NCBI GenBank assembly: GCA_964481895.1 | Contig: CAYZUL010000003.1 | Coordinates: 9,294 to 73,293 of the forward strand | Source of the DNA: an uncultured Nitrospirota bacterium | GTDB lineage: Bacteria > Nitrospirota > Nitrospiria > JACRHA01 | Direction of reading: 5' to 3' | Length of the DNA: 64,000 nt | Part shown: piece after piece, positions 1-64,000 of the stretch | Layout of the letters: every line of letters starts with the position of its first letter | Numbering within the stretch: the first letter of the stretch is position 1 | Made by a program: the position numbers and the translations under genes | The notes under the pieces: model-generated | What the model saw: only the letters and a program-made list of their open reading frames with translations | What the model was told of the DNA's origin: nothing | Database searches by the model: none

Positions 1-527
1 ATGAAAACGATATTGACAACGAATCTCACCTTGTGCTCCTGAAGGGAGAGATTAACCCTGATGATCCGATACTTGTGAGGGTGCACTCAGGGTGTCTGAC
101 AGGGGACGTCTTCGGCTCCAAAAGGTGTGATTGCGGTGAACAACTGCACAAATCTATGGAGATGATTGCGAAAGAGGGCAGCGGGGTTATCCTCTACATG
201 CATCAGGAGGGGAGAGGGATCGGTCTTTTAAACAAGATCAAGGCCTATGGCCTTCAGGATGATGGCATGGATACCGTTGAAGCAAACCTGGAGCTCGGGT
301 TCAAGCCGGATCTGAGGGATTATGGGATCGGTGCCCAGATACTGGTAGACCTCGGAATCAGGAAGTTGAGGCTGATGACGAACAACCCGAGGAAGATAGT
401 GGGGCTTGAGGGTTATGGCCTTTCGATATTAGAGAGGGTTGCGATTGAGATGCCTCCCCATGAAAAAAATCTCCACTATTTGAGGACAAAGAAGCAGAAA
501 TTGGGGCATATCCTAAATAAGGTATAA
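1..527 (+). CDS. ribA: GTP cyclohydrolase II domain, 3' part of a riboflavin gene (likely bifunctional RibBA); 5' end lies outside the window
   Basis: The frame is open from nt 1 ([45 protein letters not shown]...), a typical RibA zinc/GTP-binding core. It is followed by ribH. Confidence 0.85.
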
Positions 528-551
528 AGCATAGAGGCCGAAGGAGAAATA

Positions 552-1019
552 ATGCCAAAGGTAGTGGAAGGTTCGATTATAGGAAAGGGGTTACGATTCG
601 GTATTGTTGTAAGCAGATTTAACGACTTTATATCAGATAAACTCCTGAATGGTGCAGTGGATGCCCTGACAAGGAGTGGGGCAAAAGGAGATGACATAGA
701 GATCACAAAAGTGCCTGGGTCCTTTGAGATCCCACTTGTTGCCAAGAAGATGGCCCAGACAGGCAAGTATGATGCGATAATCTGTCTTGGTGCAATCATA
801 AGGGGTGCGACCCCGCATTTTGAATATCTCTCCGCAGAAGTAACAAAGGGTATTGCCCAGATTTCATTAGACCTCACCTTCCCTATAGCATATGGGATCA
901 TCACTTCAGATAATCTTGAACAAGCGATAGAACGGGCCGGTACTAAGTCGGGCAATAAGGGATGGGATGCGGCACTCTCCGCTATAGAGATGGTGAATCT
1001 CTTTAAGAACCTGAAATAG
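552..1019 (+). CDS. ribH: 6,7-dimethyl-8-ribityllumazine synthase
   Basis: 155 aa. GIVVSRFN...VPGSFEIP...[14 protein letters not shown] lumazine synthase signature. RBS GGAGAAATAATG. Confidence 0.92.
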
Positions 1020-1036
1020 CAACGTATTGTAGACAA

Positions 1037-1507
1037 ATGGTATCTGGTATGAGATTAAGAAGAAAGGGAAGGGAATATGCACTGCAGCTTCTCTTTCAGT
1101 TTGATCTTAGCAGGGATGCCGAGGGGCTTTTTGATGGCTTCTGGCAGGGAAAAATCCTCCCTCTCCAGCTGATTGAGTTTACCGATATGCTGGTAAAAGG
1201 GGCTATAGTGCACCTTGCCATGATAGACAGGAAGATCATATCTAATGCCGAGAACTGGAGTCTCGACAGGATGGCGACAGTCGACCGGAACATCCTTAGG
1301 CTTGCAATCTACGAGCTGTTGTATCTGGATGATATCCCTTCAAAGGTAACTATAAATGAGGCGATCGAAATATCAAAGCGTTTCGGGGCAGAAGAATCGG
1401 GCTCTTTTATCAATGGGATACTTGACAGGATAGTTCAGTCTGATGAGAGGTTGATTAACAAGGCGGGAGGCATTAAGAGGATCGTTGGTACGGGTGGTGG
1501 CTCTTAA
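1037..1507 (+). CDS. nusB: transcription antitermination factor NusB
   Basis: 156 aa. REYALQLLFQFDL...DRNILRLAIYELLY...INGILDR NusB motifs. Classic ribH-nusB order. Confidence 0.9.
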   Translation: MVSGMRLRRKGREYALQLLFQFDLSRDAEGLFDGFWQGKILPLQLIEFTDMLVKGAIVHLAMIDRKIISNAENWSLDRMATVDRNILRLAIYELLYLDDIPSKVTINEAIEISKRFGAEESGSFINGILDRIVQSDERLINKAGGIKRIVGTGGGS

Positions 1508-1973
1508 AGAGAAGATAACCAGGATAAGGTTTGACATAATCGTTCTTGGTTTCCTCAAAGATGTAAGGCCGTTAAAGGGCATCATGGCTAATATCGACTG
1601 GATATATTCCGGGGCTATATCAAGGATGATCATAGAGGAAAAGATTTCGGGTTCGGGGGGTGAGGCGCTACTAATGGCGACCGGAGATAAGATGAAGACC
1701 CCGAGGGTTCTCCTCCTGGGACTGGGAGAGACGGCAAATTATTCCTATAATACCATCCTTAGACTCTCCTCTGAGATCGCCGACAGGCTGAGGGAGTTAA
1801 AATTGTCTGGTGGGGCATTTGAGATTCCTGATCTCCCAGGGTCAAGATTGGACAGAGCCAGATCCTTCGATACCTTTATTTCCGGATTTACGGGAGATAA
1901 TACCATGGATATAACTATGCTTGTTAGGGATGATGAGACAGCTGAAGAACTGGAGGAGAGGATCCCTATATGA
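1485..1973 (+). CDS. hypothetical protein; start uncertain (alternative ATG at 1584)
   Basis: 162-aa ORF in the operon between nusB and purB. No confident family assignment. It overlaps the nusB 3' end by 23 nt if the first ATG is used. Confidence 0.45.
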   Translation: MVRVVALKEKITRIRFDIIVLGFLKDVRPLKGIMANIDWIYSGAISRMIIEEKISGSGGEALLMATGDKMKTPRVLLLGLGETANYSYNTILRLSSEIADRLRELKLSGGAFEIPDLPGSRLDRARSFDTFISGFTGDNTMDITMLVRDDETAEELEERIPI

Positions 1974-3265
1974 TAGACAGGTATTCACTCCCTAAAATGA
2001 AGGCGATTTGGGAGCCTGAAAACAAGTTTAAGGCCTGGCTTAAGGTCGAGATACTGGTTTGCGAGGGACAGGCAAGCATAGGGATGATACCTTCCGGTGT
2101 GGCGGAGCGGATAAAAGATAAAGCCCGGGTAGATGTAAGGCGGATAGACAGGATAGAAGAGACGGTAAAGCACGACGTAATAGCCTTTTTGGGTGCCATA
2201 TCAGAAGGTCTCGGGGATGATGCCAAATATATCCATAAGGGGGTTACTTCGTCAGATATTATAGACACTGCCCTGGCGCTGCAGATGAAGGAGGCCGCAG
2301 ATATCATCATTGATGACTTAAAACGCCTGCTTCAAATTTTAAAGGACAAGGCAATAAAATATAAGGAAACGGTGATGATAGGCAGGTCCCACGGTATACA
2401 TGGGGAACCGATTACATTCGGTTTTAAGATGGCCCTCTGGCATGAGGAGGTTTGGAGGAATTTTAAAAGGATGGAGGCTGCAAAAGAGGCCATAAGCTAC
2501 GGGAAGATATCCGGTGCCATGGGGACGTTTGCACACCTTCCGCCTTCAGTGGAGGAATATGTTATGAGAGGGCTTGGATTAAAGCCGGATCCTATCTCAA
2601 GCCAGATAATACAACGTGACCGGCATGCCCAATATTTAACAACCCTTGCAATAATTGCGGGCAGCATAGATAAGTTTGCTACAGAGATCAGGCACCTCCA
2701 GAGGACAGAGGTGCTTGAGGCGGAAGAATTTTTTTCCGAGGGACAGCGGGGTTCATCGGCAATGCCCCACAAGAGAAACCCCGTATCATGCGAGAACCTA
2801 TCGGGTCTTGCAAGGATCGTCAGGGCAAATTCCATTGCCTCCCTCGAAGACATACCTCTATGGCATGAAAGGGATATAAGCCATTCCTCTGTCGAAAGGG
2901 TAATTATACCTGACAGTACTGTTATTATGGACTATATGATTAATAAGTTTACAGACATCCTTGATAAACTGACAGTATATCCTGCCAATATGAAGAAAAA
3001 CCTTGAGCTGACCGGAGGGCTTATCTATTCAGAGCGGGTAATGCTCGAGCTTCTCAAGAATGGTTTGGACAAAGACACGGCATACAGGAAGGTCCAGTCC
3101 CATGCCATGGCAGCGTGGAAGGGGATCGGAAAGTTTATGAGCCTGCTGGCAGATGATCCGGAGGTCAGAAAATACCTGACATACGAGGAGATATCAGACT
3201 GTTTTGAAAATGGATATTATCTGAAAAATATAGATGAGATATACCGTAGGGTATTTGGAAGGTAG
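1970..3265 (+). CDS. purB: adenylosuccinate lyase
   Basis: 431 aa. The N-terminus MIDRYSLPKMKAIWEPENKF and the fumarate-lyase signature (GSSAMPHKRNP) identify it. Confidence 0.95.
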   Translation: MIDRYSLPKMKAIWEPENKFKAWLKVEILVCEGQASIGMIPSGVAERIKDKARVDVRRIDRIEETVKHDVIAFLGAISEGLGDDAKYIHKGVTSSDIIDTALALQMKEAADIIIDDLKRLLQILKDKAIKYKETVMIGRSHGIHGEPITFGFKMALWHEEVWRNFKRMEAAKEAISYGKISGAMGTFAHLPPSVEEYVMRGLGLKPDPISSQIIQRDRHAQYLTTLAIIAGSIDKFATEIRHLQRTEVLEAEEFFSEGQRGSSAMPHKRNPVSCENLSGLARIVRANSIASLEDIPLWHERDISHSSVERVIIPDSTVIMDYMINKFTDILDKLTVYPANMKKNLELTGGLIYSERVMLELLKNGLDKDTAYRKVQSHAMAAWKGIGKFMSLLADDPEVRKYLTYEEISDCFENGYYLKNIDEIYRRVFGR

Positions 3266-3277
3266 ATACCCACGGGC

Positions 3278-3425
3278 AAGGCGAGCATGAGGGGGAGGCT
3301 CCGATGCGGCTTTCGCCATCGGAGGGGGCGACGCAAGCCCCTTTAGATCTATCCAGCAAGCAAAGCGAGCGTTGAGGGGGAGGCTCCATCAGGCTTTGCC
3401 TGTGGAGGGGGCGACGCAAGCCCCT
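3278..3425. repeat. GC-rich intergenic repeat, copy A (two tandem ~65-80-nt units, forward orientation)
   Basis: Units contain GAGGGGGAGGC...GGCTTTGCC...GGAGGGGGCGACGCAAGCCCCT. The same family recurs at 14553-14774, 34899-34994 and 41096-41233. Confidence 0.8.
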
Positions 3426-3447
3426 ATAAATAGAGGAGGATGTTCAA

Positions 3448-3702
3448 TTGAAGGCTCATGTGTATGTTACCTTGAAGAGGGGGATCCTGGATCCGGCGGG
3501 AAAGGCCGTTTTGTCCTCTCTGGAATCGCTGGGATACAAGGGTATATCGCAGGTAAGGATCGGGAAGTATATGGAGATAGACATAGAAGGTCGGTCAAAG
3601 GCTGAGGCGGAGAAGGATATAAAGGATATGTGCGAAACACTCCTCGCAAATACTACCATAGAGGACTATTCTTTTGAAATGGATGATAAAAAGGATTCTT
3701 GA
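3448..3702 (+). CDS. purS: phosphoribosylformylglycinamidine synthase subunit PurS
   Basis: 84 aa. PurS fold sequence KAHVYVTLKRGILDPAGKAV. TTG start at 3448 with RBS AGGAGGA at 3434-3440. Confidence 0.85.
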   Translation: MKAHVYVTLKRGILDPAGKAVLSSLESLGYKGISQVRIGKYMEIDIEGRSKAEAEKDIKDMCETLLANTTIEDYSFEMDDKKDS

Positions 3703-4850
3703 TGAGCCTTGAAGGACGACTGGAAGATCTGGGTCTTCCGGATATCTTCCAGATTATCGGTTTGAGTAAGAGGTCAGGGGCTTTGACCATAGTGAGGCAG
3801 GAAGGCACAGGGAGGCTTGTCTTCTGCCTGGGTCAGGTCGTTTATGCCAGCTCTGATAATAAAAGCAGGCTTGGTTATACCCTTGTAAAAAAAGGTCTTA
3901 TTTCCAATAAGGACCTTGAGAATGCCTTGAAAACCCAGAAGTTGAAGGGCGTTAAAAAACCTATAGGCACGATCCTGCTCGATGCCGGTGCGATAGACAG
4001 GAACATACTTGAAAAGGAGATAAGAAACCATGTTGTGGAGGTGGTAAGAGATCTTATGACATGGGAGAGCGGTTCTTTCCACTTTGAGCTTGGCGATCTG
4101 GTAGAGGGAGATGTTGCACTCAAATCTGGTATCAATCCGGAATTTCTCCTCCTTGAAAGCGCAAGGATTACGGATGAAGAAAAGAGAGAAAAGGAGAAGG
4201 CTCATGAGGTCAAGACTGAGACCCGGGTGATCAAGGAGAAAGAGGTGTCTGGAATTACAGCGACTGAACCCGTTACTGCTCAGTCTCAGACTAAACCTTT
4301 ACCGCAGGGGAGGAAGGACCTTGTCCTCCTTACATCAATGATCGCAGAACTCTCTGGACCGTCGACAAGCAGTGAGATCACACTTCTGATCCTCAGGTTT
4401 GCGAGTGAGTTAATGAATAGGGCGGTGCTCTTCCTGGTAAAGAAGGAGTATATTGCGGGACTTGGCCAGTTCGGAATTGTATTCAAGGAGGGATCTGCGG
4501 ATGTCAGGATAAGGGATGTGAAGATCCCGCTTAATGAAGAATCCTTACTCAGGGATGTTATAGAAAAAAAGACTACATTTAAAGGCCAACTTCCTTCTGG
4601 AGGATGGAATGACTATCTTGTTGAACAACTCGAATGTGAAAGACCTATCGAGGTATTCGTATCCCCTCTGATCAGCGACGGAAAGGTAATAGGACTTCTT
4701 TACGGTGACAATTTCCCGAACCGGGAAAGGATCGCTGAGACTGATGGACTTGAGGCCTTTATTAAGGTTTCAGGTGTGGCATTTGGCAAGGTGCTTCTGG
4801 AAAGGAGATTGCAGGAAACGAGGACACCGGAGCCGTCTGCAGGAAGGTAG
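3699..4850 (+). CDS. DUF4388-like N-domain + MshEN-type c-di-GMP-binding motifs + C-terminal GAF-like domain protein
   Basis: 383 aa. N-terminus LEGRLEDLGLPDIFQIIGLSKRSGALTI (DUF4388-like). RLGYTLVKKGLISNKDLENALKTQ matches the 24-aa MshEN motif (RLGxxLhxxGhhxxxxLxxxLxxQ), and a second degenerate copy is PIGTILLDAGAIDRNILEKEIRNH. The C-terminal ~150 aa are homologous to the C-terminus of the 22625-23641 protein (shared ...LYGDN... block). Confidence 0.6.
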   Translation: MMSLEGRLEDLGLPDIFQIIGLSKRSGALTIVRQEGTGRLVFCLGQVVYASSDNKSRLGYTLVKKGLISNKDLENALKTQKLKGVKKPIGTILLDAGAIDRNILEKEIRNHVVEVVRDLMTWESGSFHFELGDLVEGDVALKSGINPEFLLLESARITDEEKREKEKAHEVKTETRVIKEKEVSGITATEPVTAQSQTKPLPQGRKDLVLLTSMIAELSGPSTSSEITLLILRFASELMNRAVLFLVKKEYIAGLGQFGIVFKEGSADVRIRDVKIPLNEESLLRDVIEKKTTFKGQLPSGGWNDYLVEQLECERPIEVFVSPLISDGKVIGLLYGDNFPNRERIAETDGLEAFIKVSGVAFGKVLLERRLQETRTPEPSAGR

Positions 4851-4924
4851 AGTCATGCTTGTTATTGAGTTTCGTTGGTTAGGAGAGGCGAGTTAAGAGC
4901 CAACCCATAACTTAGAAATGAGGG

Positions 4925-5305
4925 TTGTCAGAGATGGAAAAAAGGGTTCTGATAGTAGAAGATTCAACTGCAATGAGATCCATGATTGCCTCTACAGTGG
5001 AAGAGATGAAAGGATATGTAACCGTAGAGGCGGCAAACGGCTTTGAGGCCTTAAGAATCATACCAAAGGAAAGATTTGATCTGATTATAACTGATATAAA
5101 CATGCCCCATATAAATGGGCTTGAGATCATATCCTTCGTAAAGAATCATCCCTCCTTTAACTCTATCCCCATTATCATTGTTACCACTGAGCAGTCAGAG
5201 GAAGACAGGAAGAAGGGTATTTCCCTTGGGGCATCTGAATATGTCATAAAACCATTCAATCCGGATCATCTAAAAAAGGTAGTAAAGAAGGTATTGGGAG
5301 AATAG
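4925..5305 (+). CDS. cheY: CheY-like response regulator receiver protein
   Basis: 126 aa, single REC domain (VLIVEDS...DLIITDINMP...ASEYVIKPF). Confidence 0.85.
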   Translation: MSEMEKRVLIVEDSTAMRSMIASTVEEMKGYVTVEAANGFEALRIIPKERFDLIITDINMPHINGLEIISFVKNHPSFNSIPIIIVTTEQSEEDRKKGISLGASEYVIKPFNPDHLKKVVKKVLGE

Positions 5306-5314
5306 GGCGAATTC

Positions 5315-7330
5315 ATGGGGTCAGAGTCCTTAAGTTCTGTTATCGCTGAAGCAGAAGAGATAATCGACGGATTAAATCAGAATCTCTTGGCCATGGAGGC
5401 CTCTGATAAATCCAACGTAAAGCCGGATCTTCTGAATAGCGTCTTCAGGGCAGCACATACTTTGAAGGGTATTTCGGGTATGGCTGGGCTCAGGAAGGTT
5501 TCAGATCTGAGTCACAGGATGGAAGAACTCCTGGACGGCCTCCGTATGGGCCGCCTGAGACTTACTGGTAAACTCCTTGATACGCTCTTTGAATCAGTTG
5601 ACACTCTGAGAAGATTGCTGGAGATGGCAAGTTCCGGTTCAGGGGACGATATGGATATTACCCCTGTACTGAAAAAGATCGAGGCAGCGGCTTCCGGCGG
5701 GCCAGACACGGAGTCTTCTTCTGTCCCTGCCGGGGTTGAATTGAACCAGGACATCTATAAGGTACTTACCGAATATGAGACGCACAGGCTAAACGAAAAT
5801 ATAAAGTCAGGAATGGGCCTTTATGAGATTAAGGCGCGGTTCAAGTTTGAAAGCTTCGATAAGGATCTGGTTGACCTTAATAAAAAGCTGCAGGAAATAG
5901 GAGAGATAATTACAACGCTCCCGTCAACAGGGATGTCACCTGAATCGGGTATCGAATTTAACCTAATAATAGGCACTGGTAAGGATCATCTAAGCATACA
6001 GAATGCCCTTGATGGAGAATCTGTAGAGATCAGGAGGATAGGAGGAGGAAAAATAAAGGCGGCGCAGACAGAGAAGGACGAGGAGGCTCCTCCGCAGTCT
6101 ATCCGGGGAGATGCTACTGAATCTATCAAAAGCCTCGCAAAGACCATAAGGGTGGATATAGCAAAACTTGACAGCCTCCTGAATATGGTGGGCGAGCTGG
6201 TCCTTACAAAATCGGTAATCAGCCGTATCAGCAAGGATCTGCTCATGGAGGGGGAGAGGGCAATAGATGTATCAGAACTCCAGAAGGCATCCCAGGATCT
6301 TGACAGAAAGGTGAGCATGCTGCAAGGGGAACTGGTAGAGGCCAGGATGATCCCCATTGGTCAGGTCTTCGAAAGGCTGCTCAGGATCGTCAGGAAGATC
6401 TCTAAAGAACTAAACAAGGAGGTTACCCTCCTGATTTCAGGTGAAGAAACAAAACTGGACAAGTCTATGGTAGAGGAGATAGCCGATCCCCTTATGCACC
6501 TGGTCAGGAATGCAATCGATCACGGGATAGAGGGAAAGGAGGAGCGCCTCAATGGCGGAAAGCCTGAGGCCGGAACCATAAAATTGTCTGCTCAACAGAA
6601 AGGTAACAGCGTTGTTGTGGAGGTTGAGGATGACGGTTCAGGGGTTGACCTTTCAAAGGTATATAAGAAGGCCCTCGAGCGGGGATTATTAGAGGAAAGT
6701 AAGGAGTATGGCCAAAAAGAGCTTTTCAGTTTCTTATTCCTCCCGGGTTTTACTACAAAGGAGGAGGTCACAGATATCTCTGGAAGAGGAGTCGGCCTTG
6801 ATGTGGTGGCCAAAAACATAGGGAAGCTGGGCGGTATGGTGGATATGGACACAGAGCTTGGAAAAGGGACAAAATTCACCCTGACGCTCCCTATTACAAT
6901 GGTAATCATTAAGGCCCTGATAGTAAGCGTAGGGGAGGAGACTTTTGCCATACCCATAAATTCTGTCTCCGAATCGCTTATGATCAAAAAGGGCGATATC
7001 AGGACCGTGGAGAAACATGGTGTTATCCAACTCCGTGACCGAACCCTCTCACTCCTCTGGTTGAGGGAGATATTTGCTCTTCCCTCCAAAGAAGAGAGCG
7101 AAAGGATATATGTTATAGTTGTTGGGCTGGCTGAAAAGAGGCTGGGACTGATAGTTGATGCCATAGAAGGCCAGCAGGAGGTAGTTATTAAATCTATAGG
7201 GAAGATCCTGAAGGATATCCCCGGGATTGCAGGCGCAACGGAGTTGGGAAACAGAAAGACCATCCTTGTCCTTGATATAGGCGCCCTGATAGATGAAGCA
7301 ACCTCGGTATCTTCAAGGCCGGTCAAGTAA
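5315..7330 (+). CDS. cheA: chemotaxis histidine kinase CheA
   Basis: 671 aa. Hpt domain (AAHTLKGISGMAGL), dimerisation domain, HATPase_c (DDGSGVD...GRGVGLDVV) and C-terminal CheW-like domain. Confidence 0.9.
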   Translation: MGSESLSSVIAEAEEIIDGLNQNLLAMEASDKSNVKPDLLNSVFRAAHTLKGISGMAGLRKVSDLSHRMEELLDGLRMGRLRLTGKLLDTLFESVDTLRRLLEMASSGSGDDMDITPVLKKIEAAASGGPDTESSSVPAGVELNQDIYKVLTEYETHRLNENIKSGMGLYEIKARFKFESFDKDLVDLNKKLQEIGEIITTLPSTGMSPESGIEFNLIIGTGKDHLSIQNALDGESVEIRRIGGGKIKAAQTEKDEEAPPQSIRGDATESIKSLAKTIRVDIAKLDSLLNMVGELVLTKSVISRISKDLLMEGERAIDVSELQKASQDLDRKVSMLQGELVEARMIPIGQVFERLLRIVRKISKELNKEVTLLISGEETKLDKSMVEEIADPLMHLVRNAIDHGIEGKEERLNGGKPEAGTIKLSAQQKGNSVVVEVEDDGSGVDLSKVYKKALERGLLEESKEYGQKELFSFLFLPGFTTKEEVTDISGRGVGLDVVAKNIGKLGGMVDMDTELGKGTKFTLTLPITMVIIKALIVSVGEETFAIPINSVSESLMIKKGDIRTVEKHGVIQLRDRTLSLLWLREIFALPSKEESERIYVIVVGLAEKRLGLIVDAIEGQQEVVIKSIGKILKDIPGIAGATELGNRKTILVLDIGALIDEATSVSSRPVK

Positions 7331-7440
7331 TCCTCAGCTGTACCGTTGAATTTAACAAAAAAATTACATCCACTTAACACAATATTAACTGTAAGGCTAT
7401 ATAGTAGTAGCATCAGACCATTAAAGATGAGGTTGGTCAG

Positions 7441-8103
7441 ATGAAGAATAATTCCGGCCTTGAAGAGATTGATGTATTGCGGAAATCTAGGGACTTTCTT
7501 CAGACTGTCATAGACAACATTGCTGACCCAACAATGGTGACCGATGTCAACTACCATATACTCCTTGCCAACAAGGCCATTAAAAAAACATTTGACGGGA
7601 GGAGGGACCCTGTAGCCGAACATCTTAGTTGCTTTGAGGTCATACATCGCCTGGACAGGCCCTGTCCTGTTGCATGCCCTGGTGCATACCCATGTCCGGT
7701 GAATGAGGTCATTTCTACCTTGATGCCTTCAAGGGTAGTGCATACCCTTCACGATTCATTGGATAATGAAATCTTTATGGAGATAATGGTCTCCCCTATT
7801 TTTGACGAGACAGGGGAGATTGTTAAGATTGTTGAGTCTTTCCGCGATATCACTAAGTATATTAAAGAGGAGGAAAAGCTGGAAGATCTTGTTTTTGATC
7901 TTCAGAATGCCCTTGCTAAAGCCAAGAGGTTGGCCGGCCTCCTCCCAATCTGCATGACATGTAAAAGGATAAGAAGTGAGAAGGGGGCTTGGGAGAATAT
8001 TGAGGTTTATATAAGGAATCACTCTGAGGCCGAGTTTACCCATGGTCTCTGCCCGGAATGTGAGAAGAAGATATATGGTTTTCGGAATGTAAGGGAGCAA
8101 TAA
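7441..8103 (+). CDS. PAS-domain sensor protein with C-terminal Cys-rich (CxxC...CPEC) module
   Basis: 220 aa. PAS-like N-terminus, then LPICMTCKRIRSEKGAWENIEVYIRNHSEAEFTHGLCPECEKK, a conserved putative Zn-ribbon output module seen in PAS/REC proteins. Confidence 0.6.
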   Translation: MKNNSGLEEIDVLRKSRDFLQTVIDNIADPTMVTDVNYHILLANKAIKKTFDGRRDPVAEHLSCFEVIHRLDRPCPVACPGAYPCPVNEVISTLMPSRVVHTLHDSLDNEIFMEIMVSPIFDETGEIVKIVESFRDITKYIKEEEKLEDLVFDLQNALAKAKRLAGLLPICMTCKRIRSEKGAWENIEVYIRNHSEAEFTHGLCPECEKKIYGFRNVREQ

Positions 8104-8124
8104 GGGCTGCAACCGTCAGCCCTG

Positions 8125-8862
8125 CTAATATAATACCTTCTTTAGGTAAAGTCCCTGGGGAGGGAGGTTTGTCACAGCCATCCTTGGGTCTCTTGAGTTG
8201 AGGATCCCGACCGCATCTTCCGGTCTTATCCTTCCCCTTCCTGCCTCAACGAGTGTCCCCATAATTCGTCTTACCATATGGTGAAGAAATCTGTCAGCTT
8301 CCAAGGTTATAATGATTTCTCCGGAATATCTCTTCATTTTTATGGCCCTGAGATTGCAAAGATTTTTCTTCTTATCCTCATAACGTGAGGACGAGTAGGC
8401 TGAAAAGTCATGCAGGCCCAAAAAACATAATGACGCCTTGCGCATGATATTTATGTCGAGAAGATCATGCAACTGAAATGTATAATTCCTCCTAAGGCTG
8501 GATATATGCCCACCATCTATGATCCGATATTCATATACCTTTCCTTTTGCAGAATACCTTGCATGGAAGTCATCCGGTACGACTTCTACCCGAAGTACCA
8601 CTATGTCGGCCGGGAGGAGGGAGTTAAGGGCCTTCCTCCAGCTATCCGTATCAAGCCTGGAGCAATCCTTGAAACTTGCCACCTGTCCTGATGCGTGTAC
8701 ACCTGCATCTGTCCTGCCTGCACCAATGAGGGGGAGATATGACCCTGTGATCCTCTTTGTGACATCCTGGATTGTGCCTTGGATAGTCGGCAGGTCCGGT
8801 TGATACTGCCATCCATGGTAGTTTGTCCCGTCATACTCAATAAGCAATCTTATATTCTGCAT
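8125..8862 (-). CDS. truA: tRNA pseudouridine(38-40) synthase
   Basis: 245 aa. IEYDGTNYHGWQ...GAGRTDAGVHASGQV TruA signature with catalytic Asp. Confidence 0.9.
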   Translation of the reverse strand: MQNIRLLIEYDGTNYHGWQYQPDLPTIQGTIQDVTKRITGSYLPLIGAGRTDAGVHASGQVASFKDCSRLDTDSWRKALNSLLPADIVVLRVEVVPDDFHARYSAKGKVYEYRIIDGGHISSLRRNYTFQLHDLLDINIMRKASLCFLGLHDFSAYSSSRYEDKKKNLCNLRAIKMKRYSGEIIITLEADRFLHHMVRRIMGTLVEAGRGRIRPEDAVGILNSRDPRMAVTNLPPQGLYLKKVLY

Positions 8863-8878
8863 TTATGTGGGTCTTTCT

Positions 8879-10438
8879 TCAGGAGGGGATTTGACCTTGC
8901 CTGTTTTCGATATACTCCCTGATGCCTTCTAAGAGGGCCTCTGCTATCTTCTGTCTGTAATCATCCTTTCTGAGAAGAGCTTCCTCATAGGGGTTGCTGA
9001 TAAATGAGACCTCAGCTAAGATACTGGGCATATCTGTATGTATAAGGACATAGAATGGCGCCTTCTTCACCCCGAGTTTTACTATATTATACCTCTTATC
9101 CAAAATCCCTGAGAAGGATTCCATTGTAAGGTGGGCGAATTCGAGCGACATTTCTGTGGTAAAATCCTTTGCAAGCTCCTTTAGTATTGCCTGGAGATAG
9201 TTTACATCCTCTTCCGATGTAGAGTTCTCTCTGGCTGCAGTAGCCAGTGCCCTTTTGTCAGAGGGGGCACCCAGGAGATAGACTTCAACACCCCTTGTAT
9301 TTTTCTTAGGGCTTGAATTTGCATGGATAGAAACAAATAGCTCCCCGTTGCTTCCATTTGCCAGCCGGCTTCTTTCGTCTAATGGGATAAATACATCTGT
9401 ATCCCTCGTCATGATGACCCTCTTCCCCATTTTCCTGATAATCATATCCCTTAGTCTAAGCCCGATATCCAGGACCACCTCTTTTTCAGTAAGCCCGCTC
9501 TTTCCGATGGCGCCAGGGTCCTTGCCGCCATGCCCTGGGTCTATTATTATTGTATCTATCTTTTGTGCCGGCTGACTGCTGACCATTTTATCTTTCTTTG
9601 AAGGGGGTTCCTCAGTCGGCTGTAGGGTATTCTTCTTGTTTGTATCTTTGCTGAATATATCTATAACGATCCTTGGCGGCGAGGGAAGGGGGAAGGCCGT
9701 GAATTTTTTCAGGCCATCAAACCAGAAGGAGATGGCAATTGCATCAGGCCCCGTCTCTGAGACCTGAACATTTTTTATTGAAGAATCACTGATCGACTCG
9801 ATCTTGTCCTTAAGTTCTTTGCCAACATAAAGGTTATAGAGGTTCAGGGTAACCCTATTTTCAGACGATGCGGCATGGTCGAACCTTACCAGTGTGTCCA
9901 GATCCAGGACAATCCTGGTATATTTTTGATGTGACCAGTATCTGATGTCCCTTGCCTCCGCCCTGCCGTTAACATCAATATCCTTTATCCTTTCATCTCC
10001 TCCATTCTTTTTGGCTATTTCTTCTATCCTGCTTATCTCTGTCCGGCTAAGCTGATATAGCTCTGAGTCGGGATAATCTGTGGTCACTGTAGAGAACAGT
10101 TCTTTTGCCTTTAGGAGATCCGATCTCTTTCCGGAATACCTGTATAGTCCGAAGTAAAGTCCCGCAGTATGGAATATCGATTTTTCTTTAAGTCCGTTCT
10201 CATTGGTTACAACGGAACTGTTAAGGGAGATAAATTTTCTTATGCATTCCTCCCAGTTTTTCCTGTACTTCTGCTTCTTTTTGGATTCTCTCAGGCTGTT
10301 TTCGCATGATGCTGCTGCATTAAACATTGTTTGGGCAGACCTTTTGGAGACCGTTGTTCCTTGTGAGTCCCGGATAATTGGAGAGAGGATGGTTATGATA
10401 ATAAGGCACAGAATTGTTTTTTGAATCATTCTTTTCAT
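8879..10438 (-). CDS. amiC: N-acetylmuramoyl-L-alanine amidase (Amidase_3, AmiC-like) with signal peptide
   Basis: IIIDPGHGGKDPGAIG...FVSIHANS Amidase_3 motifs. I chose the start at ATG 10438 (MKRMIQKTILCLIIITILS signal peptide) rather than the upstream ATG at 10561. Confidence 0.8.
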   Translation of the reverse strand: MKRMIQKTILCLIIITILSPIIRDSQGTTVSKRSAQTMFNAAASCENSLRESKKKQKYRKNWEECIRKFISLNSSVVTNENGLKEKSIFHTAGLYFGLYRYSGKRSDLLKAKELFSTVTTDYPDSELYQLSRTEISRIEEIAKKNGGDERIKDIDVNGRAEARDIRYWSHQKYTRIVLDLDTLVRFDHAASSENRVTLNLYNLYVGKELKDKIESISDSSIKNVQVSETGPDAIAISFWFDGLKKFTAFPLPSPPRIVIDIFSKDTNKKNTLQPTEEPPSKKDKMVSSQPAQKIDTIIIDPGHGGKDPGAIGKSGLTEKEVVLDIGLRLRDMIIRKMGKRVIMTRDTDVFIPLDERSRLANGSNGELFVSIHANSSPKKNTRGVEVYLLGAPSDKRALATAARENSTSEEDVNYLQAILKELAKDFTTEMSLEFAHLTMESFSGILDKRYNIVKLGVKKAPFYVLIHTDMPSILAEVSFISNPYEEALLRKDDYRQKIAEALLEGIREYIENRQGQIPS

Positions 10439-10597
10439 AGCTGTATGACGGTTAAAGTAAATTAGCTTAACTCCTATCCTTATGTCAATATTGTGCTGCC
10501 GGGCATCTTCCGAGTATCTTGGCTCCTTGACATAAGTATGCAAAAGACTATAATCTATCACGAGAGATTAAAAACCCAAATACTATTTAATATTAAA

Positions 10598-11572
10598 GTG
10601 AATTTTCCAATTTACCGGCCTAGAAGACTACGTCAGACAGAAGATTTAAGGCGGATGGTCAGGGAGACAAGACTATCCGTAGATAATCTTATCTATCCTA
10701 TGTTTGTTGTATGCGGGAAGGGGAAAAAAGAGGAGATTGGGTCTATGCCCGGAGTCTTCAGGTTTTCCGTAGACATGCTCACAAAAGAGGCCCAGGAGGT
10801 AGCCGGCCTTGGAATTCCAGCCGTAATCCTATTCGGGATTCCAGACAGAAAGGACGAAACAGGTTCGGAGGCCTATAACCCGAAGGGGGTTGTGCAGGAG
10901 GCAGTGAGGGCCCTGAAGGACAAGGTAAATGGTTTGACAGTTATAACAGATGTTTGTATTGATGAATATACATCCCACGGTCATTGTGGTCTGGTTAAGG
11001 ATGGGCGTATTTTAAACGATCCTACACTTGAGATCCTGTCCAGGATGGCACTCTCCCACGCAGAGGCGGGCGTGGATATGGTAGCGCCTTCCGATATGAT
11101 GGATGGGAGGGTGGGTTCAATAAGGAATGCCCTTGATGGCAACGGCTTCCATGATATACCTATTATGTCGTATGCCGCAAAGTATGCCTCATCATTCTAT
11201 GGCCCATTCAGGGAGGCGGCGGACTCGACGCCAAAGTTCGGAGACCGGCGTTCATATCAGATGGATCCGCCGAATGCCATAGAGGCATTGCGGGAGGTAG
11301 CTCTGGATATTGAGGAAGGGGCCGATATTATTATGGTAAAGCCGGCCCTGGCATACCTTGATATAATATACCGGGTAAAGACTGAGTATAATTATCCTGT
11401 GGCCGCATATAACGTAAGCGGGGAGTATTCAATGGTCAGGGCTGCTGCAAATTCAGGCTGGCTCGACGGTGATAGGGTAATGATGGAGATCCTTGTTTCT
11501 ATCAGGCGTGCAGGCGCCGATCTTATTCTTACCTATTCTGCCAAGGAAGCGGCAAGAATCTTAAATAAATAA
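10598..11572 (+). CDS. hemB: porphobilinogen synthase (delta-aminolevulinic acid dehydratase)
   Basis: The ORF is open from 10493, but the canonical HemB N-terminus (V/M)[11 protein letters not shown] begins at GTG 10598. Active-site region [14 protein letters not shown] is present. Confidence 0.85.
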
Positions 11573-12516
11573 TGAAAATCATCCATAGCTTTCCGGAAAC
11601 ACGTATAAGCGGCATTCAGCAGGGGCTTGCCTACCCCGTTATTACAATAGGAAACTTTGATGGCGTACACCTGGGCCATCAGGTGATAATGCGGTCAGTG
11701 GTGAAAGAGGCAGAAACAAAGGGTGGTACGGGAATTGTGGTTACATTTGAGCCCCATCCATCCAGGCTGCTTGCACCCAATAGACCTCTTAAGCTTTTAA
11801 CATCTTTTGATGAGAGGATGAGGCTCATAGAGGGGCTTGGGATAGATATGGTAATTTGCGCCAGGTTTGATGAGAAATTTGCACATATGTCTCCCTACGA
11901 GTTTGCTGCAAATATCCTTCATGGAGAGATAGGTGCAAAAGAGATATACGTCGGTGAAGATTTTGCATTCGGCTACAAAAGGAGCGGAAAGATAGATGAT
12001 CTTAAGAAGTACGGGGGGGAATTCGGTTTCAAAGTAGATACGATCCCGCCTGTGATACTGGACGGGGAGAGGGTAAGTTCATCAAGAATCAGGGGGCTTA
12101 TCGGGGACGGAAGGGTAGGGGAGTCTGCAAGGCTTCTTGGGAGATCTTATTCTATAGAGGGTTTGGTTGTTGCAGGAAAAAACAGGGGCAAGGATCTGGG
12201 TTATCCAACGGCAAATGTCAGGCCGCCTGATGAAATGATACCTAAAGATGGTGTCTATGCGGTAAAGGTCACACTTGATGCGGCATCGATGGATGGGGTT
12301 ACTTATATCGGGAATCAGCCTACATTCGGTATTAATGAGAAGATGGTGGAGGTGCATATCTTCAACTTCGATAAGAATCTATATGATAAGAGCATCAGAA
12401 TAACCTTTGTCGAACATATAAGGGATGATGTAACCTTTGAAAACAGGGATCTGCTTATAGGGCAGATTAGGGACGATATCAGGCGTGCAAAGGAATTGCT
12501 CCCTTTTCAGGGATAA
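11572..12516 (+). CDS. ribF: bifunctional riboflavin kinase / FMN adenylyltransferase
   Basis: 314 aa. GNFDGVHLGHQ (FAD synthetase) and a C-terminal riboflavin kinase domain. Confidence 0.9.
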   Translation: MKIIHSFPETRISGIQQGLAYPVITIGNFDGVHLGHQVIMRSVVKEAETKGGTGIVVTFEPHPSRLLAPNRPLKLLTSFDERMRLIEGLGIDMVICARFDEKFAHMSPYEFAANILHGEIGAKEIYVGEDFAFGYKRSGKIDDLKKYGGEFGFKVDTIPPVILDGERVSSSRIRGLIGDGRVGESARLLGRSYSIEGLVVAGKNRGKDLGYPTANVRPPDEMIPKDGVYAVKVTLDAASMDGVTYIGNQPTFGINEKMVEVHIFNFDKNLYDKSIRITFVEHIRDDVTFENRDLLIGQIRDDIRRAKELLPFQG

Positions 12517-12538
12517 ACAAGGGGTATCAGGACAAGCT

Positions 12539-13999
12539 ATGTCAAGGATATTAAGTAGTATGCGATTAGAGCCGATAATAAGTAAGGTGAAAGGGGAGAT
12601 AGTAAGAAATAGTCTGATTTTGGCAGGGGATAAGGTTGTTGTCGCCCTCTCAGGGGGCCCTGATTCTATGGCCATGCTCCATATATTGAGGGGGCTTATT
12701 CAAGAGTTGGATATAAGTCTCCACATTGCCCATCTGGATCATCAGTTCAGGGGCCTTCAATCCCAAAAGGATTCGGAATTCATAAGGAACTACGCGGATA
12801 GATTATGCCTTCCGGCAACAATTGAATCGATCGATGTGCCGTCTTTTGCAAGGAAAAATCGACTTTCCGCCCAGGCGGCCGCAAGGGAGATCAGATATGA
12901 ATTTCTCTTTAAGGTGGCCAGGGATGTTGGGGGGACAAAGATAGCCCTTGGACATACCTCGAATGACCAGGCAGAGACTATTTTGGCCAGAATACTTAGG
13001 GGGGCCGGCTCCAGGGGGCTCTCTGGTATCCCGGTTTATGGTAGGGGGACGATAATCAGGCCGCTCCTCTCTGTATCAAGGGCGGAGATAATTGATTATC
13101 TGAACCAATCGAATATCCCTTTCATTAATGACCCGACAAATGAGAAACCGATCTATCTCAGAAACAGGATAAGACATGAACTGCTGCCTCTTTTGGCTGA
13201 AAGATACAGCCCCGGCATATACGATATCTTAAACAGGGAGGCAGAAATATTATGCATGGAGAATGATTTTCTCTCCAAATATTCATCCGGTATCCTGGAT
13301 AATATTGTCAGTGATCATGGGGAGCGGGGTCTTGAGCTTGATCTTGGACTTTTTTCGCTGCTCCACACTGCTGTCAAAAGGAGGGTGATCCTTGAGGCCG
13401 TGAGGCGTGTCAAGGGGGATACTGATAATATCGGTTTTGTTCAGATAGAAGAGACCCTCCGGATGGCGGATAATGGAAGGACAGGGGCTGTCATAACATT
13501 CCCTGGCCAGGTCAGGATTAGAAGGGGATATAACCGGATTGTTGTCTCTTTTGGCGGGGATTTAGTCGACCCGGCAAGGTGGTCTGCTTTGCGTGTTGGC
13601 GAAGAGTGGAGTTTTGCCCTGCCTGTACCAGGAAGGGTTAATCTGAAACCATCATTAATGGAGATAGAGACCTCAATTATAGATGGTCCATGTATCTATA
13701 GCGGAGGGGACGGCAAAGGCGCCTCCTTTGACCTTGACATGTTTTCTTCTCCACTTACCATACGAAACAGGAGGAGGGGAGATGTCCTTTATCCCCTTGG
13801 GATGGGCGGAAAGAAAAAGAAGCTGCATGATATATTTATTGACATGAAGATATCATTTGAGGAAAGAGGGGGGATACCCCTGCTGGTATCTCCGGAAGGG
13901 ATCCTCTGGGTCATGGGTGTAAGGCAGGATGATAGGTTTAAGGTCAGGGATGGTGCAAAGAGGACACTCCTGGTAAAAATTCTGAAGGGAGGAGAATAG
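12539..13999 (+). CDS. tilS: tRNA(Ile)-lysidine synthetase
   Basis: PP-loop VVVALSGGPDSMAMLHIL. Start taken at ATG 12539 to avoid overlap with ribF (the ORF is open from 12485). tilS-hpt-ftsH synteny supports the call. Confidence 0.85.
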   Translation: MSRILSSMRLEPIISKVKGEIVRNSLILAGDKVVVALSGGPDSMAMLHILRGLIQELDISLHIAHLDHQFRGLQSQKDSEFIRNYADRLCLPATIESIDVPSFARKNRLSAQAAAREIRYEFLFKVARDVGGTKIALGHTSNDQAETILARILRGAGSRGLSGIPVYGRGTIIRPLLSVSRAEIIDYLNQSNIPFINDPTNEKPIYLRNRIRHELLPLLAERYSPGIYDILNREAEILCMENDFLSKYSSGILDNIVSDHGERGLELDLGLFSLLHTAVKRRVILEAVRRVKGDTDNIGFVQIEETLRMADNGRTGAVITFPGQVRIRRGYNRIVVSFGGDLVDPARWSALRVGEEWSFALPVPGRVNLKPSLMEIETSIIDGPCIYSGGDGKGASFDLDMFSSPLTIRNRRRGDVLYPLGMGGKKKKLHDIFIDMKISFEERGGIPLLVSPEGILWVMGVRQDDRFKVRDGAKRTLLVKILKGGE

Positions 14000-14000
14000 A

Positions 14001-14540
14001 ATGGCAGAGCGCATCTTTGGAAAACCGATAATAACGCAGGTTGAGATGCAGAGGAGGATAAAGGAACTAGGCAGGCGTATATCGATAGATTATGAAGGAA
14101 AAGATCTGCTTGTGGTCGGTGTATTAAAGGGCGCCTTTGCCTTCTTTGCTGACCTCATAAGGGCCATAAGGCTGCCGGTAAGGGTCGATTTTATAATGGT
14201 CTCGAGCTATGGGGTTAAGAGTAAGCCTGCCGGAAGGGTAAAGGTGATATCTGATCTTACAGCAGATATAGCAGGACAGGATGTGCTCATTGTTGAGGAT
14301 ATTGTTGATTCCGGGCTTACTGTCAACTCCCTGAAGAAGAACCTCATTTCCCGCAGACCCAAATCTCTTAAGTTTTGTGCACTTCTGGATAAGCAGGAGA
14401 GGAGAAAGATAGATGTTGTGATTGACTATGTGGGCTTCAAGATACCGAATAAATATGTGGTTGGTTACGGACTGGATTATCAGGATAAGTATAGAAACCT
14501 GCCTTACATAGCTGTGCTGGAGAATGTTGATGAGGAGTAG
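14001..14540 (+). CDS. hpt: hypoxanthine phosphoribosyltransferase
   Basis: 179 aa. PRPP-binding VLIVEDIVDSGLT. Confidence 0.9.
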   Translation: MAERIFGKPIITQVEMQRRIKELGRRISIDYEGKDLLVVGVLKGAFAFFADLIRAIRLPVRVDFIMVSSYGVKSKPAGRVKVISDLTADIAGQDVLIVEDIVDSGLTVNSLKKNLISRRPKSLKFCALLDKQERRKIDVVIDYVGFKIPNKYVVGYGLDYQDKYRNLPYIAVLENVDEE

Positions 14541-14552
14541 GCGGCCTATTAC

Positions 14553-14774
14553 AGGGGCTTGCGTCGCCCCCTCCACAGGCAAAGCCGAAGCGAGCATCCG
14601 GCTCGGCCGGTGCAAGCGCGGGGTGTGGGGGCATCGGAGGAGCCACTGCACCGGACAGGCCCCCACAGTTGATCGCCGCCTCCCCCTCAACGCTTGCCTG
14701 GCTCGCTGGATAGATCTAAAGGGTCTTGCGTCGCCTCGCCCCTACAACTCAACGCTCGCTTTGCTCGCTGGGGG
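14553..14774. repeat. GC-rich intergenic repeat, copy B (reverse orientation, with ~100-nt GC-rich insertion)
   Basis: AGGGGCTTGCGTCGCCCCCTCCAC...GCCTCCCCCTCAACGCTTGCCTGGCTCGCTGGATAGATCTAAAGGG is the reverse complement of copy A units. Confidence 0.8.
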
Positions 14775-14911
14775 TCCATGTTACCTGATGTTATCTAGAT
14801 ATTGTCATACAATAGAAAGTATGTTAGAATTTTTCCTAAAAGAATTTTTGGTGAAGAGCCTTGGCCTCAAGGCCAGGCAGGCATGATAAGATTATTTTTG
14901 GAGGAATTAGC

Positions 14912-16717
14912 TTGAAATCACGGAATAAATATTGGGTCCTCTGGGTGGTAGTCGGGTTATTTATGATACTCCTTTTTAATCTGTTTACTTTCATAGCCCC
15001 GTCCCAGGAAGAGGAGCTGGTGTTCAGTGATTTCATGAATAAACTTGAGGCCTCTGAAGTTGCCGAGGTTGTTATTAAGCAGAATCATATTAGTGGTCTC
15101 CTGAAGGATGGGAAGAAGTTTAAGACCTATACAACAGATTATCCGGACCTGGTGAAGATACTTCGTGAAAAGCATGTCAAGATAATTGCCAGGCCGCCTG
15201 ATGAGAATCCATGGTATATAGCTTTTCTGGTCACATGGGGGCCGCTCATCTTTGTAATAGCCCTCTGGTTCTTCCTGATGAGACAGATGCAGATGGGGGG
15301 AAACAAGGCGCTCTCTTTTGGAAAGAGCAGGGCAAGGCTTCTTGCTGAGGAAAAGAAGAAGATCACCTTTGCAGATGTAGCCGGGATAGATGAGGCAAAG
15401 GAAGAGGTCACCGAGATCATAGAGTTTTTGAAAGATCCCCACAAGTTCCAGAAGCTTGGAGGCAGGATTCCGAAGGGTGTTCTTATTGTCGGTCCGCCGG
15501 GCACAGGAAAAACCCTTCTGGCAAAGGCTATAGCCGGCGAGGCCGGAGTGCCTTTTTTCAGTATCAGCGGCTCTGATTTTGTAGAGATGTTTGTCGGTGT
15601 CGGGGCCTCAAGGGTGAGAGACCTCTTTGAGCAGGGAAGGAAGAACGCACCCTGCATAATATTCATCGATGAGATAGATGCTGTGGGCCGTTTGCGCGGT
15701 GCAGGTCTTGGCGGCGGACACGATGAAAGGGAACAGACCCTAAACCAGCTCTTAGTTGAGATGGATGGTTTTGAGACCAGTGAGGGTGTCATCCTGATCG
15801 CTGCAACAAACAGACCTGATGTGCTTGATCCAGCCCTGCTCAGGCCAGGAAGGTTCGACAGACAGATAGTCGTCTCAAGGCCTGATGTGAAAGGGAGACT
15901 GGAGATACTCAATGTCCATACAAAGAAGATACCCCTTCCCAAGGAAATGGATCTTGAGGTAATTGCAAGGGGGACACCAGGTTTTTCAGGTGCAGATCTG
16001 GAGAATCTCGTAAATGAGGCGGCGCTTCTTGCCGCAAGGAAGAATAAAAAGGCTGTAGAGATTGACGACTTCGAGTTTGCCAAGGATAAGGTGCTTATGG
16101 GCGTTGAGAGGAAGAGTTTAATAATCAGCGACGCAGAGAAGAGAAATACAGCCTATCACGAGGCCGGTCATGCGCTTGTGGCCAAGATACTCCCCGGCAC
16201 GGATCCTGTCCATAAGGTGACTATAATACCCAGAGGAAGGGCGCTTGGGGTTACCATGCAGCTTCCCACGGATGACAGATATAACTATCCGAAGGAATTT
16301 CTATACAACACCATTGCCATACTCTTAGGCGGAAGGGTTGCAGAGGAGGTCTTCTTAAAGCATATAACAACCGGGGCAGGGAATGATATTGAAAGGGCGA
16401 CTGAACTTGCGAGGAAGATGGTCTGTGAGTGGGGGATGAGCGAGAAGATGGGCCCGCTTACATTCGGCAAGAAGGAGGAGGAGATCTTTCTGGGCCGCGA
16501 GATAGCAAAGCATAGGGATTATAGCGAAACTACTGCCATAGATATAGATAATGAGGTAAAGCGCCTGGTATTTGAGAACTATGAGCGGGCAAAGGATATA
16601 ATTATAAAAAATATGAATGCCTTAAAGGGTATTGCTGAGGCCCTTTTGGAAAGGGAGGTGCTTGATGCGCAGGAGATCGACAAGATCATAAGCGAGGCAG
16701 CGCCATCTTTAACCTAA
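14912..16717 (+). CDS. ftsH: ATP-dependent zinc metalloprotease FtsH
   Basis: Walker [12 protein letters not shown] motif and HEAGH zinc site. Likely TTG start at 14912, preceded by GGAGGA at 14900-14905 (the ORF is open from 14861). Confidence 0.93.
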
Positions 16718-16873
16718 GATATGTATCTGCTATTTTAATTGCACCTACACTGCCTCCCTTCCAAAAAATAAAAAAAATCATGACCTTAAAAAAGTTTAGC
16801 TGATTTATTTCTATTCGCTTTTTTATTGCAGGATTGTCTTCGATCACGAACAATTTTCCGATGGAGAGGAGAT

Positions 16874-18070
16874 ATGGGTCACGTAAGAATATTAAAGATG
16901 GACGATGTGGAATTAATGCTCTCAAGACTCAGTCGTGAAGGCATAACCGTGTCCCAGGAAGAGATCAATAAGATTGTCCCTAAGAGATGTATCCTCCTGG
17001 TCGAGACCAGGAACCAGGATACGGTCAATATGCTTAAAAAAGAGATGCTCTTTCATGGCGGATCAGTATACTACGGGGATGGAAAGGGTCTGCTCCTTTC
17101 CGGAAGACAGGATTCCTTCATGCTGCTCGCAGAGAGCATGGAGGGGGTCGGCGAAGAGGTATCCGAAGTAGCCCTTGAGATCAGGGATTCCATAGTCAGA
17201 TACTCAAGAAGGGATTTCGTGTTGAGCGGAAGGGGTTTTAGTTTCGACCTTTCCACCAGAACCCATGTAATGGGGATATTGAATGTAACCCCGGATTCGT
17301 TCTCAGATGGCGGTCTCTTCGTGGAAGAAGAAAAGGCAGTAGCCCATGCAAAAAAGATGGTAGAAGAGGGTGCAGATATTTTAGATATTGGCGGCGAATC
17401 GACAAGGCCTGGCTCAAAGCCTGTTGCTGCGGAAGAAGAAATAAGGAGGATCATCCCCTTAATCGAGAGGCTTTCAAATGAGATAGATGTGCCCATTTCA
17501 ATCGATACATATAAATCCGAGGTTGCCAGGGCGGCGCTTGATGCCGGAGCAAGGATCATAAATGATATAAGCGGTCTCAGGTTTGATCAGGATATGGCGG
17601 GCCTGGCAGCCGAGAAGGAGGCGCCTGTCATCATAATGCATATGAAGGGAACCCCACAGGAGATGCAGGATGCACCTTCATACGATTCTGTTATGGGAGA
17701 GATCTATTCCTTCCTGAAGGAGAGGATTGACTATGCAATCTCTGCCGGTATAAGGCATGATAAGATAGTCATTGATCCTGGCATAGGATTCGGAAAGAAG
17801 GTCTCCGACAACCTTATGATATTAGATGCAATTGACGAACTAAGGGGTCTTGGATGTCCGATTCTCCTTGGTACATCGAGGAAATCTTTTATAGGTAAGA
17901 TACTTGATCTCCGGGAAGGAGAAAGGGTTGTAGGGACCGCTGCTACAGCGGCAGCAGGGATATTAAAGGGGGTCCATATCCTCCGTGTCCATGATGTGGG
18001 GCCTATGGTCCAGGTTGCCAGGATGATAGATGCCATAAAAAATAATAGCAGACATGAACATGGTAGTTGA
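16874..18070 (+). CDS. folP: dihydropteroate synthase with ~130-aa N-terminal extension of unknown function
   Basis: GILNVTPDSFSDGG...DIGGESTRPG pterin-binding domain in the C-terminal two-thirds. Start at ATG 16874 with RBS GGAGAGGAG (the ORF is open from 16826). Confidence 0.85.
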   Translation: MGHVRILKMDDVELMLSRLSREGITVSQEEINKIVPKRCILLVETRNQDTVNMLKKEMLFHGGSVYYGDGKGLLLSGRQDSFMLLAESMEGVGEEVSEVALEIRDSIVRYSRRDFVLSGRGFSFDLSTRTHVMGILNVTPDSFSDGGLFVEEEKAVAHAKKMVEEGADILDIGGESTRPGSKPVAAEEEIRRIIPLIERLSNEIDVPISIDTYKSEVARAALDAGARIINDISGLRFDQDMAGLAAEKEAPVIIMHMKGTPQEMQDAPSYDSVMGEIYSFLKERIDYAISAGIRHDKIVIDPGIGFGKKVSDNLMILDAIDELRGLGCPILLGTSRKSFIGKILDLREGERVVGTAATAAAGILKGVHILRVHDVGPMVQVARMIDAIKNNSRHEHGS

Positions 18071-18881
18071 GATTATACGGAACATAAGGTGGCAGGATAT
18101 ACTGGATATACTCCTTGTTGCCTTTATAATCTACAGGCTGATATTGATTATAAAGGGGACACGGACTTTTCAGATGCTTGCCGGCCTTGCCGTACTCCTG
18201 TTGGTCCTTATTGTATCCAGGTGGATAGAACTACATACTATGGACTGGATCTTTACAAGGCTCTGGTCCCAGATTGTAATCGTACTTATCATACTGTTTC
18301 AGCCGGAGATAAGAAGGGCGCTTGCACAAATGGGGAAGAACCCCTTTAGTAGTATTACGCCGATGGAGGAATTTAAGACCCTTGAGGAGATTGTGAAGGC
18401 CTCTGTCTCTCTTGCAAATAAGAAGATAGGTGGAATTATTGTCCTTGAACGGGAGATAGACCTGAGTGAGATAGTGGAGATGGGGATACAGCTTGACGCA
18501 AAGGTCTCAAAGGAGATCTTAAATGTCATCTTTCTTCCTCAATCGCCGATACATGACGGTGCAGTGATTATAAAAGGGAACCGCATCGTTGCGGCAGGCT
18601 GTTTCCTTCCCTTGAGTCTAAGCCCTGATATAAGCAAGATATTCGGTACGCGTCACAGGGCGGCCATGGGCATAACAGAAGAGACCGATGCAGTGGCAAT
18701 AGCATTATCGGAGGAGATGGGGACGATTTCAGTGATAATCGGCGGGAAGATGACCAGGGAGGTAGATGCGGCCACACTCCGGAGGATTCTCACCAAGATC
18801 TTCATCAAAGAGATGAAAAAAGATGGCGTGCCGATAATTCAAAGATTAAGGGATCTCTTCCCTGAAAGGACTGCAAAATAA
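18054..18881 (+). CDS. cdaA: diadenylate cyclase CdaA (c-di-AMP synthase), membrane-anchored
   Basis: 275 aa. Three N-terminal TM helices, then a DAC domain (DGAVIIKGNRIVAAGCFLPLS...TRHRAAMGITEETDAVAIALSEE). Confidence 0.85.
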   Translation: MNMVVEIIRNIRWQDILDILLVAFIIYRLILIIKGTRTFQMLAGLAVLLLVLIVSRWIELHTMDWIFTRLWSQIVIVLIILFQPEIRRALAQMGKNPFSSITPMEEFKTLEEIVKASVSLANKKIGGIIVLEREIDLSEIVEMGIQLDAKVSKEILNVIFLPQSPIHDGAVIIKGNRIVAAGCFLPLSLSPDISKIFGTRHRAAMGITEETDAVAIALSEEMGTISVIIGGKMTREVDAATLRRILTKIFIKEMKKDGVPIIQRLRDLFPERTAK

Positions 18882-18901
18882 CAGGTGTTATACTATTTTT
18901 T

Positions 18902-19999
18902 TTAATTGGAAATATTTGAGGAAGGTGAAAATCCATCGAGCCTGCTTATTCCGCCTATTGCTCCAAACCACCTATATCCCTCCCTGTCTATGGCAACAGT
19001 AAAGAGGCTTTCTCCCACCAAACCATCTTTTCCTTTGAAACTAAGCCACTTCTCTCCATCCAGCATGCTGACCCCTCCTTCAGTGGCAGCCCATAAGCCT
19101 CCGTCCTTATCTATTGTGATGTCTGAGATGAAATTTCCTGCCAATCCATCTCTTACAGAGTAGTTTTTCCATCCATTTCCGTCAAACCTGCTTATCCCTG
19201 CACCCCATGTACCGAACCATTTGTTATTGTTTGAGTCTACTGCTATTGAAAGTACAAAGTTAGGATTATATCCCTCCACTGATTTCTCAGGCTCCTGGGC
19301 GTGATACCTGCTCTTTACCTCTGTCCTTTCATAATCCCCTATCTCCTTTTTGTTTGCCCCAAGACCATTTTCATGGTTATAATTTTTCCAAATATTTCCG
19401 TCGAAGCTGCTTACGCCTGCCTCTGTGCCAAACCATTTAATCCCAGTCTTATCTATAGCCTCTGCGTATACCCATTCATCAGGAAGGCCGTCTTCAACTG
19501 AGTATGATCTCCATCCCCTCCCGTCGAATATACTCACACCCTTCCAATTTGCAACCCACATAGACCCGTCACTATCCCAGACGATATCGTAGACATAGGG
19601 GTCAGCAAGGTCAGGGACTGTATATGTCTTAAAAGACTTACCATCAAATTTTGTCAGCCCTCCCCCATGGGTCCCAATCCACTTGGCGCCATCCTTGCCG
19701 ATCTTAATTGTGGTTATTGCATTTGATATCAAACCGTTCTTCGTATCATACCTCTCTGTTATCCTGTCTTTTATCCTGTCATATTTTAGGAGACCCTTGT
19801 CAGTACCAACCCAGATAAAATGCTCCTCGAAGGCAAGGGCATACACATTACCATTTATCTGATAGTTGGTCCAGACAGGCTTCTGAGAATATAATGACCT
19901 ACCCTGGTCCTTCTTTGCGCACCCTTGAAAGATAAAATAGGTGAGGATCAAAAATAAAAGAATTGATATAAACTTGTAACCGTTGTAAGAATTGAACAT
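18902..19999 (-). CDS. lipoprotein with two-component-regulator propeller (Reg_prop) repeats
   Basis: Lipobox FQGC after a signal peptide. Repeated WIGTxxGGLxKFDG / WFGTWGAGISRFDG beta-propeller blades. Confidence 0.7.
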   Translation of the reverse strand: MFNSYNGYKFISILLFLILTYFIFQGCAKKDQGRSLYSQKPVWTNYQINGNVYALAFEEHFIWVGTDKGLLKYDRIKDRITERYDTKNGLISNAITTIKIGKDGAKWIGTHGGGLTKFDGKSFKTYTVPDLADPYVYDIVWDSDGSMWVANWKGVSIFDGRGWRSYSVEDGLPDEWVYAEAIDKTGIKWFGTEAGVSSFDGNIWKNYNHENGLGANKKEIGDYERTEVKSRYHAQEPEKSVEGYNPNFVLSIAVDSNNNKWFGTWGAGISRFDGNGWKNYSVRDGLAGNFISDITIDKDGGLWAATEGGVSMLDGEKWLSFKGKDGLVGESLFTVAIDREGYRWFGAIGGISRLDGFSPSSNISN

Positions 20000-20161
20000 T
20001 TAAGGCCTTTTAGAATAAGGTTATACCCCACCTAGGAAGCATATGTCAAGCCGATGCACTCTGTAGTGCATATGTTACAAACAAGAGAGGAAAACTTCCT
20101 AAGCCTCTTGTAGTAATACTCTATTCCGTAGGGCAACAGTGCAGTATGATATAATAAAAAA

Positions 20162-21604
20162 ATGTCTTTTGATAATATCAACACTACATCCCTGAAACCA
20201 TTGGTAGAATCAGATCTCTGTTTTAAATGCGATGTCTGTTGCAGGTTTATTGATAAAGAATCCCCGTTGCGGCCGTATTTTTCAAGGGATGAGATATGGA
20301 GGCTGATTAATGCTGGGATCTCTCCTGTGCCATTTGCAAGGCTGGATGGCTGCAAAATAGATCTGATACCTTATGGGGATTTACATATTTGCCCCTTTTT
20401 CGGATCAAGAGAAAACAGATGCACCATATATGACCTAAGACCCCTGGATTGCAAAATATATCCTGTGGCGGCAATGAAATCCCAGGGAGAATCCGGTATC
20501 CTGATCGGCATAGATACAAAATGTCCATATTCTGGTAAGGTGGAAAATGGAGATATTTTTTATTATGCTGATCTTATATCCCAAATGGCAACCAGTGAAG
20601 AGATCTTGGGTATAACAGGTGACTTTCAGGATGATGTAAGGGTTATTACATCTCTGTGGTTGCCTTGGGCAGGCACAGAGGCCTGCCCCTACGAGCTCCC
20701 ATCTTATCTCAAAATACTTAGCATAGAGGATAAACCTATCTTTGACAAATTTCTCTTCGGAACAAGCAGATTATCATCCCATTCATTCATTGTAAATTAT
20801 ATCTGGGGAGACCTCCTTAGCTACTATTGGAAGATAATAGATGGATGCCTCTGCCTCTTTGCAGAATATGACCAAAACATATTTATGCCTATACCTCCGG
20901 TAGGCATTAATCCAAGGATGGCATCTGCTAAGGCATTTGAGATAATGGCTAAGGTCAATAAAAACCCCTCTGTATCACGGATCGAGGATCTTGATTGTAA
21001 GGAATTAGAAGAGATCTTATCGCCTGGATACAGGCATGCATTGAAGGGTTACGAATATATTTACAGGAGGGATGAGCTTGTTTCGCTTAAAGGCAATCCC
21101 TATAAAGGGAAGAGGTCTTCTGTTAATCGCTTCTTGAGCCATTTCAATTATAGCTATGAGACCTTTCGGCCTTCTGATCTTGGTGATTGCCTGTCCCTCT
21201 ATATACGCTGGATGAAGGAGAGATATGAATCAAATCAGGATGATATCTGCAGGCAGATGCTCTATGATTCATATTCCGCGCACAGAAGGGCTATGATAGA
21301 CTGCGATTGCCTTGATCTGATCGGCCGGACCGTTAGGATCAATGGGTCTATAGCAGGATATACCTTTGGCTTCAGGTCAGGCCCCGATATTTTTACAGTC
21401 TTATCCGAGATTGCAGACCGGTCAGCAAAGGGCCTTTCTCAGTTCATCTTCAGGGAATTATGCAAAGGTGTTGAAGGTGTCAGGTTCATAAACACTATGG
21501 ACGACTCAGGGCTTGAGGGTATAAGAAGGACAAAACTCTCCTATCACCCATATAGACTGGAACCTTCTTATATAATTTCCCCTCACCCTTCCCTCTCCCC
21601 TTAG
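20162..21604 (+). CDS. fusion protein: YkgJ/UPF0153-type Cys-cluster (CxxCxxCC) domain + C-terminal ~300-aa domain of uncertain (GNAT/DUF2156-like?) family
   Basis: N-terminus LCFKCDVCCRF...CPFF...CTIYDLRPLDCKIYP (putative Fe-S/Zn-binding YkgJ family). The C-terminal family assignment is tentative. Confidence 0.5.
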   Translation: MSFDNINTTSLKPLVESDLCFKCDVCCRFIDKESPLRPYFSRDEIWRLINAGISPVPFARLDGCKIDLIPYGDLHICPFFGSRENRCTIYDLRPLDCKIYPVAAMKSQGESGILIGIDTKCPYSGKVENGDIFYYADLISQMATSEEILGITGDFQDDVRVITSLWLPWAGTEACPYELPSYLKILSIEDKPIFDKFLFGTSRLSSHSFIVNYIWGDLLSYYWKIIDGCLCLFAEYDQNIFMPIPPVGINPRMASAKAFEIMAKVNKNPSVSRIEDLDCKELEEILSPGYRHALKGYEYIYRRDELVSLKGNPYKGKRSSVNRFLSHFNYSYETFRPSDLGDCLSLYIRWMKERYESNQDDICRQMLYDSYSAHRRAMIDCDCLDLIGRTVRINGSIAGYTFGFRSGPDIFTVLSEIADRSAKGLSQFIFRELCKGVEGVRFINTMDDSGLEGIRRTKLSYHPYRLEPSYIISPHPSLSP

Positions 21605-21640
21605 AGGGGAGAGGAATAAGGAGAGGGGCGTTGTTTTTAC
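21580..21640 (+). terminator. Rho-independent terminator-like hairpin between convergent genes
   Basis: CCTCTCCCC-TTAGA-GGGGAGAGG perfect stem (21592-21614) inside a longer imperfect GC-rich IR, followed by TTGTTTTTA. Confidence 0.65.
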
Positions 21641-22020
21641 TAATCCTCGGCAAGGTGAATAATGATGTCCTTCTCGTTGATGAGCCATATATCCAGATCC
21701 GGGTCTCCATCTATGTTTCCTTCGGCCCTGGCTATAAACTTATTAGGATCTGAGATTGGCTCTATGATAATCTTGTAATATCTTAAGGGTTGCATAGGCG
21801 AGAATCCTATATCAGAGATGCTGCCGGAATAGCGGTCATGGTCTATATAATACATCCTTTCAAGTCTTACAATTTCTTTCAGGGCGATTTGAGCCTCTAT
21901 TCCCTTTGCCCGCTTTAGAAAATATTGATATATAGGGATGGCTATCCCCGTCAAAATAAGGGTGATTAAGAGCACGATTACCAGCTCTATAAGGGTAAAG
22001 CCCTTATCTTTTCTCTTCAT
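21640..22020 (-). CDS. pilE: type IV pilin-like protein (prepilin N-terminal methylation motif)
   Basis: MKRKDKG|FTLIELVIVLLI prepilin leader plus a hydrophobic helix. Start at ATG 22020 (the ORF is open to 22098). Confidence 0.7.
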   Translation of the reverse strand: MKRKDKGFTLIELVIVLLITLILTGIAIPIYQYFLKRAKGIEAQIALKEIVRLERMYYIDHDRYSGSISDIGFSPMQPLRYYKIIIEPISDPNKFIARAEGNIDGDPDLDIWLINEKDIIIHLAED

Positions 22021-22615
22021 TTTGATCTGATAACTCAAACTTATCCAGTATATTCCTGATCTCCTTATTCTTTTCGATAATCCCCTCCATTCTTTCAATC
22101 AACTCCTGCCTGCTGTTTAAACCTTCTAAACCATGTAAGTCCTTCAGTATCCCCGGGAGGTCTGCCCCCACATCCCTCTCCATCCTCTTTATATTCATCA
22201 TTGATTTGTCTATGTTTTCCAATAAGTGATTTAAAAGGTTGGCAAGCTCCTTCAGATCATCTCCTTTCCTGAGTCTGATCCTCACTGACAGGTCGCCGCC
22301 TATCACATCTTTAGCTGTCTTTTCAAACCTGTATATTGGGCCTGCAAGTTTATGGGTGACATAGACGCTTATAACGGCTAAAACAGAGATACTTATGGCA
22401 ATCGCAGGCCAGAGCCTTTCCCCTAAGATTATATACTGCATGGCTGCCTGTGCCTTTTCCTCAATGGGTGATCCGGAAATAAGGGTTATAGCCGGAGGTA
22501 TAAAGAGCGTCAGGACTATGAGGAATGTATATGCGATAAGCAGGATTGCGGTGAGGAATGCGTATCTCTTCTGGATAGGATGTATAAAAAACCTTCTACG
22601 CCTGAATGGACTCAA
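22004..22615 (-). CDS. membrane protein with two TM helices and a HAMP domain; no output domain
   Basis: 203 aa. HAMP-like LAGPIYRFEKTAKDVIGGDLSVRIRLRKGDDLKELANLLNHL, then a C-terminal coiled-coil. Confidence 0.6.
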   Translation of the reverse strand: MSPFRRRRFFIHPIQKRYAFLTAILLIAYTFLIVLTLFIPPAITLISGSPIEEKAQAAMQYIILGERLWPAIAISISVLAVISVYVTHKLAGPIYRFEKTAKDVIGGDLSVRIRLRKGDDLKELANLLNHLLENIDKSMMNIKRMERDVGADLPGILKDLHGLEGLNSRQELIERMEGIIEKNKEIRNILDKFELSDQNEEKR

Positions 22616-22624
22616 AGATGCCCC

Positions 22625-23641
22625 CTAAATTGCCATTAATTTTTTTCTTAACAATAAAATTTCCAGGGCAATAGACGCTGTCCATGCCAGCTTCTTAATG
22701 AAATCGATCTCGGAGATCCCCTTTCCAGACTTAATATTGTCCCCATATAAGATTGCCACGACCTGATCTTTTATTGTAAGGGGTATTGCAATTACCTCCT
22801 TTGGAAAGCGATCGTCAATCCTTTTCAGGAGGATCTGATTTCCCTGGGTAGCGATGAGCGGACCACTATAAGGTTCCTTGCTTTCTATAACATCAAGGAA
22901 GATCGACGGCTGGTCAAGCCTGATCTCAAGGCCTTCCAGCGCCTCCTTCTCAGTGTGAGGCGGATGTGCCCTCCAGCCTGATACAACCCCCTTCTTAACT
23001 ATAAACATTATAGCCCTGTCAAGGACAAGGCCTATATTCTTCATCAAGATCCCTATGATCTCCTCCCTCTCCTTTGTTTGAAGGAAATCCTCCTTTGCTG
23101 CCTTGAGATATGAATTAAGCTCTTCAGGGGTGGGTCTCTTCTTTTCAGTTACCTCCTCCTCTGTTAACCTCTTCCTTTCCTCATCAAGGATCGATATATA
23201 TCGCAATTTTCTGCTCACCTGATAATATTTCTCCAGTGCAAATTGTATCCTGGCCTCTGCGGCTATATATGTCTTAATAGAGCAGTTTGTCAAAAAGCCA
23301 ATCTCGTTTATAGCCTCAAAATCTGTCGGGTCCAGCATGGCAACATGCAGGGTATTCTTCTCTTTTCGCAGCGGGATTATATTAAATTTTCTGGCCAGAT
23401 CACGCGTAATGAGCCTTAATGCATCAGGATCTATCTGGTCAAAATCCTTGGGTCTTGCAAAGGGTATATTCAATCTTCTGCTTAAGAAGCCAGCAAGCCC
23501 CTCTTCGCTTAGATATCCAAGCTCTATAAGGTTTGTGCCGAGACGGCCGCCTACTGTAAGCTGTCTCTCAAGGACGTGGACAAGCTCTGCCTTTGTTATC
23601 AGGCCATCCTTAACAAGAAGATCCCCAAGTTTTTCAGTCAA
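22625..23641 (-). CDS. standalone MshEN (T2SSE_N-type c-di-GMP-binding) domain protein with C-terminal GAF-like domain
   Basis: KLGDLLVKDGLITKAELVHVLERQ and RLGTNLIELGYLSEEGLAGFLSRRL are tandem 24-aa MshEN motifs. The C-terminus is homologous to that of the 3699-4850 protein (AILYGDN). Confidence 0.65.
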   Translation of the reverse strand: MTEKLGDLLVKDGLITKAELVHVLERQLTVGGRLGTNLIELGYLSEEGLAGFLSRRLNIPFARPKDFDQIDPDALRLITRDLARKFNIIPLRKEKNTLHVAMLDPTDFEAINEIGFLTNCSIKTYIAAEARIQFALEKYYQVSRKLRYISILDEERKRLTEEEVTEKKRPTPEELNSYLKAAKEDFLQTKEREEIIGILMKNIGLVLDRAIMFIVKKGVVSGWRAHPPHTEKEALEGLEIRLDQPSIFLDVIESKEPYSGPLIATQGNQILLKRIDDRFPKEVIAIPLTIKDQVVAILYGDNIKSGKGISEIDFIKKLAWTASIALEILLLRKKLMAI

Positions 23642-23943
23642 TCCCCATCACCAGATTTATGCTTGCATTATGATCTGACCATTCGCCATGAATTTACTGT
23701 TAGGGCGCTACAATCTTGTGCCCTTGATTTGGGCACAGCTATAATAGATTGATATGTTTCCTCTTATCTCAGTTTCATTGTTAGTTTCGCCCCCCTCGCA
23801 TCGAATTCCTAAAAACATCCTCTATGGAGCCATGATTTTGCCATTATACCTCATCTCTGTTTCAGGCACAAAAATTTTATACCATACGACGGATGTTTTT
23901 TTCTAATTGTAGCAGTTATTTACCCATCTCGTTTATCCCTTGA

Positions 23944-24699
23944 CTAACTCTGAATATTAAAGATTTGCACAGCCTCCCCACCTGCCCCATCAGTTACAGA
24001 GACTACCACATAGACCTTACCCTTAAACGATGAGAAGATTTCCCATCTTATTAGTCCTGTTTCATGATCTATGGTCATTCCGTCAGGCGCTGATTTAAGG
24101 GAATATAAGAGCCTGTCTCTATCTGGATCTTCGGCCACGATCTGATAAGTAAAGCCGCTTTCATATTTGTAATCTCGAATAGACGAGGTTATTACCGGTT
24201 TCGCATTAAAGATATAGGCAAAGACCGTTATGGGCACGCCCTTTTCTTTTCCATCATCGGGGGTAACCGTAAGAGATATCTTATCACCCCGTTTAAGCTC
24301 AGTAGCTAAGGTATCTGAAGGCTCATTTAAGGGCCTTCCATCTATTGCCCATTGGTATGAAAGAGCTATATTATCACCGTCCCTGTTCTGGGTTAACACC
24401 TCGGCCCTTATCCTGTCGCCTTTTACAGGAGAAGATGGGGATAGTTTTATTGAGATGATTTCAGGACGGGCATTACTCTTCGGTTTCTCTACAGGCTGTT
24501 CTGGATCTATCACCGATATTTTATTTTGTTTAGTATCAATATCTATTTTCCTAGCCTCCCAGCTATAAGCAATAATACTGAGACCTATTAGGCTGCAAAG
24601 GGACAGCAAGAGGATCTTCCTTTGAAGATGCCGGCGAGGATCAGCAGCGTCAACATTCTTTTTCATCCTTTCTTGAATCTTATGTGCTAATAACATCAT
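23944..24699 (-). CDS. membrane-anchored protein with cadherin-like/Ig-like domain
   Basis: 251 aa. N-terminal TM helix. LLYSLKSAPDGMTIDHETGLIRW is typical of cadherin-like/putative Ig domains. Its start overlaps the pilY1-like stop by 4 nt (ATGA). Confidence 0.55.
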   Translation of the reverse strand: MMLLAHKIQERMKKNVDAADPRRHLQRKILLLSLCSLIGLSIIAYSWEARKIDIDTKQNKISVIDPEQPVEKPKSNARPEIISIKLSPSSPVKGDRIRAEVLTQNRDGDNIALSYQWAIDGRPLNEPSDTLATELKRGDKISLTVTPDDGKEKGVPITVFAYIFNAKPVITSSIRDYKYESGFTYQIVAEDPDRDRLLYSLKSAPDGMTIDHETGLIRWEIFSSFKGKVYVVVSVTDGAGGEAVQIFNIQS

Positions 24700-27600
24700 T
24701 TTTTAAGCCAGTGGACTATATTGGATATGATAGAATTTGCTGGTTGATTTTTAGCCTCTAATATAGCCCCTGATCCTATCTGAATCTTCTTCTCTAAGAT
24801 TTCCTGTCCCTCCTTTGGAGGTGGGATGATTATTGCCTCACCTGTTGGCGGGGCGCCAGGGCCTAACCTTACCCCTTTTTCAACAGTTACAGTGCCTGTG
24901 GTTATCCCTCCAGTTGCTTCCGGAGCAAGGATTGCCACATTTACTGGCGCAACCCCTGTAGTATAACCTAATGAAAAGAGAAAAGATTCACCTCCAGCAG
25001 AGCAGATATCTGCACTCGGCTTATATGTCAGGAAGTCTACAAGTCCGCCAACGGCAAGGGGCCTGGATATAACACGCTCAAGGGAAGAGAGCGTAATAAA
25101 CCAGCCATTCGTAGGTACTAATGCTGCCCCAGAAGTGGGAGAGATGGAGGTAACAACGGTCTTATTGCTAAAACTGTTGGTTGACGAATCATAGAGGCAT
25201 ATCTGGGTCGTCCCTGTAACTGTCCCAGTTGTAGATACACCTGTTCTGTCAGACAGACCAGTAGTTGTAAGTGGATAAGTTATACCTGAGGGCTTATCCA
25301 TAAGACCAAGGAAGATCTGGGTTGAGTTATCAACCTTATCCAGATCGCTATTAAACTTCCCTGAGCCTGCATAGACCCATATATTCCCATTGGCATCCTT
25401 GGCCGCATCAGGAGATGCGGTCAAGGGATAGTTATCTGAGAAGAGGTACTTGACACTTGGTGTCCATGGGGTGCTCAGATCCTGATTAGGTATGTCTATA
25501 GCCACGAGTTTCCCCTTCCAGCTTATTTTATTATACGCTGTTCCAAAGTAGATCTTCTCTGCTACATAATCCTTATCGGCATCTATTGCGAGGATATCGC
25601 TTACAATATGATTGTCGTCTGCGATTGTATCAGCATTGTCAAGGCTTATCTTCTTTGCAAGACTACCTGTTTTTAGATCGAGCATATAGATGTAACCTGT
25701 GCTAGTCCTGGCTATATCAGTAGCGCTCTTCGGGAGCTGTTTCGAGCCAGAGCCAAAGACCACATACCAGTTGCCATTCTGGGTATTATTTCCTGTCCTT
25801 ATGATTGAAGGATAGGTAGTGGCGTGACCGAGATCGGGATCAGAAAACTCCCAAAGGGAGACAGGGTTCTCAGGGTCTGTAATATCGATAGCGAAGTAGG
25901 ATGAGAACCCGACATTTGCAGGGGTCCCTGTTGGAGGTCCTGCTGGGTTTGCATCTGCCCCGGCACATGCGCCGCCAAACCTCATACCCCCGATCAGGAT
26001 GGTCTTCCAGCTACTCGATGTCCTGGTATCTGTAGGATTACCCTGAATACTGGCATCTACTAGCCTTACAGAGAGGTCGTTGTAATATATATGACAGTAG
26101 CTGGGGTCTGCAAGATATTTTAGATAGGGGAAGGCATTAAATGGGATATAGCCCCATACCTCCTCGCCAAGTTTGTCATTTTGAGTATCTGATGTACTGA
26201 AGAGATTCTTAAACAGGGCCTTAACACCCGAGGCCAAGGCTCCCAGGCTGTCATCCTTGTCCTTTAGATACCCGACCCTGAAGGCATGGAGTATCCCATC
26301 ATTTGCCCCAACAAAGGCTATGGCAGATCGCTGCTTATAGCTGCTGCTTGTAACATATTGATAATAGGTGCTGTCGGCATAGTCTATATGATAGGTATTT
26401 AGTGGCGTATTGGCAAAGACCTTTGGGGTGGAGTTTATGATGTCCCCAAGCTTCCACACCCTTAGACTCGTGCTTACAGTAACACGCCTGTCTCTATATG
26501 CTGAACTCACCGTGCTGCTGCAGGGATTATCGCCTATGATGCCTGTCTCAAGGCATTCACCCCTTATATACCTAACAATATTTTCAGCAGAATATGTAAC
26601 ATCCGGATTCAGGGCAGCGCTTAAGGCAGGATTGGTAGTTACATTCCCTACCGTGAAATCATTGGTCAGGAAGGTATTAGTAGTTGAGCTTCCTCTTTTT
26701 ACATCTTTTGATGTAAATATCCTTCGTGCAGAAGGGGCCATCAATGCAAGCTTCTTCCCTCCCTCCCAGAGGTAACTCACGTCTGAAAATGCCTTTATCT
26801 GAGGCGTTGAACATTGTGTCAGTGAGGAAGGAGTTCCATCATCACCACCATCTACATTTGTCGTAAATAGGGCACCTTTTGTTTCATTGTTTGCAGTATC
26901 AAAATATAATTTTAATACCTTGTCTTGTCCAAGATTGAGCCCAAAGTCATTGGTCGTATCCTCCCTCAGGTTGTCCTTCTGGTCTATCCAGAGATTCTGC
27001 AGATATCCGGTCCAGGTAACCTCCCTTACCCCTTCCTGCCTTGTAGGGAGAAAGTATGCCTGTACCATAGAACCTATCCCCCTCGAAGAGGTTGTAAGAA
27101 CAGAGACAGCCGTACCTGAGGCGGCACGCTTTAGGATATCTGCTATGGCATTGGTGATGCTTGCCTCAAGTTCATAGCCGTCGTCCCCTTCATAATATGT
27201 CAAAGGGAGATCAGAGGAATTAATAACACCATCTCCATTTGAATCCCGCAGATACTCTTTTAGATCCGGCCCTGGCTTCAAGTCACCATTTAGGTCATTA
27301 AACCCGCCGTTTATCGCAGCATCTTTTAATAGCTGAGATCCTTTTCCAAACATAAATACAGGGTATAGGATTATATTCTGGTTTCCTGTTAGGTCCGATC
27401 TGTTATCTACTGTCCTTGCCCACAAGGCCACATCGTCCAGATAGTCGGTCGCGTAAGAACTGCCGGAGGTCCCAGCCGGATCTTTGCTATCTGCGTCATA
27501 GTCACGTAAGCTTGTAGGAATGTTTGTATCCTGTGTCGCCTCTCCATCGGTCAACATCAGGATGAAGGACTTGGCGCAACGGACATATTGGTCAGACAGA

Positions 27601-29063
27601 CCCGATCCTGTCAGCTTGGAATACTGGTAATAATAGGGATCGTATAACGGACCAGTCTGGTAATCTGCGGGGGCATTTGAATAAGCTGGTGATTCTTGCC
27701 TGAAATATCTTACCGCCTCATAAAAGGTCTCAGCCAGGGGTGTCCATGTGGATGGGGACATATTCGAGATATGGGTAATCATATCAGTAGTAGAACCAAA
27801 ATCTACATAATTTTCTATATGCCCACCATCATATTTTCCGCCAACAGATCCCGATTCAATGCCGTTTCCCCTATTATAAAAGGACAAACCAAACCTGACG
27901 CCGCTGCTAAGTCTGTCCATGATACCCTCAGCCTTTTGCATCCCTTGATCTATAATGGTATTGTAAGGCCCGCCAGAGGGGGTGCTTGACGAGATAATAA
28001 GATAGACCTGTGTGGCGCGGGGAAAGACAGAGGCATAACTAGTATAGGCCTTAACTCCAAACCCCTGCAGACTTCCTATTCCAGAGGATTTAATATCATT
28101 CCAATCCCAGGCCACCCCTGTAGATGGATTGGTAGTCCAGCTGAAGTTATATGTAGTATAAGCATTTGAAATGTTTGAGAAGTTTGATGCGTAATCAGTG
28201 CCACTTATACGGATTACCCCTTGTATCCTCCTGGTCACGCTGCTGCTTGTGGCCTTTTTTGCAACCACCCTAACAGTCACACTTGTGATGGTGCCTAGTT
28301 TTGAACCTGTGTAATCGTAATCTAATATAACAGGGCTGACGGTATTGTTATTCTGGATATAGGTTGTGTCTCCATCTGATGTTGCCTCATTAACTGCGTC
28401 CCAAGCACTTGCTGCCCCTGTTACACTCCATCCAGCAGGGACACTTACATTAGCGTTTGGATAAGCATAAAAAGTCTGTGACCCAGGGTTAACCGGGCTT
28501 ATACTCAACTGGTCACCTGACATACTGTAACGGTAATCCCCTACAAATGGATAGATGATCCCTGGCACAGAGGAGTTATCAAGGTTCTTTTGAAAATCCC
28601 AGGACAAAGATGAATTTTCACCATAGAGCTTTACTGTGATAGCGCCCATTGGAGACCTCGGGGATGCCTTGCCGCCTATAAGGAGTTTTTTGGCGGCATC
28701 AATCCTGCGCGTGGTGGCCCAGTTCAGGAGGTTCCCGCTTGCAATAGGATTAGCCGCAGTCCCGCTTGTCATAGCCAAGGCGGTCACCTCCCACCGGCCA
28801 CTATTACTATAGATATAGTTTTTAGAAGGGTCAAAATAACCATAGTATGATCCACTTACAAACTGGGTCGGATCGTAAGATCCTGCATATGCCTGATCAT
28901 TCATACTCCCTGAGTTATCAAGAATAACGAGGACATTGGGTGGGATACTGCTGCTCACAAGGGGTGGAGTAGAACAATAGTCACCCATTGCGCCCCTTAC
29001 CGATGAAGGGACAAGCAGGAGAAAAAGAATGACAATCTTCAATATAATCTCTTGGTGTTTCAT
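24696..29063 (-). CDS. pilY1: PilY1-like type IV pilus tip adhesin (vWA domain + C-terminal PilY1 beta-propeller)
   Basis: ~1455 aa. Signal peptide, MIDAS VLVILDNSGSM, and a C-terminal region with PilY1-type propeller blades. Its position after pilX matches the Pseudomonas fimU-pilVWXY1 operon. Start at ATG 29063 with RBS AGAGGTGA. Confidence 0.75.
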   Translation of the reverse strand: MKHQEIILKIVILFLLLVPSSVRGAMGDYCSTPPLVSSSIPPNVLVILDNSGSMNDQAYAGSYDPTQFVSGSYYGYFDPSKNYIYSNSGRWEVTALAMTSGTAANPIASGNLLNWATTRRIDAAKKLLIGGKASPRSPMGAITVKLYGENSSLSWDFQKNLDNSSVPGIIYPFVGDYRYSMSGDQLSISPVNPGSQTFYAYPNANVSVPAGWSVTGAASAWDAVNEATSDGDTTYIQNNNTVSPVILDYDYTGSKLGTITSVTVRVVAKKATSSSVTRRIQGVIRISGTDYASNFSNISNAYTTYNFSWTTNPSTGVAWDWNDIKSSGIGSLQGFGVKAYTSYASVFPRATQVYLIISSSTPSGGPYNTIIDQGMQKAEGIMDRLSSGVRFGLSFYNRGNGIESGSVGGKYDGGHIENYVDFGSTTDMITHISNMSPSTWTPLAETFYEAVRYFRQESPAYSNAPADYQTGPLYDPYYYQYSKLTGSGLSDQYVRCAKSFILMLTDGEATQDTNIPTSLRDYDADSKDPAGTSGSSYATDYLDDVALWARTVDNRSDLTGNQNIILYPVFMFGKGSQLLKDAAINGGFNDLNGDLKPGPDLKEYLRDSNGDGVINSSDLPLTYYEGDDGYELEASITNAIADILKRAASGTAVSVLTTSSRGIGSMVQAYFLPTRQEGVREVTWTGYLQNLWIDQKDNLREDTTNDFGLNLGQDKVLKLYFDTANNETKGALFTTNVDGGDDGTPSSLTQCSTPQIKAFSDVSYLWEGGKKLALMAPSARRIFTSKDVKRGSSTTNTFLTNDFTVGNVTTNPALSAALNPDVTYSAENIVRYIRGECLETGIIGDNPCSSTVSSAYRDRRVTVSTSLRVWKLGDIINSTPKVFANTPLNTYHIDYADSTYYQYVTSSSYKQRSAIAFVGANDGILHAFRVGYLKDKDDSLGALASGVKALFKNLFSTSDTQNDKLGEEVWGYIPFNAFPYLKYLADPSYCHIYYNDLSVRLVDASIQGNPTDTRTSSSWKTILIGGMRFGGACAGADANPAGPPTGTPANVGFSSYFAIDITDPENPVSLWEFSDPDLGHATTYPSIIRTGNNTQNGNWYVVFGSGSKQLPKSATDIARTSTGYIYMLDLKTGSLAKKISLDNADTIADDNHIVSDILAIDADKDYVAEKIYFGTAYNKISWKGKLVAIDIPNQDLSTPWTPSVKYLFSDNYPLTASPDAAKDANGNIWVYAGSGKFNSDLDKVDNSTQIFLGLMDKPSGITYPLTTTGLSDRTGVSTTGTVTGTTQICLYDSSTNSFSNKTVVTSISPTSGAALVPTNGWFITLSSLERVISRPLAVGGLVDFLTYKPSADICSAGGESFLFSLGYTTGVAPVNVAILAPEATGGITTGTVTVEKGVRLGPGAPPTGEAIIIPPPKEGQEILEKKIQIGSGAILEAKNQPANSIISNIVHWLKK

Positions 29064-29102
29064 ATATTCACCTCTCTTTTTACCTTTGTTTTCCATCATA
29101 TA

Positions 29103-29417
29103 CTATTGCGGAATTGGATCCGGGTATTCCATTATTAACCTGATCATAGGCCCATTCTTTGTATATTCGTATTCAAATTCAACCCTGGTGGGGAGTGAGA
29201 GTTTGTGCAGGGAGACAGCCTTTCCTTCGCGATCCAGGATCCGGGCTGATGGATCTATCCAGTAGCCTTTATCATCAATCATAACTGCCCCATCCTCCTC
29301 GACAAGGTTGAGTATACCATCGGCCCTTACCTTGCCGGCGGCAATTGCCAGACTGCAAGCCATATATACCATGATTACTCCAAGTGCTAACCTAAAGAAT
29401 ATCTTCTTATGTCTCAT
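29103..29417 (-). CDS. small secreted protein of unknown function (signal peptide)
   Basis: 104 aa. MRHKKIFFRLALGVIMVYMACSLAIAAG signal peptide. Located between the pilX-like and pilY1-like genes. Confidence 0.45.
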   Translation of the reverse strand: MRHKKIFFRLALGVIMVYMACSLAIAAGKVRADGILNLVEEDGAVMIDDKGYWIDPSARILDREGKAVSLHKLSLPTRVEFEYEYTKNGPMIRLIMEYPDPIPQ

Positions 29418-29454
29418 CTTTTACCTCCTTAACTCCACCTTATCTACTTTTATC

Positions 29455-29937
29455 TTACCCGGTATACCTGTAGAGGGCGGAGTTCTCTGCCCTTGCATTA
29501 TTAGGGCCTGTAACCATTGTGGTGATCCTATAAAATACAGCAGTGCTTGGCACCCCCGCAGACCTTGCAAATTCAAGCCTTCCACCGGGTAGGTCTCTCG
29601 TATATAACCTCTCAAACGTAACAGTAGCAACATAGTTTCCTACGGCGCCTGGCAGGGTAATGGTGCCGCTACAGGGGGAGTTTTGATTTAAAACCCCATT
29701 AGAAATACAAATAGCCGATAATCTAGCAGTAACTGGTTCGCCAAGCATGGTCAGGTTTATGGTGTCTTTTACTATCTCTATGGCCCCATCCGCTGCCTCT
29801 TCGGCAGTTGCATATCTCTTGGCCGCCCCTGACATAGTCGTGGACTGTTCTACGAGATATAAAACCCCGGTCACCATGATAAATATAACTGCGCTTATTA
29901 TTAAGGCTATAATAAGGGCAGCGCCCCTCTCATTCAT
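29455..29937 (-). CDS. pilX: PilX-like minor pilin
   Basis: MNERGAALIIALIISAVIFIM matches the PilX N-terminal domain. Start at ATG 29937 (the ORF is open to 29979). Confidence 0.65.
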   Translation of the reverse strand: MNERGAALIIALIISAVIFIMVTGVLYLVEQSTTMSGAAKRYATAEEAADGAIEIVKDTINLTMLGEPVTARLSAICISNGVLNQNSPCSGTITLPGAVGNYVATVTFERLYTRDLPGGRLEFARSAGVPSTAVFYRITTMVTGPNNARAENSALYRYTG

Positions 29938-31013
29938 CTCATATTCCTTGGAGTTATATTTAATGATATCACTCTCCATCTGAACCTCCTTTGTTCTGCA
30001 GTAAGGGGTACATCCCTCCCGATAGTAAGGCTAGTATCCCCAACCCGGATACTCGCCAGTGGGTTTGTATAATCCGGGTCTTGTTTGCCTAATTGCACAA
30101 GTAGATATACCCTCACCTGTTTTAACCGTTTATTCAGAGTCTTTGCGTCATATCCTCCTGCGAGTACACCGCCATTATCCCAGAAATCTATTGCCCCATT
30201 CTCATCTGTATCAAGGCCGAAGGCGACCTGGAGGTCCAAAACACAGTTGAGAAGGGGTTCACCACCAGCAGGCGCAACTGTTGTCCTGCTCTCGGCCCTT
30301 AAAAGATTCTGGGTCCCCGTGGCACAGGTAGATGGAAGGGTAGAAGGAACTGTATCGCCCAGGGAATATCTGACGGCATAGAAGGGCTGAGTAGCCTGCG
30401 GATCTGCAGCATCCTGAAGTCCATACAGCAGGTTTCCTAAGGCCGGGTTTGCGAAAGCAATACTACCCACCCGTGTATTGATATTACAACATGCCCCTGT
30501 AAATACATACAACCATTGCCACACCCCTGCCACCTGCTGTGCAAGGAGCTTCTTTGTGCTAGGCTCTATCACTACGACCCTGTCGCCAATACCCAGATCC
30601 TCCCTTGCATCACCCCATGTCCTGAAGGTGGGGGTTGTATTTGCCATATATGTCCATTCCTGTGCCTGCCTTGATCCCATTCCAAGTGCCGTCCCCATAA
30701 GGGTTATGGTATCTGGAGCGACACTACTATTAGTTGCACTAACAGCCGTGGGGGAGAAATCCTGATCACCATCACCATCGTAATCATAGTCTTCTGCAAG
30801 GCCATAACCTGCCATGGTGATCTCCCTTTCCATAATACCCTTTGCTATCCCTAGCTCCATATCGGCCTCGGCTATCTTATATTCTCTGCCCATATGTTTC
30901 ACCTGGGTGGTATAGGCAACATAGATACCTGAAAGGATTATGAAGGATATGGCCAGGGACACGAGGATTTCTATCAGAGTGATTCCCCTAATATCTGTTA
31001 TATTAGATCTCAT
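29934..31013 (-). CDS. pilW: PilW-like minor pilin
   Basis: 359 aa. Prepilin motif RGITLIEILVSLAI. Confidence 0.7.
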   Translation of the reverse strand: MRSNITDIRGITLIEILVSLAISFIILSGIYVAYTTQVKHMGREYKIAEADMELGIAKGIMEREITMAGYGLAEDYDYDGDGDQDFSPTAVSATNSSVAPDTITLMGTALGMGSRQAQEWTYMANTTPTFRTWGDAREDLGIGDRVVVIEPSTKKLLAQQVAGVWQWLYVFTGACCNINTRVGSIAFANPALGNLLYGLQDAADPQATQPFYAVRYSLGDTVPSTLPSTCATGTQNLLRAESRTTVAPAGGEPLLNCVLDLQVAFGLDTDENGAIDFWDNGGVLAGGYDAKTLNKRLKQVRVYLLVQLGKQDPDYTNPLASIRVGDTSLTIGRDVPLTAEQRRFRWRVISLNITPRNMR

Positions 31014-31014
31014 C

Positions 31015-31539
31015 TTATGTTTTCCTGTGTTTATATATTACCGTGTTGTTTGAATACAGCTGTCCGCGATAGGTGAATAGGACAGCAATCTGTATTTCCC
31101 TTAGGTCATTTGTTAGCGTTGTTACATTCCAAGTAACATTATAGGTCTGTGTAAACCCCCTTATGGTCTGAATGGGATTTGGGTATTGTCGAAAATCAGG
31201 TGTTAGTGCTGCGTTGGTACTGTCATAAGGTGATAGTCCACTAAGGCCATTAACAATATTATCGAACGGCTGTGCAAGGATTATCTCTGCTACCTGAGTA
31301 GTGATTCTTATGCCTGAGTTCCTGATTTCATTTCGGCTGTTTATATCCATGGACTTGGTGGTAAGGCTTAAAAACCCGAGGATAGAAATTAAAAGGATAA
31401 CATCAGCTATCATCATCTCCAGGAGGGAAAAACCACTATCATTGGAAAGGAGATAGAGGGTAGTATGCTTGATACCCCCGTCTCCTTTACCCTCTATTCT
31501 TTGCCTACTATATTTATGATATGCTGCAATTAACCCCAT
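31015..31539 (-). CDS. pilV: PilV-like minor pilin (start uncertain)
   Basis: GFSLLEMMIADVILLISILG prepilin-type cleavage/methylation motif. No good alternative start lies closer to the motif, so the leader length is uncertain. Confidence 0.6.
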   Translation of the reverse strand: MGLIAAYHKYSRQRIEGKGDGGIKHTTLYLLSNDSGFSLLEMMIADVILLISILGFLSLTTKSMDINSRNEIRNSGIRITTQVAEIILAQPFDNIVNGLSGLSPYDSTNAALTPDFRQYPNPIQTIRGFTQTYNVTWNVTTLTNDLREIQIAVLFTYRGQLYSNNTVIYKHRKT

Positions 31540-32053
31540 CCCATGTCCCCTCTCTTATCCTGACAGGGTTTACCATAACACACCTTACCTCGGCAACCCC
31601 TGCCAGCCTCAAGACATATGTCTTGCCTATTTGACCCCAATTAGTATCCCTTGCCATCCCTCTTTTATCATATATCAGGACATCATTTGTCGGATCTGCT
31701 GCGTTACCTATTGTTACAGTTAAGAATGCTGGGAGGTTCGTAGACCGCACTCCCGCCTCCTCTCCGGTATTATCGTAGACAAAATCACTACTGATGAACT
31801 CAAAGGTTGTATAAGAGTTGTTTGACGCAAACCTTATACCAAACCCTCTACTATTTGCCGCCGAGCCTCTGGTCATTGCATCCTGCCTGATCCTTTGAAG
31901 ATCACCGAGAAGCCCCCTTGAGGCAGCGGTTAACCGATGTCTTTGAATAAAGCCAGTACCCATGGTGGCCATTGCCACAGCTATCCCTATTATAGCCACT
32001 ACAACCATAAGCTCAGTTAGTGAATAACCCTTCTTATTAGTTATGTATCGCAT
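31514..32053 (-). CDS. fimU: FimT/FimU (GspH)-like minor pilin
   Basis: MRYITNKKG|YSLTELMVVVAIIGIAVAMA. Start at ATG 32053 gives a 9-aa leader (the ORF is open to the TTG at 32083). Confidence 0.7.
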   Translation of the reverse strand: MRYITNKKGYSLTELMVVVAIIGIAVAMATMGTGFIQRHRLTAASRGLLGDLQRIRQDAMTRGSAANSRGFGIRFASNNSYTTFEFISSDFVYDNTGEEAGVRSTNLPAFLTVTIGNAADPTNDVLIYDKRGMARDTNWGQIGKTYVLRLAGVAEVRCVMVNPVRIREGTWDGVNCSIS

Positions 32054-32321
32054 ACTTGCCTTCTTTTGCAATAAAGATGCCAATTATTTTATAATAGAAT
32101 CCTCATAGTTTATAATGAATTATAGTGTAGAAAAGAAGAAATACAAGTAATTAAAGTATGAAATATAAGGGTAGCACTATGTAATTGATTACATAGTTTA
32201 AGGGGTAGGTTAGTCCCAGTAAAAAGGGTTTACTTTTCCTTTTGGGGATAGTATAATTTAGATAACATTATTATTAAATTATAAATAATTCTGCAGATTT
32301 ATATCATCATCGGAGGGATTT

Positions 32322-33821
32322 ATGGATAAGTTTATACAGCGTAAAAGGATTAAAGGTCTTCTTGTCGCAATCCTCCTTATTGGTCTGGGTATCACAGCAG
32401 GGATGATCATATCTTCTGACCTGGGTCTGTTTTCAAGCGGAGAGGCTGTAAATGAAGGGGTTAGGAAGGTTTCGGTTCCCCTGCCATTTACAGGACAGAG
32501 TTTTGTTGATGTTGCAAAGATAGCAACGCCGGCAGTGGTAAATATCTCAACCACCAGAAAGGTGGCGGGTCCCGGCAGATCCCCGCTTGATCCATTCTTT
32601 GAGGACCCCTTCTTTCGGCGGTTTTTTGGTGATGAGTTCCAAAGACGCGGGGTTCCAAAGGAGAGAAAGGAGCAATCTCTCGGATCTGGCGTTATAGTTG
32701 ATCCGGGCGGGCTTATAGTGACTAATAATCATGTAGTCTCCCAGGCCGATGAGATAGTAGTCCTATTATCGGACAGGAGGGAGTTCAAGGGTAAACTCAT
32801 TGGTACAGACCCTAAGTCTGATATTGCTGTAGTAAAGATCGAGGCAAAGGATCTGCCGTTTCTGGCGTGGGGTGACTCAGATAAGCTACAGGTGGGTGAA
32901 TATGCCCTGGCCATAGGGAATCCATTCGGCCTGAATCAGACGGTCACGGCAGGGATTATAAGCGCCGTAGGCAGGGCCAACGTTGGAATAGCAGAATATG
33001 AGGATTTCATTCAGACCGATGCAGCGATCAACCCGGGAAACTCCGGCGGGGCGCTCGTGAATGTCAAGGGGGAACTAATAGGTATTAATACAGCAATATT
33101 CAGCCGGAGCGGCGGTTATATGGGCATAGGCTTTGCTGTGCCGAGCAGCATGGCCAAGGCTGTTGTTGACAGCCTTGTTAAGTCGGGAAAGGTTGTCAGG
33201 GGGTGGCTCGGTGTCTCGATCCAGGTGATAAGTCAGGAACTGGCAAAGGAATTCGGATTGAAGGACAATAAAGGTGTCCTTGTCAGTGATGTGGCGGCAA
33301 ACAGCCCTGCTGGAAAGGGGGGGTTGTTAAGGGGAGATGTGATAACGGAGTATGACGGGAAGGTAGTTGATGAACCAAACCATCTGCGGAACATGGTTGC
33401 CCAGACCCCTATAGGAAAAAAGGTAAAGTTAAAGATCATGCGGGATAAGAGGGAAAAGGAGATAGAGCTTGCCATAGGCGAACTTCCAGCGGAGGCCCAG
33501 GTGTCAGGGGAGGAGAGGTCAGAAGGAGTGGCCGGAAATGTATTGGAAGGACTTGAGGTTGCCGACATAACCCCTGATATCGCCAGGGAGCTTGGCCTTG
33601 CCAAGGGAGAAACGGGTGTGGTTGTAACAAGCATAATTCCGGGGAGTCCTATAGAGGGGGCAGGATTGCAGGAGGGGGATGTGATAACAGAGATTAACAG
33701 GAAACCTGTGAGGAATACCAAGGACTTCGACTCAGTCGTTTCCCGGATAAAGGCCAATGAATCGGCCCTTATCCTTGTAACAAGGGCGGGAAGAAAGAGC
33801 TTTATTATCGCAAAACCATAG
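32322..33821 (+). CDS. degP: periplasmic serine endoprotease DegP/HtrA family (trypsin domain + 2 PDZ)
   Basis: 499 aa. Catalytic triad context (TNNHV, D, GNSGGAL) and two PDZ domains. Confidence 0.9.
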   Translation: MDKFIQRKRIKGLLVAILLIGLGITAGMIISSDLGLFSSGEAVNEGVRKVSVPLPFTGQSFVDVAKIATPAVVNISTTRKVAGPGRSPLDPFFEDPFFRRFFGDEFQRRGVPKERKEQSLGSGVIVDPGGLIVTNNHVVSQADEIVVLLSDRREFKGKLIGTDPKSDIAVVKIEAKDLPFLAWGDSDKLQVGEYALAIGNPFGLNQTVTAGIISAVGRANVGIAEYEDFIQTDAAINPGNSGGALVNVKGELIGINTAIFSRSGGYMGIGFAVPSSMAKAVVDSLVKSGKVVRGWLGVSIQVISQELAKEFGLKDNKGVLVSDVAANSPAGKGGLLRGDVITEYDGKVVDEPNHLRNMVAQTPIGKKVKLKIMRDKREKEIELAIGELPAEAQVSGEERSEGVAGNVLEGLEVADITPDIARELGLAKGETGVVVTSIIPGSPIEGAGLQEGDVITEINRKPVRNTKDFDSVVSRIKANESALILVTRAGRKSFIIAKP

Positions 33822-33863
33822 GTTTTGGCGTAATAAAATACAATAAAAAGGTGGTGATATAAA

Positions 33864-34883
33864 ATGATCTTAAGGGCTATATTTATATTAATAAGTTCTC
33901 TGCTTGGGTGGGCCCTCTTTTCTAATATAATGGATCTGGCTGAAGGCGGCTATTTTGGTCTTTTTGCAGGTTTTTCTACAGGCGCGGTAGTCTTGCTGCT
34001 TGAATACCAATTAAAAAAGGTTGATATAAGGACCATTATAGGGGGTTTTCTGGGATTGCTCCTTGGCACCCTTTCTGCAAGCCTACTGAGTTTTCTGAGC
34101 AGTTCCATTTTTAATGAGGATCAGTTCCTCTATTTTCCATGGAGGTTTTTCCTTCTTTTATCCTTCGGGTACCTCGGTCTTGCCTTTGGCATAAAGGCTG
34201 GGAAAGAGTTTTCTCCTACGGAGATAAGGAGGATGCTGAATGACGCCCCGGCTGAATCTAACAAAAAGATCCTTGATACAAGCGTGATTATCGATGGCAG
34301 GATAGCCGACCTGTGCGAGACAGGATTCCTTGAAGGCGTATTTATAGTGCCCCAGTTTATCCTTCAGGAACTCCAGCATATTGCCGATTCCTCCGATTCT
34401 ATGAAGAGGGCCAGGGGAAGAAGGGGCCTGGATATCCTCCACAGGGTACAAAAGATGGCAGATATAAATGTTAATATAATTGACGAGGATTTTCCGAATA
34501 TAAAGGATGTTGACTCCAAGATAGTTGCCCTGGGCAAAAAACTGGATGCCAAGGTTATTACGAATGATCTTAACCTGAATAAGGTGGCGGAACTCCAGGG
34601 GGTCAGGGTGTTAAATATAAACGAGCTGTGCAATGCCTTAAAGCCGGTTGTGTTGCCCGGTGAGAGCATGAGGGTTTTCGTCCTGAAGGAGGGTAAGGAG
34701 GCTGGTCAGGGCATTGCTTATCTTGATGATGGCACTATGATAGTGGTTGATGAGGCGCGCAGGCTTATTGGAAAGAATGCCGATGTTGTGGTAACGAGTG
34801 TACTTCAGACCACGGCAGGGCGGATGATCTTTTCGCGCCTGAAGGAGGAGACGGAGAGCGCCATCCTGCAATCTGTAAGGTAA
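33864..34883 (+). CDS. membrane PIN domain + TRAM domain protein (YacL-like)
   Basis: 339 aa. Four N-terminal TM helices, a PIN domain (ILDTSVIIDGRI...) and a C-terminal TRAM-like barrel. Confidence 0.7.
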   Translation: MILRAIFILISSLLGWALFSNIMDLAEGGYFGLFAGFSTGAVVLLLEYQLKKVDIRTIIGGFLGLLLGTLSASLLSFLSSSIFNEDQFLYFPWRFFLLLSFGYLGLAFGIKAGKEFSPTEIRRMLNDAPAESNKKILDTSVIIDGRIADLCETGFLEGVFIVPQFILQELQHIADSSDSMKRARGRRGLDILHRVQKMADINVNIIDEDFPNIKDVDSKIVALGKKLDAKVITNDLNLNKVAELQGVRVLNINELCNALKPVVLPGESMRVFVLKEGKEAGQGIAYLDDGTMIVVDEARRLIGKNADVVVTSVLQTTAGRMIFSRLKEETESAILQSVR

Positions 34884-34898
34884 ATGCAACCGACGTTG

Positions 34899-34994
34899 TC
34901 GTAGGGGGCAGGGCTTGCCATGCTCAGCGAGCAAAGCGAGCGTTGAGGGGGAGGCGACGATCATCTGTCGGTGGAGGGGGCGACGCAAGCCCCT
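34899..34994. repeat. GC-rich intergenic repeat, copy C (forward orientation, single unit)
   Basis: CAGCGAGCAAAGCGAGCGTTGAGGGGGAGGCGACGATCATCTGTCGGTGGAGGGGGCGACGCAAGCCCCT. It ends immediately before the ispD RBS, as copy A does before purS. Confidence 0.8.
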
Positions 34995-35010
34995 GTAATA
35001 GGAGGGATGG

Positions 35011-35712
35011 TTGAAGGTTACTGCACTTATCCCGTCTGCCGGGATCGGGAAGAGGATGGGAACAGAAAGGCCGAAGCAGTTTCTTGCTATCAATGGCCTT
35101 CCTATCCTTGTTTATACACTTAAGGTCTTTGAGGCCCTCCCTGAGATTGACGAGATCAATCTTATAGTCCATAAAGGAGAAGAGGGTTACTGCGAGAAGA
35201 TCATTGAAGGGTATAAGTTAAAGAAGGTGCTGAAGATCGTCTTTGGGGGTAAGACCCGTCAGGAGTCTGTCTATAACGGCCTCAAAGAGGTAAACGATGA
35301 GACCGGCATTGTAGTTATACATGATGCTGTCAGGCCCTTTGTTACTCCTGAAATAATAAGAAAGTCGATAAAGACTGCCAGATATTCTGACGGTGCCGTA
35401 GCGGCAATACCCGTAAGGGACACCATGAAATATGCAGGCGAGAAGGGTATTATAGAAAGGACCGTCAGCCGTTCAAACCTCTGGCTTGCCCAGACACCCC
35501 AGACCTTTAGATTGGATATCATTAAGGAGGCATACCACAGGGCATTTCTGGATAACTTCTCTGCGACTGATGATTCCTCCCTGGTCGAGAGAATCGGCTA
35601 TAAGGTAAAGCTGATTGAAGGCTCGTATACCAATATTAAGATTACTGCCCCCGAGGATATAATTCTTGCCCAAAGGATGCTTGATAAAGTAAGCCCTGCC
35701 TTGGTGCTGTGA
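35011..35712 (+). CDS. ispD: 2-C-methyl-D-erythritol 4-phosphate cytidylyltransferase
   Basis: ALIPSAGIGKRMG...KQF IspD N-terminus. TTG start at 35011 with RBS GGAGGG. Confidence 0.85.
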   Translation: MKVTALIPSAGIGKRMGTERPKQFLAINGLPILVYTLKVFEALPEIDEINLIVHKGEEGYCEKIIEGYKLKKVLKIVFGGKTRQESVYNGLKEVNDETGIVVIHDAVRPFVTPEIIRKSIKTARYSDGAVAAIPVRDTMKYAGEKGIIERTVSRSNLWLAQTPQTFRLDIIKEAYHRAFLDNFSATDDSSLVERIGYKVKLIEGSYTNIKITAPEDIILAQRMLDKVSPALVL

Positions 35713-35731
35713 TAAGGCCGGGGACAGGGAG

Positions 35732-36241
35732 ATGATAAGGACAGGCATAGGATATGATGTTCATCGTTTCTGCAAGGGAAGAAGGCTGGTCTTGGGCGGC
35801 ATTGAAATTCCTTTTGCGGAAGGACTTGCCGGTCATTCAGATGCAGATGTCCTGCTCCATGCCATGTGCGATGCAATGCTTGGCGCAATAGGGGAGGGGG
35901 ATATCGGTCAGCACTTCCCGGATCATGACATGCGATTCAAGGGCATTTCAAGCATGAGACTCCTTGAGGACGTGGCAGGGCTGCTAAAAAGAAAGGGATT
36001 TATATTGCTTAATATCGATTCGACAATAATCGCTGAAAGACCCAGGGTATCGGGCTTTGTCATGGGGATGAGGGAGAATATGGCAGGCTTACTGGGACTC
36101 GATATAGGGTGTGTAAATATAAAGGCGACAACGAACGAGGGCCTTGGTTTTATCGGAAGAGGAGAAGGGATTGCTGCCCAGGCAGTCTGCACAGTAAGAA
36201 AGGTAGACTCTACTGATGATGCGGATCCTTCTTTGATTTAG
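35732..36241 (+). CDS. ispF: 2-C-methyl-D-erythritol 2,4-cyclodiphosphate synthase
   Basis: 169 aa. RTGIGYDVHRF...HSDADVLLHA signature. Confidence 0.9.
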   Translation: MIRTGIGYDVHRFCKGRRLVLGGIEIPFAEGLAGHSDADVLLHAMCDAMLGAIGEGDIGQHFPDHDMRFKGISSMRLLEDVAGLLKRKGFILLNIDSTIIAERPRVSGFVMGMRENMAGLLGLDIGCVNIKATTNEGLGFIGRGEGIAAQAVCTVRKVDSTDDADPSLI

Positions 36242-36998
36242 ACCTCAATTGGGCATTCTCAAGGGCTACCGATGCATAGTGGGCAAATACGGAGAGGAGT
36301 TCCAGGTCATATTCCGTAAAGGCATGCCTCTCATTGCTAAAACAAGAGCAGTTAAGAACCCCGATCACCTTAACGCCTAAGCTCAAAGGGACACAAAGGG
36401 AAGAGAAAATATCGGCCTCCTTATCGATAAAATTGATAAAGCGGCCCCCCTTTACCTTGCCTGGCAGGATTATTGGTTCTCCTGTTTTGGCTACCCAGCC
36501 TGCTACACCCTCACCGATCTTCTGGGGTTTGAAGAATTTTTCCTCCAGGCCTGATGATGCTGCAACAATAAGGGTTTCACCCTTTTCATCAATAAGCATG
36601 ATTGAACTTCTGCTTATTTTAAACAATTCGAGAACGGATTTTAAAAGCTTATCCAGCGCCTTATGGGGTTCCTTTTCCAGGCTCACCGCTTCAACGGCCT
36701 TATGGAGAGTTGAGATCTCCTTGAGCTTTGTGTTCAGCAGTGATATTGTAACCTCCTGTTCTAATGTCTGGAGCTCTTCAATCCTCAATTGCCGGTTTAA
36801 TTCCATCAGTCTCCGTTCTTTGTCGACCACATATGAGCAGAAGAGGAAAGAAAAGATCCCCAGGAAGATGAGGAAAGTGCTTTTGCTTTCCAGAAAATAG
36901 GACAGGGCTATTACTGAGGTAGAGTAGACGGCTATTACCAGGATGGCGATAATCCAGAGTTCACGCCGCCTTTTTTCTATATCATTCCGTTTCATCAC
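36210..36998 (-). CDS. membrane-anchored GAF domain protein
   Basis: 262 aa. Two TM helices, a coiled-coil and a GAF domain (GEGVAGWVAKTGEPIIL). Confidence 0.65.
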   Translation of the reverse strand: MMKRNDIEKRRRELWIIAILVIAVYSTSVIALSYFLESKSTFLIFLGIFSFLFCSYVVDKERRLMELNRQLRIEELQTLEQEVTISLLNTKLKEISTLHKAVEAVSLEKEPHKALDKLLKSVLELFKISRSSIMLIDEKGETLIVAASSGLEEKFFKPQKIGEGVAGWVAKTGEPIILPGKVKGGRFINFIDKEADIFSSLCVPLSLGVKVIGVLNCSCFSNERHAFTEYDLELLSVFAHYASVALENAQLRSKSKKDPHHQ

Positions 36999-37059
36999 AG
37001 TTTGTTTTTTCTATGCACTATTTTTTAAATGGCGGCCTGTGGCAGCCGAACCAGCCTGA

Positions 37060-37338
37060 TCAGTCCGGAAAGTAGACCCAGGGCTTCCTTTCGGCCAGAT
37101 ATCTGTCGCCAAGATAATTGAGCCTTGCCCTGATCTTTTTAAATCCCCTTTTTTTAAGTTCATATGCCAACCCCTTTAATGCCTCATCCTGTGAAGGATA
37201 GGAATTTGCCAGGATATTAAGGCCCTCGTAATTAAAAGAAACAGAGAAGAGACCTTCTGATGCCGATATTGTAACAGACCTGTCAAAGTATCTTCCTTCA
37301 TTATCAAAACCTTCCAGTTGGTAGATAGAAGAAGTCAT
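37060..37338 (-). CDS. hypothetical protein
   Basis: 92-aa ORF with good coding appearance downstream of argB. No family recognised. Confidence 0.4.
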   Translation of the reverse strand: MTSSIYQLEGFDNEGRYFDRSVTISASEGLFSVSFNYEGLNILANSYPSQDEALKGLAYELKKRGFKKIRARLNYLGDRYLAERKPWVYFPD

Positions 37339-37361
37339 AACGTGTACTCCATATGTTTTTG

Positions 37362-38258
37362 TTATGAGATTATCTCTGTGCCGATACCTTTATCTGTAAA
37401 TACCTCAAGGAGGATAGCATGGGGAATCCTCCCGTCGATAATGTGCGTCTTTTTTACGCCCCCTTCAAGTGCAGCAAGACATGACCTTACCTTCGGGAGC
37501 ATGCCGTCGCTGATAACCTCATCCCGTATCAACTTTGACGTCTCCTTCTTTGAGAGGGTTGAAAACAGTCTCCCATCCTTATCCAGTATCCCCTGCACAT
37601 CTGTAAGGAATATGAGCTTCTCTGCCTTTAGGGCTGATGCAACTGAGCCTGCGGCAATATCCGCATTTATGTTGTAGCCCTTCCCATCCCTGTCTGCGCC
37701 TATAGGGGCAATCACAGGAATGAACCTGTCCCCCTCAAGACAGGAGAGGAGTCTTGGATCAACCTCCTCGACCTCTCCGGCCATCCCCATGTCAGGGGAT
37801 CCCGCTTTATTTCTCTTTGGTCTATCCAGTTCAATCTGTTTTGCAGTAATCAGTCTGCCATCCTTTCCTGTCAGACCGACGGCTTTTCCGCCATGCCTGT
37901 TTATTGCAGTGACGATCTCCTTATTTATGGTGCCGCCCAGAACCATCTCGACTATCTCCATTGTCTCCTTGTCAGTAACCCTTATCCCCTTTATAAACTG
38001 CGGTTCCTTTCCAAGCCTCTTCATCATTGAGGAAATCTGCGGTCCTCCTCCATGTACGATTACAGGGTTCATCCCGACATACTTCATCAGTACAACATCC
38101 TGAGCAAATGTTTCCTTTAGTTCTTCATCCACCATCGCCTTTCCGCCGTACTTTATTACCACTGTTTTTCCAAAGAATGTGCGGATATAGGGGAGGGCCT
38201 CAATCAGGATATCAGCCTTTTTTATAATCCTTTCCATTGATTCTCTGTCAGGTATCAT
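37362..38258 (-). CDS. argB: acetylglutamate kinase
   Basis: 298 aa. [10 protein letters not shown]...VHGGGPQI amino acid kinase motifs. Confidence 0.9.
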
Positions 38259-39634
38259 AAAATATACCTTGTAAGGTCCTCATTCTTTATTATACCGGCA
38301 AGCTTCTCCCTTACATATTTTGAATCTATCTTAAATTCCTTCTCTTTAGAGTCAGGGGCGTTAAATGAGATCTCATCCAGGAGCTTTTCAAGTATGGTAA
38401 AAAGCCTTCTTGCCCCTATGTTTTCGGCCCTCTCATTTACGGAGACCGTTATGGATGCTATCTCTTCAATCGCATCATCTGAAAAATCAAGTTTGACACC
38501 CTCGGTCTCAAGGAGGGCTATATACTGTTTTATCAATGCATTCTTGGGTTCAGTGAGAATTCTTATAAAATCTTCCTTTACAAGGGATTCAAGTTCTACA
38601 CGGATTGGAAAGCGCCCCTGGAGTTCAGGGATCAGGTCCGATGGTTTTGATACATGAAAAGCCCCGGCAGCTATAAATAATATATGGTCTGTCTTCACAA
38701 CTCCATACTTTGTAGTGACCGTAGACCCCTCAACTATAGGAAGCAGGTCTCTCTGTACCCCCTCCCTTGATACATCCGGACCGGCCCCCCTTTCCCTGCT
38801 TGCAATCTTGTCTATCTCATCAAGGAATATTATGCCTGACTGCTCTACCTTTGCGATGGCATCCCTTGTTACTTCATCCATGTCGATCAGCTTCTGGGCC
38901 TCTTCCTGGGTAATGGTCTTCAGTGCCTCCGGGACCTTCATCCTGACCTTCTTCTTTTTCCCGGGTAAGAGACCCCCGAACATCTCCCTCAGGTTTATCT
39001 CGAGATCTTCCATCCCTATGTTGGATATTACACCTATGGGAAGGGTCTTGTCCTTTACCTCAAGCTCGACAAATCTGCTATTGAGCTTCCCCTCTGCCAG
39101 CTGCTGCCGTAATTTTTCCCTTGTATGCTCATAAGATTCCGGGAGCTCGTGGGTAACTGCTTCACCCCTTCCCTCAGTGAATATACCAGGGGGTGGTTTC
39201 ATGGCAGGAGGAGGGAGCAGCAGATCCATGATCCTCTCTTCCGCCTGTTTTGCCGCCTTTTCCCTTACCTTCTCATAGTGTTCGGCCTTGACCATATTTA
39301 CAGAGAGCTCAACTAAGTCGCGAATCATCGACTCGACATCTCTGCCGACATAACCGACCTCAGTAAATTTTGATGCCTCTATTTTCAAAAATGGGGCCTT
39401 GGCCAGTTTTGCAAGCCTCCTTGATATCTCTGTCTTCCCAACGCCGGTTGGCCCTATCATTATTATATTTTTAGGCAGTACCTCATCCCTCAGGTCATCA
39501 GAAAGCCTCTGCCTGCGCCACCTGTTCCTCAAGGCTATGGCGACCATCCTCTTGGCATTATTCTGCCCTATTATATATTTGTCAAGCTCCTTAACAATCT
39601 CTTTCGGGACAAGACCCTCTACCATCTCCGTCAT
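38255..39634 (-). CDS. hslU: ATP-dependent protease ATPase subunit HslU
   Basis: 459 aa. [17 protein letters not shown], Walker A GPTGVGKT and an I-domain. Confidence 0.95.
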
Positions 39635-40194
39635 TATTTCAACTCCTCTACGATGATCTCCTTATTGGTATATATATCAATATCAGCGGCTATCAGCATA
39701 GCAGTTTTTGCGATAGTTGCCGCATCAAGGTCAGAATGGGATACCAGCGCCCTTGCCGCGGAAAGCGCATAGGGCCCACCGGACCCTATCGCCAGGATAC
39801 CGTCCTCCGGTTCTATGACATCCCCTGTCCCTGATATGAGAAAAGAATGCTCCCTGTCTGCAATTATAAGCAGCGCCTCTAGTCTCCTTAATACCCTGTC
39901 TGTCCTCCAGTCCTTTGCAAGCTCAACAGCAGCCCTGGTAATGTTCCCTTTATACTCCTCGATCTTTGCCTCAAACTTTTCAAAGAGTGTGAGCGCATCT
40001 GCCGTTGCCCCGGCAAACCCGGTCAGAATCTTGTCATTATACATTTTCCGCAGCTTCTTCGCATTATTCTTCATCACAGTTGTTCCCATTGTTATCTGTC
40101 CATCGGCTGCTATGGCGACCATTCCCTTATGCCTTATGCAGATGACAGTTGTGCTGCGTATCCTGTTTTTATTTTCTCGTCTTCCTTTTTCCAT
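39634..40194 (-). CDS. hslV: ATP-dependent protease subunit HslV
   Basis: [23 protein letters not shown] Ntn-hydrolase core. A 14-aa N-terminal extension precedes the catalytic Thr, so there is a possible propeptide or a mis-called start. Confidence 0.88.
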
Positions 40195-41080
40195 ATTCTT
40201 TTCCTCTGGGATGGGTCTTGTCGTATACCTCCATAAGCTTGTCCATGCTTAAATGTATATATCTCTGTGTCGTAGAGAGACTTGCATGTCCCAGGAGTTC
40301 CTGTATTGATCTTAGATCTGCCCCGCCATCTAAAAGATGGGTGGCGAAGGTATGCCTCAGGGTATGTGGTGTGGCATGGCGTATCATACCTATCCGCTTA
40401 ACATATTTTGCTACTATACCCTCGATGCCTCTTGCTGTCAATCTCCTGCCGAACCTGTTCAGAAAGATCGGGTGAGGCATGATCTCCTCCCTTTCCGTCC
40501 CGTTTATATATTCCGTCATGGCCTTTATCGCCTTTGAACCTAACGGTACGATCCTCTCCTTTTTACCCTTTCCCCTTACCCTTACCAGACCGTCACCAAG
40601 GTTAAGATCACCAAGGTTAAGGGATGCGAGTTCACTCACTCTTATACCGGCAGAGTAGAATGTCTCGAGTATAGCCCTGTCCCTCAAGCCGAATCGCTCA
40701 TTGCCGTCCGCTGATTCCATGAGTCTGATTGCCTCATCAAGCGTAAGAAAGGATGGGAGCATCTTTTCTCTCTTCGGGCTTGAGACCATTTTTGCCGGAT
40801 TTATCTCTATGATCCCCTCCCTGTTCAGATATCTAAAAAAACTTCTCAAAGAAGCGAGCCTCCTGCCCAGGGAGTTTCTTGATTCGCCTTTTTTGTGGAG
40901 CTCAGCCAGGAACCCCCTGATAATTATATGATCTATAGAGGCAAGCCTGATAGCCCCTCCGTTTTTCTTAAGGTATTCAGAGAACATCCTCAGATCGTAG
41001 GTATAACCTTTTACAGTATGTTCAGATGCCCCTCTCTCTACCTCAAGATATCTGATAAATCCTTCGACCTCTTTTTCCAT
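40169..41080 (-). CDS. xerC: tyrosine recombinase XerC/XerD (CodV-like)
   Basis: 303 aa. N-terminal core-binding domain and a C-terminal catalytic R..HxxR..Y region ([12 protein letters not shown]...TQRYIH). xerC-hslV-hslU synteny matches B. subtilis codV-clpQ-clpY. Confidence 0.85.
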
Positions 41081-41095
41081 TTAGATACCATTCCT

Positions 41096-41233
41096 AGGGG
41101 CTTGCGTCGCCCCCTCCACCGGCCAGGCCGGATGGAGCCTCCCCCTCAACGCTCGCAACGCTCGCTGGGTTGATACCCACTTGCAGGGGCTTTAGTCGCC
41201 CCCTACAACTCAATGCTTACTTTGCCCGCTTGG
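41096..41233. repeat. GC-rich intergenic repeat, copy D (reverse orientation)
   Basis: AGGGGCTTGCGTCGCCCCCTCCACC...GCCTCCCCCTCAACGCTCGCAACGCTCGCTGGG...GGGGCTTTAGTCGCCCCCTACAACTCAATGC, between the topA stop and the xerC start. Confidence 0.8.
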
Positions 41234-41246
41234 TGTACTCCTAATC

Positions 41247-43517
41247 TTAGGCTGTTTCTGCCTCTTTGTGTCCGCAACCCTCAGTCCTGCACTGGATGTT
41301 GATTTCACCGCCGGACCTCTTCTCTATCATGAATGGCGCCTTGCACAGGGGGCATGCCTTAGGGACGGGTTTTTCCCAGATTGCGAATTTACATTTAGGA
41401 TAGTTGGTGCAGGAATAAAATATCTTCCCCCTTTTTGTCCTCTTTTCTGTTAGTTCGCCGCCGCACCCTTCTTCAGGGCATTTAATGCCCGTAGTAATGG
41501 TCCTTGTATTCTGGCATTCGGGATAGCCTTCGCAGGCAAGGAATCTCCCGAATCTCCCCCTCTTTATAACCATCTTTTTACCGCACTTATCACATACCTC
41601 ATTGGTAATTTCAGTCTTGTCAATTACCTCAATCTCCCCGGTATCTTTTTTTACAAATTCCTTCGTGTTCTTGCATTCAGGGTAGCCGGGGCATGCCAGA
41701 AACTTCCCGTTCCTTCCCCATTTTATAACCATCTTCTTGCCGCATTTATCACAGGATATATCCGTATGAACCTCTTCCCTCTTAACGTTCTTCATCTCCA
41801 GTCCTGCCTTTTTAAGGCTATCCTGGAAGGGGTCATAGAAATCCCTTACAGCCTCGACCCATTCCTTCTCTCCCTCCTCTATCTCATCGAGTTCTTCTTC
41901 CATTTTTGCTGTAAATTCGACATCAATGATATTGGGGAAATGTGCAACGAGGAGTTCGTTTACGATGGTGCCGAGTTCTGTTGGTTTAAGCTTCCCCTCG
42001 ACCTTTTCTACATACTTCCTGTCCTGGATTGTGGTTACTATGGCGGCATAGGTGCTGGGTCTCCCTATCTCTTTCTCCTCCAGTTCCTTTATGAGTGTTG
42101 CCTCCGTATACCTTGGCGGCGGCTGGGTGAAGTGCTGTTTAGGTTCAAGGTTCAAGGGCCTTAGTTCCTCTCCTACTTCAAGCTGCGGCAGCCTTGAACC
42201 GTCTTCTTCTTCAGCCTCCTGAGACCCGTGGGTCTGTTCGACCTCTCCTCTTTCTTCTGAGTATACTGCTGTAAATCCTGGAAATCTGACGATCGAACCA
42301 GTTGCCTTAAAGAGATATTCACCTGCCCCGATATCTACCCGTGTAATGTCCATGATAGCCGGGTTCATCTGCGAGGCAACAAACCTGTTCCATATCAGTT
42401 TGTAGAGATTGTAATGATCACGCCCAAGATATGCCTTTATCTTCTCAGGGTCCCTTGTTATTGATGTTGGCCTTATAGCCTCATGGGCCTCCTGGGCGGT
42501 CTTTTTGGTCTTATAGACCGGGGGCTTGGCAGGGAGATAGTCTCTGCCATATTTTTCGATTATATAGCCTCTTACCTCTTCCTGGGCCTCCTCCCCGATC
42601 CTGGTTGAATCGGTACGCATATAGGTTATGAGGCCTACAGGACCCTCATCTCCTATCTCTATCCCTTCATAGAGTTGCTGGGCCAATAGCATGGTCTTTT
42701 TTGGGGAGAATTTTAACTTCTGTGATGCCTCCTGCTGAAGTCTGCTTGTAATGAAAGGCGCTACAGGATTCCTCCTCTTCTCCTTTTTTTCGATATTCTT
42801 TACTACAAAACTTCTACCTTCAAGCAGCCTCACTACTTCAGCGGCCGCGGCCCCGTTACCAATATCGATCTCCTCATCGCCCTTTTTGAAAAGCTTTGCC
42901 TCAAAGGGGGGAGGCAATTTTCCTTCCAGTCTTGCAGTTATGGACCAGTACTCTTCGGTTACAAAGGATGTTATCGCGCTCTCCCTTTCGCATATAAGTC
43001 TCACAGCTACAGACTGCACCCTTCCTGCGCTTAACCCCCTCCTTACCTTTTCCCATAAAAGGGGGCTTAGCATATATCCCACAATCCGGTCGAGTATCCT
43101 CCTGGCCTGCTGTGCATTTACCTTCTTCAGATCCAGCCTTCCCGGGTGCTCCATGGCCTTTCTTATTGCAGTTTCTGTAATCTCGTTGAAAAGAACCCTG
43201 TAGATCCTATCGCTGTTGCCATTTAACTCCTCGGCTATATGCCAGGCAATGGCCTCCCCCTCACGGTCAGGGTCGGGGGCTAGGTAGATCTTTTTTGCAG
43301 TCTTTGCCGACTTCTTAATCTCATCGATAAATTTTCCCTTGTCTTTGATCGTTACATATTCAGGTCTGAAATCGTTATCTATATCTATGCCCAGTTTCTT
43401 CACCGGCAGGTCTCTTACATGACCCATTGATGCCTTTACTATATAATCCTTTCCAAGGTACTTGCTGATTGTCTTGGCCTTGGAAGGCGATTCGACTATC
43501 ACGACCGACTTAGACAT
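41247..43517 (-). CDS. topA: DNA topoisomerase I
   Basis: 756 aa. TOPRIM N-terminus (VVIVESPSKAKTISKYLG), an active-site Tyr region and C-terminal C4 zinc ribbons. Confidence 0.95.
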   Translation of the reverse strand: MSKSVVIVESPSKAKTISKYLGKDYIVKASMGHVRDLPVKKLGIDIDNDFRPEYVTIKDKGKFIDEIKKSAKTAKKIYLAPDPDREGEAIAWHIAEELNGNSDRIYRVLFNEITETAIRKAMEHPGRLDLKKVNAQQARRILDRIVGYMLSPLLWEKVRRGLSAGRVQSVAVRLICERESAITSFVTEEYWSITARLEGKLPPPFEAKLFKKGDEEIDIGNGAAAAEVVRLLEGRSFVVKNIEKKEKRRNPVAPFITSRLQQEASQKLKFSPKKTMLLAQQLYEGIEIGDEGPVGLITYMRTDSTRIGEEAQEEVRGYIIEKYGRDYLPAKPPVYKTKKTAQEAHEAIRPTSITRDPEKIKAYLGRDHYNLYKLIWNRFVASQMNPAIMDITRVDIGAGEYLFKATGSIVRFPGFTAVYSEERGEVEQTHGSQEAEEEDGSRLPQLEVGEELRPLNLEPKQHFTQPPPRYTEATLIKELEEKEIGRPSTYAAIVTTIQDRKYVEKVEGKLKPTELGTIVNELLVAHFPNIIDVEFTAKMEEELDEIEEGEKEWVEAVRDFYDPFQDSLKKAGLEMKNVKREEVHTDISCDKCGKKMVIKWGRNGKFLACPGYPECKNTKEFVKKDTGEIEVIDKTEITNEVCDKCGKKMVIKRGRFGRFLACEGYPECQNTRTITTGIKCPEEGCGGELTEKRTKRGKIFYSCTNYPKCKFAIWEKPVPKACPLCKAPFMIEKRSGGEINIQCRTEGCGHKEAETA

Positions 43518-43545
43518 CTAACCTCCAAAAAATTACTTATCAGAT

Positions 43546-44649
43546 TTATCTTTTAATATACATGTTTCCGTCAAGCTTCCGGACTGCGCCCTTTAGTTCC
43601 AGGCCCAATAAGATTGTTGAGACCCTGGATGAGGGAAGACCGCTGCCAAAGGTAATTTCATCTATATGTCTTGGTTCATATGACATAAGGTTACGGATTA
43701 ATTCTTCCTCTCCTGAAAGATTGTGTCTTTCTTCTTTATTTAACATGTCAACTTCCCTTTTGGCAAGTTGAGGTATCAACTCTTCAAGTATATCATCTAT
43801 ATTCTCTACAAGCTTTGCACCCTTTTTTATCAGACCGTTTGTGCCGCTGCTATTCCTTGAATTGATATTCCCGGGGATTGCAAAGACCTCCCGCCCATGT
43901 TCAAGGGCGGCATTGGCTGTTATCAATGAGCCGCTGTCATTGGATGCCTCTATAACGAGCACCCCTGCCGAGATCCCGCTTATGATCCGGTTCCTCTTGG
44001 GGAAGTTTATCCTCTCCGGCGGGGTCCCTGGCTCAAATTCGGATATTATTGCGCCATTTTCAACGATCTTGCCAGCCAACTCCCTGTTGTCGGGGGGATA
44101 TAATATATCAATGCCCGACCCCAAAACCGCTATAGTCCTCCCTCCTGCTGTCATCGCCCCCTGATGCGCAAAGGTGTCTATCCCCCTCGCCATTCCGCTT
44201 ACAATCGTATAACCATAAGATACCAATTCACTGCTTAACCTTTCCGTTATCGTCCTTCCGTAAGTTGTCGCATTTCTGGCGCCTACTATTGCTATGGCGT
44301 TTTCATCCTCTTTTGTTATTTCTCCTTTAATGTATAATATCGGCGGCGGATCATAGATCTTCCTGAGCCTTTCCGGATAGACGCTGTTATTCAGGGTTAT
44401 AACAGTTATACCTAACCTTTCTATCTCATCGATCTCATCCACTATCTTTTTATCAGGCTTAAACCTAACTATATTGTTTGCCAGGGAACTGCCTATGCCT
44501 TCCACCTTTAATAATTCAGAGAGGCCTGCAGATAGGGCGCATTCCGGAGACCCGAAGGTCTCAATAAGCCTTTTAAAATTGACATTCCCAATACCCGGAA
44601 CGGATCTTAAGGCAAGCCAGTAATATATATCTTCTTTCGCTGATCCCAT
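43546..44649 (-). CDS. dprA: DNA processing protein DprA (Smf)
   Basis: 367 aa. Rossmann-like DprA domain (IVSGMARGIDTFAHQGA). dprA-topA synteny. Confidence 0.85.
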   Translation of the reverse strand: MGSAKEDIYYWLALRSVPGIGNVNFKRLIETFGSPECALSAGLSELLKVEGIGSSLANNIVRFKPDKKIVDEIDEIERLGITVITLNNSVYPERLRKIYDPPPILYIKGEITKEDENAIAIVGARNATTYGRTITERLSSELVSYGYTIVSGMARGIDTFAHQGAMTAGGRTIAVLGSGIDILYPPDNRELAGKIVENGAIISEFEPGTPPERINFPKRNRIISGISAGVLVIEASNDSGSLITANAALEHGREVFAIPGNINSRNSSGTNGLIKKGAKLVENIDDILEELIPQLAKREVDMLNKEERHNLSGEEELIRNLMSYEPRHIDEITFGSGLPSSRVSTILLGLELKGAVRKLDGNMYIKR

Positions 44650-44752
44650 GTATGACCGTTCTATTGCAGTGGTTTAAATTGGCTACAAATTATATTATAT
44701 GGTTGGTCAGAGTCAAGACCTTTCAGACATTGTTCTTTTAATTATATTTTTT

Positions 44753-44792
44753 GATGGCACTCCTTGGCAAAGATGCCATCTCCTGTTATAAT
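44753..44792 (+). promoter_or_regulatory. sigma70-like promoter (-35 TTGGCA 44765-44770, 16-nt spacer, -10 TATAAT 44787-44792) overlapped by palindrome GATGGCA-N14-TGCCATC (44753-44780)
   Basis: Near-consensus hexamers 48 nt upstream of the tkt ATG. A perfect 7-bp inverted repeat overlaps the -35, suggesting a dimeric regulator operator. Confidence 0.5.
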
Positions 44793-44839
44793 GAAACCCT
44801 TGTAAACAAGACGTAACTTACTGGAGACCCGTCATAAAG

Positions 44840-46894
44840 ATGAAAACCGATGGAAATGAATTAGATCAGCTTTGTATCAACACAATCCGCATGCTGGCTG
44901 TTGATGCGGTACAGAAGGCCAACTCCGGGCACCCCGGGGCCCCAATGGGCCTGGCCACGCTGGCTTATGCCCTGTGGACCCGCTTTTTAAAACATAGCCC
45001 CAGGAATCCTCTCTGGCCTGACCGCGACAGGTTTGTCCTTTCAGCCGGGCATGCCTCGATGCTCCTCTACAGCCTGCTCCATCTGACAGGCTATGATCTA
45101 TCGCTTGAGGAGATAAAGGGATTCCGGCAATGGGGGAGTAAGACACCGGGGCATCCCGAAAATGTCCATACCCCGGGTGTGGAGACAACGACGGGCCCGC
45201 TTGGGCAGGGTTTTGCCAATGGCGTTGGAATGGCCATTGTTGAGCGTCTCCTTGCGGAGCGTTTTAACCGTCCAGGACATACCATTGTGGATCATTATAC
45301 CTATGTAGTTGCAAGTGATGGCGACATGATGGAGGGGATCGCCTCGGAGGCTGCATCCCTTGCCGGCAACCTTGGTCTTGGAAAACTGATCTGCTTTTAT
45401 GATGACAACCATGTGACCATCGAGGGGTCTACTGATCTCTCCTTCCATGAGGATGTGAAGAGGCGTTTTGAGGCATACCACTGGCATGTAATATCAATTC
45501 AGGATGACGGGAATGACCTTGGGGCGATCTCAAAGGCTATCATGGCTGCTCAGACAGAGACATCCGTTCCATCCCTCATTATAGTCCGTACCCATATAGG
45601 TTATGGGAGTCCAAACAGGCAGGATACGGCCAAGGCCCATGGCGAACCGCTGGGGCATGATGAGGTAAAACTTACAAAACAAAATTTGGCTTGGCCCCTG
45701 GAGCCCGACTTTTATATACCTGATGCGGTGCTGGATAATTTTCGCAAGGCTGTTGAAAAGGGTATTTCCCTTGAGACCGACTGGCAGAAGCGGTTTGATG
45801 CATATTCTGCAGAGCATCCAGACCTGGCAAGTGAATGGCAGCAGGTAATGAGCAGAAAACTTCCAGCAGGATGGGATTCGGATGTCAGGGGATACAAGCC
45901 TAAGGGTTCGATGGCGACCCGGCAGGCCTCGGGCGAGGTGTTAAATCTGATCGCCCCCCGTTTATCTACCCTGGTTGGCGGTTCGGCCGATCTTGCACCT
46001 TCGAACAATACCAATCTTAAGGGGTTTGCTGATATCTCTAAAAAGGATTTCAGCGGACGCAACATCCACTTTGGTGTCCGGGAGCATGCCATGGGAGGTG
46101 TCTTAAATGGGATGGCTCTCCATGGAGGGGTCATCCCCTATGGGGGTACATTTCTTATATTTTCAGATTATATGAAGCCTTCCATACGGCTGGCCGCCCT
46201 TATGGGTCTTCCTGTTGTCTATGTCTTTACCCACGACAGCATCGGTCTTGGGGAGGATGGCCCGACGCATCAGCCTATTGAACACCTGGCCGGCCTGAGG
46301 GCTATCCCAAATCTTACAGTGATCCGCCCTGCTGATGCGGCAGAGACAGCCGTTGCCTGGCGCCTGGCAATCGAAGGGCAGAGAGGTCCTGTTGCCCTGG
46401 TATTGACACGCCAGAAGCTTCCTGTCCTGGACCGGGGCCTGTATGCGTCGGCCGATCTTCTGGAAAAGGGTGGATACGTCCTTTTCGAGACCAAGGGAAA
46501 AAGGCCGGAGCTGATCCTTATAGCCACAGGTTCTGAGATTCATTTGGCATTAGAGGCGGTCCAGAAACTTGAGTCGCAGGGGATTGCCTTGCGAATTGTA
46601 AGTATACCTAGTTGGGAACTTTTTGACCGGCAACCTGCCGAGTATCGTCTGTCAGTACTCCCTCCTGAGGTGCCGGCAAGGATCTCCATTGAGGCGGCTT
46701 CTATCTTCGGATGGGATCGTTATGTCGGCAGCGAGGGTGCAATTATCGGTCTTGACCGGTTTGGCGCCTCAGCCCCCGGAGAGGTCCTGATGCGGGAGTT
46801 CGGGTTCTCGGTTGAGAATATTGTTTTACGGGCTCAGGCCCTCTTGAAGAATCTGTCTAATGCTGGTTCAAACAAAAAAGGTAAGCGCCATTAA
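44840..46894 (+). CDS. tkt: transketolase
   Basis: 684 aa. TPP-binding motifs (GHPG...GPLGQG), transketolase pyrimidine-binding domain and C-terminal domain. Confidence 0.95.
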
Positions 46895-46942
46895 TACCAA
46901 TTCGAATTCAACAGGATACCAGGGCGGCGAGGAGGAGTTAGT

Positions 46943-47866
46943 ATGGAAAAGAGGATAAGTGATATCTTAAGCTGGTATGCCAGCGACAATCCAGGCACTA
47001 AAACCAACCTTGCCCGCATACTAAACCATGGAAAACTGGGTGGCACAGGAAGATTGGTTATCCTTCCGGTTGATCAGGGTTTTGAGCATGGCCCTGCGCG
47101 CAGTTTTGCACCCAATCCATCTGCCTATAACCCTCTATACCACTTTGAGCTCGCTATTGAATCAGGTTGCAGCGCATATGCAGCCCCCCTCGGATTTATT
47201 GAGGCCGGCGCAGCGGAGTATGCCGGAGAGATCCCGCTAATCCTGAAACTAAACAGCCATGACACCCTGACAGATGAAAAGGATCCCCTCTCGGCTCAGA
47301 CTGCAAGTGTACGTGATGCCCTGAGGCTTGGCTGTGCCGGTGTCGGATATACAATCTATCCCGGCTCGGCCTTCAGTCAGGAAATGTACGAGCAGCTTCG
47401 GGAGATTGCCGAGGAGGCCAGGAGTCTTGGTCTTGTCGTAGTAGTCTGGTCTTATCCGCGGGGCTCAGGTTTGACCCCGAAGGGTGAGACCGCGATTGAT
47501 GTCGTGGCCTATGCCACACAGATTGCCTGCCAGCTTGGGGCGCACATTGTCAAGGTCAAATTGCCGGCTGATCATATCGAGCAGGCCGCGGCCAGGAAGG
47601 TATACGAGACATACCATATACCTGTCAAGACCCCTGAAGACCGGGTCCGCCACGTTGTGCAGAGCGCCTTTGATGGCAGGCGGATCGTCATCTTCTCCGG
47701 CGGAACCAAAGAGGAGGACGAGGTCTTTTTTAGCCAGGTCAGGGCCATAAGGGATGGCGGCGGCTTTGGTTCGATCATCGGCCGCAATACCTTTCAACGT
47801 CCCAGGGAGGATGCATTAAGGTTTCTCGAAAGGGTAATGAAGATATATACCGGAGAAGCGGGATAA
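46943..47866 (+). CDS. fbaB: class I fructose-bisphosphate aldolase (DhnA/FbaB-type, DeoC/LacD family)
   Basis: 307 aa. VILPVDQGFEHGP and a Schiff-base lysine region (IVKVKL), typical of archaeal-type class I aldolases. The related AroA-prime function cannot be excluded. Confidence 0.55.
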   Translation: MEKRISDILSWYASDNPGTKTNLARILNHGKLGGTGRLVILPVDQGFEHGPARSFAPNPSAYNPLYHFELAIESGCSAYAAPLGFIEAGAAEYAGEIPLILKLNSHDTLTDEKDPLSAQTASVRDALRLGCAGVGYTIYPGSAFSQEMYEQLREIAEEARSLGLVVVVWSYPRGSGLTPKGETAIDVVAYATQIACQLGAHIVKVKLPADHIEQAAARKVYETYHIPVKTPEDRVRHVVQSAFDGRRIVIFSGGTKEEDEVFFSQVRAIRDGGGFGSIIGRNTFQRPREDALRFLERVMKIYTGEAG

Positions 47867-47889
47867 GGAATTTACTAAGGAGGTAGTAT

Positions 47890-50067
47890 TTGGAGCGTTT
47901 GAGGGTTGGTTTCCTTTGGCACATGCATCAGCCTTATTATAAGGATCCTCTCACCGGGGCCTATTCCGTACCATGGGTACGGCTCCATGGAATAAGGGCC
48001 TATTACGATATGGCCAAGTTGCTCCTTGATTTTCCCGATATCAGGGTTACAGTTAATTTCGTACCTTCCCTTCTTCTTCAGATCCTCGACTATCAGCAGG
48101 GCCAGGCCCGGGATATCTTTCTGGAGTATACCTTAAGGCCGGCTGCTGACCTGGAGGAGGCTGAACAGCGGTTTATCCTCCGATATTTCTTTATGGCCAA
48201 CTGGGAAACCATGGTAAAGCCTATGGCGAGATATTATGAACTCCTTCATGACCGGGGGGTAAATCCTGACGAGCAGACGCTGGATAGGGCTGTTTTCCAG
48301 TTTAAGGCACGGGATTACCTGGACATTCAGGTGCTTTTCAACCTCTCCTGGTTCGGCTTTAAGGCAGTGGAGGAGTTGCCGGCCATGTCTGAGCTGATTT
48401 CAAAAGGACGCAACTATACAGAGGATGATAAGGCCGTGGTTATCAGGCATCAGCATGATATCCTCCGGAGGCTGATCCCGCTTTACAGGGGTCTTGAGGA
48501 GACCGGACAGATTGAACTGACCACAAGTCCCTTCTATCATCCGATCCTGCCATTAATTTACGATACCAACATAGCCCGAAGATGTATGCCGTATTCGCCT
48601 TTACCGGACAGGTTTGAGGCGCCGGAGGATGCAAAGAACCAGATCAGAAAGGCCGTTGAATTTCATTCCCGCATTTTTGGGAAAAAGCCGCGGGGTTCAT
48701 GGCCTTCTGAGGGATCTGTCTGTCCTGAGGTGATCCCCTTCCTGGCAGATGCCGGCCTCCGCTGGATTGCAACAGATGAAGAGATCCTGCTTAATTCTAT
48801 GCCTATGCTCTCCCGGAAGGATGCCCTGTACAGGTCTTACATTGCTGTATCTGAAGGCCGTGAGATAGGTATAGTATTTCGCGATAAAGAGATCTCCAAC
48901 CTGATCAGCTTCACATTGGGAAAGATGGATGCAGCTGCTGCTGTCGACAGCCTGTTTAAGAGGTTTAAGGCCGTCCATGATATGTTTGAGAACAGGAATG
49001 AGTCTGCCCTGGTAACGATCATCATGGATGGAGAGAACCCATGGGAGTATTACCCTGAAGGCGGACGCCGCTTTCTGACTGAACTCTATTCCCGCCTGTC
49101 AAAATCCTCCGACTTCATGACCGTCCGGATTTCGGATGATCTTGACCGGCATCAGCCGCGGCAGCGGATCCATCACCTCTACTCCGGTTCCTGGATCAAT
49201 CATGATTTTGATATCTGGATCGGCTCCTTCGAAGAGAATCTGGCCTGGGAATATCTGAGCCGTACCCGCAGGGCCCTGCTCCCCCTTCTTAATGATTCCT
49301 CCGTGCCACAAGATAAGCGTGAAGCGGCCTGGGAGGCGATCTATGCAGCCGAGGGGAGCGATTGGTTCTGGTGGTATGGTGACGACTTCACGAGCGCACA
49401 GGAAGAGGAGTTTGACAGGCTTTTCCGGGGGCACCTTGCCGGGGCATTCCGGCATCTGGGCCTGGAGGTTCCCAAATATCTGTCCCGTTCGATCATCCAT
49501 CTTCATCCTGCAAAACATGTGATCGTGCCTGTAAATTTTATCCATCCTGTCCTTGACGGTAAGCGCACCACCTATTTTGAATGGCAGGGCGCAGGCCGCT
49601 ATGATGCCATGCTTCGCACATTGATCCCTGATGCCGGACCCCCGCTCTTATCGGCTATATACTATGGGTTCAACCTGACACACTGCTACCTCCGTATAGA
49701 CCCAATTGAAGGGGATGGCCCGGAGAAGCTGAAAGGATATGAGATCCATGTCCATTTCTTCGACGGACCTGAGGAATACAAATGCGTCATACCTAGTACC
49801 AACGGCATCCTTTCCCGATTTTTCATTAACCGGAGCTGGGATGGGATACGGTATGAACTGCTGGCAGAGGCAGATACCATTGCAATGGGACAAGTCTTGG
49901 AACTTGCAGTGCCCTTTGACGCCCTTGGATGGAAGCCGGGGGAGAGTTTCAATTTTATCGTAGAGGTCCTGGTGGATGGAAAGGTGATAGAGACCTATCC
50001 CCCTAAGGGTTATATACCAATTGAGGTGCCTGGTAAGGACTTTGAACAGATGATGTGGAGCGTCTGA
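47890..50067 (+). CDS. glycoside hydrolase family 57 protein (alpha-glucan branching/4-alpha-glucanotransferase-like)
   Basis: 725 aa. GH57 N-terminal signature GFLWHMHQPYY. TTG start with RBS AAGGAGG. Confidence 0.8.
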   Translation: MERLRVGFLWHMHQPYYKDPLTGAYSVPWVRLHGIRAYYDMAKLLLDFPDIRVTVNFVPSLLLQILDYQQGQARDIFLEYTLRPAADLEEAEQRFILRYFFMANWETMVKPMARYYELLHDRGVNPDEQTLDRAVFQFKARDYLDIQVLFNLSWFGFKAVEELPAMSELISKGRNYTEDDKAVVIRHQHDILRRLIPLYRGLEETGQIELTTSPFYHPILPLIYDTNIARRCMPYSPLPDRFEAPEDAKNQIRKAVEFHSRIFGKKPRGSWPSEGSVCPEVIPFLADAGLRWIATDEEILLNSMPMLSRKDALYRSYIAVSEGREIGIVFRDKEISNLISFTLGKMDAAAAVDSLFKRFKAVHDMFENRNESALVTIIMDGENPWEYYPEGGRRFLTELYSRLSKSSDFMTVRISDDLDRHQPRQRIHHLYSGSWINHDFDIWIGSFEENLAWEYLSRTRRALLPLLNDSSVPQDKREAAWEAIYAAEGSDWFWWYGDDFTSAQEEEFDRLFRGHLAGAFRHLGLEVPKYLSRSIIHLHPAKHVIVPVNFIHPVLDGKRTTYFEWQGAGRYDAMLRTLIPDAGPPLLSAIYYGFNLTHCYLRIDPIEGDGPEKLKGYEIHVHFFDGPEEYKCVIPSTNGILSRFFINRSWDGIRYELLAEADTIAMGQVLELAVPFDALGWKPGESFNFIVEVLVDGKVIETYPPKGYIPIEVPGKDFEQMMWSV

Positions 50068-52223
50068 TGGGGCAGGTCTTCCTTCTTCTTGGGATACACA
50101 ATCACCAGCCTGTGGGCAATTTTGAGCACGTATTCCGGGAGGCACACGATAGATGCTACAGGCCTTTTCTTGATCTCCTCATGGAACATAGGACTATTCG
50201 TGTGGCCATGCATTACAGCGGCCCTTTGTTCGATTGGATGGAAGGGAATGAACCTTCATTTATCGGCCGGCTAAAGGAGATGGCGAAAAAAAGACAGGTG
50301 GAACTCCTCACGGGCGGCTACTACGAGCCTATCCTTGCCTCAATACCGGCAAGGGACGGAATAGGGCAGATCGGGATGATGACGCAATATTTGCGAAACA
50401 GGCTTGGCGCTGATCCTAAGGGGCTCTGGCTTGCTGAACGAGTATGGGAGCCGTCTCTTCCCGGCCTGCTTAATTCTTGTGGTATCGGTTATTCCCTTCT
50501 TGATGATACACATTTTCAGTATACCGGGGTCAAGCCTGAGACCTTGCGCGGCTATTACCTGACCGAGCATGAAGGGAAGGTCCTGGCGATATTTCCCATA
50601 AGCAAAAGGCTCCGTTACCTAATCCCCTTCCGTCAGCCGGAGGAGACGATAGAATATCTTGATCAACTGAGAAAGGAGGGTCCGGTTGCTATTACCTATG
50701 CAGACGATGGTGAGAAGTTCGGCCTCTGGCCCGGTACATATCGCTGGGTCTATGACATGGGATGGATAGAGAGATTCTTTAACCTTCTGGAGAAAAACAG
50801 TGACTGGATCACTACCATTACCCCCGGCGAATACCTGGCCAAGGCTCCGTCTTCCGGCCGTATTTATCTGCCGACGGCCTCATATGAAGAGATGATGGAA
50901 TGGGCCCTGCCTACAGAGACTATCCTGGAAAGGGAGGCGTTAGTTGCGAAGCTTGAGGCCTCAGGCCTGAAGGGCGCGACGGAGGGTTTTCTGCGCGGCG
51001 GACTCTGGAACCATTTTCTCGTAAAGTATCCTGAGATCAATCTTATGCATAAGAAGGCCCTATATATAAGCGAGAAACTTTCCCTCAAGGAGAAGAGACC
51101 CGGCATTTCCATGACCAAATGGTTTGCGGAGGCGAGGCGGGAGCTTTACAAGGCCCAGGGAAACGATGTCTACTGGCATGGGCTGTTCGGCGGGTACTAT
51201 CTAAATTATCTTCGGCATGCCGTGCACGAGCATCTCATAAAGGCTGAGAGGCTTATCGACGCTAAGACTGATCCCCGAATCCGCCTGACAGAGACAGACC
51301 TGGACCGGGATGGCTACCAGGAATTTATAGCAGAAACAGACTGTTTAAACCTCTATCTAAAACCGGATGATGGCGCCACAGTTATTGAGATCGATTACAG
51401 AACAAAGCCACTCTGCCTTACACATGTCCCGATGCGGAGGCCTGAGGCATACCATAAAAAGATCAAGATAGATCAGCCGGCTGCCTCTTCCCCTTCTCCG
51501 GGCAGTATCCCCTCTATCCATGAGCTCTCATCTTTAAAACCATCTGTCGCTGGCAAGAGACTGATCTACGATCGCTTGCCGAGGTGGTCATTCCGGGATC
51601 ACATCCTGACGAACGATACAACCCTGGACCAATTTGAGGCATCGAATTACGCGGAGATAGGTGGTTTTTCTCATAAACCTTATCAAAAAATAGAAGCCGG
51701 GACCAACACAGATGGGATCGTACTTGCCTTCCAACATACAGACATGATACACGACCTCTCCCTGACGGCCAAAAAGGTTTATACTGTTTCGGCTTCAGAT
51801 GCCGCATTTACCGTTCAGTATGCCTTTAGCCATGGGCCAGAGCAGTCAGAGTCGCCGGATCAGAATGGCCATGGCCTCCTCTGGGGGGTGGAGCTTAATC
51901 TGACCCTGCTGGCCGGCTCTGACCCAAGGCGTTATTACAGCTTTCCCGGAAGGGGTGTAGAAGAAAAACTCCTAAATAGCAGGGGGGTCCTGGAGGATCT
52001 TACTGAGGCGCATCTGATAGATGAATGGCAGGGGGTTGATATATGCCTTGAATTTAAGCCGGCCGCGCGCCTCTGGAGATTCCCGATAGAAACGATATCG
52101 CAATCAGAAGAGGGATTAGAGTCGAACTATCAAGGTTCCTGCCTTGTCATCCTCTGGCCTTTGACCCTTCCACTAAAGGGGAAGCAGGAGCGTCTCATCA
52201 CCATGAAGATCTCCGGACTTTAG
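50067..52223 (+). CDS. glycoside hydrolase family 57 protein (second paralog, amylopullulanase/4-alpha-glucanotransferase-like with DUF1925/1926-like C-terminus)
   Basis: LLLGIHNHQPVGNF GH57 signature. ATG 50067 overlaps the upstream stop (TGATG). The ORF is open from GTG 50055. Confidence 0.8.
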   Translation: MGQVFLLLGIHNHQPVGNFEHVFREAHDRCYRPFLDLLMEHRTIRVAMHYSGPLFDWMEGNEPSFIGRLKEMAKKRQVELLTGGYYEPILASIPARDGIGQIGMMTQYLRNRLGADPKGLWLAERVWEPSLPGLLNSCGIGYSLLDDTHFQYTGVKPETLRGYYLTEHEGKVLAIFPISKRLRYLIPFRQPEETIEYLDQLRKEGPVAITYADDGEKFGLWPGTYRWVYDMGWIERFFNLLEKNSDWITTITPGEYLAKAPSSGRIYLPTASYEEMMEWALPTETILEREALVAKLEASGLKGATEGFLRGGLWNHFLVKYPEINLMHKKALYISEKLSLKEKRPGISMTKWFAEARRELYKAQGNDVYWHGLFGGYYLNYLRHAVHEHLIKAERLIDAKTDPRIRLTETDLDRDGYQEFIAETDCLNLYLKPDDGATVIEIDYRTKPLCLTHVPMRRPEAYHKKIKIDQPAASSPSPGSIPSIHELSSLKPSVAGKRLIYDRLPRWSFRDHILTNDTTLDQFEASNYAEIGGFSHKPYQKIEAGTNTDGIVLAFQHTDMIHDLSLTAKKVYTVSASDAAFTVQYAFSHGPEQSESPDQNGHGLLWGVELNLTLLAGSDPRRYYSFPGRGVEEKLLNSRGVLEDLTEAHLIDEWQGVDICLEFKPAARLWRFPIETISQSEEGLESNYQGSCLVILWPLTLPLKGKQERLITMKISGL

Positions 52224-52356
52224 ACCCTACTATCTCCAGTTCTTAGCTTTCAAATTCACTGTTAGAAATCTAATGTCTAGAATGGGAATACTGGTCTGGT
52301 TAATGGAACACCTCGTATCTGCCGATATAAATCTAAACGTACAAAATGGGGACTTG

Positions 52357-52385
52357 TTGATCTGATTATTGAAATCCCTTATAAT
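52357..52385 (+). promoter_or_regulatory. sigma70-like promoter (-35 TTGATC 52357-52362, 17-nt spacer, -10 TATAAT 52380-52385)
   Basis: Good hexamers with optimal spacing 49 nt upstream of the galT-like ATG. RBS GGGAGG. Confidence 0.5.
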
Positions 52386-52433
52386 CATTGAACTAAGACA
52401 AACTTACAGTAAAAAAGGGAGGTTATATCTGAT

Positions 52434-53450
52434 ATGCCTGAACTAAGAAAAGACCCCATCAGTCAACGATGGGTAATTATTGCTACTGAACGGAGCAAGC
52501 GTGCAAACCATTATAAATCTTCTGGTCCTCCTCCGCAGGTTGAGCCGAAGTTCTGCCCCTTCTGTTCTGGTAATGAGGATAAGACCCCGCCGGAGATACT
52601 GGCCTACAGGCCTGATGGATCGAGACCGAATACACCGGGATGGCATATAAGGGTTGTGGCGAACAAGTTTCCGGCACTCAGGATCGAGGGTGGATTAAAC
52701 CGGGAAGGGGAGGGGATCTACGACAAGATGAACGGGATAGGGGCCCATGAGGTGATCATTGAAACCCCGGACCATAAACAGACCATGGCAACCATGACAG
52801 ACAAGTATGTCGAGGATATCCTCTGGAGCTTCCGGGACAGGATCCTCGACCTTAAAAAAGACAGACGATTCCGGTTTATCCTCCTCTTTAAAAACCATGG
52901 TGAGGCAGCCGGCGCCAGTGTTGATCATTCCCACTCTCAGCTTATTGCGCTCCCGATTGTCCCAAGGAATGTGATCGATGAGCTTCGGGGGGCCAAGGAT
53001 TACTACGACCAGAAGGAGCGGTGTATCTTCTGTGATATTATCCGGCAGGAGACAGCCTCAAAGGTCCGTCTGGTCAGTGAAAATGATCATTATGTATGCA
53101 TTACCCCCTACGCAGCGCGTTTCCCCTTCGAGACATGGATCTTACCCAAAAAGCATGGCCCTTTTTTTGAGGATTCCCAAAAGTATGAATTCGAGGCCCT
53201 TGCCAGGATACTCTGTGATACCCTAAGACGCCTGGACAAGGCCCTCAATAATCCCCCTTACAATTTTATCATCCATAGTGCACCTGTCAATCAGGCATAT
53301 CATGATGAGGATTACTACCACTGGCACCTGCAGATCATGCCGCGCCTGACCAATATAGCTGGTTTTGAGTGGGGCACAGGTTTTTATATAAATCCTACAC
53401 CTCCTGAGGAGGCAGCGAAATTCCTCCGCGAGCTGGAGCTCAGGGATTAG
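52434..53450 (+). CDS. galT: galactose-1-phosphate uridylyltransferase-like HIT-family nucleotidyltransferase
   Basis: 338 aa. Zn-binding CPFCSGNE and a HxHxQ-type active site (SVDHSHSQL). Placement in a glycogen cluster suggests sugar-1-phosphate nucleotidyl transfer related to glucan metabolism. Confidence 0.75.
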   Translation: MPELRKDPISQRWVIIATERSKRANHYKSSGPPPQVEPKFCPFCSGNEDKTPPEILAYRPDGSRPNTPGWHIRVVANKFPALRIEGGLNREGEGIYDKMNGIGAHEVIIETPDHKQTMATMTDKYVEDILWSFRDRILDLKKDRRFRFILLFKNHGEAAGASVDHSHSQLIALPIVPRNVIDELRGAKDYYDQKERCIFCDIIRQETASKVRLVSENDHYVCITPYAARFPFETWILPKKHGPFFEDSQKYEFEALARILCDTLRRLDKALNNPPYNFIIHSAPVNQAYHDEDYYHWHLQIMPRLTNIAGFEWGTGFYINPTPPEEAAKFLRELELRD

Positions 53451-54922
53451 TGCGAATACTCTACGCCGCATCTGAGGTTACACCCTTTGCCAAGACGGGC
53501 GGCCTGGCTGATGTGGCCGGGGCCCTTCCCGCAGCGCTGGCAGGACTGGGACACGATGTCAAGGTGGTCATGCCGGGGTATAATGGTGTTAAGGATAAAC
53601 CTGGAAGATATACTCCGAGGGGTAATATAAAGGTCAGTCTTGCCGGCGGGGTTTATCCCTTTGATGTAGAGTCGGGCCGTCTGCCTGAAACCGGTGTCGA
53701 GATCCTGTTCCTGTCCAATAGCCGCCTCTTTGACCGGCCAGGACTGTATCAGGAGAAGGGGAAGGATTACCCTGATAACCTGGAGCGGTTTGCGGCCTTC
53801 AGCCGTGCCCTACTTGAGGTCCCGGGATTGTTGGACTGGTATCCGGATGTGATCCATTGCAACGACTGGCAGACTGCATTGATCCCTGCCTACATAAAGG
53901 CCCATTTCCCGGACGACCCCAGGTTTACCGGGACAGGCACCCTCTTTACTGTCCATAATCTCGGCTACCAGGGGCTTTTCCCCGCTTCGGAATATCCAAA
54001 ATTATCCCTCCCCCCTGAATTCTTTACGCCGGAGACCCTTGAATTTTACGGAAAGGTAAATCTCCTCAAGGCAGGTCTTGTGTTTGCCGATATCCTGACT
54101 ACGGTAAGTCCTACATATAGCCATGAGATCCAGACACCCCAGTTTGGGTGCGGCCTGGAGGGGATCCTCCACGAAAGGAGCAATGATCTTTTCGGTATAA
54201 TAAACGGGGTCGATTATCAGCGATGGGATCCGGCCCATGATCCCCACCTGGGACAGCCTTATGATGCCCGGCAGTTGCAGGGCAAACGTCTTTGCAGGAG
54301 GCAACTCCAGAAGGCATCTAAACTGCCAATAAAAAAGGTACCCATCATCGGGATGATCACAAGGCTTACCGAGCAGAAGGGGGTAGACCTGGTAATAGAG
54401 GTGCTCGATGAATTGATGATGCTTGACATCCAGGTAGTCATCCTGGGCGAAGGAGACCCGGATATACACCAGAAACTCAATGAGGCGATGGGCCGTTATC
54501 CCAAAAAGCTTTCAGTCCATATCAACTTTGATGAGTCTCTGGCCCATCTGATCGAGGCCGGATCGGATATTTTTTTAATGCCTTCCCGCTATGAACCATG
54601 CGGCTTAAACCAGTTATACAGTTTAAGGTATGGGACAGTCCCTATTGTCCGGAAGACAGGCGGGCTGGCAGACACCATTATAGATGCCACGCCATCCAAC
54701 ATCGCTGCCGGCAAGGCAAATGGTTTCCTTTTCGAGCATGCGAGTTCCCATGAACTTCTTACAACTGTGAGGCTGGCCATTAACTTGTTTCATGAAACGG
54801 ATCTCTGGCTCCAATTGATCCGAAATGGAATGATGGCAGATTTCTCATGGGGCCGCTCCGCCAGGGAATATGAGAGGCTCTATCGTCTTGCCATTGATAA
54901 GGCGACAGATACTGGAAAGTAA
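53450..54922 (+). CDS. glgA: glycogen synthase (ADP-glucose type)
   Basis: 490 aa. MRILYAASEVTPFAKTGGLADVAGALP N-terminus. GT-B fold. GTG start overlapping the galT-like stop (TAGTG). Confidence 0.9.
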   Translation: MRILYAASEVTPFAKTGGLADVAGALPAALAGLGHDVKVVMPGYNGVKDKPGRYTPRGNIKVSLAGGVYPFDVESGRLPETGVEILFLSNSRLFDRPGLYQEKGKDYPDNLERFAAFSRALLEVPGLLDWYPDVIHCNDWQTALIPAYIKAHFPDDPRFTGTGTLFTVHNLGYQGLFPASEYPKLSLPPEFFTPETLEFYGKVNLLKAGLVFADILTTVSPTYSHEIQTPQFGCGLEGILHERSNDLFGIINGVDYQRWDPAHDPHLGQPYDARQLQGKRLCRRQLQKASKLPIKKVPIIGMITRLTEQKGVDLVIEVLDELMMLDIQVVILGEGDPDIHQKLNEAMGRYPKKLSVHINFDESLAHLIEAGSDIFLMPSRYEPCGLNQLYSLRYGTVPIVRKTGGLADTIIDATPSNIAAGKANGFLFEHASSHELLTTVRLAINLFHETDLWLQLIRNGMMADFSWGRSAREYERLYRLAIDKATDTGK

Positions 54923-55035
54923 TAAGAATGTCTTGTGATGCGATGTCCTAATCCCTCACTTCACCTCCGGCGGTGATATCACAAGATTCGTATCAGAACC
55001 TATCCTGACTTGAAAAGAGCCGCCATTTCAAATAA

Positions 55036-58000
55036 TTAAGAAATAAAATCAATGGCAACTAGCCTAAGCAATTCAGGCTTGTATGGCGGAATCTCTTTCT
55101 TTTCAAAGGTAAACTTTCCTTCAAGGAATTCTGATAATTCCCTTAAAAGGCCCTTCCAATTTTTATGATTATTCTTATAATCTCTCCAGATAGCCCTTAA
55201 TCCTTGAAGCCTCTTTTTTGTAAGGCTTATGGTTAAAAGCCTTTCCTTTACCTCTTCCCACTTATCTTCAAGCGCTTTTTCTTCAGGAAAGTCCAATATA
55301 TGTTCATCTATTTGCAGATCTATCTCTCTAATGAGATTTGATACAAACTTCTTGCTCCTGTCTTGGCTTAATTCAGAAAATGTGGAATCCACCCCTTCCC
55401 TCTGTTCTGCCTCTTTATAAGTTTCCTCTATTTCTATAATCACCTCTCTATTTACCTCATAGACCCTTTCAAAGAAATCAGGTATCACCCTTTTCTCTTC
55501 AGGAGGACAGGAGATAAAATCTAAGATCCTTGTCTTGTTTGTAATCTTCTCCCCTGTTGAAAGATCATAAAGATACCAGAAATGGAAGTCCTCACCATAT
55601 TTATAATAGAAAAAGATCCCTTTTATATCTCTCTTGAGACCGCTATGAATCCCAAGGGGGATAGATTCAAGCCCTTCAAGCCCCTTTGTCCTAAGATAGT
55701 TTTTCAAAGGCTGATAGAATCTCTCTCCGCCGCCAAAGACATCTCTTTCAAGTTCATCAAATATCATCTTATCCCGCTTCCTAATCCTTCTTATAACGCC
55801 AAATACTTTTGGATTAACCTCTTCTCCAAGAACTGTCTGATCAAGCCCGACTGCATTGTCGATATTCCGTATCTTTTTCTGGAGGATCTCCATAAGGCGC
55901 AAAAGGTCTTCTAGCTCCTCCTCCGGGAAGAAATTGTATACATAGATCTCATCAAAGGTAGAACCTATTCTATCTATTCTGCCTGCCCTCTGGATCATCC
56001 TGGTAGGGTTCCAGTGGAGGTCATAATTGATAAGATACTGGGCCTTTTGAAGGTTCATCCCCTCAGAGAGGACATCCGTGCTCATTAAGATATTAATCTC
56101 CCCCTTCATAAAGTCATCAACAATCCTCGTGCGTCTGGTGGCAGAGGCTACCCTGCCTGAAATCTTCTCTATTCTAATCTTTGAAAATAGGCTGTCTTCG
56201 GATATATTTTTATGGATATAATCATATCCATAACAATATATAATCAAGGGTATCTGCATAATATGTGAATACAACAACCTGTCCTTTTCTGCCCAATTCC
56301 AGGAGTCTCTTCTTTAGCTCCTTAAGCTTTGCATCTGCCTCCGCATCAATCGTCTCGACCATCCTGCCCATTTCATTGAATAGGGCTATATCCTTATCAA
56401 TTTCACCAAAGAGTTCTTCTTTTTTATAATCTTCAAGATTGATATCTTCCAGTTCATCAACAAATTCTTCAGCAGTCTCCTCATCCAGGTTGGAGATATA
56501 TTTATAAAAGGTTTTTTTAGTGAGGAGCTTACCCTTCATTAGATATCCCTTAAATTTCTCCAGAAAGGCCAGATGATTGGAGACGCTCTTTCTAAATGCA
56601 TCAACACTGCTTTCAAGCCTCTTTAGCAGAATGGTCCTGAAGATCCCTTCCAGGGCCACCATCCTGCCCAATGCCATCTCCTCATCTTTGGAAAGCCTCT
56701 CTTTCTTTCTATATTCGAGTACCCGATAATAGGCCATGGTCAATCTTTCACTTATAATCCTGGATATATCTCTATAGAGCCCCTGATAGGCATTATCGAG
56801 CTTGTAATTGATATTCTCCAATATCCTTTTGGGAAAGACGATCTTTTTCCCATAAATCTCTGCGTCAGGATAGTTCTCTCTGACATAATCCCTTGTCCTC
56901 CTGATTGATATCTCGTTCATGAGATCATTTAGGAGTGTAGGATCGCCCTCTTTATCAATATCCTTAAAAAACTTAAAGAGGCTCGGTATCCCCTCCTTGA
57001 GAAAGATATTCTGATCCATAAAGGTGAGCAGCATTATCTGCCAGTAAAGATCCCACAGGGTATTATTAATGGGTGTGGCAGTAAGAAATAAGATATAAGG
57101 CCTCCTCCCATTCCCTCCTATATGATTGATAATGGTAAATAGATTTTCCCAACGATTAGAAAGGGGATTTCTAAAGTTGTGGCTCTCATCTACCACTATC
57201 AGGGAAACCTCATCAAGATTACCTCCTACTGAATGTCTTGCTTTATCCAGAAAATCAAGAGATGCAAGCTCTTCCTGGGATAGGATGCTCTCAGACAGGA
57301 TAAGGTCTTTAACCTCATTTCTCCACATCTCCCTTAATTGGGCAGGGCAGATAATAAGAAACCTCTTTCTTTTATAAAAACCAAACTCCTCTATGATCTT
57401 TTTGGCTATCCATGTCTTACCCAGGCCTACTGCATCTGCTATCATGCAGGCCTTATATTTTTTAAGACGGGTAAAAACCCTCCTTACGGCATCTTCCTGA
57501 AACTCTGCAAGGTTAACCAGTGAGGAAGGTCTGGCATCTTTCTCCTTTTCTTCATCATCAATTTTTAAGTCGTCTTTTTGTAATTCATAGAGGGACTTTA
57601 TATAAACCTCAAAAGGGCTATACTCCTTAGTCCCGAAACGGGAGGAATCAAGGAGTTCAATCAGTCTTGCCTTGAAATCAACCGCCTCATTCCAGAATTT
57701 GTCAAACCAGTTTGTCCGCACATATTGCGCCTCTGACTCAAGAGAAACAGAGTTTAACTCCGTGTTATGCGTAAGACCTGATGGTGTGAAGTTTGATGAG
57801 CCTACTACCACAAGACTATCGAATATATATGCTTTACCATGGAAAAATTCCTTATCGTAGAGCCTGACCTCCACATTATCTTTATTGAGAAACCCTATTA
57901 TCTCCTTGGCCAGGTTATTTTTATCTTTAGAGAGATCAAACCCTTCAACCTCCTCCTTAATCATTTTCAAAAGCAGATCCCCAAGCGTAGTCTCATTTTT

Positions 58001-58195
58001 TATCTCTGGTGCTTTCCCCAGGAGAAGCCGGAATCTTTTGACCCCCTGGATATTCTCTTTTATTAAGGCATAGGCCTGGATATTAAAAAAGGCGGTAGCA
58101 ATATCAAATTGGGTATTTGGTATCTCCTTCAGGACATCATTAAGGAAGGTAGATAACTTTACATCGCTGTTGTCTATGATTTTCTTTGGGATCAT
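55036..58195 (-). pseudogene. PLD-family nuclease (HKD) + SNF2-family helicase fusion gene, disrupted by a frameshift from a 22-bp insertion
   Basis: The N-terminal ~180 aa carry the HKD motif FHGKAYIFDSLVVVGSSNFT. SNF2 motifs follow (ADAVGLGKT, LIVVDESHNFRN). The helicase C-terminal domain (ILMSTDVLSEGMNLQ...QRAGRIDRIGS) continues in another frame, as ORFs 56222-58195 and 55036-56277. Removing the 22 nt between the 8-bp direct repeats ATATAATC (56216-56223 and 56238-56245) restores ...TLDYIHKNISED.... Confidence 0.75.
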
Positions 58196-58340
58196 ATATC
58201 TCCAATCGCCCTATGCTTGACAACCCGATAGCATTGTATCATACTATAAATGAGCGATAAGACCGTTGTGGGTTCCTTTGGCGTTCCCTTCCGTAGGTTG
58301 GCCAAGCCAGAGGGCACGCACCCACAGGGCACGCTCATTT

Positions 58341-58973
58341 TTATGGTAAATAAACGTCATCGTATTTGATCTTACTCTTAAAAACGTCAAACCATTCCTT
58401 ATCATCTTTTTCGTATTTCCGGAAGATCCCCCAGGAAAATAAATCAACTGCCTGAAGAGGCAGGTCTTCATGGGAAAGATGGTGATCTATATCGAGTGGG
58501 ATTCTTGGTTCTATTCTGCCGCTTAACTGACGGATCAGGTAGTCATCGAACTCTCTTATTTCTTTCTTACTCTTGCTCCTGTCTATTACAAGTCCGACTC
58601 TTACCGAGGCATTTGTAAAAGGAATGACATCAAGAACTTTTCTTGCGATAAAGTTGTAAACCCTGTCCTTTTTCTGTGACAAATAATCATATACCCGTCT
58701 TTTGTTGAGCGTGAGGGCGTAAAGCTCGAAGGGGACAGCTTCAACATGCCGGTAAAAATATCTCTTTATTTCTATGGATTGCTTTGACCCTTTCAGTTCA
58801 GTCTGTTGTTTCGGGAATTTACTTTGCAGGGTTCTTTTTACAGCCTTAGCTATTTTCTTCCTGTTTTCCATGTCATGTACCAGCATTACAGTAACCGTAA
58901 AATACTTCGACGGTTTCTTTGCGAAGAAGTCGAACCCCAGGTCGCCGCTTTCATCAAGGTACAAATATAGCAT
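58341..58973 (-). CDS. DUF3800 family protein
   Basis: 210 aa. N-terminal MLYLYLDESGDLGF, the hallmark DUF3800 motif. Confidence 0.6.
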   Translation of the reverse strand: MLYLYLDESGDLGFDFFAKKPSKYFTVTVMLVHDMENRKKIAKAVKRTLQSKFPKQQTELKGSKQSIEIKRYFYRHVEAVPFELYALTLNKRRVYDYLSQKKDRVYNFIARKVLDVIPFTNASVRVGLVIDRSKSKKEIREFDDYLIRQLSGRIEPRIPLDIDHHLSHEDLPLQAVDLFSWGIFRKYEKDDKEWFDVFKSKIKYDDVYLP

Positions 58974-59039
58974 TTATTTCCTATGTTTTATTGGAATACT
59001 CCTTGTAGATATCTCTTAAAAATTCATGACCCCTTGAGC

Positions 59040-61946
59040 CTAAGCAAATTCTCTTTTCCTTAGTTCAACATCTTCATCAGCTCGCTTTTGTTCGTATGTA
59101 ATTCTCCTGTCTAAATAATCTTCATATTTTCTAACAAAGGATTGTATAGTCTTGTTCTTGTCTTTTTCCCAGTCCTGGACTTCTTGCCGTTTGGCTCTAT
59201 AGGCTTCCACAAAACCATACTCACCAATTACGACACCGGTCTGTGACAAGATAATAAACATTTCTTTCATATATTTATCACTGTGATATCTTTTTATAAA
59301 TTCTTTGCACACACCGTACAAAAAAGGCTCTCCCTTATATGCCCTCAAAACTGAAATAACGATCTTTGCATTCTTATCCCCGCCCTTCATAATCAGATTT
59401 ATCATTTCACTCTCAAGTGATTTATCGAAAGCCGGAAAGATTGCCTGCAGGAAATGGCTCGCTTCCCATTGGAACAACCAGTCTTTTTCTGCAAACCAAC
59501 CTACTATTTCTCGGACTACTATATTGGCGTGCTTCTGAAGCGGCTTATTTATTATGTGCAAACTGAACGGTATTGCATCATATCTTTCCCCTTCTTGTTT
59601 ATGTAGACGCTTAGAGACCCGTTTTCTAAAAAACTGTATCAGCCTTTTAGGATACTTCTCAGCAACTGGAGATAGTATTTCCTCGGCGTGATAGTCGATA
59701 TCCGGCGCAAAGATCAAGCTGTCAAGTATAGCCACAAGATCTTTCTCAGTGAGGGCATCGAGAAGTGACGGTTTTCTGAACCATACACCTCTGATCCAAT
59801 GGTAGTTCCTTAATTCAGCCAGTTTCTTGATAGCCCCAACGAAGACCTTCTTAAGCTTCGTGGACTTCGGATATTTCGGATAATTTCGGACAATCGCGCT
59901 TACGATACGGGAAAGAGCATCTGCGTCATTATTCTCACTTGCCCTGTTGTATATACCTTTCAGAAGAGGGGTATCGATTTCCTCCACATATTCAAGCAAA
60001 TCTGCACATATAGATAGTCTCTTATTCTCGCCAATCCACTTTTTCAATATGTCTTTAGCGTTTATGGATGACTCGCCTTTCCATAAACCCGCAAGCATGT
60101 GAATTAAGCAAGGATCAAGCTCTTTTTCATTTTGATAGAGCAACATTAAGGCAAACTCTGTTTTTTGTTTTCCAATTTCGAACAGGAACATATTAAAATA
60201 TTGGAATTCACCCCAACTTACGGGATAATTTTTGATGATAGCTAAAATCCTGCTTTGCCAATCCTCATAAGAGCTCTTATTTATGCTATCAATCAACACT
60301 TGAAGTTTCTCTTTGCGTAACTTCTCTGTTTCTTTAACGTCTAATCCAGCGGCAACCCCATAATCGTAACCGACAAGAATCCTGTATGTTTCGTATTCTT
60401 TATTCGAAGAAATGTTTGACCGAAGGGAATAGGCTTTATCATTCAAGCCCTTTCTATCAAAAAACTGTGACTGTTCTTCAATGTCTTTAATAATCTCATT
60501 TTCCGCTGTGGGCAAAATCTCACTATAAAATTCAATTAGCATATTGGTATTCTCAACGACCATTTGCAGGAGGTTATCTCCGTAGTTCCCTTGGTGTGGT
60601 GTCTGCGACGCATCTTGTAATACTTGTAATACCCTGATCCGCTGGGTTATCTCTTTCATGTCGTGATATAACCGTTTTAGCAGGTTTATAGTACGAGTTC
60701 TGATACTTTTCAACTCATCGTTCACAGGAAGCGGCCCATAATGAAATGTGACAGTCTTGTAGTCAGACATCGAAGTGCCTTCAAAAGAAGGCTTTAGCAA
60801 CTGGCTGGCGATTTCCGTAACAGCCTCGAAATATTCGATAATTTTTGTGTTATTCCACTTCTCCATTTTATCCAAGACAAAAAGCTGTGGGGAATAACCA
60901 ATTTTCTGAATCACATGCAAGTTATAACTCGCAAGCTTACTCAAACCCTCTATAGCTTTCTTCTTTACAGTGGGATTTGAATCGCCTGAGAGCCGAATAA
61001 GCAATTCAAATATTTTTTCGGTATGGAAGTATTTCAATTCACTTAAGATATCCAAACAGATTTTTGCTATGTCAGCATAGTGCTTTCCTTCAAATTCTCC
61101 AAGTGCTGTTTTTATGGGTTCTGGAACGCTCCCTTTTGCATTTTGCAGAGCGCTGTCTACGATGGTGATGATATCGAATTTCTTTGGTGTCTTGTCTCCG
61201 AATTCTTTAACGAATTGATGCAACAGGGAGAGCTGTTCGTACAAGTCATTATTAGACGCTGATTTCATGATCCCTTCTAAGAATCGAACGTCAAATACTG
61301 TCTTGCCTTGTTTAAGTTTCTCGAACTGCTTATAAATGAACTCAAAGCTATAGCTCGCCTGCCTGATGTGATTTTGCATCACATCTGAGAACTGTTTTTT
61401 CAAGGATTCGAACGCAGGCCGGTCAAATACCGATAACTCCTTTTGGGGTTTATATATAATGTCATGTGCCATTTCGGACCATGCATGATAAAGGACGGTC
61501 GTAAGTTGAATCTCGCATCTCAAGCCTGTGAATTTTACGTATTCAGTTAGGTCCAGCCTGTCCTTATTCAGGTGAACAACAAGATGGTGAGCGTTATAGT
61601 CATCAGGGGAGAATTTAGGAACATTCTTGATGACCGAAAACTCTTTGTAGACGTATTCAATAAATCGCCCTATATCACTATCAAGATAAAAAATAACTCT
61701 GCAACCGGCAAGATCGTCCAATTCTGCAAAGGGTATATTTTGCAGTTTTGAGTTGTCTCTAATTTTTCGCTCCAATGATTCTGGGTCTTTTTCGCGTGCG
61801 GATACCACCTGGTAGTGAAATCCGTTATTCTTCAATAAGGTTTCTAATATGAATTTCACCGCGCTTGAAAAATCCTTATAAGTGAGCTGGATCCTTTTAT
61901 ACTGCTCCAGAAGTGATGTAATCTTTTCCTTGCTATCCACCCTCAC
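59040..61946 (-). CDS. RelA/SpoT-like (RSH/toxSAS-type) nucleotidyltransferase domain fused to ~770-aa HEAT/ARM-like alpha-helical repeat region
   Basis: 968 aa. Residues ~40-170 carry REKDPESLERKI (R.K...S..K), DDLAGCRVIFYLD and CEIQLTTVLYHAWSEMAHDIIYK (ExQxRT..xHxWxExxHxxxYK), the (p)ppGpp-synthetase-fold signature. The remainder is helical repeats (e.g. NPTVKKKAIEGLSKLA). Low GC. 4-nt overlap with the upstream methyltransferase gene. Confidence 0.7.
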   Translation of the reverse strand: MRVDSKEKITSLLEQYKRIQLTYKDFSSAVKFILETLLKNNGFHYQVVSAREKDPESLERKIRDNSKLQNIPFAELDDLAGCRVIFYLDSDIGRFIEYVYKEFSVIKNVPKFSPDDYNAHHLVVHLNKDRLDLTEYVKFTGLRCEIQLTTVLYHAWSEMAHDIIYKPQKELSVFDRPAFESLKKQFSDVMQNHIRQASYSFEFIYKQFEKLKQGKTVFDVRFLEGIMKSASNNDLYEQLSLLHQFVKEFGDKTPKKFDIITIVDSALQNAKGSVPEPIKTALGEFEGKHYADIAKICLDILSELKYFHTEKIFELLIRLSGDSNPTVKKKAIEGLSKLASYNLHVIQKIGYSPQLFVLDKMEKWNNTKIIEYFEAVTEIASQLLKPSFEGTSMSDYKTVTFHYGPLPVNDELKSIRTRTINLLKRLYHDMKEITQRIRVLQVLQDASQTPHQGNYGDNLLQMVVENTNMLIEFYSEILPTAENEIIKDIEEQSQFFDRKGLNDKAYSLRSNISSNKEYETYRILVGYDYGVAAGLDVKETEKLRKEKLQVLIDSINKSSYEDWQSRILAIIKNYPVSWGEFQYFNMFLFEIGKQKTEFALMLLYQNEKELDPCLIHMLAGLWKGESSINAKDILKKWIGENKRLSICADLLEYVEEIDTPLLKGIYNRASENNDADALSRIVSAIVRNYPKYPKSTKLKKVFVGAIKKLAELRNYHWIRGVWFRKPSLLDALTEKDLVAILDSLIFAPDIDYHAEEILSPVAEKYPKRLIQFFRKRVSKRLHKQEGERYDAIPFSLHIINKPLQKHANIVVREIVGWFAEKDWLFQWEASHFLQAIFPAFDKSLESEMINLIMKGGDKNAKIVISVLRAYKGEPFLYGVCKEFIKRYHSDKYMKEMFIILSQTGVVIGEYGFVEAYRAKRQEVQDWEKDKNKTIQSFVRKYEDYLDRRITYEQKRADEDVELRKREFA

Positions 61947-64000
61947 ACGCTCCTCGCCTTCTCAAGCCTGTTCTTGACCAGCTCGCATACCGCCCAATAG
62001 ACCTCGTTTCTTTCTTCTTGTGTCAGACCAAGGATGTCGAAGACAATATCATGGAGGGCCTTGCGGTCAGGAAGGGGATTGGGTGTTTGCTCGCGGATGG
62101 GACGGGTCGGGTTGATGCGAAGTTCTTCGAAGACCGAATTAATCCTTCGTTTACCAAGTTCTGAATCTATGAGTTCCTCTATCTTGCTCCTCTGCTTCTT
62201 TTGCAACAGAGACGGTGCAACTATAATCTCAGCCCGCCTCAAATCCTCAACAAGCAATCTTACAGCCCCTCCACCTAATCCCTTTCTTCCAAGAACCTCA
62301 ACAAAAAACGCTGTCAATGTACTATTTAGGAGACCACACAAGATTGTAGATATTGAATCATCTTTTGGGACTATGCCATGAAAGTTATGAGTAAAATAGA
62401 GATTGTGAGTATTGTAATGACATAAATGCCTATCACCTCTAATATCTACCCATAACAATTTTGCATGTTTTAACTCTCTTCTTATTCCTTCGATCAATAT
62501 CAATAGGGTATCAGTATCATTTTCCCCAAAAATAATTTTTTCGATTTCTCTTGGGCTTTTGAGAACGGGCAGCGTTTCATATTTTGCAGAGTAACCTTCA
62601 CTTTTCGGAATCAGGATTTCGCTATTGAGTCCTTTTCGGCTCCATGCAACTGTGATTACCTTGCCAATGTGAGGTTGAATGGCTGTCAATTTATCATTGC
62701 CCTTTTCAAGTATTGTATAGAATATATCCGGCGCCCTCAGATATTTTCCTCCCCATTTGTTCCCCTCATATTTACCGGTGAGGAATTTGTCTTTCAATAA
62801 TGACTGAGATTGCTTCGTCGCTCTGCTCCTCGCAATGACATCCTTTTCTTCTGACTTCTGAGTTTCTTCGGGATACTCCCATCCGTCATCCAGAAGCATC
62901 TCCTGTTTTACCGGATAGACCCTGTAGGTATCTGTTTTCCGAATGGCATCTGCCATTTCTATCTCAAGAAGGTTTTTTACGTTTACAACTTCCTCAAAGG
63001 GCCTTTTGAACATAACAAATCGGGCTGTCTCTTCTAATGCGGGCCATGTACCCTGCACACGACCGACATCTGGCGGCCCGAAGATGGCAATAATCGTATT
63101 CACGTCCGCATGTTCAAAGCTCCTCTTTGCCTCGTTATCATAGACCGCCTTGATTGGGCAGTACTTGAGGAGGAACTCCTGAAGATCCGCTCCATACCCC
63201 ACATCGAGCCATGAATTAGAGGTGATAAAGCAGAATGTGCCCTTGTCATTAAGAAGCGAGAGGCCGTGGAAATAGAAATAGATGTAATAATCGCTTTTTT
63301 TATCAAGCTTCTTTATGAAGGGGTAATGAACCTGTATCGAGCTAAGAAGTTTTTCCTTGTATCCCCTCTTGTCCTCAAGGGTCACCTCTGCCTTGAGCTT
63401 ATTTGGAGGGGCGATCTTCTCCTGCCTTACATATGGCGGATTACCGATGACAATATCAAAGCCCCCCTTATCGCCAAAGATCTCTGCAAAGTCAATGTCC
63501 CAGACAAAGGGTTTTTGTCCTGGCAACTGGATTTTCCTTTTCGTCTCCAGCAAATGTTCGATCTCCTGCCCTTTGGCCTTTATCTGTTCTTCAAAGAGAG
63601 AGGGCGAACGACCGTTCGCCCCTACATCAAACATCTCTATCTGGATTTTTCTTTTTTCGCCTTTTAATGCCTGGATCTCCTTTTGGAGGCTTACAATCTT
63701 CTCATCCAGTATCTCGCCAAAGATCCTTAGCTCTTCCTGTAAAAGGCCCTCAGCGCTCTTAAATTTGCCTGTCGGGTCATTGTTGTAGTATTTCTCCTTC
63801 TCCGCCTTCAGGGATGTAAGCCTTTTCTTGATGGAAGGAGAAAGCTTACTGTCCCTGACATGGAGGTTTACTCCTCCTACCTCTTGTACTAATGAATCTC
63901 CTATCCTGAGCCTTAAGTTGAGGTTTGGAAGAAGTGGGAAGAGCTTTCTCTGCTCATATGGGATATCCTCTTCGATGATTAACTGAAGCCATAGCCTAAG
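61943..64000 (-). CDS. N6-adenine DNA methyltransferase, Eco57I/TaqII/PglX-like gamma class (5' end lies beyond the window)
   Basis: The reading frame stays open on the minus strand from 63634 to the window edge (...RIGDSLV...). DIVIGNPPYV motif IV (D/N-PPY) and a C-terminal TRD-like region (LLNSTLTAFFVEVLGRKGLGGGAVRL...AP) are typical of type IIG/IIL RM and BREX PglX methyltransferases. Confidence 0.75.
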   Translation of the reverse strand, partial: LRLWLQLIIEEDIPYEQRKLFPLLPNLNLRLRIGDSLVQEVGGVNLHVRDSKLSPSIKKRLTSLKAEKEKYYNNDPTGKFKSAEGLLQEELRIFGEILDEKIVSLQKEIQALKGEKRKIQIEMFDVGANGRSPSLFEEQIKAKGQEIEHLLETKRKIQLPGQKPFVWDIDFAEIFGDKGGFDIVIGNPPYVRQEKIAPPNKLKAEVTLEDKRGYKEKLLSSIQVHYPFIKKLDKKSDYYIYFYFHGLSLLNDKGTFCFITSNSWLDVGYGADLQEFLLKYCPIKAVYDNEAKRSFEHADVNTIIAIFGPPDVGRVQGTWPALEETARFVMFKRPFEEVVNVKNLLEIEMADAIRKTDTYRVYPVKQEMLLDDGWEYPEETQKSEEKDVIARSRATKQSQSLLKDKFLTGKYEGNKWGGKYLRAPDIFYTILEKGNDKLTAIQPHIGKVITVAWSRKGLNSEILIPKSEGYSAKYETLPVLKSPREIEKIIFGENDTDTLLILIEGIRRELKHAKLLWVDIRGDRHLCHYNTHNLYFTHNFHGIVPKDDSISTILCGLLNSTLTAFFVEVLGRKGLGGGAVRLLVEDLRRAEIIVAPSLLQKKQRSKIEELIDSELGKRRINSVFEELRINPTRPIREQTPNPLPDRKALHDIVFDILGLTQEERNEVYWAVCELVKNRLEKARSV

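What the first reader, a model, noticed from the sequence alone, without database searches (positions are those of the whole stretch)
56212..56245. Helicase gene disrupted by a 22-bp insertion flanked by 8-bp direct repeats
The PLD-SNF2 helicase reading frame breaks inside the helicase C-terminal domain. On the coding strand the sequence reads GATTATAT-attgttatggatat-GATTATAT-ccat. Deleting one repeat plus the 14-nt spacer (22 nt) restores a continuous ...ADTLDYIHKNISEDSLFSKIR... motif. This looks like a duplication or transposon-excision footprint that inactivated a potentially toxic or restrictive gene, or an assembly artefact.
Basis: seen in the sequence. Interest (0 to 1): 0.6.

Follow-up and report, generated by a model that had tools for sequence, protein, structure and literature searches.

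The report
Restriction-like helicase broken by hairpin insertion
A 22-base insertion, most of it a back-to-front copy of the neighbouring coding sequence as a replication template-switch error would make, has recently frameshifted the nuclease-helicase gene of a restriction-modification-like defence system whose methyltransferase is still an open full-length frame; this is a tidy but ordinary gene inactivation.

Summary
On the minus strand the PLD(HKD)-SNF2 reading frame breaks at 56222-56224 (TGA). Removing 22 nt restores a 1045-aa ORF that aligns without a gap to more than 100 intact ~1047-aa homologues. The three orthologue DNAs inspected lack the 22 nt. The repeat is 9 nt (TGATTATAT), not 8, and alone is within chance. 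The decisive feature was missed: the "spacer" is the reverse complement (13/14; 17/18 with the flanking ATAT) of the coding sequence immediately downstream. This makes the only 18-bp hairpin in the 64-kb window. The structure is X-GATT-rc(R)-GATT-R, a locally templated inverted insertion (template switch or snap-back), not a transposon footprint or a tandem duplication. An independent k=31 Logan assembly of SRR4343435 is identical across the junction, so the insert is in the reads. The gene is the effector of a conserved two-gene module with an MmeI/Eco57I-like N6-adenine methyltransferase, whose gene here is an open 1194-aa frame with its motifs. The reconstructed protein shows no further decay, so the event is recent. 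A sister Nitrospirota genome has lost most of the same gene through a different lesion. Verdict: real, mechanistically neat, biologically ordinary. A minor intact allele cannot be excluded without read mapping.

The parts
56220..56241 (-). The 22 extra nucleotides (ATATATTGTTATGGATATGATT on the coding strand). This is one of 10 equivalent placements allowed by the 9-nt repeat. It consists of an inverted copy of the next 18 coding nucleotides plus a re-copied GATT.
   Evidence: Deleting it restores a 1045-aa ORF. It is absent from orthologue DNA. Four-point enumeration.
56224..56241 (-). New hairpin arm ATATATTGTTATGGATAT. It is the reverse complement of the arm at 56202-56219 with one mismatch (G for T).
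   Evidence: I1, 94% complementary, 4-nt loop. Searches show the adjacent arm is the only other match in the window.
56202..56219 (-). Original coding sequence ATATCCATAAAAATATAT (codons for ..Y-I-H-K-N-I-S..). It served as the template or source of the inverted copy and forms the right arm of the hairpin.
56238..56246 (-). Direct repeat copy 1 (TGATTATAT).
   Evidence: D2.
56216..56224 (-). Direct repeat copy 2 (TGATTATAT). It spans the last base of the new arm, the GATT loop and the first 4 nt of the original arm.
   Evidence: D2.
56222..56224 (-). Premature TGA stop of the N-terminal frame. It spans the last base of the new arm and the first two loop bases.
56222..58195 (-). N-terminal fragment ORF of 657 aa. 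It holds the single-HKD PLD nuclease domain, SNF2 RecA1 lobe (GLGKT, DESH) and motif IV, and ends 8 residues after motif IV with a short out-of-frame tail, LLWI.
   Evidence: Pfam PLDc_2 (6.6e-12), SNF2-rel_dom, ResIII. Alignment.
55036..56277 (-). C-terminal fragment ORF in the +1 frame. The part homologous to the helicase starts at about 56215 (DYIHKN...). It carries Helicase_C motifs V and VI and the C-terminal domain.
   Evidence: Pfam Helicase_C 2.7e-20. Alignment.
58247..58341 (+). DUF3800-V RNA motif (Rfam RF02964) between the DUF3800 gene and the helicase start.
   Evidence: 71.4 bits against gathering score 37.4. Same position next to DUF3800 in L002, L003 and L043.
58341..58973 (-). 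DUF3800 protein (PADLOC candidate PDC-M04A family in orthologous loci). Cargo embedded in the module.
59040..61946 (-). 968-aa RelA/SpoT-domain protein. Variable cargo between the methyltransferase and the helicase.
   Evidence: Pfam RelA_SpoT 1.8e-11. PADLOC PDC-S33.
61943..64000 (-). C-terminal 684 residues of the MmeI/Eco57I-like N6-adenine methyltransferase, running off the window. The full protein is an open 1194-aa frame.
   Evidence: P0121 is 100% identical, 1194 aa, with DPACGSG and NPPY motifs.

Best explanation
A real, evolutionarily recent loss-of-function mutation in the nuclease-helicase (restriction-like effector) gene of a two-gene methyltransferase + HKD-SNF2 defence module.

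The lesion is a 22-nt locally templated inverted insertion. Ancestral ...CTT-GATT-[ATATCCATAAAAATATAT]-CCG... became ...CTT-GATT-[ATATATTgTTATGGATAT]-GATT-[ATATCCATAAAAATATAT]-CCG....

The most economical origin is one short-range template switch during DNA synthesis. Described for the + strand:
1. The nascent strand had copied ...ATATATTTTTATGGATAT-AATC(A).
2. It folded back on itself (or moved to the strand of the same sense) across a 4-nt loop.
3. It copied 14-18 nt of that sequence as a reverse complement.
4. It re-aligned on the original template through the self-complementary ATAT, 4 nt behind where it left.
5. It therefore copied AATC (GATT on the coding strand) a second time.

The 9-nt direct repeat is a by-product: T + re-copied GATT + palindromic ATAT.

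Consequences: a +1 frameshift and a TGA a few codons later. This separates the PLD nuclease + RecA1 lobe + motif IV from helicase motifs V and VI, which carry the arginine fingers, so ATP-driven translocation should be lost. The methyltransferase gene is still an open, full-length frame, which is the tolerated way for such a system to decay.

Shown: the insertion, its inverted-copy nature, its presence in reads, the absence of further decay, and the module architecture.
Inferred: the polymerase-level steps, the loss of activity, the defence function and the activity of the methyltransferase.
For: - Frame break and exact restoration by a 22-nt deletion.
- Gapless alignment of the junction with 10 aligned intact homologues, drawn from more than 100 intact ~1047-aa homologues at up to 79-81% identity. 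Codon-level alignment with orthologue DNA from L002, L003 and L005, all lacking the 22 nt.
- Inverted repeat 17/18 with a 4-nt loop. It is unique in 64 kb and absent from 200 shuffles. P is about 8e-7. DNA hairpin -11.1 kcal/mol, z = -5.9.
- The only other match of the spacer in the window is the adjacent arm on the opposite strand.
- Every single switch-and-return solution reproduces the sequence with 1 mismatch and uses the adjacent 13-18 nt as source.
- The template-switch model creates hairpins in one step (PMC5453318; PMC8794818).
- The Logan contig of SRR4343435 is identical over 6228 nt. Logan keeps only 31-mers seen at least twice (PMC12424806), and the 22-nt insert is shorter than k.
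- Recent event: the reconstructed protein has only 2 conservative private changes at 308 columns invariant in 75 homologues. dN/dS is 0.22 against the sister genome over the shared 231 codons.
- Module: an MmeI/Eco57I-like methyltransferase lies upstream on the same strand in about 36 of 54 loci. It is a tight operon in archaeal L020. This genome's methyltransferase is an open 1194-aa frame with its motifs.
- Sister genome L057 (94% nt synteny) keeps only the last 231 codons.
Against: - No near-identical intact allele exists in the searched collections, so the ancestral sequence is inferred from orthologues at 77-81% protein identity and from the reading frame.
- In the four-point model every solution has point 4 upstream of point 1. 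Loytynoja and Goldman did not observe that class in human-chimp data. The simple fork model therefore needs a 4-9 nt backward re-alignment.
- One of the two switches has only 1 nt of microhomology.
- The arms differ at one position, so either the copying was inaccurate or a later substitution occurred.
- Read depth and allele frequency are unknown.
- The complete lack of other damage fits a very recent pseudogene equally well as a gene still under selection.
Confidence: 0.78

Rival explanations
1. Library or sequencing artefact. Inverted (fold-back) chimeric molecules, such as those produced by multiple-displacement amplification or end repair of damaged DNA, were assembled into the consensus. 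The organism would then carry an intact 1045-aa gene.
For: - The structure (inverted copy of adjacent sequence across a short loop) is what snap-back synthesis in vitro also produces (own knowledge of MDA chimeras, not tested here).
- Both assemblies probably derive from the same run.
- No second sample carries either allele.
- The gene is otherwise pristine.
Against: - Two different assemblers give the identical junction.
- Logan discards k-mers seen once, so each of the roughly 50 novel 31-mers occurred at least twice.
- Random chimeras are not expected to recur at one site and out-compete the true path in two assemblies.
- The one mismatch between the arms is not expected from fresh in-vitro copying.
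Confidence: 0.07
2. The gene is still conditionally functional. Either the 22 nt are removed at appreciable frequency by slippage between the 9-nt repeats, helped by the hairpin (a reversible ON/OFF switch of restriction). Or the ribosome bypasses them, taking off at the first GAU-UAU and landing at the second, as in phage T4 gene 60. Or it shifts +1 before the TGA.
For: - Exact 9-nt repeats bracket the insert, so a precise deletion restores the wild type.
- Matched potential take-off and landing codons (GAT TAT), with a hairpin starting at the take-off codon and a stop inside the gap.
- No other degenerative change.
- dN/dS 0.22.
Against: - It is a single occurrence. No homologue among the 10 aligned proteins or the three orthologue DNAs inspected has an insert at this point, and no other locus breaks frame here.
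- The stop is several codons after the putative take-off codon rather than adjacent.
- There is no known slippery +1 motif.
- A 9-nt repeat 22 nt apart gives low slippage rates (own knowledge), far from classical phase variation by repeat tracts or invertases.
- No Rfam recoding element reaches threshold.
Confidence: 0.05
3. Footprint of a transposable element. An 8-9-bp target-site duplication was left with 14 nt of element ends after excision.
For: Direct repeats of 8-9 nt flank a short spacer. The locus is a cargo-swapping hotspot.
Against: - The spacer is a 13/14 reverse complement of the flanking gene sequence and matches nothing else in the window.
- The 9-nt repeat is explained as re-copied GATT plus palindromic ATAT and is not beyond chance by itself.
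- Bacterial IS excision does not normally leave such footprints (own knowledge).
- A hairpin-opening (P-nucleotide) origin would give a palindromic centre, whereas the loop GATT is a direct copy.
Confidence: 0.03
4. Naturally split gene. The two ORFs are expressed as separate subunits (PLD + RecA1 and RecA2 + C-terminal domain) that reassemble into an active enzyme.
For: Both ORFs are long and open. An AAGGA sequence precedes the TTG TTG start candidates of the downstream ORF (sequence). The two ORFs overlap by 56 nt.
Against: - The break lies inside the RecA2 lobe, 8 residues after motif IV, not at a domain boundary.
- No locus other than the window's own Logan contig breaks frame at this position. 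The few other broken copies are broken at other positions, by other lesions or by masked N runs.
- The split is created by an obviously secondary insertion.
Confidence: 0.03

Closest known systems
Short-range template-switch mutations (Ripley's quasipalindrome model; four-point model of Loytynoja and Goldman 2017, PMC5453318; hairpin creation, Monttinen and Loytynoja 2022, PMC8794818; E. coli quasipalindrome hotspots, PMC7202029)
   Same: The new sequence is the reverse complement of sequence a few nucleotides away. A perfect or near-perfect hairpin appears in one step. The source fragment length (13-18 nt) is in the range accepted as high-confidence. The result is a frameshift.
   Different: There was no pre-existing quasipalindrome to 'correct', so the arm is wholly new. 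The return point lies 4-9 nt upstream of the departure point (order 4-1-3-2 or 4-3-1-2). That class was reported as theoretically possible but unobserved in the human-chimp data. One arm position differs.
Decay of restriction-modification systems to orphan methyltransferases (inactivated R gene, retained M gene)
   Same: The effector gene is disrupted by a frameshift. The cognate N6-adenine methyltransferase gene is a full-length open frame with its catalytic motifs. A sister lineage lost the effector by a different lesion.
   Different: Restriction activity of this HKD-SNF2 protein and methylation by its partner have not been shown for this family.
Hma / DUF499-centred BREX-related (BR) type-2 systems (PMC12839542) and class 1 DISARM (DrmD, DrmMI, DrmC)
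   Same: An N-terminal HKD nuclease is fused to a Swi2/Snf2 helicase and paired with a large N6-adenine methyltransferase. Other defence genes are embedded in the locus. PADLOC hits are HmaA 111 bits and DrmD 161 bits.
   Different: There is no DUF499 ATPase and no DUF3780 in compact loci, and no DrmA or DrmB. NCBIfam DrmD scores 197 bits against a cut-off of 610. The best PADLOC model is a separate one, PDLC01075 'HKD+Snf2', at 203 bits.
Translational bypass of phage T4 gene 60 (recalled from the literature, not tested)
   Same: A short non-coding gap lies inside an ORF. It is bounded by identical codons and contains a stop, with a stem-loop starting at the take-off codon.
   Different: The stop is not adjacent to the take-off codon. 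No nascent-peptide signal is known. The element is not conserved in any relative. The landing codon is buried in the hairpin.

Membership tests
Template-switch mutation (four-point model) | The inserted or changed segment is the reverse complement of nearby sequence on the same molecule. | tested here: met
   17/18 (13/14 of the novel bases) complementary to the adjacent 18 nt. Unique in the window.
Template-switch mutation (four-point model) | The copied fragment is long enough not to be a chance match. The authors used 14 nt or more for high confidence. | tested here: met
   F2 is 13-18 nt depending on placement. Chance P is about 8e-7. Threshold from PMC5453318.
Template-switch mutation (four-point model) | The switch-point order belongs to the empirically observed types, in which point 4 does not precede point 1. 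| tested here: not met
   In all 10 solutions F3 restarts 4-9 nt upstream of the end of F1. The paper reports this class as unobserved in human-chimp data.
Classic quasipalindrome correction (Ripley) | A pre-existing imperfect inverted repeat is made more perfect. | tested here: not met
   The reconstructed ancestor and the orthologues contain only one arm. The second arm is entirely new.
Transposon excision footprint | A target-site duplication flanks residual element-derived (foreign) sequence. | tested here: not met
   The spacer is derived from the flanking gene, not foreign. The 9-nt repeat is not beyond chance.
Tandem duplication | Two adjacent units of like sequence in direct orientation. 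| tested here: not met
   The 22-nt units share the 9-nt repeat and only 4 of the remaining 13 positions (sequence).
Phase-variable contingency locus | A simple-sequence tract or an invertase-flanked segment, with mixed alleles in the population. | not testable with these tools
   No repeat tract or recombinase site at the junction. Allele mixture needs read mapping. Neither allele was found elsewhere.
SNF2-family SF2 helicase with N-terminal PLD/HKD nuclease | PLDc_2 domain with an HxK motif, SNF2/ResIII N-lobe with Walker A and DExH, and a Helicase_C lobe with motifs IV-VI. | tested here: met
   Pfam hits on the two fragments. HGKAYIFD, GLGKT, DESH, STDVLSEGMNLQ and QRAGRIDRIG are all present in the reconstructed protein.
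DISARM DrmD | Score above the NCBIfam equivalog cut-off, and presence of DrmA and DrmB (DUF1998) in the locus. | tested here: not met
   197 bits against a cut-off of 610. Compact loci contain only the methyltransferase and the helicase.
Hma / BREX-related type-2 system | A DUF499 AAA+ ATPase and a standalone DUF3780 gene alongside the N6-MTase and the HKD-Snf2 helicase (PMC12839542). | tested here: not met
   No such genes in L020, L023, L003 or L005 or in the window segment. Definitions.
T4 gene 60-type translational bypass | Matched take-off and landing codons, a stop codon immediately 3' of the take-off codon, a take-off stem-loop and a nascent-peptide signal. | tested here: inconclusive
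   Matched GAT-TAT codons and a stem-loop are present. The stop is several codons downstream. The peptide signal is not testable. There is no conservation.

The most novel reading that the evidence does not exclude
The insert is not a dead end but a reversible or bypassable interruption. The hairpin bracketed by exact 9-nt repeats could be precisely deleted at a useful frequency. Alternatively the ribosome could hop it between the two GAU-UAU codons. Either way the cell would keep a silenced but recoverable restriction effector next to a constitutively active methyltransferase. This would be a template-switch-born ON/OFF switch for a defence gene.
Probability: 0.05. Interest if true: 0.7.

Novelty: new member of a known kind. 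Interest (0 to 1): 0.25.

Why it matters
The result turns a vague "insertion with direct repeats" into a fully resolved mutational event. It is a clean prokaryotic example of a hairpin created de novo inside a coding gene by a local inverted templated insertion. Its return point lies behind the departure point, a geometry reported as unobserved in primate data.

It also documents how this little-studied methyltransferase + HKD-SNF2 module decays. The effector is lost, by different lesions in two sister Nitrospirota lineages, while in this genome the methyltransferase gene remains open and full-length.

For annotation, the two ORFs should be flagged as one pseudogene. None of this changes current understanding of defence systems or of mutagenesis. 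It is a well-explained ordinary event.

Tried and rejected
- **Search for the same strain.** Exact-pattern scans allowing either allele (CTTGATTATAT-N{0,22}-CCATAAAAATATATCCGAAG) in genome contigs and metagenome contigs found 0 hits. There is no independent sample and no intact near-identical allele.
- **Literature on the run.** A search for SRR4343435 gave nothing.
- **Contig look-up for the methyltransferase.** The organism is therefore known only through the 94% syntenic Nitrospirota MAG, L057.
- **Tandem duplication.** Rejected because the units are unlike.
- **Transposon footprint.** Rejected because the spacer is local sequence.
- **Hairpin-end opening (P-nucleotide) model.** Rejected because it predicts a palindromic centre, whereas the loop GATT is a direct copy.
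- **Two-step model** (14-nt perfect palindrome first, then an 8-nt duplication in its centre). Considered and judged less parsimonious than one switch-and-return.
- **Known RNA or recoding element at the junction.** No Rfam match reaches threshold.
- **Frame breaks in other loci.** L056 and L042 turned out to be masked N runs, not mutations.
- **First dN/dS attempt.** It was misaligned by a 24-nt indel and was redone on a codon alignment.
- **PDB search.** It gave only remote SF2/SNF2 relatives. No structure prediction was run because it would not bear on the finding.
Full report
**1. The observation**

On the minus (coding) strand, window 56245-56212 reads GATTATAT-ATTGTTATGGATAT-GATTATAT-CCAT, exactly as reported.
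- ORF 56222..58195(-) is 657 aa and carries PLDc_2, SNF2-rel_dom and ResIII. It ends ...FTYYADTLDYILLWI-TGA.
- The Helicase_C domain continues in the +1 frame in ORF 55036..56277(-) as ...DYIHKNISEDSLFSKIR....
- Removing 22 nt gives one 1045-aa ORF with no other stop.

The exact direct repeat is 9 nt (TGATTATAT). A 9-nt direct repeat at 9-30 nt spacing is not remarkable by itself. Dinucleotide shuffles of the gene give 0.49 per gene, and the gene contains three.

**2. Are the 22 nt extra?**

Yes.
- A search of 5.8 billion proteins returned more than 100 full-length homologues of 1044-1061 aa. The best reach 79-81% identity.
- In the alignment of ten of them, the N-terminal and C-terminal fragments abut without a gap at FTYYADTLDYI|[Y/H][Q/K/E]...

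**3. What the 22 nt are**

The region contains an 18-nt inverted repeat, 17/18 complementary, with a 4-nt loop. Its arms are 56202-56219 and 56224-56241.
- It is the only hairpin of this class in the whole 64-kb window. Not one of 200 dinucleotide shuffles of the gene gave even a 14-nt stem.
- As single-stranded DNA it folds at -11.1 kcal/mol, z = -5.9.
- The 14-nt spacer matches nothing else in the window except the adjacent arm on the opposite strand.
- The chance of 13/14 in that register is about 8e-7.

The structure is therefore X-GATT-rc(R)'-GATT-R, with R = ATATCCATAAAAATATAT, the original codons for Y-I-H-K-N-I-S. The inserted DNA is an inverted copy of the next 18 coding nucleotides plus a second copy of GATT.

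I enumerated every single switch-and-return solution under the four-point template-switch model.
- Fragment 1 ends after GATT, or up to 4 nt later.
- Fragment 2 is the complement of R read backwards (13-18 nt).
- Fragment 3 restarts at GATT or one base earlier.
- All solutions need exactly one mismatch.

The 9-nt direct repeat then falls out as T + re-copied GATT + the self-complementary ATAT that begins both arms. It is a by-product, not a target-site duplication.

**4. Mechanism (inferred)**

The pattern is what short-range template switching produces. The model and its ability to create hairpins in one step are described in PMC5453318 and PMC8794818. The bacterial quasipalindrome literature is represented by PMC7202029.

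Read on the + strand:
1. The nascent strand copies ...ATATATTTTTATGGATAT-AATC(A).
2. It snaps back over the 4-nt loop.
3. It copies itself (or the like-sense strand) for 14-18 nt.
4. It re-anneals through ATAT just before AATC and copies AATC again.

Two features are atypical.
- There was no pre-existing quasipalindrome.
- The return point lies 4-9 nt behind the departure point. Loytynoja and Goldman found that ordering to be absent from human-chimp events.

With an intrastrand snap-back, the nascent strand is already peeled off the template. A short backward re-alignment is then not implausible, but this is inference.

The single G/T difference between the arms is either a copying error or a later substitution. 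Orthologues have K, E or Q at the affected codon of the original arm. The change is therefore more likely in the new arm.

**5. Alternatives rejected on structure**

- Tandem duplication: the units are unlike.
- Transposon footprint: the spacer is local, not foreign.
- Opening of a hairpin-capped break: this would give a palindromic centre, but the loop is a direct GATT copy.

**6. Is it an artefact?**

The 657-aa product is recorded from NCBI and from Logan.
- The Logan contig SRR4343435_46897 is identical to the window over 6228 nt, including the junction.
- Logan assembles each run with k = 31 and discards k-mers seen only once (PMC12424806).
- The insert is shorter than k, so single 31-mers span it together with both flanks, and each was seen at least twice.

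An assembler-made artefact is thus excluded. Recurrent chimeric reads are unlikely but cannot be excluded without mapping. A minor intact allele cannot be excluded either, because graph simplification would hide it. No other sample carries either allele.

**7. What the gene is**

The protein combines:
- an N-terminal single-HKD PLD nuclease domain;
- an SNF2-type helicase (GLGKT, DESH, motif IV VFTYY, motif V STDVLSEGMNLQ, motif VI QRAGRIDRIG);
- a roughly 290-residue C-terminal region.

The best PADLOC model is PDLC01075 'HKD+Snf2' at 203 bits, followed by DrmD at 161 bits and HmaA at 111 bits. NCBIfam DISARM_DrmD scores 197 bits, far below its cut-off of 610. Only remote relatives have solved structures.

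Context:
- In 54 genomic loci from bacteria and archaea, an MmeI/Eco57I-like N6-adenine methyltransferase of about 1200-1250 aa lies upstream on the same strand wherever enough flank is available, about 36 loci.
- In archaeal L020 the two genes overlap by 4 nt and sit between housekeeping genes.
- In bacterial loci the gap holds variable cargo: Avs2, a reverse transcriptase, toxin-antitoxin pairs and DUF3800. In the window it holds a RelA/SpoT-domain protein and DUF3800.

The core is therefore a two-gene R-M-like module. It resembles the Hma / BREX-related type-2 systems, whose effector is also an HKD-Snf2 fusion (PMC12839542). It lacks their defining DUF499 ATPase and DUF3780.

In this genome the methyltransferase is a 1194-aa open frame with its DPACGSG and NPPY motifs.

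**8. Consequence and age**

The break falls 8 residues after motif IV, inside the RecA2 lobe. The N-terminal fragment lacks motifs V and VI, and the C-terminal fragment lacks everything else. Loss of ATP-dependent activity is expected from established helicase biochemistry, but this is inference.

The evidence points to a recent event.
- The reconstructed protein differs from 75 full-length homologues at only two of 308 otherwise invariant columns (I438V, D598E). That is within the range of intact members.
- The nearest genome, L057 (an uncultured Nitrospirota MAG), is 94% identical and syntenic over glgA, galT and the gene's 3' end. It retains only the last 231 codons of the helicase.
- Over that stretch dN/dS is 0.22 (13 synonymous and 12 non-synonymous changes), against 0.14 for glgA and 0.05 for galT.

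The gene was thus present and constrained in the common ancestor and was inactivated independently, and recently, in both lineages. Other genomes also carry damaged copies:
- an A8-run frameshift in Ca. Brocadia pituitae (L052);
- two frameshifts in E-plasma (L047);
- in-frame deletions in L039 and L054;
- a break at another hairpin-like insert in L043.

This fits the common decay route of restriction systems, in which the effector is lost while the methyltransferase is kept.

**9. Residual novel reading**

Exact repeats bracket the insert, and the gene is otherwise pristine. A reversible precise deletion, or a ribosomal hop between the two GAU-UAU codons, cannot be excluded. Nothing positive supports either:
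- the insert is a single occurrence;
- there is no conservation;
- the stop is not adjacent to the putative take-off codon;
- no recoding element was detected.

I give this reading about 5%.

**10. Verdict**

Its origin was misjudged: the insert is a locally templated inverted insertion, not a transposon footprint or an assembly error. It is a new instance of a known kind of mutation in a member of a little-studied but recognisable class of defence module. Interest is low to moderate.

Noticed in passing
window 58247-58341 (+); L002 7239-7335, L003 7345-7440, L043 3473-3568: An Rfam DUF3800-V RNA motif (RF02964, 56-73 bits against gathering score 37.4) lies immediately beyond the 3' end of the DUF3800 gene in every locus checked (after an interposed 161-aa ORF in L003). 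It is called on the strand opposite to the gene, just upstream of the PLD-SNF2 helicase start.
   Followed up: partly
window 55036-64000 and loci L002, L003, L005, L020: The MmeI/Eco57I-like methyltransferase and the HKD-SNF2 helicase form a conserved two-gene module found in both bacteria and archaea. In bacterial copies other defence genes (Avs2, reverse transcriptase, RelA/SpoT-domain protein, DUF3800/PDC-M04A, toxin-antitoxin pairs) are embedded between the two genes. It lacks the DUF499 ATPase of Hma / BREX-related systems.
   Followed up: partly
L057 3975-4145, 4668-4757, 5496-5550, and internal repeats 5367-5496/5727-5856 and 814-897/3161-3240: The sister Nitrospirota MAG carries three partial copies of the methyltransferase 3' end and several other short repeats where the helicase 5' part should be. 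This suggests repeated recombination and cargo exchange at this hotspot. Only the last 231 codons of the helicase survive, with a 24-nt in-frame insertion.
   Followed up: partly
L043 4270-4300: Another orthologue (Nitrospirae NC_groundwater_1761 MAG) changes frame at a hairpin-like insert, CCCCCCTTT-AGA-AAAGGGGGGG, in the linker after the PLD domain. It also has a second, truncated copy of the PLD domain upstream of its DUF3800 gene.
   Followed up: no
L052 11890-11900 (Candidatus Brocadia pituitae AP021856): The orthologue in this complete genome is frameshifted within an A8 homopolymer, about 20 codons upstream of the position broken in the window. This may be a genuine contingency tract or a long-read homopolymer error.
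   Followed up: no
window 59040-61946 (-): A 968-aa protein has an N-terminal RelA/SpoT nucleotidyltransferase domain (weak PADLOC PDC-S33 hit) and a long uncharacterised C-terminal region. It is embedded between the methyltransferase and DUF3800.
   Followed up: no
window 50055-54922 (+): A glycogen-metabolism cluster (722-aa ORF, 338-aa ORF and 490-aa ORF, taken to be a GH57-like enzyme, galactose-1-phosphate uridylyltransferase-like protein and glycogen synthase) converges on the helicase 3' end. It is 94-96% identical in L057. These gene names come from reading the translations and were not tested against a family library.
   Followed up: partly

Follow-up and report, generated by a model that had tools for sequence, protein, structure and literature searches.

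A low-GC island (~40%, compared to 46–53% elsewhere) in the 64,000-nucleotide stretch of DNA analyzed here (the window) adjoins glycogen and pentose-phosphate housekeeping genes. It contains an N6-adenine methyltransferase gene that runs off the end of the window, a gene for a PLD(HKD)-SNF2 helicase-nuclease and, between them, two further genes and an RNA motif (Table 1).

Table 1. Features of the methyltransferase/PLD-SNF2 locus, in window coordinates
Feature	Position	Strand	Details
PLD(HKD)-SNF2 helicase-nuclease gene	55036..58195	-	disrupted (pseudogene or split gene); repaired product, 1045 aa
Helicase_C (RecA2 lobe) and ~300-aa C-terminal region	55036..56244	-	Pfam Helicase_C, E 2.7e-20
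SNF2 ATPase N-lobe and helical insert	56222..57514	-	residues ~228-657; Pfam SNF2-rel_dom, ResIII, DEAD
22-nt frameshifting insertion	56224..56245	-	one of several equivalent placements; DNA alignment with L002, L005, L007 and L008
PLD-like nuclease domain	57692..58114	-	residues 28-168; Pfam PLDc_2, E 6.6e-12
HKD motif H119-N135	~57791..57841	-	within the PLD-like domain
DUF3800-V RNA motif (RF02964)	58247..58341	+	Rfam, 71.4 bits (gathering score 37.4), E 5.6e-15
DUF3800 protein, 210 aa, cargo	58341..58973	-	Pfam DUF3800, E 4.4e-12
RelA/SpoT-like protein, 968 aa, cargo	59040..61946	-	Pfam RelA_SpoT, E 1.8e-11, residues 51-169
N6-adenine methyltransferase, C-terminal 685 codons including the target-recognition domain (TRD)	61943..64000	-	frame open to base 64000

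The initial annotation described a PLD nuclease domain fused to an SNF2 ATPase. The domains are genuine (PLDc_2, SNF2-rel_dom and Helicase_C), but in the window they are distributed over two overlapping minus-strand ORFs (56222..58195, 657 aa; 55036..56277, 413 aa) broken by a 22-nt insertion. The PLD-like domain carries the sequence H119-G-K-AYIF-D126-SLVVVG-SSN135, i.e., H119-x-K121-x4-D126-x6-GSSN135, which conforms to the HxK(x)4D(x)6GSxN motif of the PLD superfamily (Nuc/BfiI type), and there is one PLDc_2 match per chain. H119, K121 and G132-S-S-N135 are invariant across 48 homologues, and D126 is at least 90% conserved. The N-lobe of the ATPase was identified by SNF2-rel_dom (E 6e-14) and ResIII (E 1e-11). 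The SNF2/Swi2 motifs (Walker A, DExH, motif III and motif VI) are intact: GLGKT, DESH, TATP and QRAGRIDRIG are invariant across the family and all are present in the window copy, where the two lobes are read in different frames. The Walker A lysine is K260 in the window copy and K261 in the homologue P0004. The invariance of the HKD, Walker A, DExH and motif VI residues in the 48 homologues suggests selection on a motor-nuclease. RapA was the best PDB fold match to a model of an intact homologue, and a PDB search with the helicase sequence returned generic SNF2/DEAD matches only. Among named profiles, the top matches of the helicase were DrmD, BrxHII and HmaA (115 bits), and the best PADLOC model was C3a139.

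At the insertion, 14 nt are flanked by an 8-nt direct repeat (GATTATAT). The insertion follows codon 650, where the RecA2 lobe begins, and this lobe and the C-terminal region lie in a different frame from the N-terminal part. A DNA alignment revealed a matching 22-nt gap in every homologue compared (L002, L005, L007 and L008). Deletion of the insertion generates a 1045-aa protein that covers 100% of the intact ~1047-aa homologues from bacteria and archaea, with identities of up to 79%. Of 254 positions invariant in the family, only 4 differ in the repaired copy, all conservatively, and the inactivation of PLD-SNF2 therefore appears to be recent. With this frameshift in the nuclease-helicase gene, the genome is not expected to have a functional restriction module. 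A weak Rfam match to the flavi_FSE frameshift element at 57400..57452 (19.8 bits; gathering score 43) was taken as chance.

The predicted Eco57I-type N6-adenine methyltransferase was confirmed upstream on the same strand (Pfam Eco57I, E ~1e-27 to 1.8e-27). Its "orphan-looking" appearance was a consequence of the window edge: a 563-aa ORF was visible in the window, but the gene continues to a start expected near 65527 and the full product is a type IIG/PglX-like enzyme of 1194 aa (P0121; exact, 100% match). Motif I (DPACGSGAF, ~residue 450) precedes motif IV (NPPY, residue 696) and the TRD is C-terminal, which places the enzyme in the gamma class. A PDB search with the sequence gave no match. 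The AF2 model (pLDDT 82, pTM 0.82) resembles BrxX/PglX, CamA, BpuSI, MmeI and DrdV, and superposes on BrxX/PglX over >1000 columns. The best fold matches thus lie among type IIG/IIL and PglX/BrxX enzymes (MmeI, BpuSI, DrdV; 9EWZ, 8C45), with which the methyltransferase shares an N-terminal domain, a helical spacer, a gamma-class methyltransferase domain, a TRD and a C-terminal helical tail. Unlike these enzymes, it lacks a conserved PD-(D/E)xK triad, contains a coiled-coil insert of ~140 aa between motifs I and IV, and always occurs with a PLD-SNF2 partner.

Relatives of the PLD-SNF2 protein are encoded at no fewer than 594 loci in GTDB species representatives, including both bacteria and archaea, and close relatives retain 60–80% identity across the two domains. 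These homologues do not occur mostly apart from methyltransferases. In every one of the 44 metagenome loci from close relatives whose upstream sequence spans 4 kb or more, the methyltransferase gene lies upstream on the same strand, and most of the more distant GTDB loci likewise have one. Among the intact pairs is that of Ca. Loosdrechtia (CP129469.1, 2,862,917–2,886,063; locus L003), with the methyltransferase at 3497–7222 and the helicase at 10001–13147 of the locus. About half of the pairs abut (gap of ≤60 nt in 25 of 56), and the others have 0.5–6.7 kb between the genes; distant relatives (27–30% identity) form a compact operon in the order helicase, then methyltransferase. Many pairs are tight two-gene operons flanked by housekeeping genes. 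When 597 neighboring ORFs from 86 loci were clustered, no third conserved gene was found, and the next most common family was present in 10–11 loci. Identity matrices for the helicase and the methyltransferase core are strongly correlated (Pearson 0.85; Mantel 0/2000), whereas TRD identity is decoupled (Spearman 0.32), indicating that the TRD is swapped independently, a pattern shared with restriction-modification systems that exchange their specificity. The restriction module proposed in the initial annotation therefore stands as a conserved, co-evolving pair, but its nuclease-helicase is frameshifted in this genome. The reverse state is found in L142 and L166, where the methylase is broken and the helicase intact; this would be tolerable if restriction needs the methyltransferase for targeting.

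The two genes between the partners were described as unrelated to them, and both proved to be cargo. One encodes a DUF3800 protein, and the DUF3800-V RNA motif is convergent with this gene and abuts its 3′ end as a component of the cargo. Further copies of the motif lie within or next to the cargo of L005, L002 and L091, and those of L005 and L002 are close to a DUF3800 gene on the opposite strand. The cargo of these two loci likewise includes DUF3800 genes; blastp links the window protein only to that of L005. A role for DUF3800 as a core component was rejected, as it is found in only part of the closest subclade. The start of the other gene overlaps the methyltransferase stop by 4 nt. In its product, a RelA/SpoT-like nucleotidyltransferase domain at the N-terminus precedes a long, helical C-terminal region; PADLOC PDC-S33 matched the N-terminal part only (E 1.1e-12), and no homologue was found in other loci of the PLD-SNF2/methyltransferase family. 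In those loci, the inter-gene cargo consists of unrelated defense genes, such as Avs2, HEC-01, PDC-S19 and toxin-antitoxins. A recurring gene for a protein of ~360–385 aa was considered as a third component and rejected, because the proteins (among them an HTH-M78 peptidase, DUF3644/PDC-S19, an AbiLi-like ATPase, HEC-01A and a PLD nuclease) are mutually unrelated. The space between the methyltransferase and helicase genes is a hotspot for the insertion and exchange of unrelated defense genes.

The reading preferred here, with a probability of roughly two in three, is that the locus represents a two-gene, restriction-modification-like system that is widespread but unnamed, that is restriction-dead and methylase-positive in this genome, and whose inter-gene gap is a hotspot for defense cargo. 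By analogy, this is most likely an ATP-dependent restriction-modification system resembling types III and ISP. The first gene encodes a large gamma-class N6-adenine methyltransferase that would mark and protect host DNA and also supply sequence recognition; its type IIG/PglX-like build includes its own TRD and no conserved nuclease site. The PLD(HKD)-SNF2 product of the second gene would be recruited by the methyltransferase at unmethylated sites, undergo ATP-driven translocation on double-stranded DNA, and then cut. Because a PLD active site is built from two HKD motifs and each PLD-SNF2 chain has one, cutting should require an encounter between two molecules, a principle also seen in type III, type I and type ISP enzymes, and the single HKD copy suggests that the protein dimerizes. 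In this genome, the 22-nt insertion appears to have frameshifted the second gene recently and to have left the methyltransferase intact.

Type III enzymes (e.g., EcoP15I Mod2Res1) offer a close parallel in gene organization: a two-gene mod-res operon, a TRD on the methyltransferase, and an SF2 ATPase-nuclease. Dependence of the ATPase-nuclease on the methyltransferase, ATP-dependent, long-range, two-site logic and tolerance of methyltransferase gene loss may also be shared. However, Mod is a beta-class enzyme, in contrast to the ~1200-aa gamma-class type IIG/PglX-like methyltransferase, and Res combines a non-SNF2 motor with a C-terminal PD-(D/E)xK nuclease, in contrast to an N-terminal single-HKD PLD domain and a RapA-like SNF2 motor. 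The locus encodes no beta-class Mod, and no Res in which an N-terminal SF2 motor is followed by a C-terminal PD-(D/E)xK nuclease. The type ISP enzymes LlaGI and LlaBIII share the nuclease, SF2 double-stranded DNA translocase, gamma-class methyltransferase and TRD modules, and cleavage upon collision of translocating enzymes would be expected here too. They combine all of these modules in a single polypeptide and use an Mrr-type nuclease, whereas the system described here has two proteins, a PLD nuclease and two genes between which cargo is often inserted. HKD domains combined with SF2 helicases have been interpreted as the component responsible for restriction in type I/III-like systems (PMC10853773).

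In an alternative reading, which is unlikely, the methyltransferase is a self-sufficient type IIG/IIL enzyme that cuts with an N-terminal PD-(D/E)xK domain, and PLD-SNF2 is an accessory acting, for example, in processive degradation after the first cut. In PADLOC, the full-length methyltransferase was matched best by REase_MTase_IIG models (163 bits), including over its residues 165–390, and BpuSI, MmeI and DrdV are among the fold matches already noted. The modeled N-terminal domain has an alpha/beta fold, and the 40 closest methyltransferases have an invariant Glu there, with a mostly acidic residue nine positions upstream. The Lys of the type IIG E-x-K motif is present in 18 of these 40 sequences, so some family members may keep a nuclease of their own, but it is replaced by Thr in 15 of the 40 and in the enzyme of the window, which has E-A-T at this site. 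Across residues 1–170 in an alignment of 49 sequences, none of the potentially catalytic residues, acidic or Lys, is at least 90% conserved. Pfam searches of the N-terminus with E values up to 10 returned only PDDEXK_15 in one archaeal homologue (E 0.19) and identified no nuclease domain. Judged from these alignments, the methyltransferase is probably not the nuclease, whereas the HKD residues of its partner are invariant and strict pairing and co-evolution point to that partner being obligate.

It is quite unlikely that the frameshift is an assembly or sequencing artifact, or that the two halves assemble into an active enzyme, either of which would leave the system functional in this genome. 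Logan contig L001 (SRR4343435), a second assembly, is identical to the window at the break and has the same 22-nt insertion; the two assemblies probably derive from one shared read set, but an insertion of 22 nt is atypical of short-read error and was reproduced by two assemblers. A split enzyme might be suggested by the position of the break, exactly between the two RecA lobes, and by a second, independent break in L155/L156 that lies ~10 nt from it and could hint at a tolerated split point. However, no Shine-Dalgarno-like sequence was found before the first ATG of the downstream ORF, and restriction-gene decay is evident in ~5% of the related loci. Such decay is usual for restriction genes.

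The initial annotation also likened the fusion to the translocase-nucleases of DISARM and proposed profile searches against DISARM, BREX and type ISP proteins. It is improbable that the two genes form a pared-down or incomplete DISARM, BREX or Hma/BR type 2 system dependent on partners encoded elsewhere, perhaps imposing a non-cleaving or poorly understood BREX-like block on phage replication. BREX also uses a PglX-like methyltransferase, yet its mode of action is not simple cleavage. The top named profiles of the helicase (DrmD, BrxHII and HmaA) and the extensive superposition of the methyltransferase model on BrxX/PglX are consistent with a relationship to these systems, but curated cut-offs were missed by wide margins. 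DISARM class 1 (DrmD, DrmMI, DrmA, DrmB and DrmC) likewise has a PLD nuclease alongside an SNF2 helicase and a large adenine methyltransferase of the Eco57I type, and DrmD was the best curated profile match of the helicase. In DISARM, the nuclease DrmC is a separate protein, whereas here the PLD domain is fused to the SNF2 protein. The intact homologue P0004 scored 201 bits against a DrmD cut-off of 610 (NCBIfam NF038317), the DrmMI score was far below its NCBIfam family cut-off, and the triad of DrmA, DrmB (DUF1998) and DrmC is incomplete, with no DUF1998 or DrmA-like second helicase in the window island or in annotated homologue contexts. For PglX (NCBIfam BREX_1/2/5/6_MTaseX), the best score was 57 bits against a cut-off of 900 (BREX-2, 51 against 400), and the PglZ phosphatase and BrxC/PglY ATPase of BREX types 1–6 are absent from annotated contexts. 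BR type-2/Hma systems (PMC12839542) share a helicase in which an N-terminal HKD nuclease replaces the Tudor domain ahead of a RapA-like SNF2 core, an architecture also found here, as well as an N6-adenine methyltransferase partner and auxiliary effectors embedded in the loci. BR/Hma systems are centered on a DUF499 AAA+ ATPase, and DUF3780 occurs in 98% of type-2 loci (PMC12839542); neither DUF499 (HmaC) nor a standalone DUF3780 was found in the Pfam-annotated neighborhoods L002–L007. With only two conserved genes, many of them in tight operons between housekeeping genes, the system is therefore not assigned to DISARM, BREX or Hma/BR.

Least probable of all is that PLD-SNF2 is a modification-dependent type IV enzyme acting on modified foreign DNA, with the methyltransferase unrelated or counteracting: its domain order is that of SauUSI (PLD, SF2 helicase and C-terminal recognition region) and its C-terminal ~300 aa are uncharacterized, yet a cognate methyltransferase would be unneeded and even dangerous for such an enzyme, in conflict with the 44/44 pairing, shared strand and operon, and co-evolution.

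Similar genes have appeared in the literature. The Pin17FIII locus of Prevotella intermedia is annotated as type IIG, comprises two genes with an SNF2/RAD54 helicase gene upstream, and encodes an enzyme that writes m6A at GGYGAB; no PLD domain was reported for its helicase (PMC5608340). A CDS with phospholipase D and SNF helicase domains was described beside a type II restriction-modification (Cj0031-like) gene (PMC9881135), and C3a139 was labeled "HKD+Snf2" (PMC6546367). C3a139 is no more than a cluster label for genes adjoining type III CRISPR loci. In two of the three published cases (Pin17FIII and CP083813), matched by description, the helicase gene precedes the methyltransferase gene as in the compact 27–30%-identity clade, to which these loci may belong. 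None of these reports (PMC5608340, PMC9881135, PMC6546367) describes a restriction phenotype, partner dependence or a cargo hotspot. The snf2 gene of Tn1806/ICESa2603 encodes a methyltransferase-SNF2 fusion and lies outside the PLD-SNF2 family.

The two-gene restriction-modification-like system preferred here can be extended, tentatively and with the odds somewhat against it, to a distinct ATP-dependent restriction-modification class that doubles as a scaffold for defense genes. Cassettes such as Avs2, HEC-01, PDC-S19, toxin-antitoxins, DUF3800 with its RNA, and the RelA/SpoT-like protein would be gained or swapped between the two genes by recombination, with the conserved methyltransferase 3′ tail and helicase 5′ end as homology arms, a process that would leave degraded duplicate tails as its footprints. 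If true, the cargo would ride on the frequent transfer of the system between bacteria and archaea.

The system exposes a gap in defense annotation, as it comprises two genes and has no name in defense databases; annotation tools would treat the methyltransferase as a solitary type IIG enzyme and call the helicase "DrmD-like." By analogy, it resembles a split type ISP/type III mechanism built on a PLD nuclease. The inter-gene gap concentrates known and candidate defense genes and could serve as a source of further ones, among them the gene for the DUF3800 protein, with its RNA. In this genome, the restriction half is dead and the intact methyltransferase is probably still marking DNA.

The gene for a PLD(HKD)-SNF2 nuclease-motor protein (hereafter the helicase gene) has a methyltransferase gene as its regular partner. 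Three independent annotated contexts of intact homologs with 77–79% identity (Ca. Loosdrechtia, a Hainich groundwater contig, and a JGI contig) share one layout on one strand, in which a gene for a 1241–1294-aa MmeI_Mtase/Eco57I methyltransferase is followed by variable genes and then by the PLD-SNF2 gene. Among 80 metagenome loci of close relatives (52–80% identity), the methyltransferase was found upstream in all 44 with at least 4 kb of upstream sequence and in 48 of the 49 with at least 3 kb; the possibility, raised in the initial annotation, that homologs occur mostly without methyltransferases is clearly contradicted. Most of 80 more distant GTDB loci (26–59% identity) also have one, located upstream above ~34% identity and, in a clade at 27–30% identity, immediately downstream and overlapping the helicase stop codon. 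When 597 neighboring ORFs from 86 close loci were clustered, no third conserved gene emerged: the helicase family was found in 86 loci, that of the methyltransferase in 61, and the next commonest in just 10–11. The matrix of pairwise helicase identities correlates with that of the methyltransferase core (Pearson 0.85; Mantel 0/2000), a mark of co-evolution, and identity in the target-recognition domain (TRD) is nearly uncoupled from the remainder (Spearman 0.32). In the related loci L090 and L091, for instance, identity is 95% for the helicase and 91% for the core but drops to 50% across the TRD. Between the window enzyme and that of related locus L005, conservation is far higher in the catalytic part and over the last 60 residues (48/59 identical in the closing block) than in the intervening TRD, where the alignment consists of long gaps and scattered matches only. 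These comparisons point to swapping of the TRD independently of the helicase and methyltransferase core.

The methyltransferase had been called orphan-looking, a misjudgment owing to the window edge. The 563-aa ORF in the window is only part of a gene whose frame is open to base 64000, and an exact-match search located the complete 1194-aa product, P0121, on the same NCBI contig, which is 84 kb long. P0121 has the gamma-class order of motif I (DPACGSGAF), NPPY, and C-terminal TRD, with a helical insert of ~140 aa between motif I and NPPY. AlphaFold predicts its structure with confidence (pLDDT 82, pTM 0.82), and the model aligns with BrxX/PglX over more than 1000 columns, with further matches to CamA, BpuSI, MmeI, and DrdV. 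The protein falls below the curated PglX models (57 bits vs 900), and its highest-scoring PADLOC models are type IIG. Residues 1–140 form an alpha/beta domain, in which a Glu is invariant among the 40 closest sequences and an acidic residue lies nine positions upstream in 32 of them; the Lys of E-x-K is present in only 18/40, with Thr in 15/40 and in P0121. No potentially catalytic position within residues 1–170 reached 90% conservation in a broader 49-sequence alignment, and a Pfam search of the N-terminal domain returned no nuclease domain; we tentatively read it as degenerate or non-catalytic. The in-frame stops seen in the methyltransferase genes of three related loci (Table) may reflect nonsense mutation, errors of assembly, or recoded-stop hosts.

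The initial annotation correctly recognized the PLD and SNF2 domains of the helicase, but it overlooked a frameshift; the minus strand of 55036..58195 holds two ORFs overlapping by 56 nt rather than one. The PLD domain contains one copy of the motif, of the canonical nuclease type (H119-G-K-AYIF-D-SLVVVG-SSN). The ORF junction reads GATTATAT-ATTGTTATGGATAT-GATTATAT-C. In silico deletion of 22 nt gave a 1045-aa frame that matches ~1047-aa proteins over 100% of their length, at up to 79% identity, and agrees with the family consensus over the junction (FTYYADTLDYIYxxI). In a DNA alignment with four homologs, the 22 nt are a clean insertion in the window copy only, and the same break is present in the Logan assembly of SRR4343435. 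All catalytic motifs are kept, and the window copy deviates, always conservatively, at just 4 of the 254 positions invariant over 48 homologs, so the disruption is recent. Decayed helicase genes occur in ~5% of related loci (L143, L154, and L155/L156), and the window is a further case. The frameshift in L155/L156, two metagenome contigs other than the window's, is an independent +1 C in ACCC(C)TCG within ~10 nt of the window's, and both fall where the two RecA lobes meet. The chance of such near-coincidence is roughly estimated at ~0.06; the clustering may be coincidence or may reflect a fragile or tolerated split point.

Coordinates of features in the window and in related loci (L-numbers)
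Feature	Position	Strand	Remarks
PilY1-domain gene	24696..29099	-	1467 aa; within minus-strand gene block; unrelated to the pair
Flanking metabolic genes	44840..54922	+	GC 44–53%, mostly about 50%
Defense island	55036..64000	-	~40% GC; convergent with glgA
Helicase ORF 2	55036..56277	-	413 aa; Helicase_C at its start (E 2.7e-20)
Helicase ORF 1	56222..58195	-	657 aa; PLDc_2 (E 6.6e-12, residues 28–168), then SNF2/ResIII N-lobe
22-nt insertion	56224..56245	-	flanked by 8-nt repeat GATTATAT
DUF3800-V RNA motif (RF02964)	58247..58341	+	full length; 71 bits vs gathering score 37
RelA/SpoT-like cargo gene	59040..61946	-	968 aa; N-terminal nucleotidyltransferase domain, residues 51–169
Methyltransferase, 563-aa ORF	61943..63634	-	
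Helicase frameshift	L155 8113–8115; L156 6258–6262		
Methyltransferase genes with in-frame stops	L164 2484–7559; L155 138–3920; L166 6307–9993		frame unchanged
DUF3800-V RNA	L005 9239–9335; L002 9589–9684; L091 8544–8636		in or beside cargo; all opposite the operon strand
Methyltransferase-tail duplicates	L005 9383–9487; L007 6957–7130; L088 201–266, 576–686; L090 8924–8980; L091 9074–9160; L095 7881–8027		
Helicase first-70-codon remnant	L096 9418–9624		one locus

A sharp composition boundary separates the island from plus-strand genes for a transketolase, a DeoC-type aldolase, two GH57 enzymes, a GalT-like protein, and glycogen synthase. Elsewhere in the window, the PilY1 beta-propeller protein belongs, at a guess, to a type IV pilus cluster.

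The two unrelated genes noted between the pair fit a family-wide pattern of variable cargo. In 56 close pairs, the gap is at most 60 nt in 25 and over 500 nt in 27, with a maximum of 6.7 kb, and its 149 ORFs fall into 107 BLAST clusters, 84 of them singletons. Those that could be identified are mostly known or candidate defense genes, including Avs2 (E 6e-218), HEC-01A (E 2.5e-152), PDC-S19/DUF3644 (E 2.5e-137), an AbiLi/PDC-M38A-like ATPase with DUF3226, an SDH-type protease, an additional PLD nuclease, an HD protein, DUF5677, and the toxin modules HicA and ParE. A fixed module of two genes recurs most often in the cargo, encoding an HTH-M78 (ImmA/IrrE-like, RmrA/CapP-like) peptidase and then a DUF4411 protein; it is carried by two archaeal genomes (L008, L011) and six metagenome contigs (L113, L119, L129, L132, L159, L162) in a gap of mostly exactly 1664 nt. 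There is a 4-nt overlap between the start of the window's RelA/SpoT-like gene and the methyltransferase stop. The product of the RelA/SpoT-like gene is PDC-S33-like (PADLOC) over the RelA/SpoT domain only, continues after that domain with ~800 aa of helical sequence, and has no homolog among 166 related loci; speculatively, it could be a CapRel-like fused sensor-effector. The other cargo gene encodes DUF3800, and a DUF3800-V RNA abuts its 3' end, convergent on the opposite strand; L005 and L002 likewise have a DUF3800 gene close to this RNA. DUF3800 has 11 associated RNA motifs; DUF3800-V RNA is discussed in PMC5737381. In the window's subclade, the cargo of six independent loci contains degraded duplicates of the last 20–58 codons of the methyltransferase, several extending to the original stop codon, and in one locus, L096, the duplicate is instead a remnant of the helicase's first 70 codons; the window cargo has no such remnants. 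The remnants suggest that cassettes may be gained by unequal recombination between family members.

The pair is neither DISARM, to which the initial annotation likened it, nor BREX; its profile matches lie below thresholds and the core genes of both are absent. The top profile matches of the helicase (C3a139 'HKD+Snf2', DrmD, BrxHII, HmaA, and 'phospholipase D-like anti-phage protein') all lie well under family thresholds, and the best PDB match of its model is RapA, a likeness also reported for BrxHII and BR helicases (PMC12839542). The annotated contexts contained none of DISARM DrmA/DrmB, BREX PglZ/BrxC, and the Hma/BR type 2 genes DUF499/DUF3780, and the 86-locus ORF clustering gave no further conserved family. 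Compared with the pair, type III systems have another class of methyltransferase and another type of nuclease, differently positioned; type ISP enzymes are single-chain, whereas two proteins are found here. The pair is therefore placed in no named family.

No variation is seen across 48 homologs in the residues of HKD, Walker A, DExH, and motif VI, so nuclease and motor are both under selection, and the only recognizable specificity element of the pair is in the methyltransferase. By analogy, the simplest reading is that the pair would be a type III/type ISP-like ATP-dependent restriction-modification system. The methyltransferase would mark host sites and recognize unmarked ones, where the PLD-SNF2 protein would be loaded, translocate along duplex DNA, and cut once two single-HKD domains meet. 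In L142 and L166, the methyltransferase is broken and the helicase intact, a state that would be tolerable if restriction depends on the methyltransferase, the situation in type I and type III systems. Published hints agree with the type III/ISP-like reading: HKD + SF2 proteins are regarded as restriction subunits (PMC10853773), and a Prevotella enzyme annotated as type IIG, with an SNF2/RAD54 helicase gene upstream and likened to the pair by description only, writes m6A at GGYGAB (PMC5608340). The methylation-linked restriction pair envisaged at the outset holds as a type, but not as a functional module in this genome, where the helicase gene is frameshifted. Earlier papers touch on the gene pair only briefly (PMC9881135, PMC6546367, and possibly PMC5608340), and a literature search found no name for it or test of it. 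We file it as a variant of ATP-dependent restriction-modification with a helicase-nuclease subunit, outside all named families. The copy in the window has decayed; the family, along with its cargo hotspot, merits experiment.

Follow-up and report, generated by a model that had tools for sequence, protein, structure and literature searches.

Among the described anti-phage systems, DSR2 joins a SIR2 head to a HEAT-repeat sensor which binds a phage tail tube protein; the helical region forms a cavity that receives the phage protein, and this switches the head on (PMC11263360). RelA/SpoT-homolog (RSH) enzymes are used for defence in CapRel and in PANGU GRel (PMC9712102; bioRxiv 10.64898/2026.04.06.716658). 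PANGU type I is composed of Pag1A, a nucleoid-associated-protein (NAP) sensor, and Pag1B, a GRel toxSAS whose product is (pp)pGpp (bioRxiv 10.64898/2026.04.06.716658). The short pAgo systems SPARDA, SPARSA and SPARTA share a conserved sensor module, which occurs with either DUF4365 or SIR2 heads, in one chain or encoded in the same operon (PMC9097488).

Here we analyzed a gene in a 64,000-nucleotide stretch of DNA (the window) from an uncultured Nitrospirota bacterium, whose product joins an RSH head to a long alpha-solenoid. Its layout is like that of DSR2 from Bacillus subtilis, a single chain of ~1000 aa in which an N-terminal toxic head is followed by an extended helical region of HEAT repeats and then by a C-terminal domain, and some related solenoids pair with SIR2_2 proteins; however, the head here is RSH, SIR2_2 being found only on partners of related solenoids. 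CapRel SJ46 is ~340 aa long with a small pseudo-zinc-finger antitoxin domain in place of the 750-residue solenoid, and is prophage-borne, whereas the family described here is nearly absent from viral collections. CapRel, whose autoinhibition is relieved by a phage protein, pyrophosphorylates the CCA end of tRNA; the head here is nearer in structure to RelP/RelQ. Like PANGU, the protein is proposed to use an RSH effector, non-toxic alone and activated by a sensor, for abortive infection, but PANGU has two genes, its sensor is a nucleoid-associated protein that works in trans, and Pag1B bears a DNA-mimic C-terminal domain, whereas here one chain includes a solenoid sensor. Head swapping is shared with the short pAgo systems; as neither Argonaute nor APAZ occurs in the solenoid, nothing points to a guide nucleic acid. 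Literature searches on RelA-SpoT, HEAT and anti-phage found no description of this architecture, and those on DUF4365 and HEAT returned pAgo papers only. The most likely interpretation is an undescribed single-chain immune sensor-effector which combines a DSR2-like layout with CapRel-like chemistry.

An RSH head with altered G-loop and EIQIRT motifs

The gene proposed in the first-pass annotation was confirmed: its ORF spans precisely 59040..61946 of the minus strand and encodes 968 aa (Table 1). A homolog search recovered over 200 full-length homologs, as well as a protein (P0001) identical to this one. The annotation was also right about the N-terminal RSH domain, although the ~130 aa allotted to it were too few, as the fold takes up about residues 1-175 plus a helix at 176-218. 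The ~770 aa of helical repeats that it described correspond to 748 aa, which form paired helices in the AlphaFold2 (AF2) model.

Table 1 Features of the RSH-solenoid gene and its neighbor in the window.
Feature	Position	Strand	Remark
Complete gene, RSH-solenoid protein	59040..61946	-	968 aa; GTG start; stop 59040-59042; ORF list
RSH synthetase domain, residues 1-175	61422..61946	-	
REKDPESLERK, residues 51-61, RxKxxxSxxxK ATP-phosphate-binding motif	61764..61796	-	HMMER alignments to RelP, RelQ
DDLAGCRVIFY, residues 77-87	61686..61718	-	HMMER alignments to RelP, RelQ
G-loop YNAHH, residues 117-121	61584..61598	-	HMMER alignments to RelP, RelQ
CEIQLTT, residues 144-150	61497..61517	-	HMMER alignment
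Long connecting helix, residues 176-220, RSH core to solenoid	61287..61421	-	AF2 secondary structure: H176-217/218
HEAT/ARM-like alpha-solenoid, residues 221-968, proposed sensor/regulatory module	59043..61286	-	Common to DUF4365-fused and PIN_12-/SIR2_2-partnered proteins
Most conserved solenoid patch, residues 901-930 (SQTGVVIGEYGFVEAY...)	59157..59246	-	Lowest entropy outside catalytic core
3' part of Eco57I/TaqI_C-type N6-adenine DNA methyltransferase ORF	61943..64000	-	Context only; runs off window

Pfam RelA_SpoT (PF04607) matched residues 51-169 (E 1.8e-11; 44.7 bits, cut-off 27) over profile positions 2-112 of 113. When PDB sequences were searched with the family profile, RelP and RelQ were matched at E values of 3e-11 to 4e-9. 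A generic Pol-beta nucleotidyltransferase, the alternative to be checked, was examined by fold, and the predicted head superimposes on solved RSH synthetase domains specifically, a likeness beyond that of a mere Pol-beta-like nucleotidyltransferase.

Alignment showed that the catalytic residues are all present, namely RxK...K, Asp, Arg, the G-loop Tyr/His and ExQ, each kept in 62-68 of 68 homologs. R51, K53 and K61 correspond to R46, K48 and K56 of RelQ in the HMMER alignment (67, 68 and 62 of the 68 homologs, respectively). The coordinates of the motif that holds them were verified. D78, the Mg-binding Asp (RelQ D72), and R83, the adenine-stacking Arg (RelQ R77), are kept in every homolog. 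Y117 aligns with the acceptor-stacking Tyr (RelQ Y116, CapRel Y155), a role described for CapRel (bioRxiv 10.64898/2026.04.06.716658), and H121 with RelQ H120; both are found in 67/68. E145 is the catalytic Glu (RelQ E139; 67/68), and Q147 equals RelQ Q141 (68/68). Judged by these residues, the N-terminal 220 residues appear to be an intact RSH pyrophosphokinase. Two changes run through the family: K-x-N-G, which precedes the G-loop Tyr in Rel/RelP, is replaced by S-x-D-x, and the Arg of the canonical EIQIRT by Thr149 (67/68). Because of the altered G-loop (SxDxYNA) and EIQLTT, these sequences suggest an acceptor site unlike that of classical (p)ppGpp synthetases. The pI of the head (median 9.0, range 5.3-9.6 among homologs) was uninformative on a tRNA versus a nucleotide acceptor.

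RelP and RelQ (SAS2 and SAS1) are the nearest relatives of the head by sequence and fold. Nevertheless, they are single-domain proteins of ~210-230 aa, against 968 aa with a 750-aa solenoid here; their G-loop K-x-N-G-Y and EIQIRT motifs read S-x-D-x-Y-N-A and EIQLTT here, and the present family is patchy and mobile. Membership of the housekeeping small alarmone synthetases (RelQ/YjbM, RelP/YwaC) was rejected on the length, the altered motifs and an NCBIfam GTPPhKinYjbM score of 24.9 bits versus 320. At E<=10, the family profile gave no sequence match to CapRel, FaRel2 or Tas1, and these structures ranked lower by fold; a place in the CapRel toxSYNTH, FaRel2 or Tas1 subfamilies was likewise rejected. 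The comparison with CapRel made in the first-pass annotation thus holds for the presence of an RSH head, but the head is nearer RelP/RelQ by fold and sequence, and the solenoid is unrelated to the CapRel antitoxin domain. That the nearest relatives are non-toxic housekeeping enzymes, not known toxSAS, is an observation that speaks against a defence role.

Residues 27-157 also matched positions 48-175 of the PADLOC model PDC-S33, which has 349 positions (E 1.1e-12). The match lies within the RSH head and does not extend to the rest of the protein. Plasmid proteins of 378 aa (Klebsiella) and 486 aa (Ralstonia) matched the same model with E values of 1.7e-15 and 1.6e-15, the Ralstonia protein covering positions 41-243. 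A literature search on "PDC-S33" found nothing.

A conserved solenoid and its other heads

An AF2 model was built from a 68-sequence alignment (pLDDT 90.9, pTM 0.75), in which residues 221-968 are predicted to form helical pairs and, in addition, two small beta hairpins. Foldseek against the PDB matched MMS19, CAND1, karyopherin-beta2 and SF3B1 with E values of 4e-7 to 5e-5. The same residues had no match in Pfam, NCBIfam or PADLOC v2; for them the profile search of PDB sequences gave only noise, and fold searches only generic HEAT/ARM matches. Homology to the HEAT-repeat sensor of DSR2 was therefore rejected, as neither profile nor fold search matched a named family. The AF2 model and the HEAT/ARM matches show that the C-terminal 750 residues are a conserved HEAT-like solenoid.

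The solenoid is conserved nearly as well as the enzyme, with a mean pairwise identity of 46% versus 53%. Within its most conserved patch, the motif TGVVxGE(Y/F)GF is kept across all three architecture classes, as seen in the consensus lines of alignments A1, A4 and A7. Against homologs of 76-81% identity, dN/dS was 0.06-0.08 in the head and 0.16-0.18 in the solenoid, showing that purifying selection acts along the whole protein. At the domain level, dN/dS gave no diversifying signal in the solenoid. In this it differs from many sensors of phage proteins, and together with its high conservation this is a second observation against a role in defence.

A search with the solenoid alone returned 1180 representatives, with RSH-fused, DUF4365-fused and solenoid-only architectures. 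The DUF4365 nuclease head (PD-(D/E)xK) was fused in cis in 23 of 26. Solenoid-only loci had an abutting upstream gene in 68 of 69 cases, 63 of them from one partner family, and among the 43 members scanned from that family 37 carried PIN_12 and four SIR2_2. The models matched were ThsA and LmuA for the SIR2 head and the pAgo-associated REase for the DUF4365 head. Thus, besides RSH, the same solenoid is combined with three toxic heads, of which the DUF4365 nuclease belongs to its own chain and the PIN_12 RNase and SIR2_2 NADase to abutting partners. A rough NJ tree gave 14 head changes, a count inflated by truncated metagenomic proteins and of qualitative use only.

Distribution and neighborhood of the gene

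The full-length family is patchy across bacteria, CPR and archaea, and homologs of 40-51% identity were found in Nitrospirae, CPR, Legionella, Bacillus, Asgard, Thermoplasmata and Methanosarcinales. Some full-length homologs are carried by plasmids. Annotated homolog contexts included McrBC, GmrSD, R-M methylases, VapBC, HigB, BrnT, integrases and resolvases, and in a set of 136 flanking proteins the most frequent Pfam families were DNA methylases (four families) and phage integrases; the association with defence islands was judged from ~55 neighborhoods, taken without a genome-wide background. In the window, GC is 0.40-0.44 around the gene and 0.45-0.53 elsewhere. All these results show that the gene moves alone among distant lineages, landing in defence, toxin-antitoxin (TA) or mobile-element islands. 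A scan of 54.8-64 kb for promoters and terminators gave counts ~1-2 sd above shuffles, which was unconvincing.

The family is all but missing from phage genomes and viral contigs, with one partial match in IMG/VR. An 8-kb Vibrio element gave one further partial, RSH-only match, and on these two matches a phage origin of the family was rejected. Unlike prophage-borne CapRel, the family thus nearly lacks a phage association, a third observation against a defence role.

The first-pass annotation had regarded a tight coupling to the DNA methyltransferase as unusual. At this locus the coupling is real, because the TGA stop of the methyltransferase and the GTG start of the RSH gene overlap by 4 nt as GTGA, but it is not conserved across the 77 loci compared. 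This and the likeness to CapRel are the two points on which the annotation, otherwise supported as a whole, was corrected. The overlap could make the protein an accessory subunit of the flanking methylase and PLD-SNF2 helicase, in a DISARM- or BREX-like restriction module: the two neighbors match the DrmMI and DrmD models, and a homolog of 77% identity likewise lies after an Eco57I-type methylase, with a helicase of the PLD-SNF2 type close by. However, this context occurred in only 2 of ~55 independent neighborhoods, and between those two loci the methylases and helicases are 23-38% identical while the RSH proteins are 77% identical. Homologs of 91%, 81%, 76% and 61% identity have no adjoining methylase or helicase, the 91% one being flanked by TA pairs. 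The window's helicase gene is disrupted by a 22-nt insertion, and methylases near other family members come from four different Pfam families. By tblastn at the 77 loci, the window's neighbors were refound only in this contig and, weakly, in loci L002 and L003; all-against-all clustering of 1177 flanking ORFs gave no conserved neighbor, and even the largest cluster occurred in only 9 of the 77 loci. On these grounds, we rejected that the gene is functionally coupled to the methylase, DUF3800 or helicase genes, and no conserved operonic linkage to a methyltransferase and helicase, of the DISARM/BREX/R-M-like type, was found. With the linkage not conserved, the subunit explanation is largely refuted and highly improbable. 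The methylase overlap is incidental to this locus, and the RSH gene most likely has no functional partner in the methylase or the helicase, which corrects a tempting misreading of the two genes beside it.

Proposed role and its alternatives

It is probable that the gene product is a self-contained sensor-effector of prokaryotic innate immunity, of the abortive-infection type. Such an anti-phage sensor-effector is the most likely reading because related solenoids bear nuclease, PIN or SIR2 heads instead. The same head swapping weighs on another explanation, a regulated stress-signaling alarmone synthetase whose solenoid scaffold ties (p)ppGpp synthesis to a ribosome, metabolism or envelope cue, with no role against phage; nuclease heads and PIN or SIR2 partners would make no sense for alarmone signaling. 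The kinship with housekeeping RelP/RelQ, the conserved and non-diversifying solenoid and the lack of an adjoining antitoxin or immunity gene favor this explanation, but we consider it unlikely, given the patchy cross-domain spread (40-50% identity between bacteria and archaea, plasmids included), the location in TA, R-M or mobile-element islands, the YjbM score far below its cut-off and the altered G-loop and EIQIRT motifs. Marginally less probable still is a role in stabilizing mobile elements as a fused addiction or toxin-antitoxin module, in which the solenoid would be a cis-antitoxin whose loss or degradation frees the toxic head, with no dedicated phage sensing. The gene does occur alone on plasmids and integrative elements and adjoins classical TA pairs, and toxSAS are bona fide TA toxins (PMC7229694). 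Yet a highly conserved solenoid of 750 residues far exceeds any known antitoxin in size, a fused protein cannot kill post-segregationally by differential stability unless it is cleaved, and the two-gene operons of PIN or SIR2 with the solenoid, as well as the nuclease fusions, look more like sensor-effector immunity. Least probable of all is a secreted or contact-delivered interbacterial toxin, resembling the T6SS (p)ppApp synthetase Tas1 or MuF-fused pyrophosphokinases, since the protein has no trafficking domain (PAAR, Rhs, LXG or MuF) and no adjoining immunity gene, its toxin domain is N-terminal instead of C-terminal, and the family occurs in archaea and CPR bacteria.

As an immune sensor-effector, the protein may work as follows. 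In the uninfected cell, the solenoid would hold the RSH head inactive. During infection, a cue, most likely a protein ligand by analogy with DSR2 and CapRel, would bind the solenoid, and the head would be released or allosterically activated. The activated head would then move pyrophosphate from ATP to its acceptor, and the cell would be arrested. More tentatively, and with a little less than even confidence, we propose that the solenoid is an undescribed family of innate-immune sensors of bacteria, CPR and archaea including Asgard, with at least four interchangeable killing heads (RSH, DUF4365, PIN and SIR2), no NTPase switch and a strongly conserved TGVVxGEYGF pocket near the C-terminus that reads a conserved infection cue; the RSH version would be the third independent recruitment of alarmone/tRNA pyrophosphorylation, after CapRel and PANGU.

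If true, this would be a new and compact one-gene defence architecture, adding to CapRel and PANGU a further form of RSH-based immunity. A conserved, NTPase-free solenoid sensor would, moreover, have been reused with four suicide effectors across bacteria, CPR and archaea. Head-swapped families of this kind would be useful experimentally, because one trigger could be read out by several chemistries. As the sensor is unusually conserved, its cue may be conserved too, possibly as a host-guarding signal, and this would bear on how infection is detected in general.

The RSH head and its helical tail

The ORF list placed the query gene, which has a GTG start, at exactly the coordinates proposed in the first-pass annotation. 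In its product, Pfam RelA_SpoT covered residues 51-169 (E 1.8e-11; 44.7 bits vs a cut-off of 27), the sole PADLOC match was the candidate model PDC-S33, restricted to the head, and the score of the NCBIfam RelQ model was far under its cut-off. Among PDB sequences, the query protein matched RelP and RelQ by phmmer, and a profile of 68 homologs reached RelP at E 2.9e-11 and RelQ at about 4e-9. The same profile matched none of the CapRel, FaRel2 or Tas1 chains even at E<=10. The isolated head (residues 1-220) was modelled with a pLDDT of 91.7, and the top 25 Foldseek hits of this model were all SAS1 (RelQ) or SAS2 (RelP), with Rel and CapRel ranking after them.

In the RelQ alignment, nine active-site residues could be mapped to the query (RelQ to query: R46=R51, K48=K53, K56=K61, D72=D78, R77=R83, Y116=Y117, H120=H121, E139=E145, Q141=Q147), and they were retained in 62-68 of the 68 family members. 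The RSH synthetase motif set originally read in the N-domain was thus recovered, and sequence and modelled fold identify the head as a genuine RSH synthetase whose predicted active site is intact. Across the family the G-loop reads S-x-D-x-Y-N-A, vs K-x-N-G-Y in (p)ppGpp synthetases, and the EIQIRT of those enzymes becomes EIQLTT; together these changes possibly indicate an acceptor site different from theirs.

A long HEAT-like helical region after the head had also been proposed, and the predicted structure agreed, with about 40 paired helices and two small hairpins in residues 221-968. Foldseek searches with this region returned MMS19, CAND1, karyopherin-beta2, CRM1 and SF3B1 (E 4e-7 to 5e-5), and the tail as modelled is a HEAT/ARM-like solenoid; no model in Pfam, NCBIfam or PADLOC v2 matched it. 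Mean pairwise identity was 0.46 for the tail vs 0.53 for the head; within the tail, conservation peaked at residues 901-930 (SQTGVVxGEYGFVEAY). Compared with homologs of 76-81% identity, dN/dS was 0.06-0.08 in the head and 0.16-0.18 in the solenoid, indicating purifying selection over the whole protein. With the solenoid so well conserved, the cue may itself be a conserved one and not a fast-evolving phage epitope.

Query locus, distribution and gene surroundings

Coordinates of the features in the window and at homologous loci (L-numbers)
Feature	Location	Strand	Remark
RSH-solenoid gene	59040-61946	-	968 aa
Eco57I/TaqI_C-type N6-adenine methyltransferase ORF	61943-64000	-	upstream of RSH gene
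Palindrome in methyltransferase ORF	63602-63621		GGGCGAACGGTCGTTCGCCC, 20 nt
DUF3800 gene	58341-58973	-	between RSH gene and helicase
PLD-SNF2 helicase	55036-58195	-	two ORFs
Insertion in helicase	56224-56245		GATTATATATTGTTATGGATAT, 22 nt
Glycogen synthase gene	53450-54922
Methylase and helicase flanking RSH gene	55036-64000; L002:2513-9937
Solenoid operon with PIN_12 or SIR2_2 gene	L086:4670-8091; L087:4643-8094; L092-L171
RSH-solenoid gene beside imuA-imuB-dnaE2	L088:1-5347
Short RSH protein, K. pneumoniae pZZW20-3.5K	L089:436-1572		378 aa
Short RSH protein, Ralstonia megaplasmid	L090:2926-4386		486 aa
RSH-solenoid variant, Rhizobium rhizogenes pC6.5d	L091:5752-9684		1310 aa
Stand-alone RSH heads	L057-L068		about 215 aa

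The TGA of the methyltransferase ORF, which lies on the same strand, overlaps the RSH start as GTGA. This ORF is incomplete in the window, since no in-frame stop precedes the window end. It also holds an in-frame perfect palindrome, translated VGANGRSPS and unique in the window, which resembles a short hairpin element that has been inserted. Downstream of the RSH gene come the DUF3800 gene (Pfam E 4e-12; no PADLOC match; beside the RSH gene in the query locus only) and the helicase, which matches DrmD, DpdE and HKD+Snf2. The insertion splits the helicase into 657-aa and 413-aa ORFs; with the insertion removed in silico, a single 1045-aa ORF resulted, which aligned to the unbroken helicase (1072 aa) at L002 (E 1e-63). 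A separate Logan assembly of this locus (L001) is split in the same way, and the helicase of the window is probably a pseudogene.

Apart from the same contig, the methylase, DUF3800 and helicase genes of the window recurred at L002 and L003 alone (23-38% identity). At L002, where methylase and helicase are 23-38% identical to those of the window, the arrangement carries an inserted VapBC pair. Methylase and helicase may form a DISARM-like module of two genes (DrmMI and a DrmC/DrmD fusion); neither DrmA nor DrmB was seen nearby. GC content was 0.40-0.44 from about 54.9 kb onward vs 0.45-0.53 elsewhere in the window, falling from about 0.50 directly past the glycogen synthase gene, and the boundary of an acquired island lies at this drop. 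The whole window holds no tRNA genes.

Full-length homologs, about 970 aa long, numbered over 200 and were labelled in databases only as 'RelA/SpoT domain-containing protein' or 'hypothetical'. When a single genome was scanned for each species, 69 family loci were obtained. Bacterial carriers include Nitrospirae, Thermodesulfovibrionia, many CPR lineages, Legionella parisiensis, Bacillus, Gottfriedia, Paraburkholderia, Polaromonas, sphingomonads and Poribacteria, and archaeal carriers include Promethearchaeota, Thermoplasmata, Methanosarcinales and Bathyarchaeota. A 938-aa group of Bacilli and Tenericutes showed full-length homology to the family (hhalign 99.9%).

When 1177 flanking ORFs were clustered, the most widespread neighbour family reached only 9 of the 77 loci; the tight methyltransferase coupling first described therefore stands as an overlap at the query locus but is local. 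HigB/HTH-M78 and DUF433/DUF5615 pairs flank the 91%-identical homolog; BrnT adjoins the 76% homolog and a PIN gene the 61% homolog. Other contexts were an EcoRI-type methylase with GmrSD, McrBC with an integrase, LexA-fused methylases with a resolvase, VapC/Phd with IS elements and a large SIR2 protein, and imuA-imuB-dnaE2 on a conjugative plasmid. In 136 proteins encoded at most two genes away from 44 members of the family, Pfam most often identified DNA methylases of four families, phage integrases and DnaE2/ImuB (DNA_pol3_alpha three times and IMS twice near RSH-solenoid genes). The imuA-imuB-dnaE2 mutagenesis cassette adjoins several members. These surroundings are the signature of a variable defence, toxin-antitoxin (TA) or mobile-element island and not of a fixed operon partner, and the RSH-solenoid gene is a solo, mobile cassette.

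Several variants were also observed. The annotation of the R. rhizogenes protein reads 'poly-gamma-glutamate hydrolase family protein'; its tblastn match to query residues 23-967 stops at locus position 8952, leaving about 240 extra C-terminal residues, and some 2 kb downstream there is a large gene of the SIR2 family. The two short proteins of the same RSH head clade match PDC-S33, and one of the two is encoded by the largest of the four CDS annotated in a ColE1-type plasmid of 3.5 kb. No partner gene was consistently present beside the stand-alone heads.

Other heads on the same solenoid

A phmmer search with residues 221-968 against 1.84 billion cluster representatives gave 1180 hits at E<=1e-3, and a survey of 261 proteins resolved three architectures: class A, an RSH head followed by the solenoid (about 970 aa); class B, about 285 N-terminal residues before the solenoid (about 1030-1086 aa); and class C, about 30 N-terminal residues plus solenoid (about 790-810 aa). 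The class B N-terminus is Pfam DUF4365, which we take to be a PD-(D/E)xK nuclease, in 23 of 26 members (P0122, P0128, P0131 and 23 further representatives were aligned). Its D45 and Q65 columns are invariant and K67 near-invariant, residues that may constitute a D...QxK nuclease motif, and it matches the PADLOC pAgo-associated REase model. In short-pAgo systems DUF4365 is among the domains fused to APAZ, and those heads are predicted nucleases (PMC9097488).

On Legionella adelaidensis and Pseudanabaena galeata plasmids, the class C gene begins 2 nt after an annotated 'PIN domain-containing protein'. A metagenome scan gave 80 class C loci, 69 with enough upstream DNA, and an abutting same-strand upstream ORF was present in 68 of these, with gaps mostly of -4 to +4 nt; 63 of the 68 ORFs belong to one family. 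PIN_12 was detected in 37 of 43 partners scanned and SIR2_2 in four (best E 1e-27), the SIR2 version matching ThsA and LmuA SIR2 models. The conserved operon thus encodes a 310-400-aa PIN_12 or, more rarely, SIR2_2 protein and then a solenoid of about 800 aa homologous to query residues 221-968; PADLOC had no model matching this solenoid or the PIN partner. The partners have a common C-terminal module of about 87 residues, which hhalign related to the class B linker joining DUF4365 to the solenoid (86% probability, E 5e-6), a hint of kinship weaker than the rest. Class B and class A solenoids reach 49% identity, vs 18-27% for the most distant class A pairs, and a rough NJ tree places class B members among those of class A. 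Repeated exchange of heads follows from this.

Predicted role of the family

We favour, with some reserve, the prediction that the RSH-solenoid protein is a fused sensor-effector immune protein; full-text literature searches found no published description of this architecture. A stress-signalling alarmone synthetase would fit the RelP/RelQ affinity of the head, but it leaves unexplained both the mobile distribution and the versions with nuclease, PIN or SIR2, and appears improbable. A plain addiction module is possible, although the conserved 750-residue tail suits it poorly. That the protein belongs to the flanking methylase-helicase system is at odds with a linkage that is not conserved. A secreted toxin is unlikely, with neither trafficking domains nor immunity genes and with the family present in archaea and CPR.

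The mechanism proposed for an immune protein builds on the intact RSH head, conserved solenoid, solo mobility, island context and interchangeable toxic heads. The solenoid would be the sensing and regulatory module, and the head would have to be inactive in the resting state because no antitoxin gene accompanies it. Binding of a cue to the solenoid would turn the head on, and transfer of pyrophosphate from ATP to a nucleotide or the tRNA CCA end would stop growth. The three closest mechanistic precedents are DSR2, whose SIR2 head is joined to a HEAT-repeat cavity binding phage tail tube protein (PMC11263360); CapRel, a fused RSH freed by capsid protein (PMC9712102; bioRxiv 10.64898/2026.04.06.716658); and PANGU GRel, an RSH activated in trans with (pp)pGpp as product (bioRxiv 10.64898/2026.04.06.716658). 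The RSH-solenoid protein would thus combine a DSR2-like plan with CapRel-like chemistry.

Follow-up and report, generated by a model that had tools for sequence, protein, structure and literature searches.

A methyltransferase gene cut by a window edge probably heads a two-gene restriction-like operon with embedded cargo in an uncultured Nitrospirota bacterium

The window analyzed here, 64,000 nt of DNA from an uncultured Nitrospirota bacterium, ends inside a methyltransferase gene that is followed on the same strand by RSH-HEAT, a DUF3800 gene, and a gene for a helicase-nuclease (Table 1). A gene truncated by a window edge is ordinary by itself; it is the context that gives this one its interest.

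Table 1. Coordinates of the operon features within the window
Feature	Position	Strand	Description
Methyltransferase gene, 3' part (2,058 nt)	61943..64000	minus	Residues 510-1194 of 1,194, plus TGA
Motif IV NPPY, residues 696-699	63431..63442	minus	Catalytic, gamma-class N6-adenine methyltransferase; read from the sequence
Hypervariable putative target-recognition region, residues ~926-1130	62138..62752	minus	Identity pattern
Shine-Dalgarno-like AGGAG	61950..61954	minus	Within the last methyltransferase codons (A-R-S)
RSH-HEAT	59040..61940	minus	RelA/SpoT-type nucleotidyltransferase N terminus plus ~740-aa C-terminal region; alternative start GTG 61946
DUF3800 passenger gene (210 aa)	58341..58973	minus	Pfam DUF3800, E 4.4e-12
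PLD(HKD)+SNF2 helicase-nuclease gene	55036..58195	minus	Split into 657-aa and 413-aa ORFs
Frameshifting 22-nt insertion in the helicase gene	56224..56245, equally 56216-56237	minus	Flanked by 8-nt direct repeat GATTATAT

The visible methyltransferase frame translates as 685 sense codons closed by TGA, free of internal stops, and the product contains RLRIGDSLVQE and GGFDIVIGNPPYV. The initial annotation had claimed that the frame stays open from the listed ORF start, ATG 63634, upstream to nt 64000, that the translation includes RIGDSLV and NPPY, and that the gene is larger and begins beyond the window; all of this is borne out. A 1,194-aa database protein (P0001), encoded on an 84-kb NCBI contig, is 100% identical over all 685 window residues, and thus 509 residues, or ~1.53 kb, of the gene lie outside the window. 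The visible fragment is therefore the C-terminal 57% of the protein (the final 685 of its 1,194 residues), and ATG 63634 encodes only an internal Met, residue 632. P0001 is the source of the missing N-terminal part discussed below; the corresponding DNA beyond nt 64000 is outside the data. An exact look-up with RSH-HEAT returned a sole match, a 7.9-kb Logan contig ending inside the methyltransferase, and the closest methyltransferase match in a scan of species-representative contigs was 74% identical.

The unseen N-terminal part had been named as a possible site of the S-adenosylmethionine (SAM) motif I, and P0001 does contain it as VVDPACGSGAFLVG at residues ~448 to 461, outside the window, with the core DPACGSGAF at 450 to 458. 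Motif I and NPPY are invariant in an alignment of 27 sequences (A1). Because motif I precedes NPPY and the protein falls in the Eco57I family (Pfam Eco57I, E 5.5e-33, 114.9 bits versus a cut-off of 25.3, with MmeI_Mtase also matched), the enzyme is a gamma-class methyltransferase. A suggested kinship with type IIG/IIL enzymes holds up as well, as evidenced by these Pfam families and by the top PADLOC profiles, both REase_MTase_IIG (E 4e-51 and 7e-48). Toward the C terminus, residues ~926 to 1130 share 27 to 50% identity with most homologues versus 44 to 80% for the core, and they share 93% with one homologue, P0009, whose segments preceding this region are only 18 to 44% identical. Such a hypervariable, mosaic stretch is as expected for a target-recognition domain (TRD); the match to TaqI_C is weak (20.2 bits, below the cut-off of 26.5).

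A PDB sequence search with P0001 gave zero matches, and a fold search was used instead. The predicted architecture comprises a degenerate restriction-endonuclease-fold domain at residues 1 to 150, a helical bundle at 160 to 440, a Rossmann methyltransferase domain at 445 to 820 that holds motif I and NPPY and has a coiled-coil insert of ~110 residues inside it, and a variable target-recognition domain at 830 to 1130 followed by conserved C-terminal helices. The top structural matches of the full-length AF2 model (pLDDT 77) are BrxX/PglX entries 9ewz, 8q56, and 8c45 (E 2e-16, ~1,000 to 1,090 columns), followed by CamA, BpuSI, MmeI, LlaBIII, and DrdV. BrxX/PglX is the nuclease-less methyltransferase of BREX.

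An endonuclease domain had been proposed as a possible occupant of the unseen N terminus, and a restriction endonuclease (REase)-like fold is indeed found there; an active nuclease is not supported. MmeI-type enzymes space their nuclease motif as D-X8-E-X-K. P0001 has D68-X8-E77-A-T79 and so lacks the catalytic lysine; most homologues likewise have T, A, S, or N at that position. Several family members carry K, N, or G in place of the first acidic residue, and three have lost the Glu altogether. Across positions 1 to 170 of 27 homologues, only F26, Y31, and L101 are invariant or nearly so, and no acidic or basic residue is invariant. Without this lysine, and with a triad that varies across the family, the methyltransferase is unlikely to be a self-sufficient type IIG/IIL enzyme. 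Retention of D68 and E77, together with a complete D-X8-E-x-K in five homologues (P0007, P0011, P0028, P0049, and P0062), makes residual nuclease activity possible in some members.

A family survey also bears on this question. A scan of species-representative genomes from many bacterial and archaeal phyla matched at least 579 stretches that code for a relative, and a same-strand PLD+SNF2 gene was found at 53 of 80 species-representative methyltransferase loci. Among loci whose downstream sequence reached 6 kb or more, only L056, a weak match, and L069, where the 10 kb flanking the methyltransferase on either side contains zero helicase, had no such gene. The initial annotation had raised the possibility of an endonuclease domain of type IIG/IIL; a self-contained enzyme of that type is not supported, given this conserved helicase-nuclease partner. 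The corresponding alternative, a bifunctional MmeI/Eco57I/BpuSI-like protein whose N-terminal PD-(D/E)xK domain cuts and whose neighbors are unrelated, would agree with the best PADLOC profiles, with the MmeI-type spacing of D68 and E77, and with the five homologues that keep E-x-K. We nevertheless regard it as improbable, given the eroded triad, the near-universal nuclease-helicase, and an overall fold nearest to the nuclease-less BrxX/PglX.

The partner in the window matches PLDc_2, ResIII, SNF2-rel_dom, and Helicase_C in Pfam. Removal of the 22-nt insertion restores a single 1,045-aa ORF with an HKD motif (HGKAYIFD...GSSNF), a Walker A motif (GLGKT), and DESH. Four loci (L002, L005, L089, and L169) carry intact orthologues of 1,046 to 1,113 aa, and the L089 orthologue reads FTYYADTLDYIHKNISEDPSF, equal to the repaired frame. 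Counting L002, L003, and L005 gives 55 linked loci, of which 45 have the methyltransferase first and 10 have the helicase first. The two genes are adjacent, with gaps of 25 to 434 nt, in 12 of the 45 methyltransferase-first loci; the other 33 have gaps of 0.6 to 7.4 kb that are filled almost wholly by same-strand ORFs.

Resemblance to BrxX/PglX raises the question of whether the locus is part of a named system, namely, BREX (through PglX), class 1 DISARM (through DrmMI with DrmD or DrmC), or Hma/Type-2 BREX-related. Like PglX, the protein is ~1,200 aa long, probably has no active nuclease, and carries a variable putative TRD; BrxX/PglX is its best whole-chain structural match, and BREX loci also host embedded auxiliary effectors. 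Unlike PglX, it begins with a further domain of REase fold and has a PLD+SNF2 partner. Its NCBIfam PglX scores (56.3 bits versus 900 for BREX-6, 44.8 versus 500 for BREX-1, and 43.7 versus 400 for BREX-2) fall far below the cut-offs, as do those for DrmD (94.8 and 92.4 bits versus 610); the PADLOC match to DrmMI (E 9e-21) covers a partial region only, and those to HmaA are weak (E 1e-10 to 1e-18). Neither pglZ, brxC, or other BREX core genes, nor DrmA/DrmB (DUF1998), nor DUF499 or DUF3780 occurs in the window's operon or in five Pfam-annotated loci (L002, L004, L005, L086, and L169), and no BrxL, BrxA, or BrxB was seen.

The Hma and Type-2 BR systems deserve a closer comparison. Type-2 BR systems pair an N6-methyltransferase with a Swi2/Snf2 helicase that bears a fused HKD at its N terminus, and the defining genes of Hma/Type-2 BR encode a DUF499 AAA+ ATPase and DUF3780 (PMC12839542). 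The window operon has the first pair, with the HKD-Swi2/Snf2 helicase as the restored 1,045-aa ORF, and embedded back-up effectors are also common in such systems (PMC12839542; PMC11232893). However, direct adjacency of methyltransferase and helicase genes at 12 loci leaves no space there for anything else, and upstream genes are not conserved among L002, L004, L005, and L169, being housekeeping genes in L004 and L005; the upstream proteins of L089 and L002 (413 aa and 412 aa) are unrelated. Additional core genes may lie upstream of nt 64000 in this genome. With scores below the curated cut-offs and core genes missing from the annotated loci, membership in BREX, DISARM, MADS, or Hma was rejected, and we consider a named system very improbable.

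A published description comes from Milman et al. (NAR 2023), who list in a table a [quoted passage not shown] whose TRD is a target of programmed inversion (PMC9881135). This entry has the identical two-gene composition, in both gene orders, and is given there as genomic context only; in the literature found, the system is listed in passing and is never named, surveyed, characterized, or tested. At the loci surveyed here, no inverted TRD cassettes were seen.

Two other groups of systems share the overall plan. Type IIL/IIG enzymes (MmeI, BpuSI, Eco57I, and DrdV) have the same succession of REase-fold N-terminal domain, helical domain, gamma-class N6-adenine methyltransferase, and C-terminal TRD (putative in the present family), and show TRD mosaicism like that of the putative TRD here; in contrast, the present family has a degenerate triad, the coiled-coil insert, and a nuclease-helicase partner of PLD+SNF2 type encoded by its own gene. 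Type III (Mod/Res) and Type ISP (LlaGI/LlaBIII) systems combine a methyltransferase and TRD module with an SF2 ATPase and nuclease module; the Type III order, mod then res, is the majority order in this family, and the pair looks as though a Type ISP enzyme had been divided between two proteins. The differences are that Mod is beta-class whereas this methyltransferase is gamma-class and Eco57I-like, that the nuclease is HKD/PLD rather than PD-(D/E)xK or Mrr, that the ATPase is SNF2-like, and that cargo often lies between the two genes. Neither a beta-class Mod nor a PD-(D/E)xK Res is found in this pair.

We propose, with a probability of roughly 0.7, that the methyltransferase is the modification and specificity subunit, and the first gene, of a Type III/ISP-like two-gene restriction-like system with a cargo slot. 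The second component would be the ~1,050-aa protein in which a single HKD (phospholipase-D-type) nuclease motif is fused to an SNF2-family ATPase. In such a system the TRD would read a short asymmetric motif, with adenine methylation marking self DNA, and the methyltransferase would probably recruit or license the helicase-nuclease, as Mod does with Res in Type III systems and as happens within fused Type ISP enzymes. On unmodified DNA, the helicase-nuclease would translocate with ATP and the HKD domain would cut. The whole would amount to a compact restriction-like system built from a fossil-nuclease methyltransferase and an HKD-SNF2 helicase-nuclease, in which the slot between the two genes would take unrelated defense genes in each genome, here RSH-HEAT and DUF3800.

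The contents of the slot are diverse. Between methyltransferase and helicase genes, 105 cargo ORFs fall into 76 clusters, many of them with no Pfam match. Recognizable kinds include HSP70-TPR, UvrD, pAgo (Piwi), TIR/ThsB, AAA_15/21, and SLFN+Nuc_deoxyrib_tr proteins, as well as radical SAM, DUF4365, Peptidase_M78, PIN, and VapBC. A slot that recurs so reproducibly could be mined for new defense genes.

In the window, the slot begins with RSH-HEAT, which matches Pfam RelA_SpoT at 44.7 bits versus a cut-off of 27 and whose residues D78, R83, E145, Q147, and H154 are invariant in an alignment with 22 homologues (A2). We infer that it is a toxSAS-like nucleotide pyrophosphokinase effector, similar to alarmone synthetases, with its large C-terminal region presumed to be a sensor; the same ~740-aa region also occurs fused to a DUF4365 nuclease-like domain. 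Elsewhere, RSH-HEAT homologues come immediately after methylase genes or after restriction genes of types I, III, and IV, with HsdR, Res-type helicases, GmrSD, N6_N4 methylases, and Vsr among the preceding genes, and this placement points to a restriction-linked effector family. The general rule is that RSH-HEAT follows some R-M gene, not the methyltransferase of this family. A stricter rule, that it always follows a methyltransferase C terminus of this kind, was rejected because a hidden Markov model of the last ~70 residues matched upstream of only 3 of 81 RSH loci. The DUF3800 gene follows RSH-HEAT in L089 too, according to Pfam, and no DUF3800 linkage was found by tblastn at E 1e-5.

Abortive effectors linked to restriction are known from PrrC in the EcoprrI type Ic locus, from the rlo genes, and from BrxU/GmrSD in BREX. 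RSH-HEAT resembles them in being embedded in an operon and in tightly abutting an R-M gene, and it differs from PrrC, an anticodon nuclease, in being a RelA/SpoT-type nucleotidyltransferase. A restriction-linked RelA/SpoT-type family would extend the toxSAS/CapRel theme to R-M-coupled contexts.

How tightly RSH-HEAT abuts the methyltransferase depends on its start. The methyltransferase gene ends AGC GTG TGA, with TGA at 61945-61943, and GTG 61946-61944 opens the RSH frame. A 4-nt overlap had been claimed on this basis; it exists as a property of the ORFs, but as the real junction it gives way to a second GTG (61940-61938), from which RSH-HEAT probably starts after a 2-nt spacer with no overlap. 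This start is favored by the closest RSH homologues, which begin M-D/A-S-K-E-K (MDSKEKIAS in P0122, 91% identical to RSH-HEAT) and match the second GTG; by two related loci, one with ATG at this position (L091) and one lacking any earlier start (L089); and by the AGGAG, which lies 9 nt from GTG 61940 versus 3 nt from GTG 61946. With either start, the gap between the genes is at most 2 nt.

The arrangement recurs. A tight junction is also found in L086 and L091, and the AAGGAG, stop, and start are kept in L086, L089, and L091. A promoter and terminator scan of 54800-64000 gave 27 versus 20±3.6 and 11 versus 7.8±2.8, not above the shuffled expectation, and is relied on only to note that nothing resembling a terminator lies where the two genes meet. 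We infer that RSH-HEAT and DUF3800 are co-transcribed with the methyltransferase; judging from the sequence, RSH-HEAT is probably also translationally coupled to it through the ribosome-binding site (RBS) in the last methyltransferase codons. The methyltransferase is not specifically tied to RSH, and other loci carry other passengers at this place.

The frameshift in the helicase gene means that the restriction arm may be inactive in this genome, and it opens another reading, that of a decayed locus in which an orphan methylase, epigenetic or protective, persists while the operon is kept only for its passengers or is being lost. The insertion separates the helicase's two RecA lobes, every helicase orthologue examined is intact, and the identical insertion is present in an independent assembly (Logan contig L001, SRR4343435; 0 mismatches over 7,868 nt). 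Against decay, the other three operon genes are intact and full length, each half of the helicase is still a long ORF that has possible starts, SF2 ATPases can reassemble after being split, and the insertion may be a minority or population variant. Such decay, which we regard as possible though on balance unlikely, would qualify the two-gene restriction explanation for this genome, and it does not replace that explanation at the level of the family.

A more ambitious proposal, which we hold only tentatively and think doubtful, is that the pair is an unnamed restriction system, dependent on ATP and widespread among archaea and bacteria, that descends from a type IIL enzyme after the loss of its own nuclease, that its methyltransferase 3' end is a cassette platform, and that RSH-HEAT is its guard. 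The conserved 3' end would then be a platform on which defense cassettes recombine and are expressed: passengers would bring along a copy of the last ~50 to 130 nt of a methyltransferase gene, so that relic 3' ends in the same orientation mark the cassette borders, and would find an RBS already in place in the conserved ...KARSV* codons. As a guard, RSH-HEAT would be translated in step with the upstream R-M protein, possibly be restrained by it, and fire once phage anti-restriction proteins disable that protein, following PrrC/PARIS logic.

The surveyed loci do contain extra methyltransferase-matching stretches. Silent alternative TRD cassettes were considered as their identity and rejected, since BLASTP of the cargo ORFs against 120 family proteins gave zero TRD matches; the only matches were of two short ORFs to the C terminus of P0005, and the stretches are short, co-oriented relic 3' ends. 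One carrier of the system is a cultured organism, Halorussus aquaticus XZYJ18, in which the genes occupy 217847-221788 and 222487-225993 of plasmid NZ_CP100403.1.

The minus-strand methyltransferase gene at the window edge is longer than its listed ORF (61943..63634). As the initial annotation had stated, its frame is open to nt 64000, with 685 sense codons before a TGA. Both RLRIGDSLVQE and FDIVIGNPPYV were found in the translated frame, and ATG 63634, the listed start, is an internal methionine. The proposal that the gene begins outside the window was borne out by P0001, a 1,194-residue protein from an 84-kb NCBI contig, with 100% identity across the 685 residues. This match puts the start ~1.53 kb past the edge, and the 509 N-terminal residues outside the window DNA are known as protein from P0001. 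S-Adenosylmethionine (SAM) motif I, expected in this unseen portion, is there as DPACGSGAF (residues 450 to 458); in an alignment of 27 sequences, neither it nor NPPY varies. The coding sequence for a variable coiled-coil insert contains a 9-bp GC-rich hairpin (GGGGCGAACGGTCGTTCGCCCT) shortly after the internal ATG; a terminator scan flagged it although it lies inside the ORF.

In Pfam, the full protein matches Eco57I (E 5.5e-33) and MmeI_Mtase (E 1.9e-9); the scores for N6_Mtase and TaqI_C lie under or close to threshold. An AlphaFold model made from the 27-sequence alignment (pLDDT 77, pTM 0.73) divides it into the domains listed in the table. The initial annotation had allowed for an N-terminal endonuclease domain. 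The model does show an N-domain, but where a D-X8-E-X-K motif would stand the protein reads D68-X8-E77-A-T79, and the site is not conserved in the alignment: E-x-K is kept in five homologues and E-T-T occurs in most, several have K, N, or G in place of the first acidic residue, and the Glu is absent in three. Within residues 1 to 170, only F26, Y31, and L101 are (nearly) invariant. We therefore read the N-domain as a probable fossil nuclease domain from a type IIL/IIG ancestor, predicted to be inactive in the window methyltransferase. CamA, BpuSI (type IIG), MmeI (type IIL), M.BseCI, LlaBIII (type ISP), and DrdV are among its structural relatives by Foldseek, ranking behind the top match; that the methyltransferase is itself a self-sufficient type IIG/IIL enzyme is improbable.

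Coordinates of features in the window, the methyltransferase (P0001 residue numbering), and related loci
Feature	Position	Strand	Remark
AGGAG	61954-61950	minus	9 nt upstream of GTG 61940, within A-R-S codons of nearly invariant C-terminus
NPPY	residues 696-699; nt 63442-63431	minus	read from sequence
Hairpin	63601-63622	minus	
22-nt insertion	56245-56224; with repeats 56216-56245	minus	flanked by 8-nt direct repeats GATTATAT
DUF3800 gene, window	58341-58973		
DUF3800 gene, L089	9862-10560		
N-domain, alpha/beta	residues 1-150		AlphaFold model
Helical bundle	residues 160-440		AlphaFold model
Methyltransferase fold, long coiled-coil insert	insert ~560-670		AlphaFold model
Variable domain, beta-rich	residues 830-1100		AlphaFold model
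Terminal helices	C-terminal end		AlphaFold model
P0009 segment 93% identical to P0001	residues 926-1130; window 62138-62752		P0009 gene: L169 347-3847
Paralogue of RSH-HEAT, L096	4777-7929		
Relics, L006	5020-5113, 6830-6902, 7733-7826		
Relic, L010	14462-14593		
Relic, L018	14452-14583		
Relic, L033	9064-9120		
Relic, L045	6897-6977		
Relic, L062	14119-14229		
Relic, L066	14125-14223		
Relic, L089	~6880-6933		
Palindromic repeats, L010	13777-13808, 14100-14131, 14440-14471		similar region in L018; REP-like or attC-like?

Gene context identifies a recurrent partner. Scanning a single genome per species gave at least 599 stretches matching the methyltransferase, at least 579 of them encoding a relative, and the best 80 loci were analyzed. 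Their hosts include bacteria (Nitrospirota, Brocadia and other Planctomycetota, Desulfobacterota, Chloroflexota, and Poribacteria, among others) and archaea (Thermoplasmata, Woese-, Aenigm-, and Nanohaloarchaeota, and Nitrosotenuis, among others). In three homologue gene tables, the order on one strand was the methyltransferase, then unrelated genes, and finally a 1,046- to 1,102-aa PLDc_2+ResIII/SNF2+Helicase_C protein. With the window's repaired helicase as the tblastn query, a co-oriented helicase was detected in 53 of the best 80 loci; nearly all those lacking a match are simply short of flanking sequence, and where the downstream sequence spans 6 kb or more, it is missing only from L056 (weak match) and L069 (tblastn). 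The methyltransferase precedes the helicase in 45 loci and follows it in 10 (L002, L003, and L005 also counted), and upstream of the methyltransferase no gene is conserved (L002, L004, L005, and L169 compared). One cultured carrier is a Halorussus aquaticus plasmid, where the genes are annotated just "DNA methyltransferase" and "helicase-related protein." The window helicase carries a single HKD motif (HGKAYIFD...GSSNF), Walker A (GLGKT), DESH, and motif VI (QRAGRIDR).

We propose, with a probability of about 0.7, a two-gene, ATP-dependent restriction system of the Type III/ISP-like kind, in which the fragment would be the Mod-like subunit, the HKD domain of the helicase partner would be the nuclease, and RSH-HEAT and DUF3800 would be passengers expressed together with the restriction genes. 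The initial annotation was sound as observation and right only in part as interpretation. Ordinary by itself, the fragment would be part of a novel variation on the known ATP-dependent R-M-like systems, notable for an unusually clear cargo slot. A sequence search of the PDB with the methyltransferase detected no chain, and the top Foldseek match there is the BREX methyltransferase BrxX/PglX (E 2e-16, ~1,000 to 1,090 aligned columns). Moreover, Type-2 BREX-related/Hma systems are defined by HKD-Swi2/Snf2 helicases with N6-methyltransferases (PMC12839542). Nevertheless, membership in BREX, DISARM, or Hma is very improbable, given that every curated score falls far under its cut-off and the defining genes are absent from the window operon and the annotated related loci; unlike the two-gene system, Type-2 BREX-related/Hma systems center on a DUF499 ATPase and DUF3780 (PMC12839542). 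A published table of contexts for programmed inversion lists the two-gene composition (PMC9881135). In the full-text literature, we found neither the RSH-HEAT family nor the two-gene system named or tested in any paper, which is weak evidence of absence because coverage was incomplete.

In the window, a 22-nt insertion splits the helicase gene (55036-58195, minus) into two ORFs of 657 and 413 aa that overlap by 56 nt. Removing it yields a single 1,045-aa ORF reading FTYYADTLDYIHKNISED, the same as in L089, the locus of the closest relative. Over 7,868 nt, an independent Logan assembly matches the window exactly, lesion included. A locus decayed in this genome only, leaving the methylase effectively an orphan, is a tentative alternative, and one compatible with the two-gene restriction system.

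Among the 45 loci with the methyltransferase first, the gap to the helicase is 25 to 434 nt in 12 and 0.6 to 7.4 kb in 33, and it is filled almost wholly by same-strand ORFs. The 105 gap ORFs, including the window's, form 76 clusters. Many have no Pfam match; the others match HSP70-TPR, UvrD, Piwi/pAgo, Hypoth_Ymh, TIR, ThsB_TIR, AAA_15/AAA_21, SLFN_AlbA_2+Nuc_deoxyrib_tr, radical SAM+wHTH, DUF4365, AAA_14+DUF4143, Peptidase_M78, DUF3644, DUF488, DUF5677, PIN, VapBC, and stand-alone PLD, an inventory that, from its domain content, reads like a defense island. The RSH-HEAT and DUF3800 genes of the window are one such load. In the window as in L089, RSH-HEAT is followed by DUF3800, the two DUF3800 genes being too divergent for tblastn, and in this clade RSH-HEAT and DUF3800 may form a module of two genes. 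Embedded back-up effectors have been described in BREX/BR loci (PMC12839542). In L086 (2513-9937), a locus of a Thermodesulfobacteriota MAG, the genes run PLD-SNF2 helicase, VapB, PIN, Eco57I-type methyltransferase, RSH-HEAT, and SLFN, so cargo (a VapBC toxin-antitoxin pair) occupies the core-gene gap in the reversed arrangement too.

The methyltransferase ends ...GCG AGG AGC GTG TGA, and its stop was said to overlap the RSH-HEAT start by 4 nt. GTG 61946 would yield such a GTGA overlap, but homologues favor GTG 61940: P0122, a 91% identical RSH-HEAT homologue, begins MDSKEK; L091 has ATG at the equivalent position, 4 nt past the methyltransferase stop; L086 starts at a GTG 1 nt past the stop; and L089 starts at a GTG with no earlier start possible. 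The embedded AGGAG and conservation of the ~50-nt junction in the window, L086, L089, and L091 make translational coupling plausible. The L089 junction is itself a relic, with another passenger (PLDc_2, 354 aa) between it and the resident methyltransferase.

RSH-HEAT proteins (~970 aa, 206 matches) keep invariant RSH catalytic residues. A same-strand Eco57I-type methyltransferase lies upstream in 12 of 80 metagenomic RSH-HEAT loci, 6 of which also have the PLD-SNF2 gene. More broadly, in 34 of 61 full-length loci a same-strand ORF ends between -25 and +150 nt relative to the start of RSH, and the annotated ones are almost all R-M genes: HsdR (4 loci), ResIII helicases (4), GmrSD (3), N6_N4 methylases (3), Vsr (2), and YgjP (1), together with Eco57I-type methyltransferases and a TaqI_C fragment. 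R-M genes of varied kinds end within ~15 nt ahead of RSH-HEAT in L088 (9163-10014), L095, L102, L103, L105, L107, L110, L113, L123, L131, L136-L138, L141, L143, L144, L149, and L151. Because such diverse R-M genes stand directly upstream, the family is, judged by neighborhood, a restriction-linked effector family. Directly upstream of the L096 RSH-HEAT gene, a paralogue shares the C-terminal ~740 residues (42% identical to window RSH-HEAT residues 231-965), with an N-terminal DUF4365 (REase-like) domain replacing RelA/SpoT. This is an apparent effector swap on one scaffold; such swaps are typical of sensor-effector defense proteins.

Co-oriented relics of the methyltransferase's final 20 to 45 codons occur downstream of cargo blocks in seven loci, and in L089 as well. 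They share 70 to 84% identity with the resident 3' end, and most terminate at a stop codon. L006 has three (two reaching the stop codon, 94 to 134 nt and 70 to 76% identical, and one internal 73-nt fragment, 84%), and L045 has one (81 nt, 84%). The relics suggest that cassettes arrive through recombination at the conserved methyltransferase 3' end. The target-recognition domain appears to be a mosaic, exchanged independently: P0009, 93% identical to P0001 over the tabulated segment, falls to 18 to 44% in segments before the domain and stands at 83% over the C-terminal helices; the cargo at its locus is UvrD and PIN, versus RSH and DUF3800 in the window. In L010 (Ca. Brocadia), a 32-nt palindromic repeat (TGTAGATGCAATTCATGAATTGCATCTACAAA) occurs three times at ~330-nt spacing, starting right behind the methyltransferase stop.
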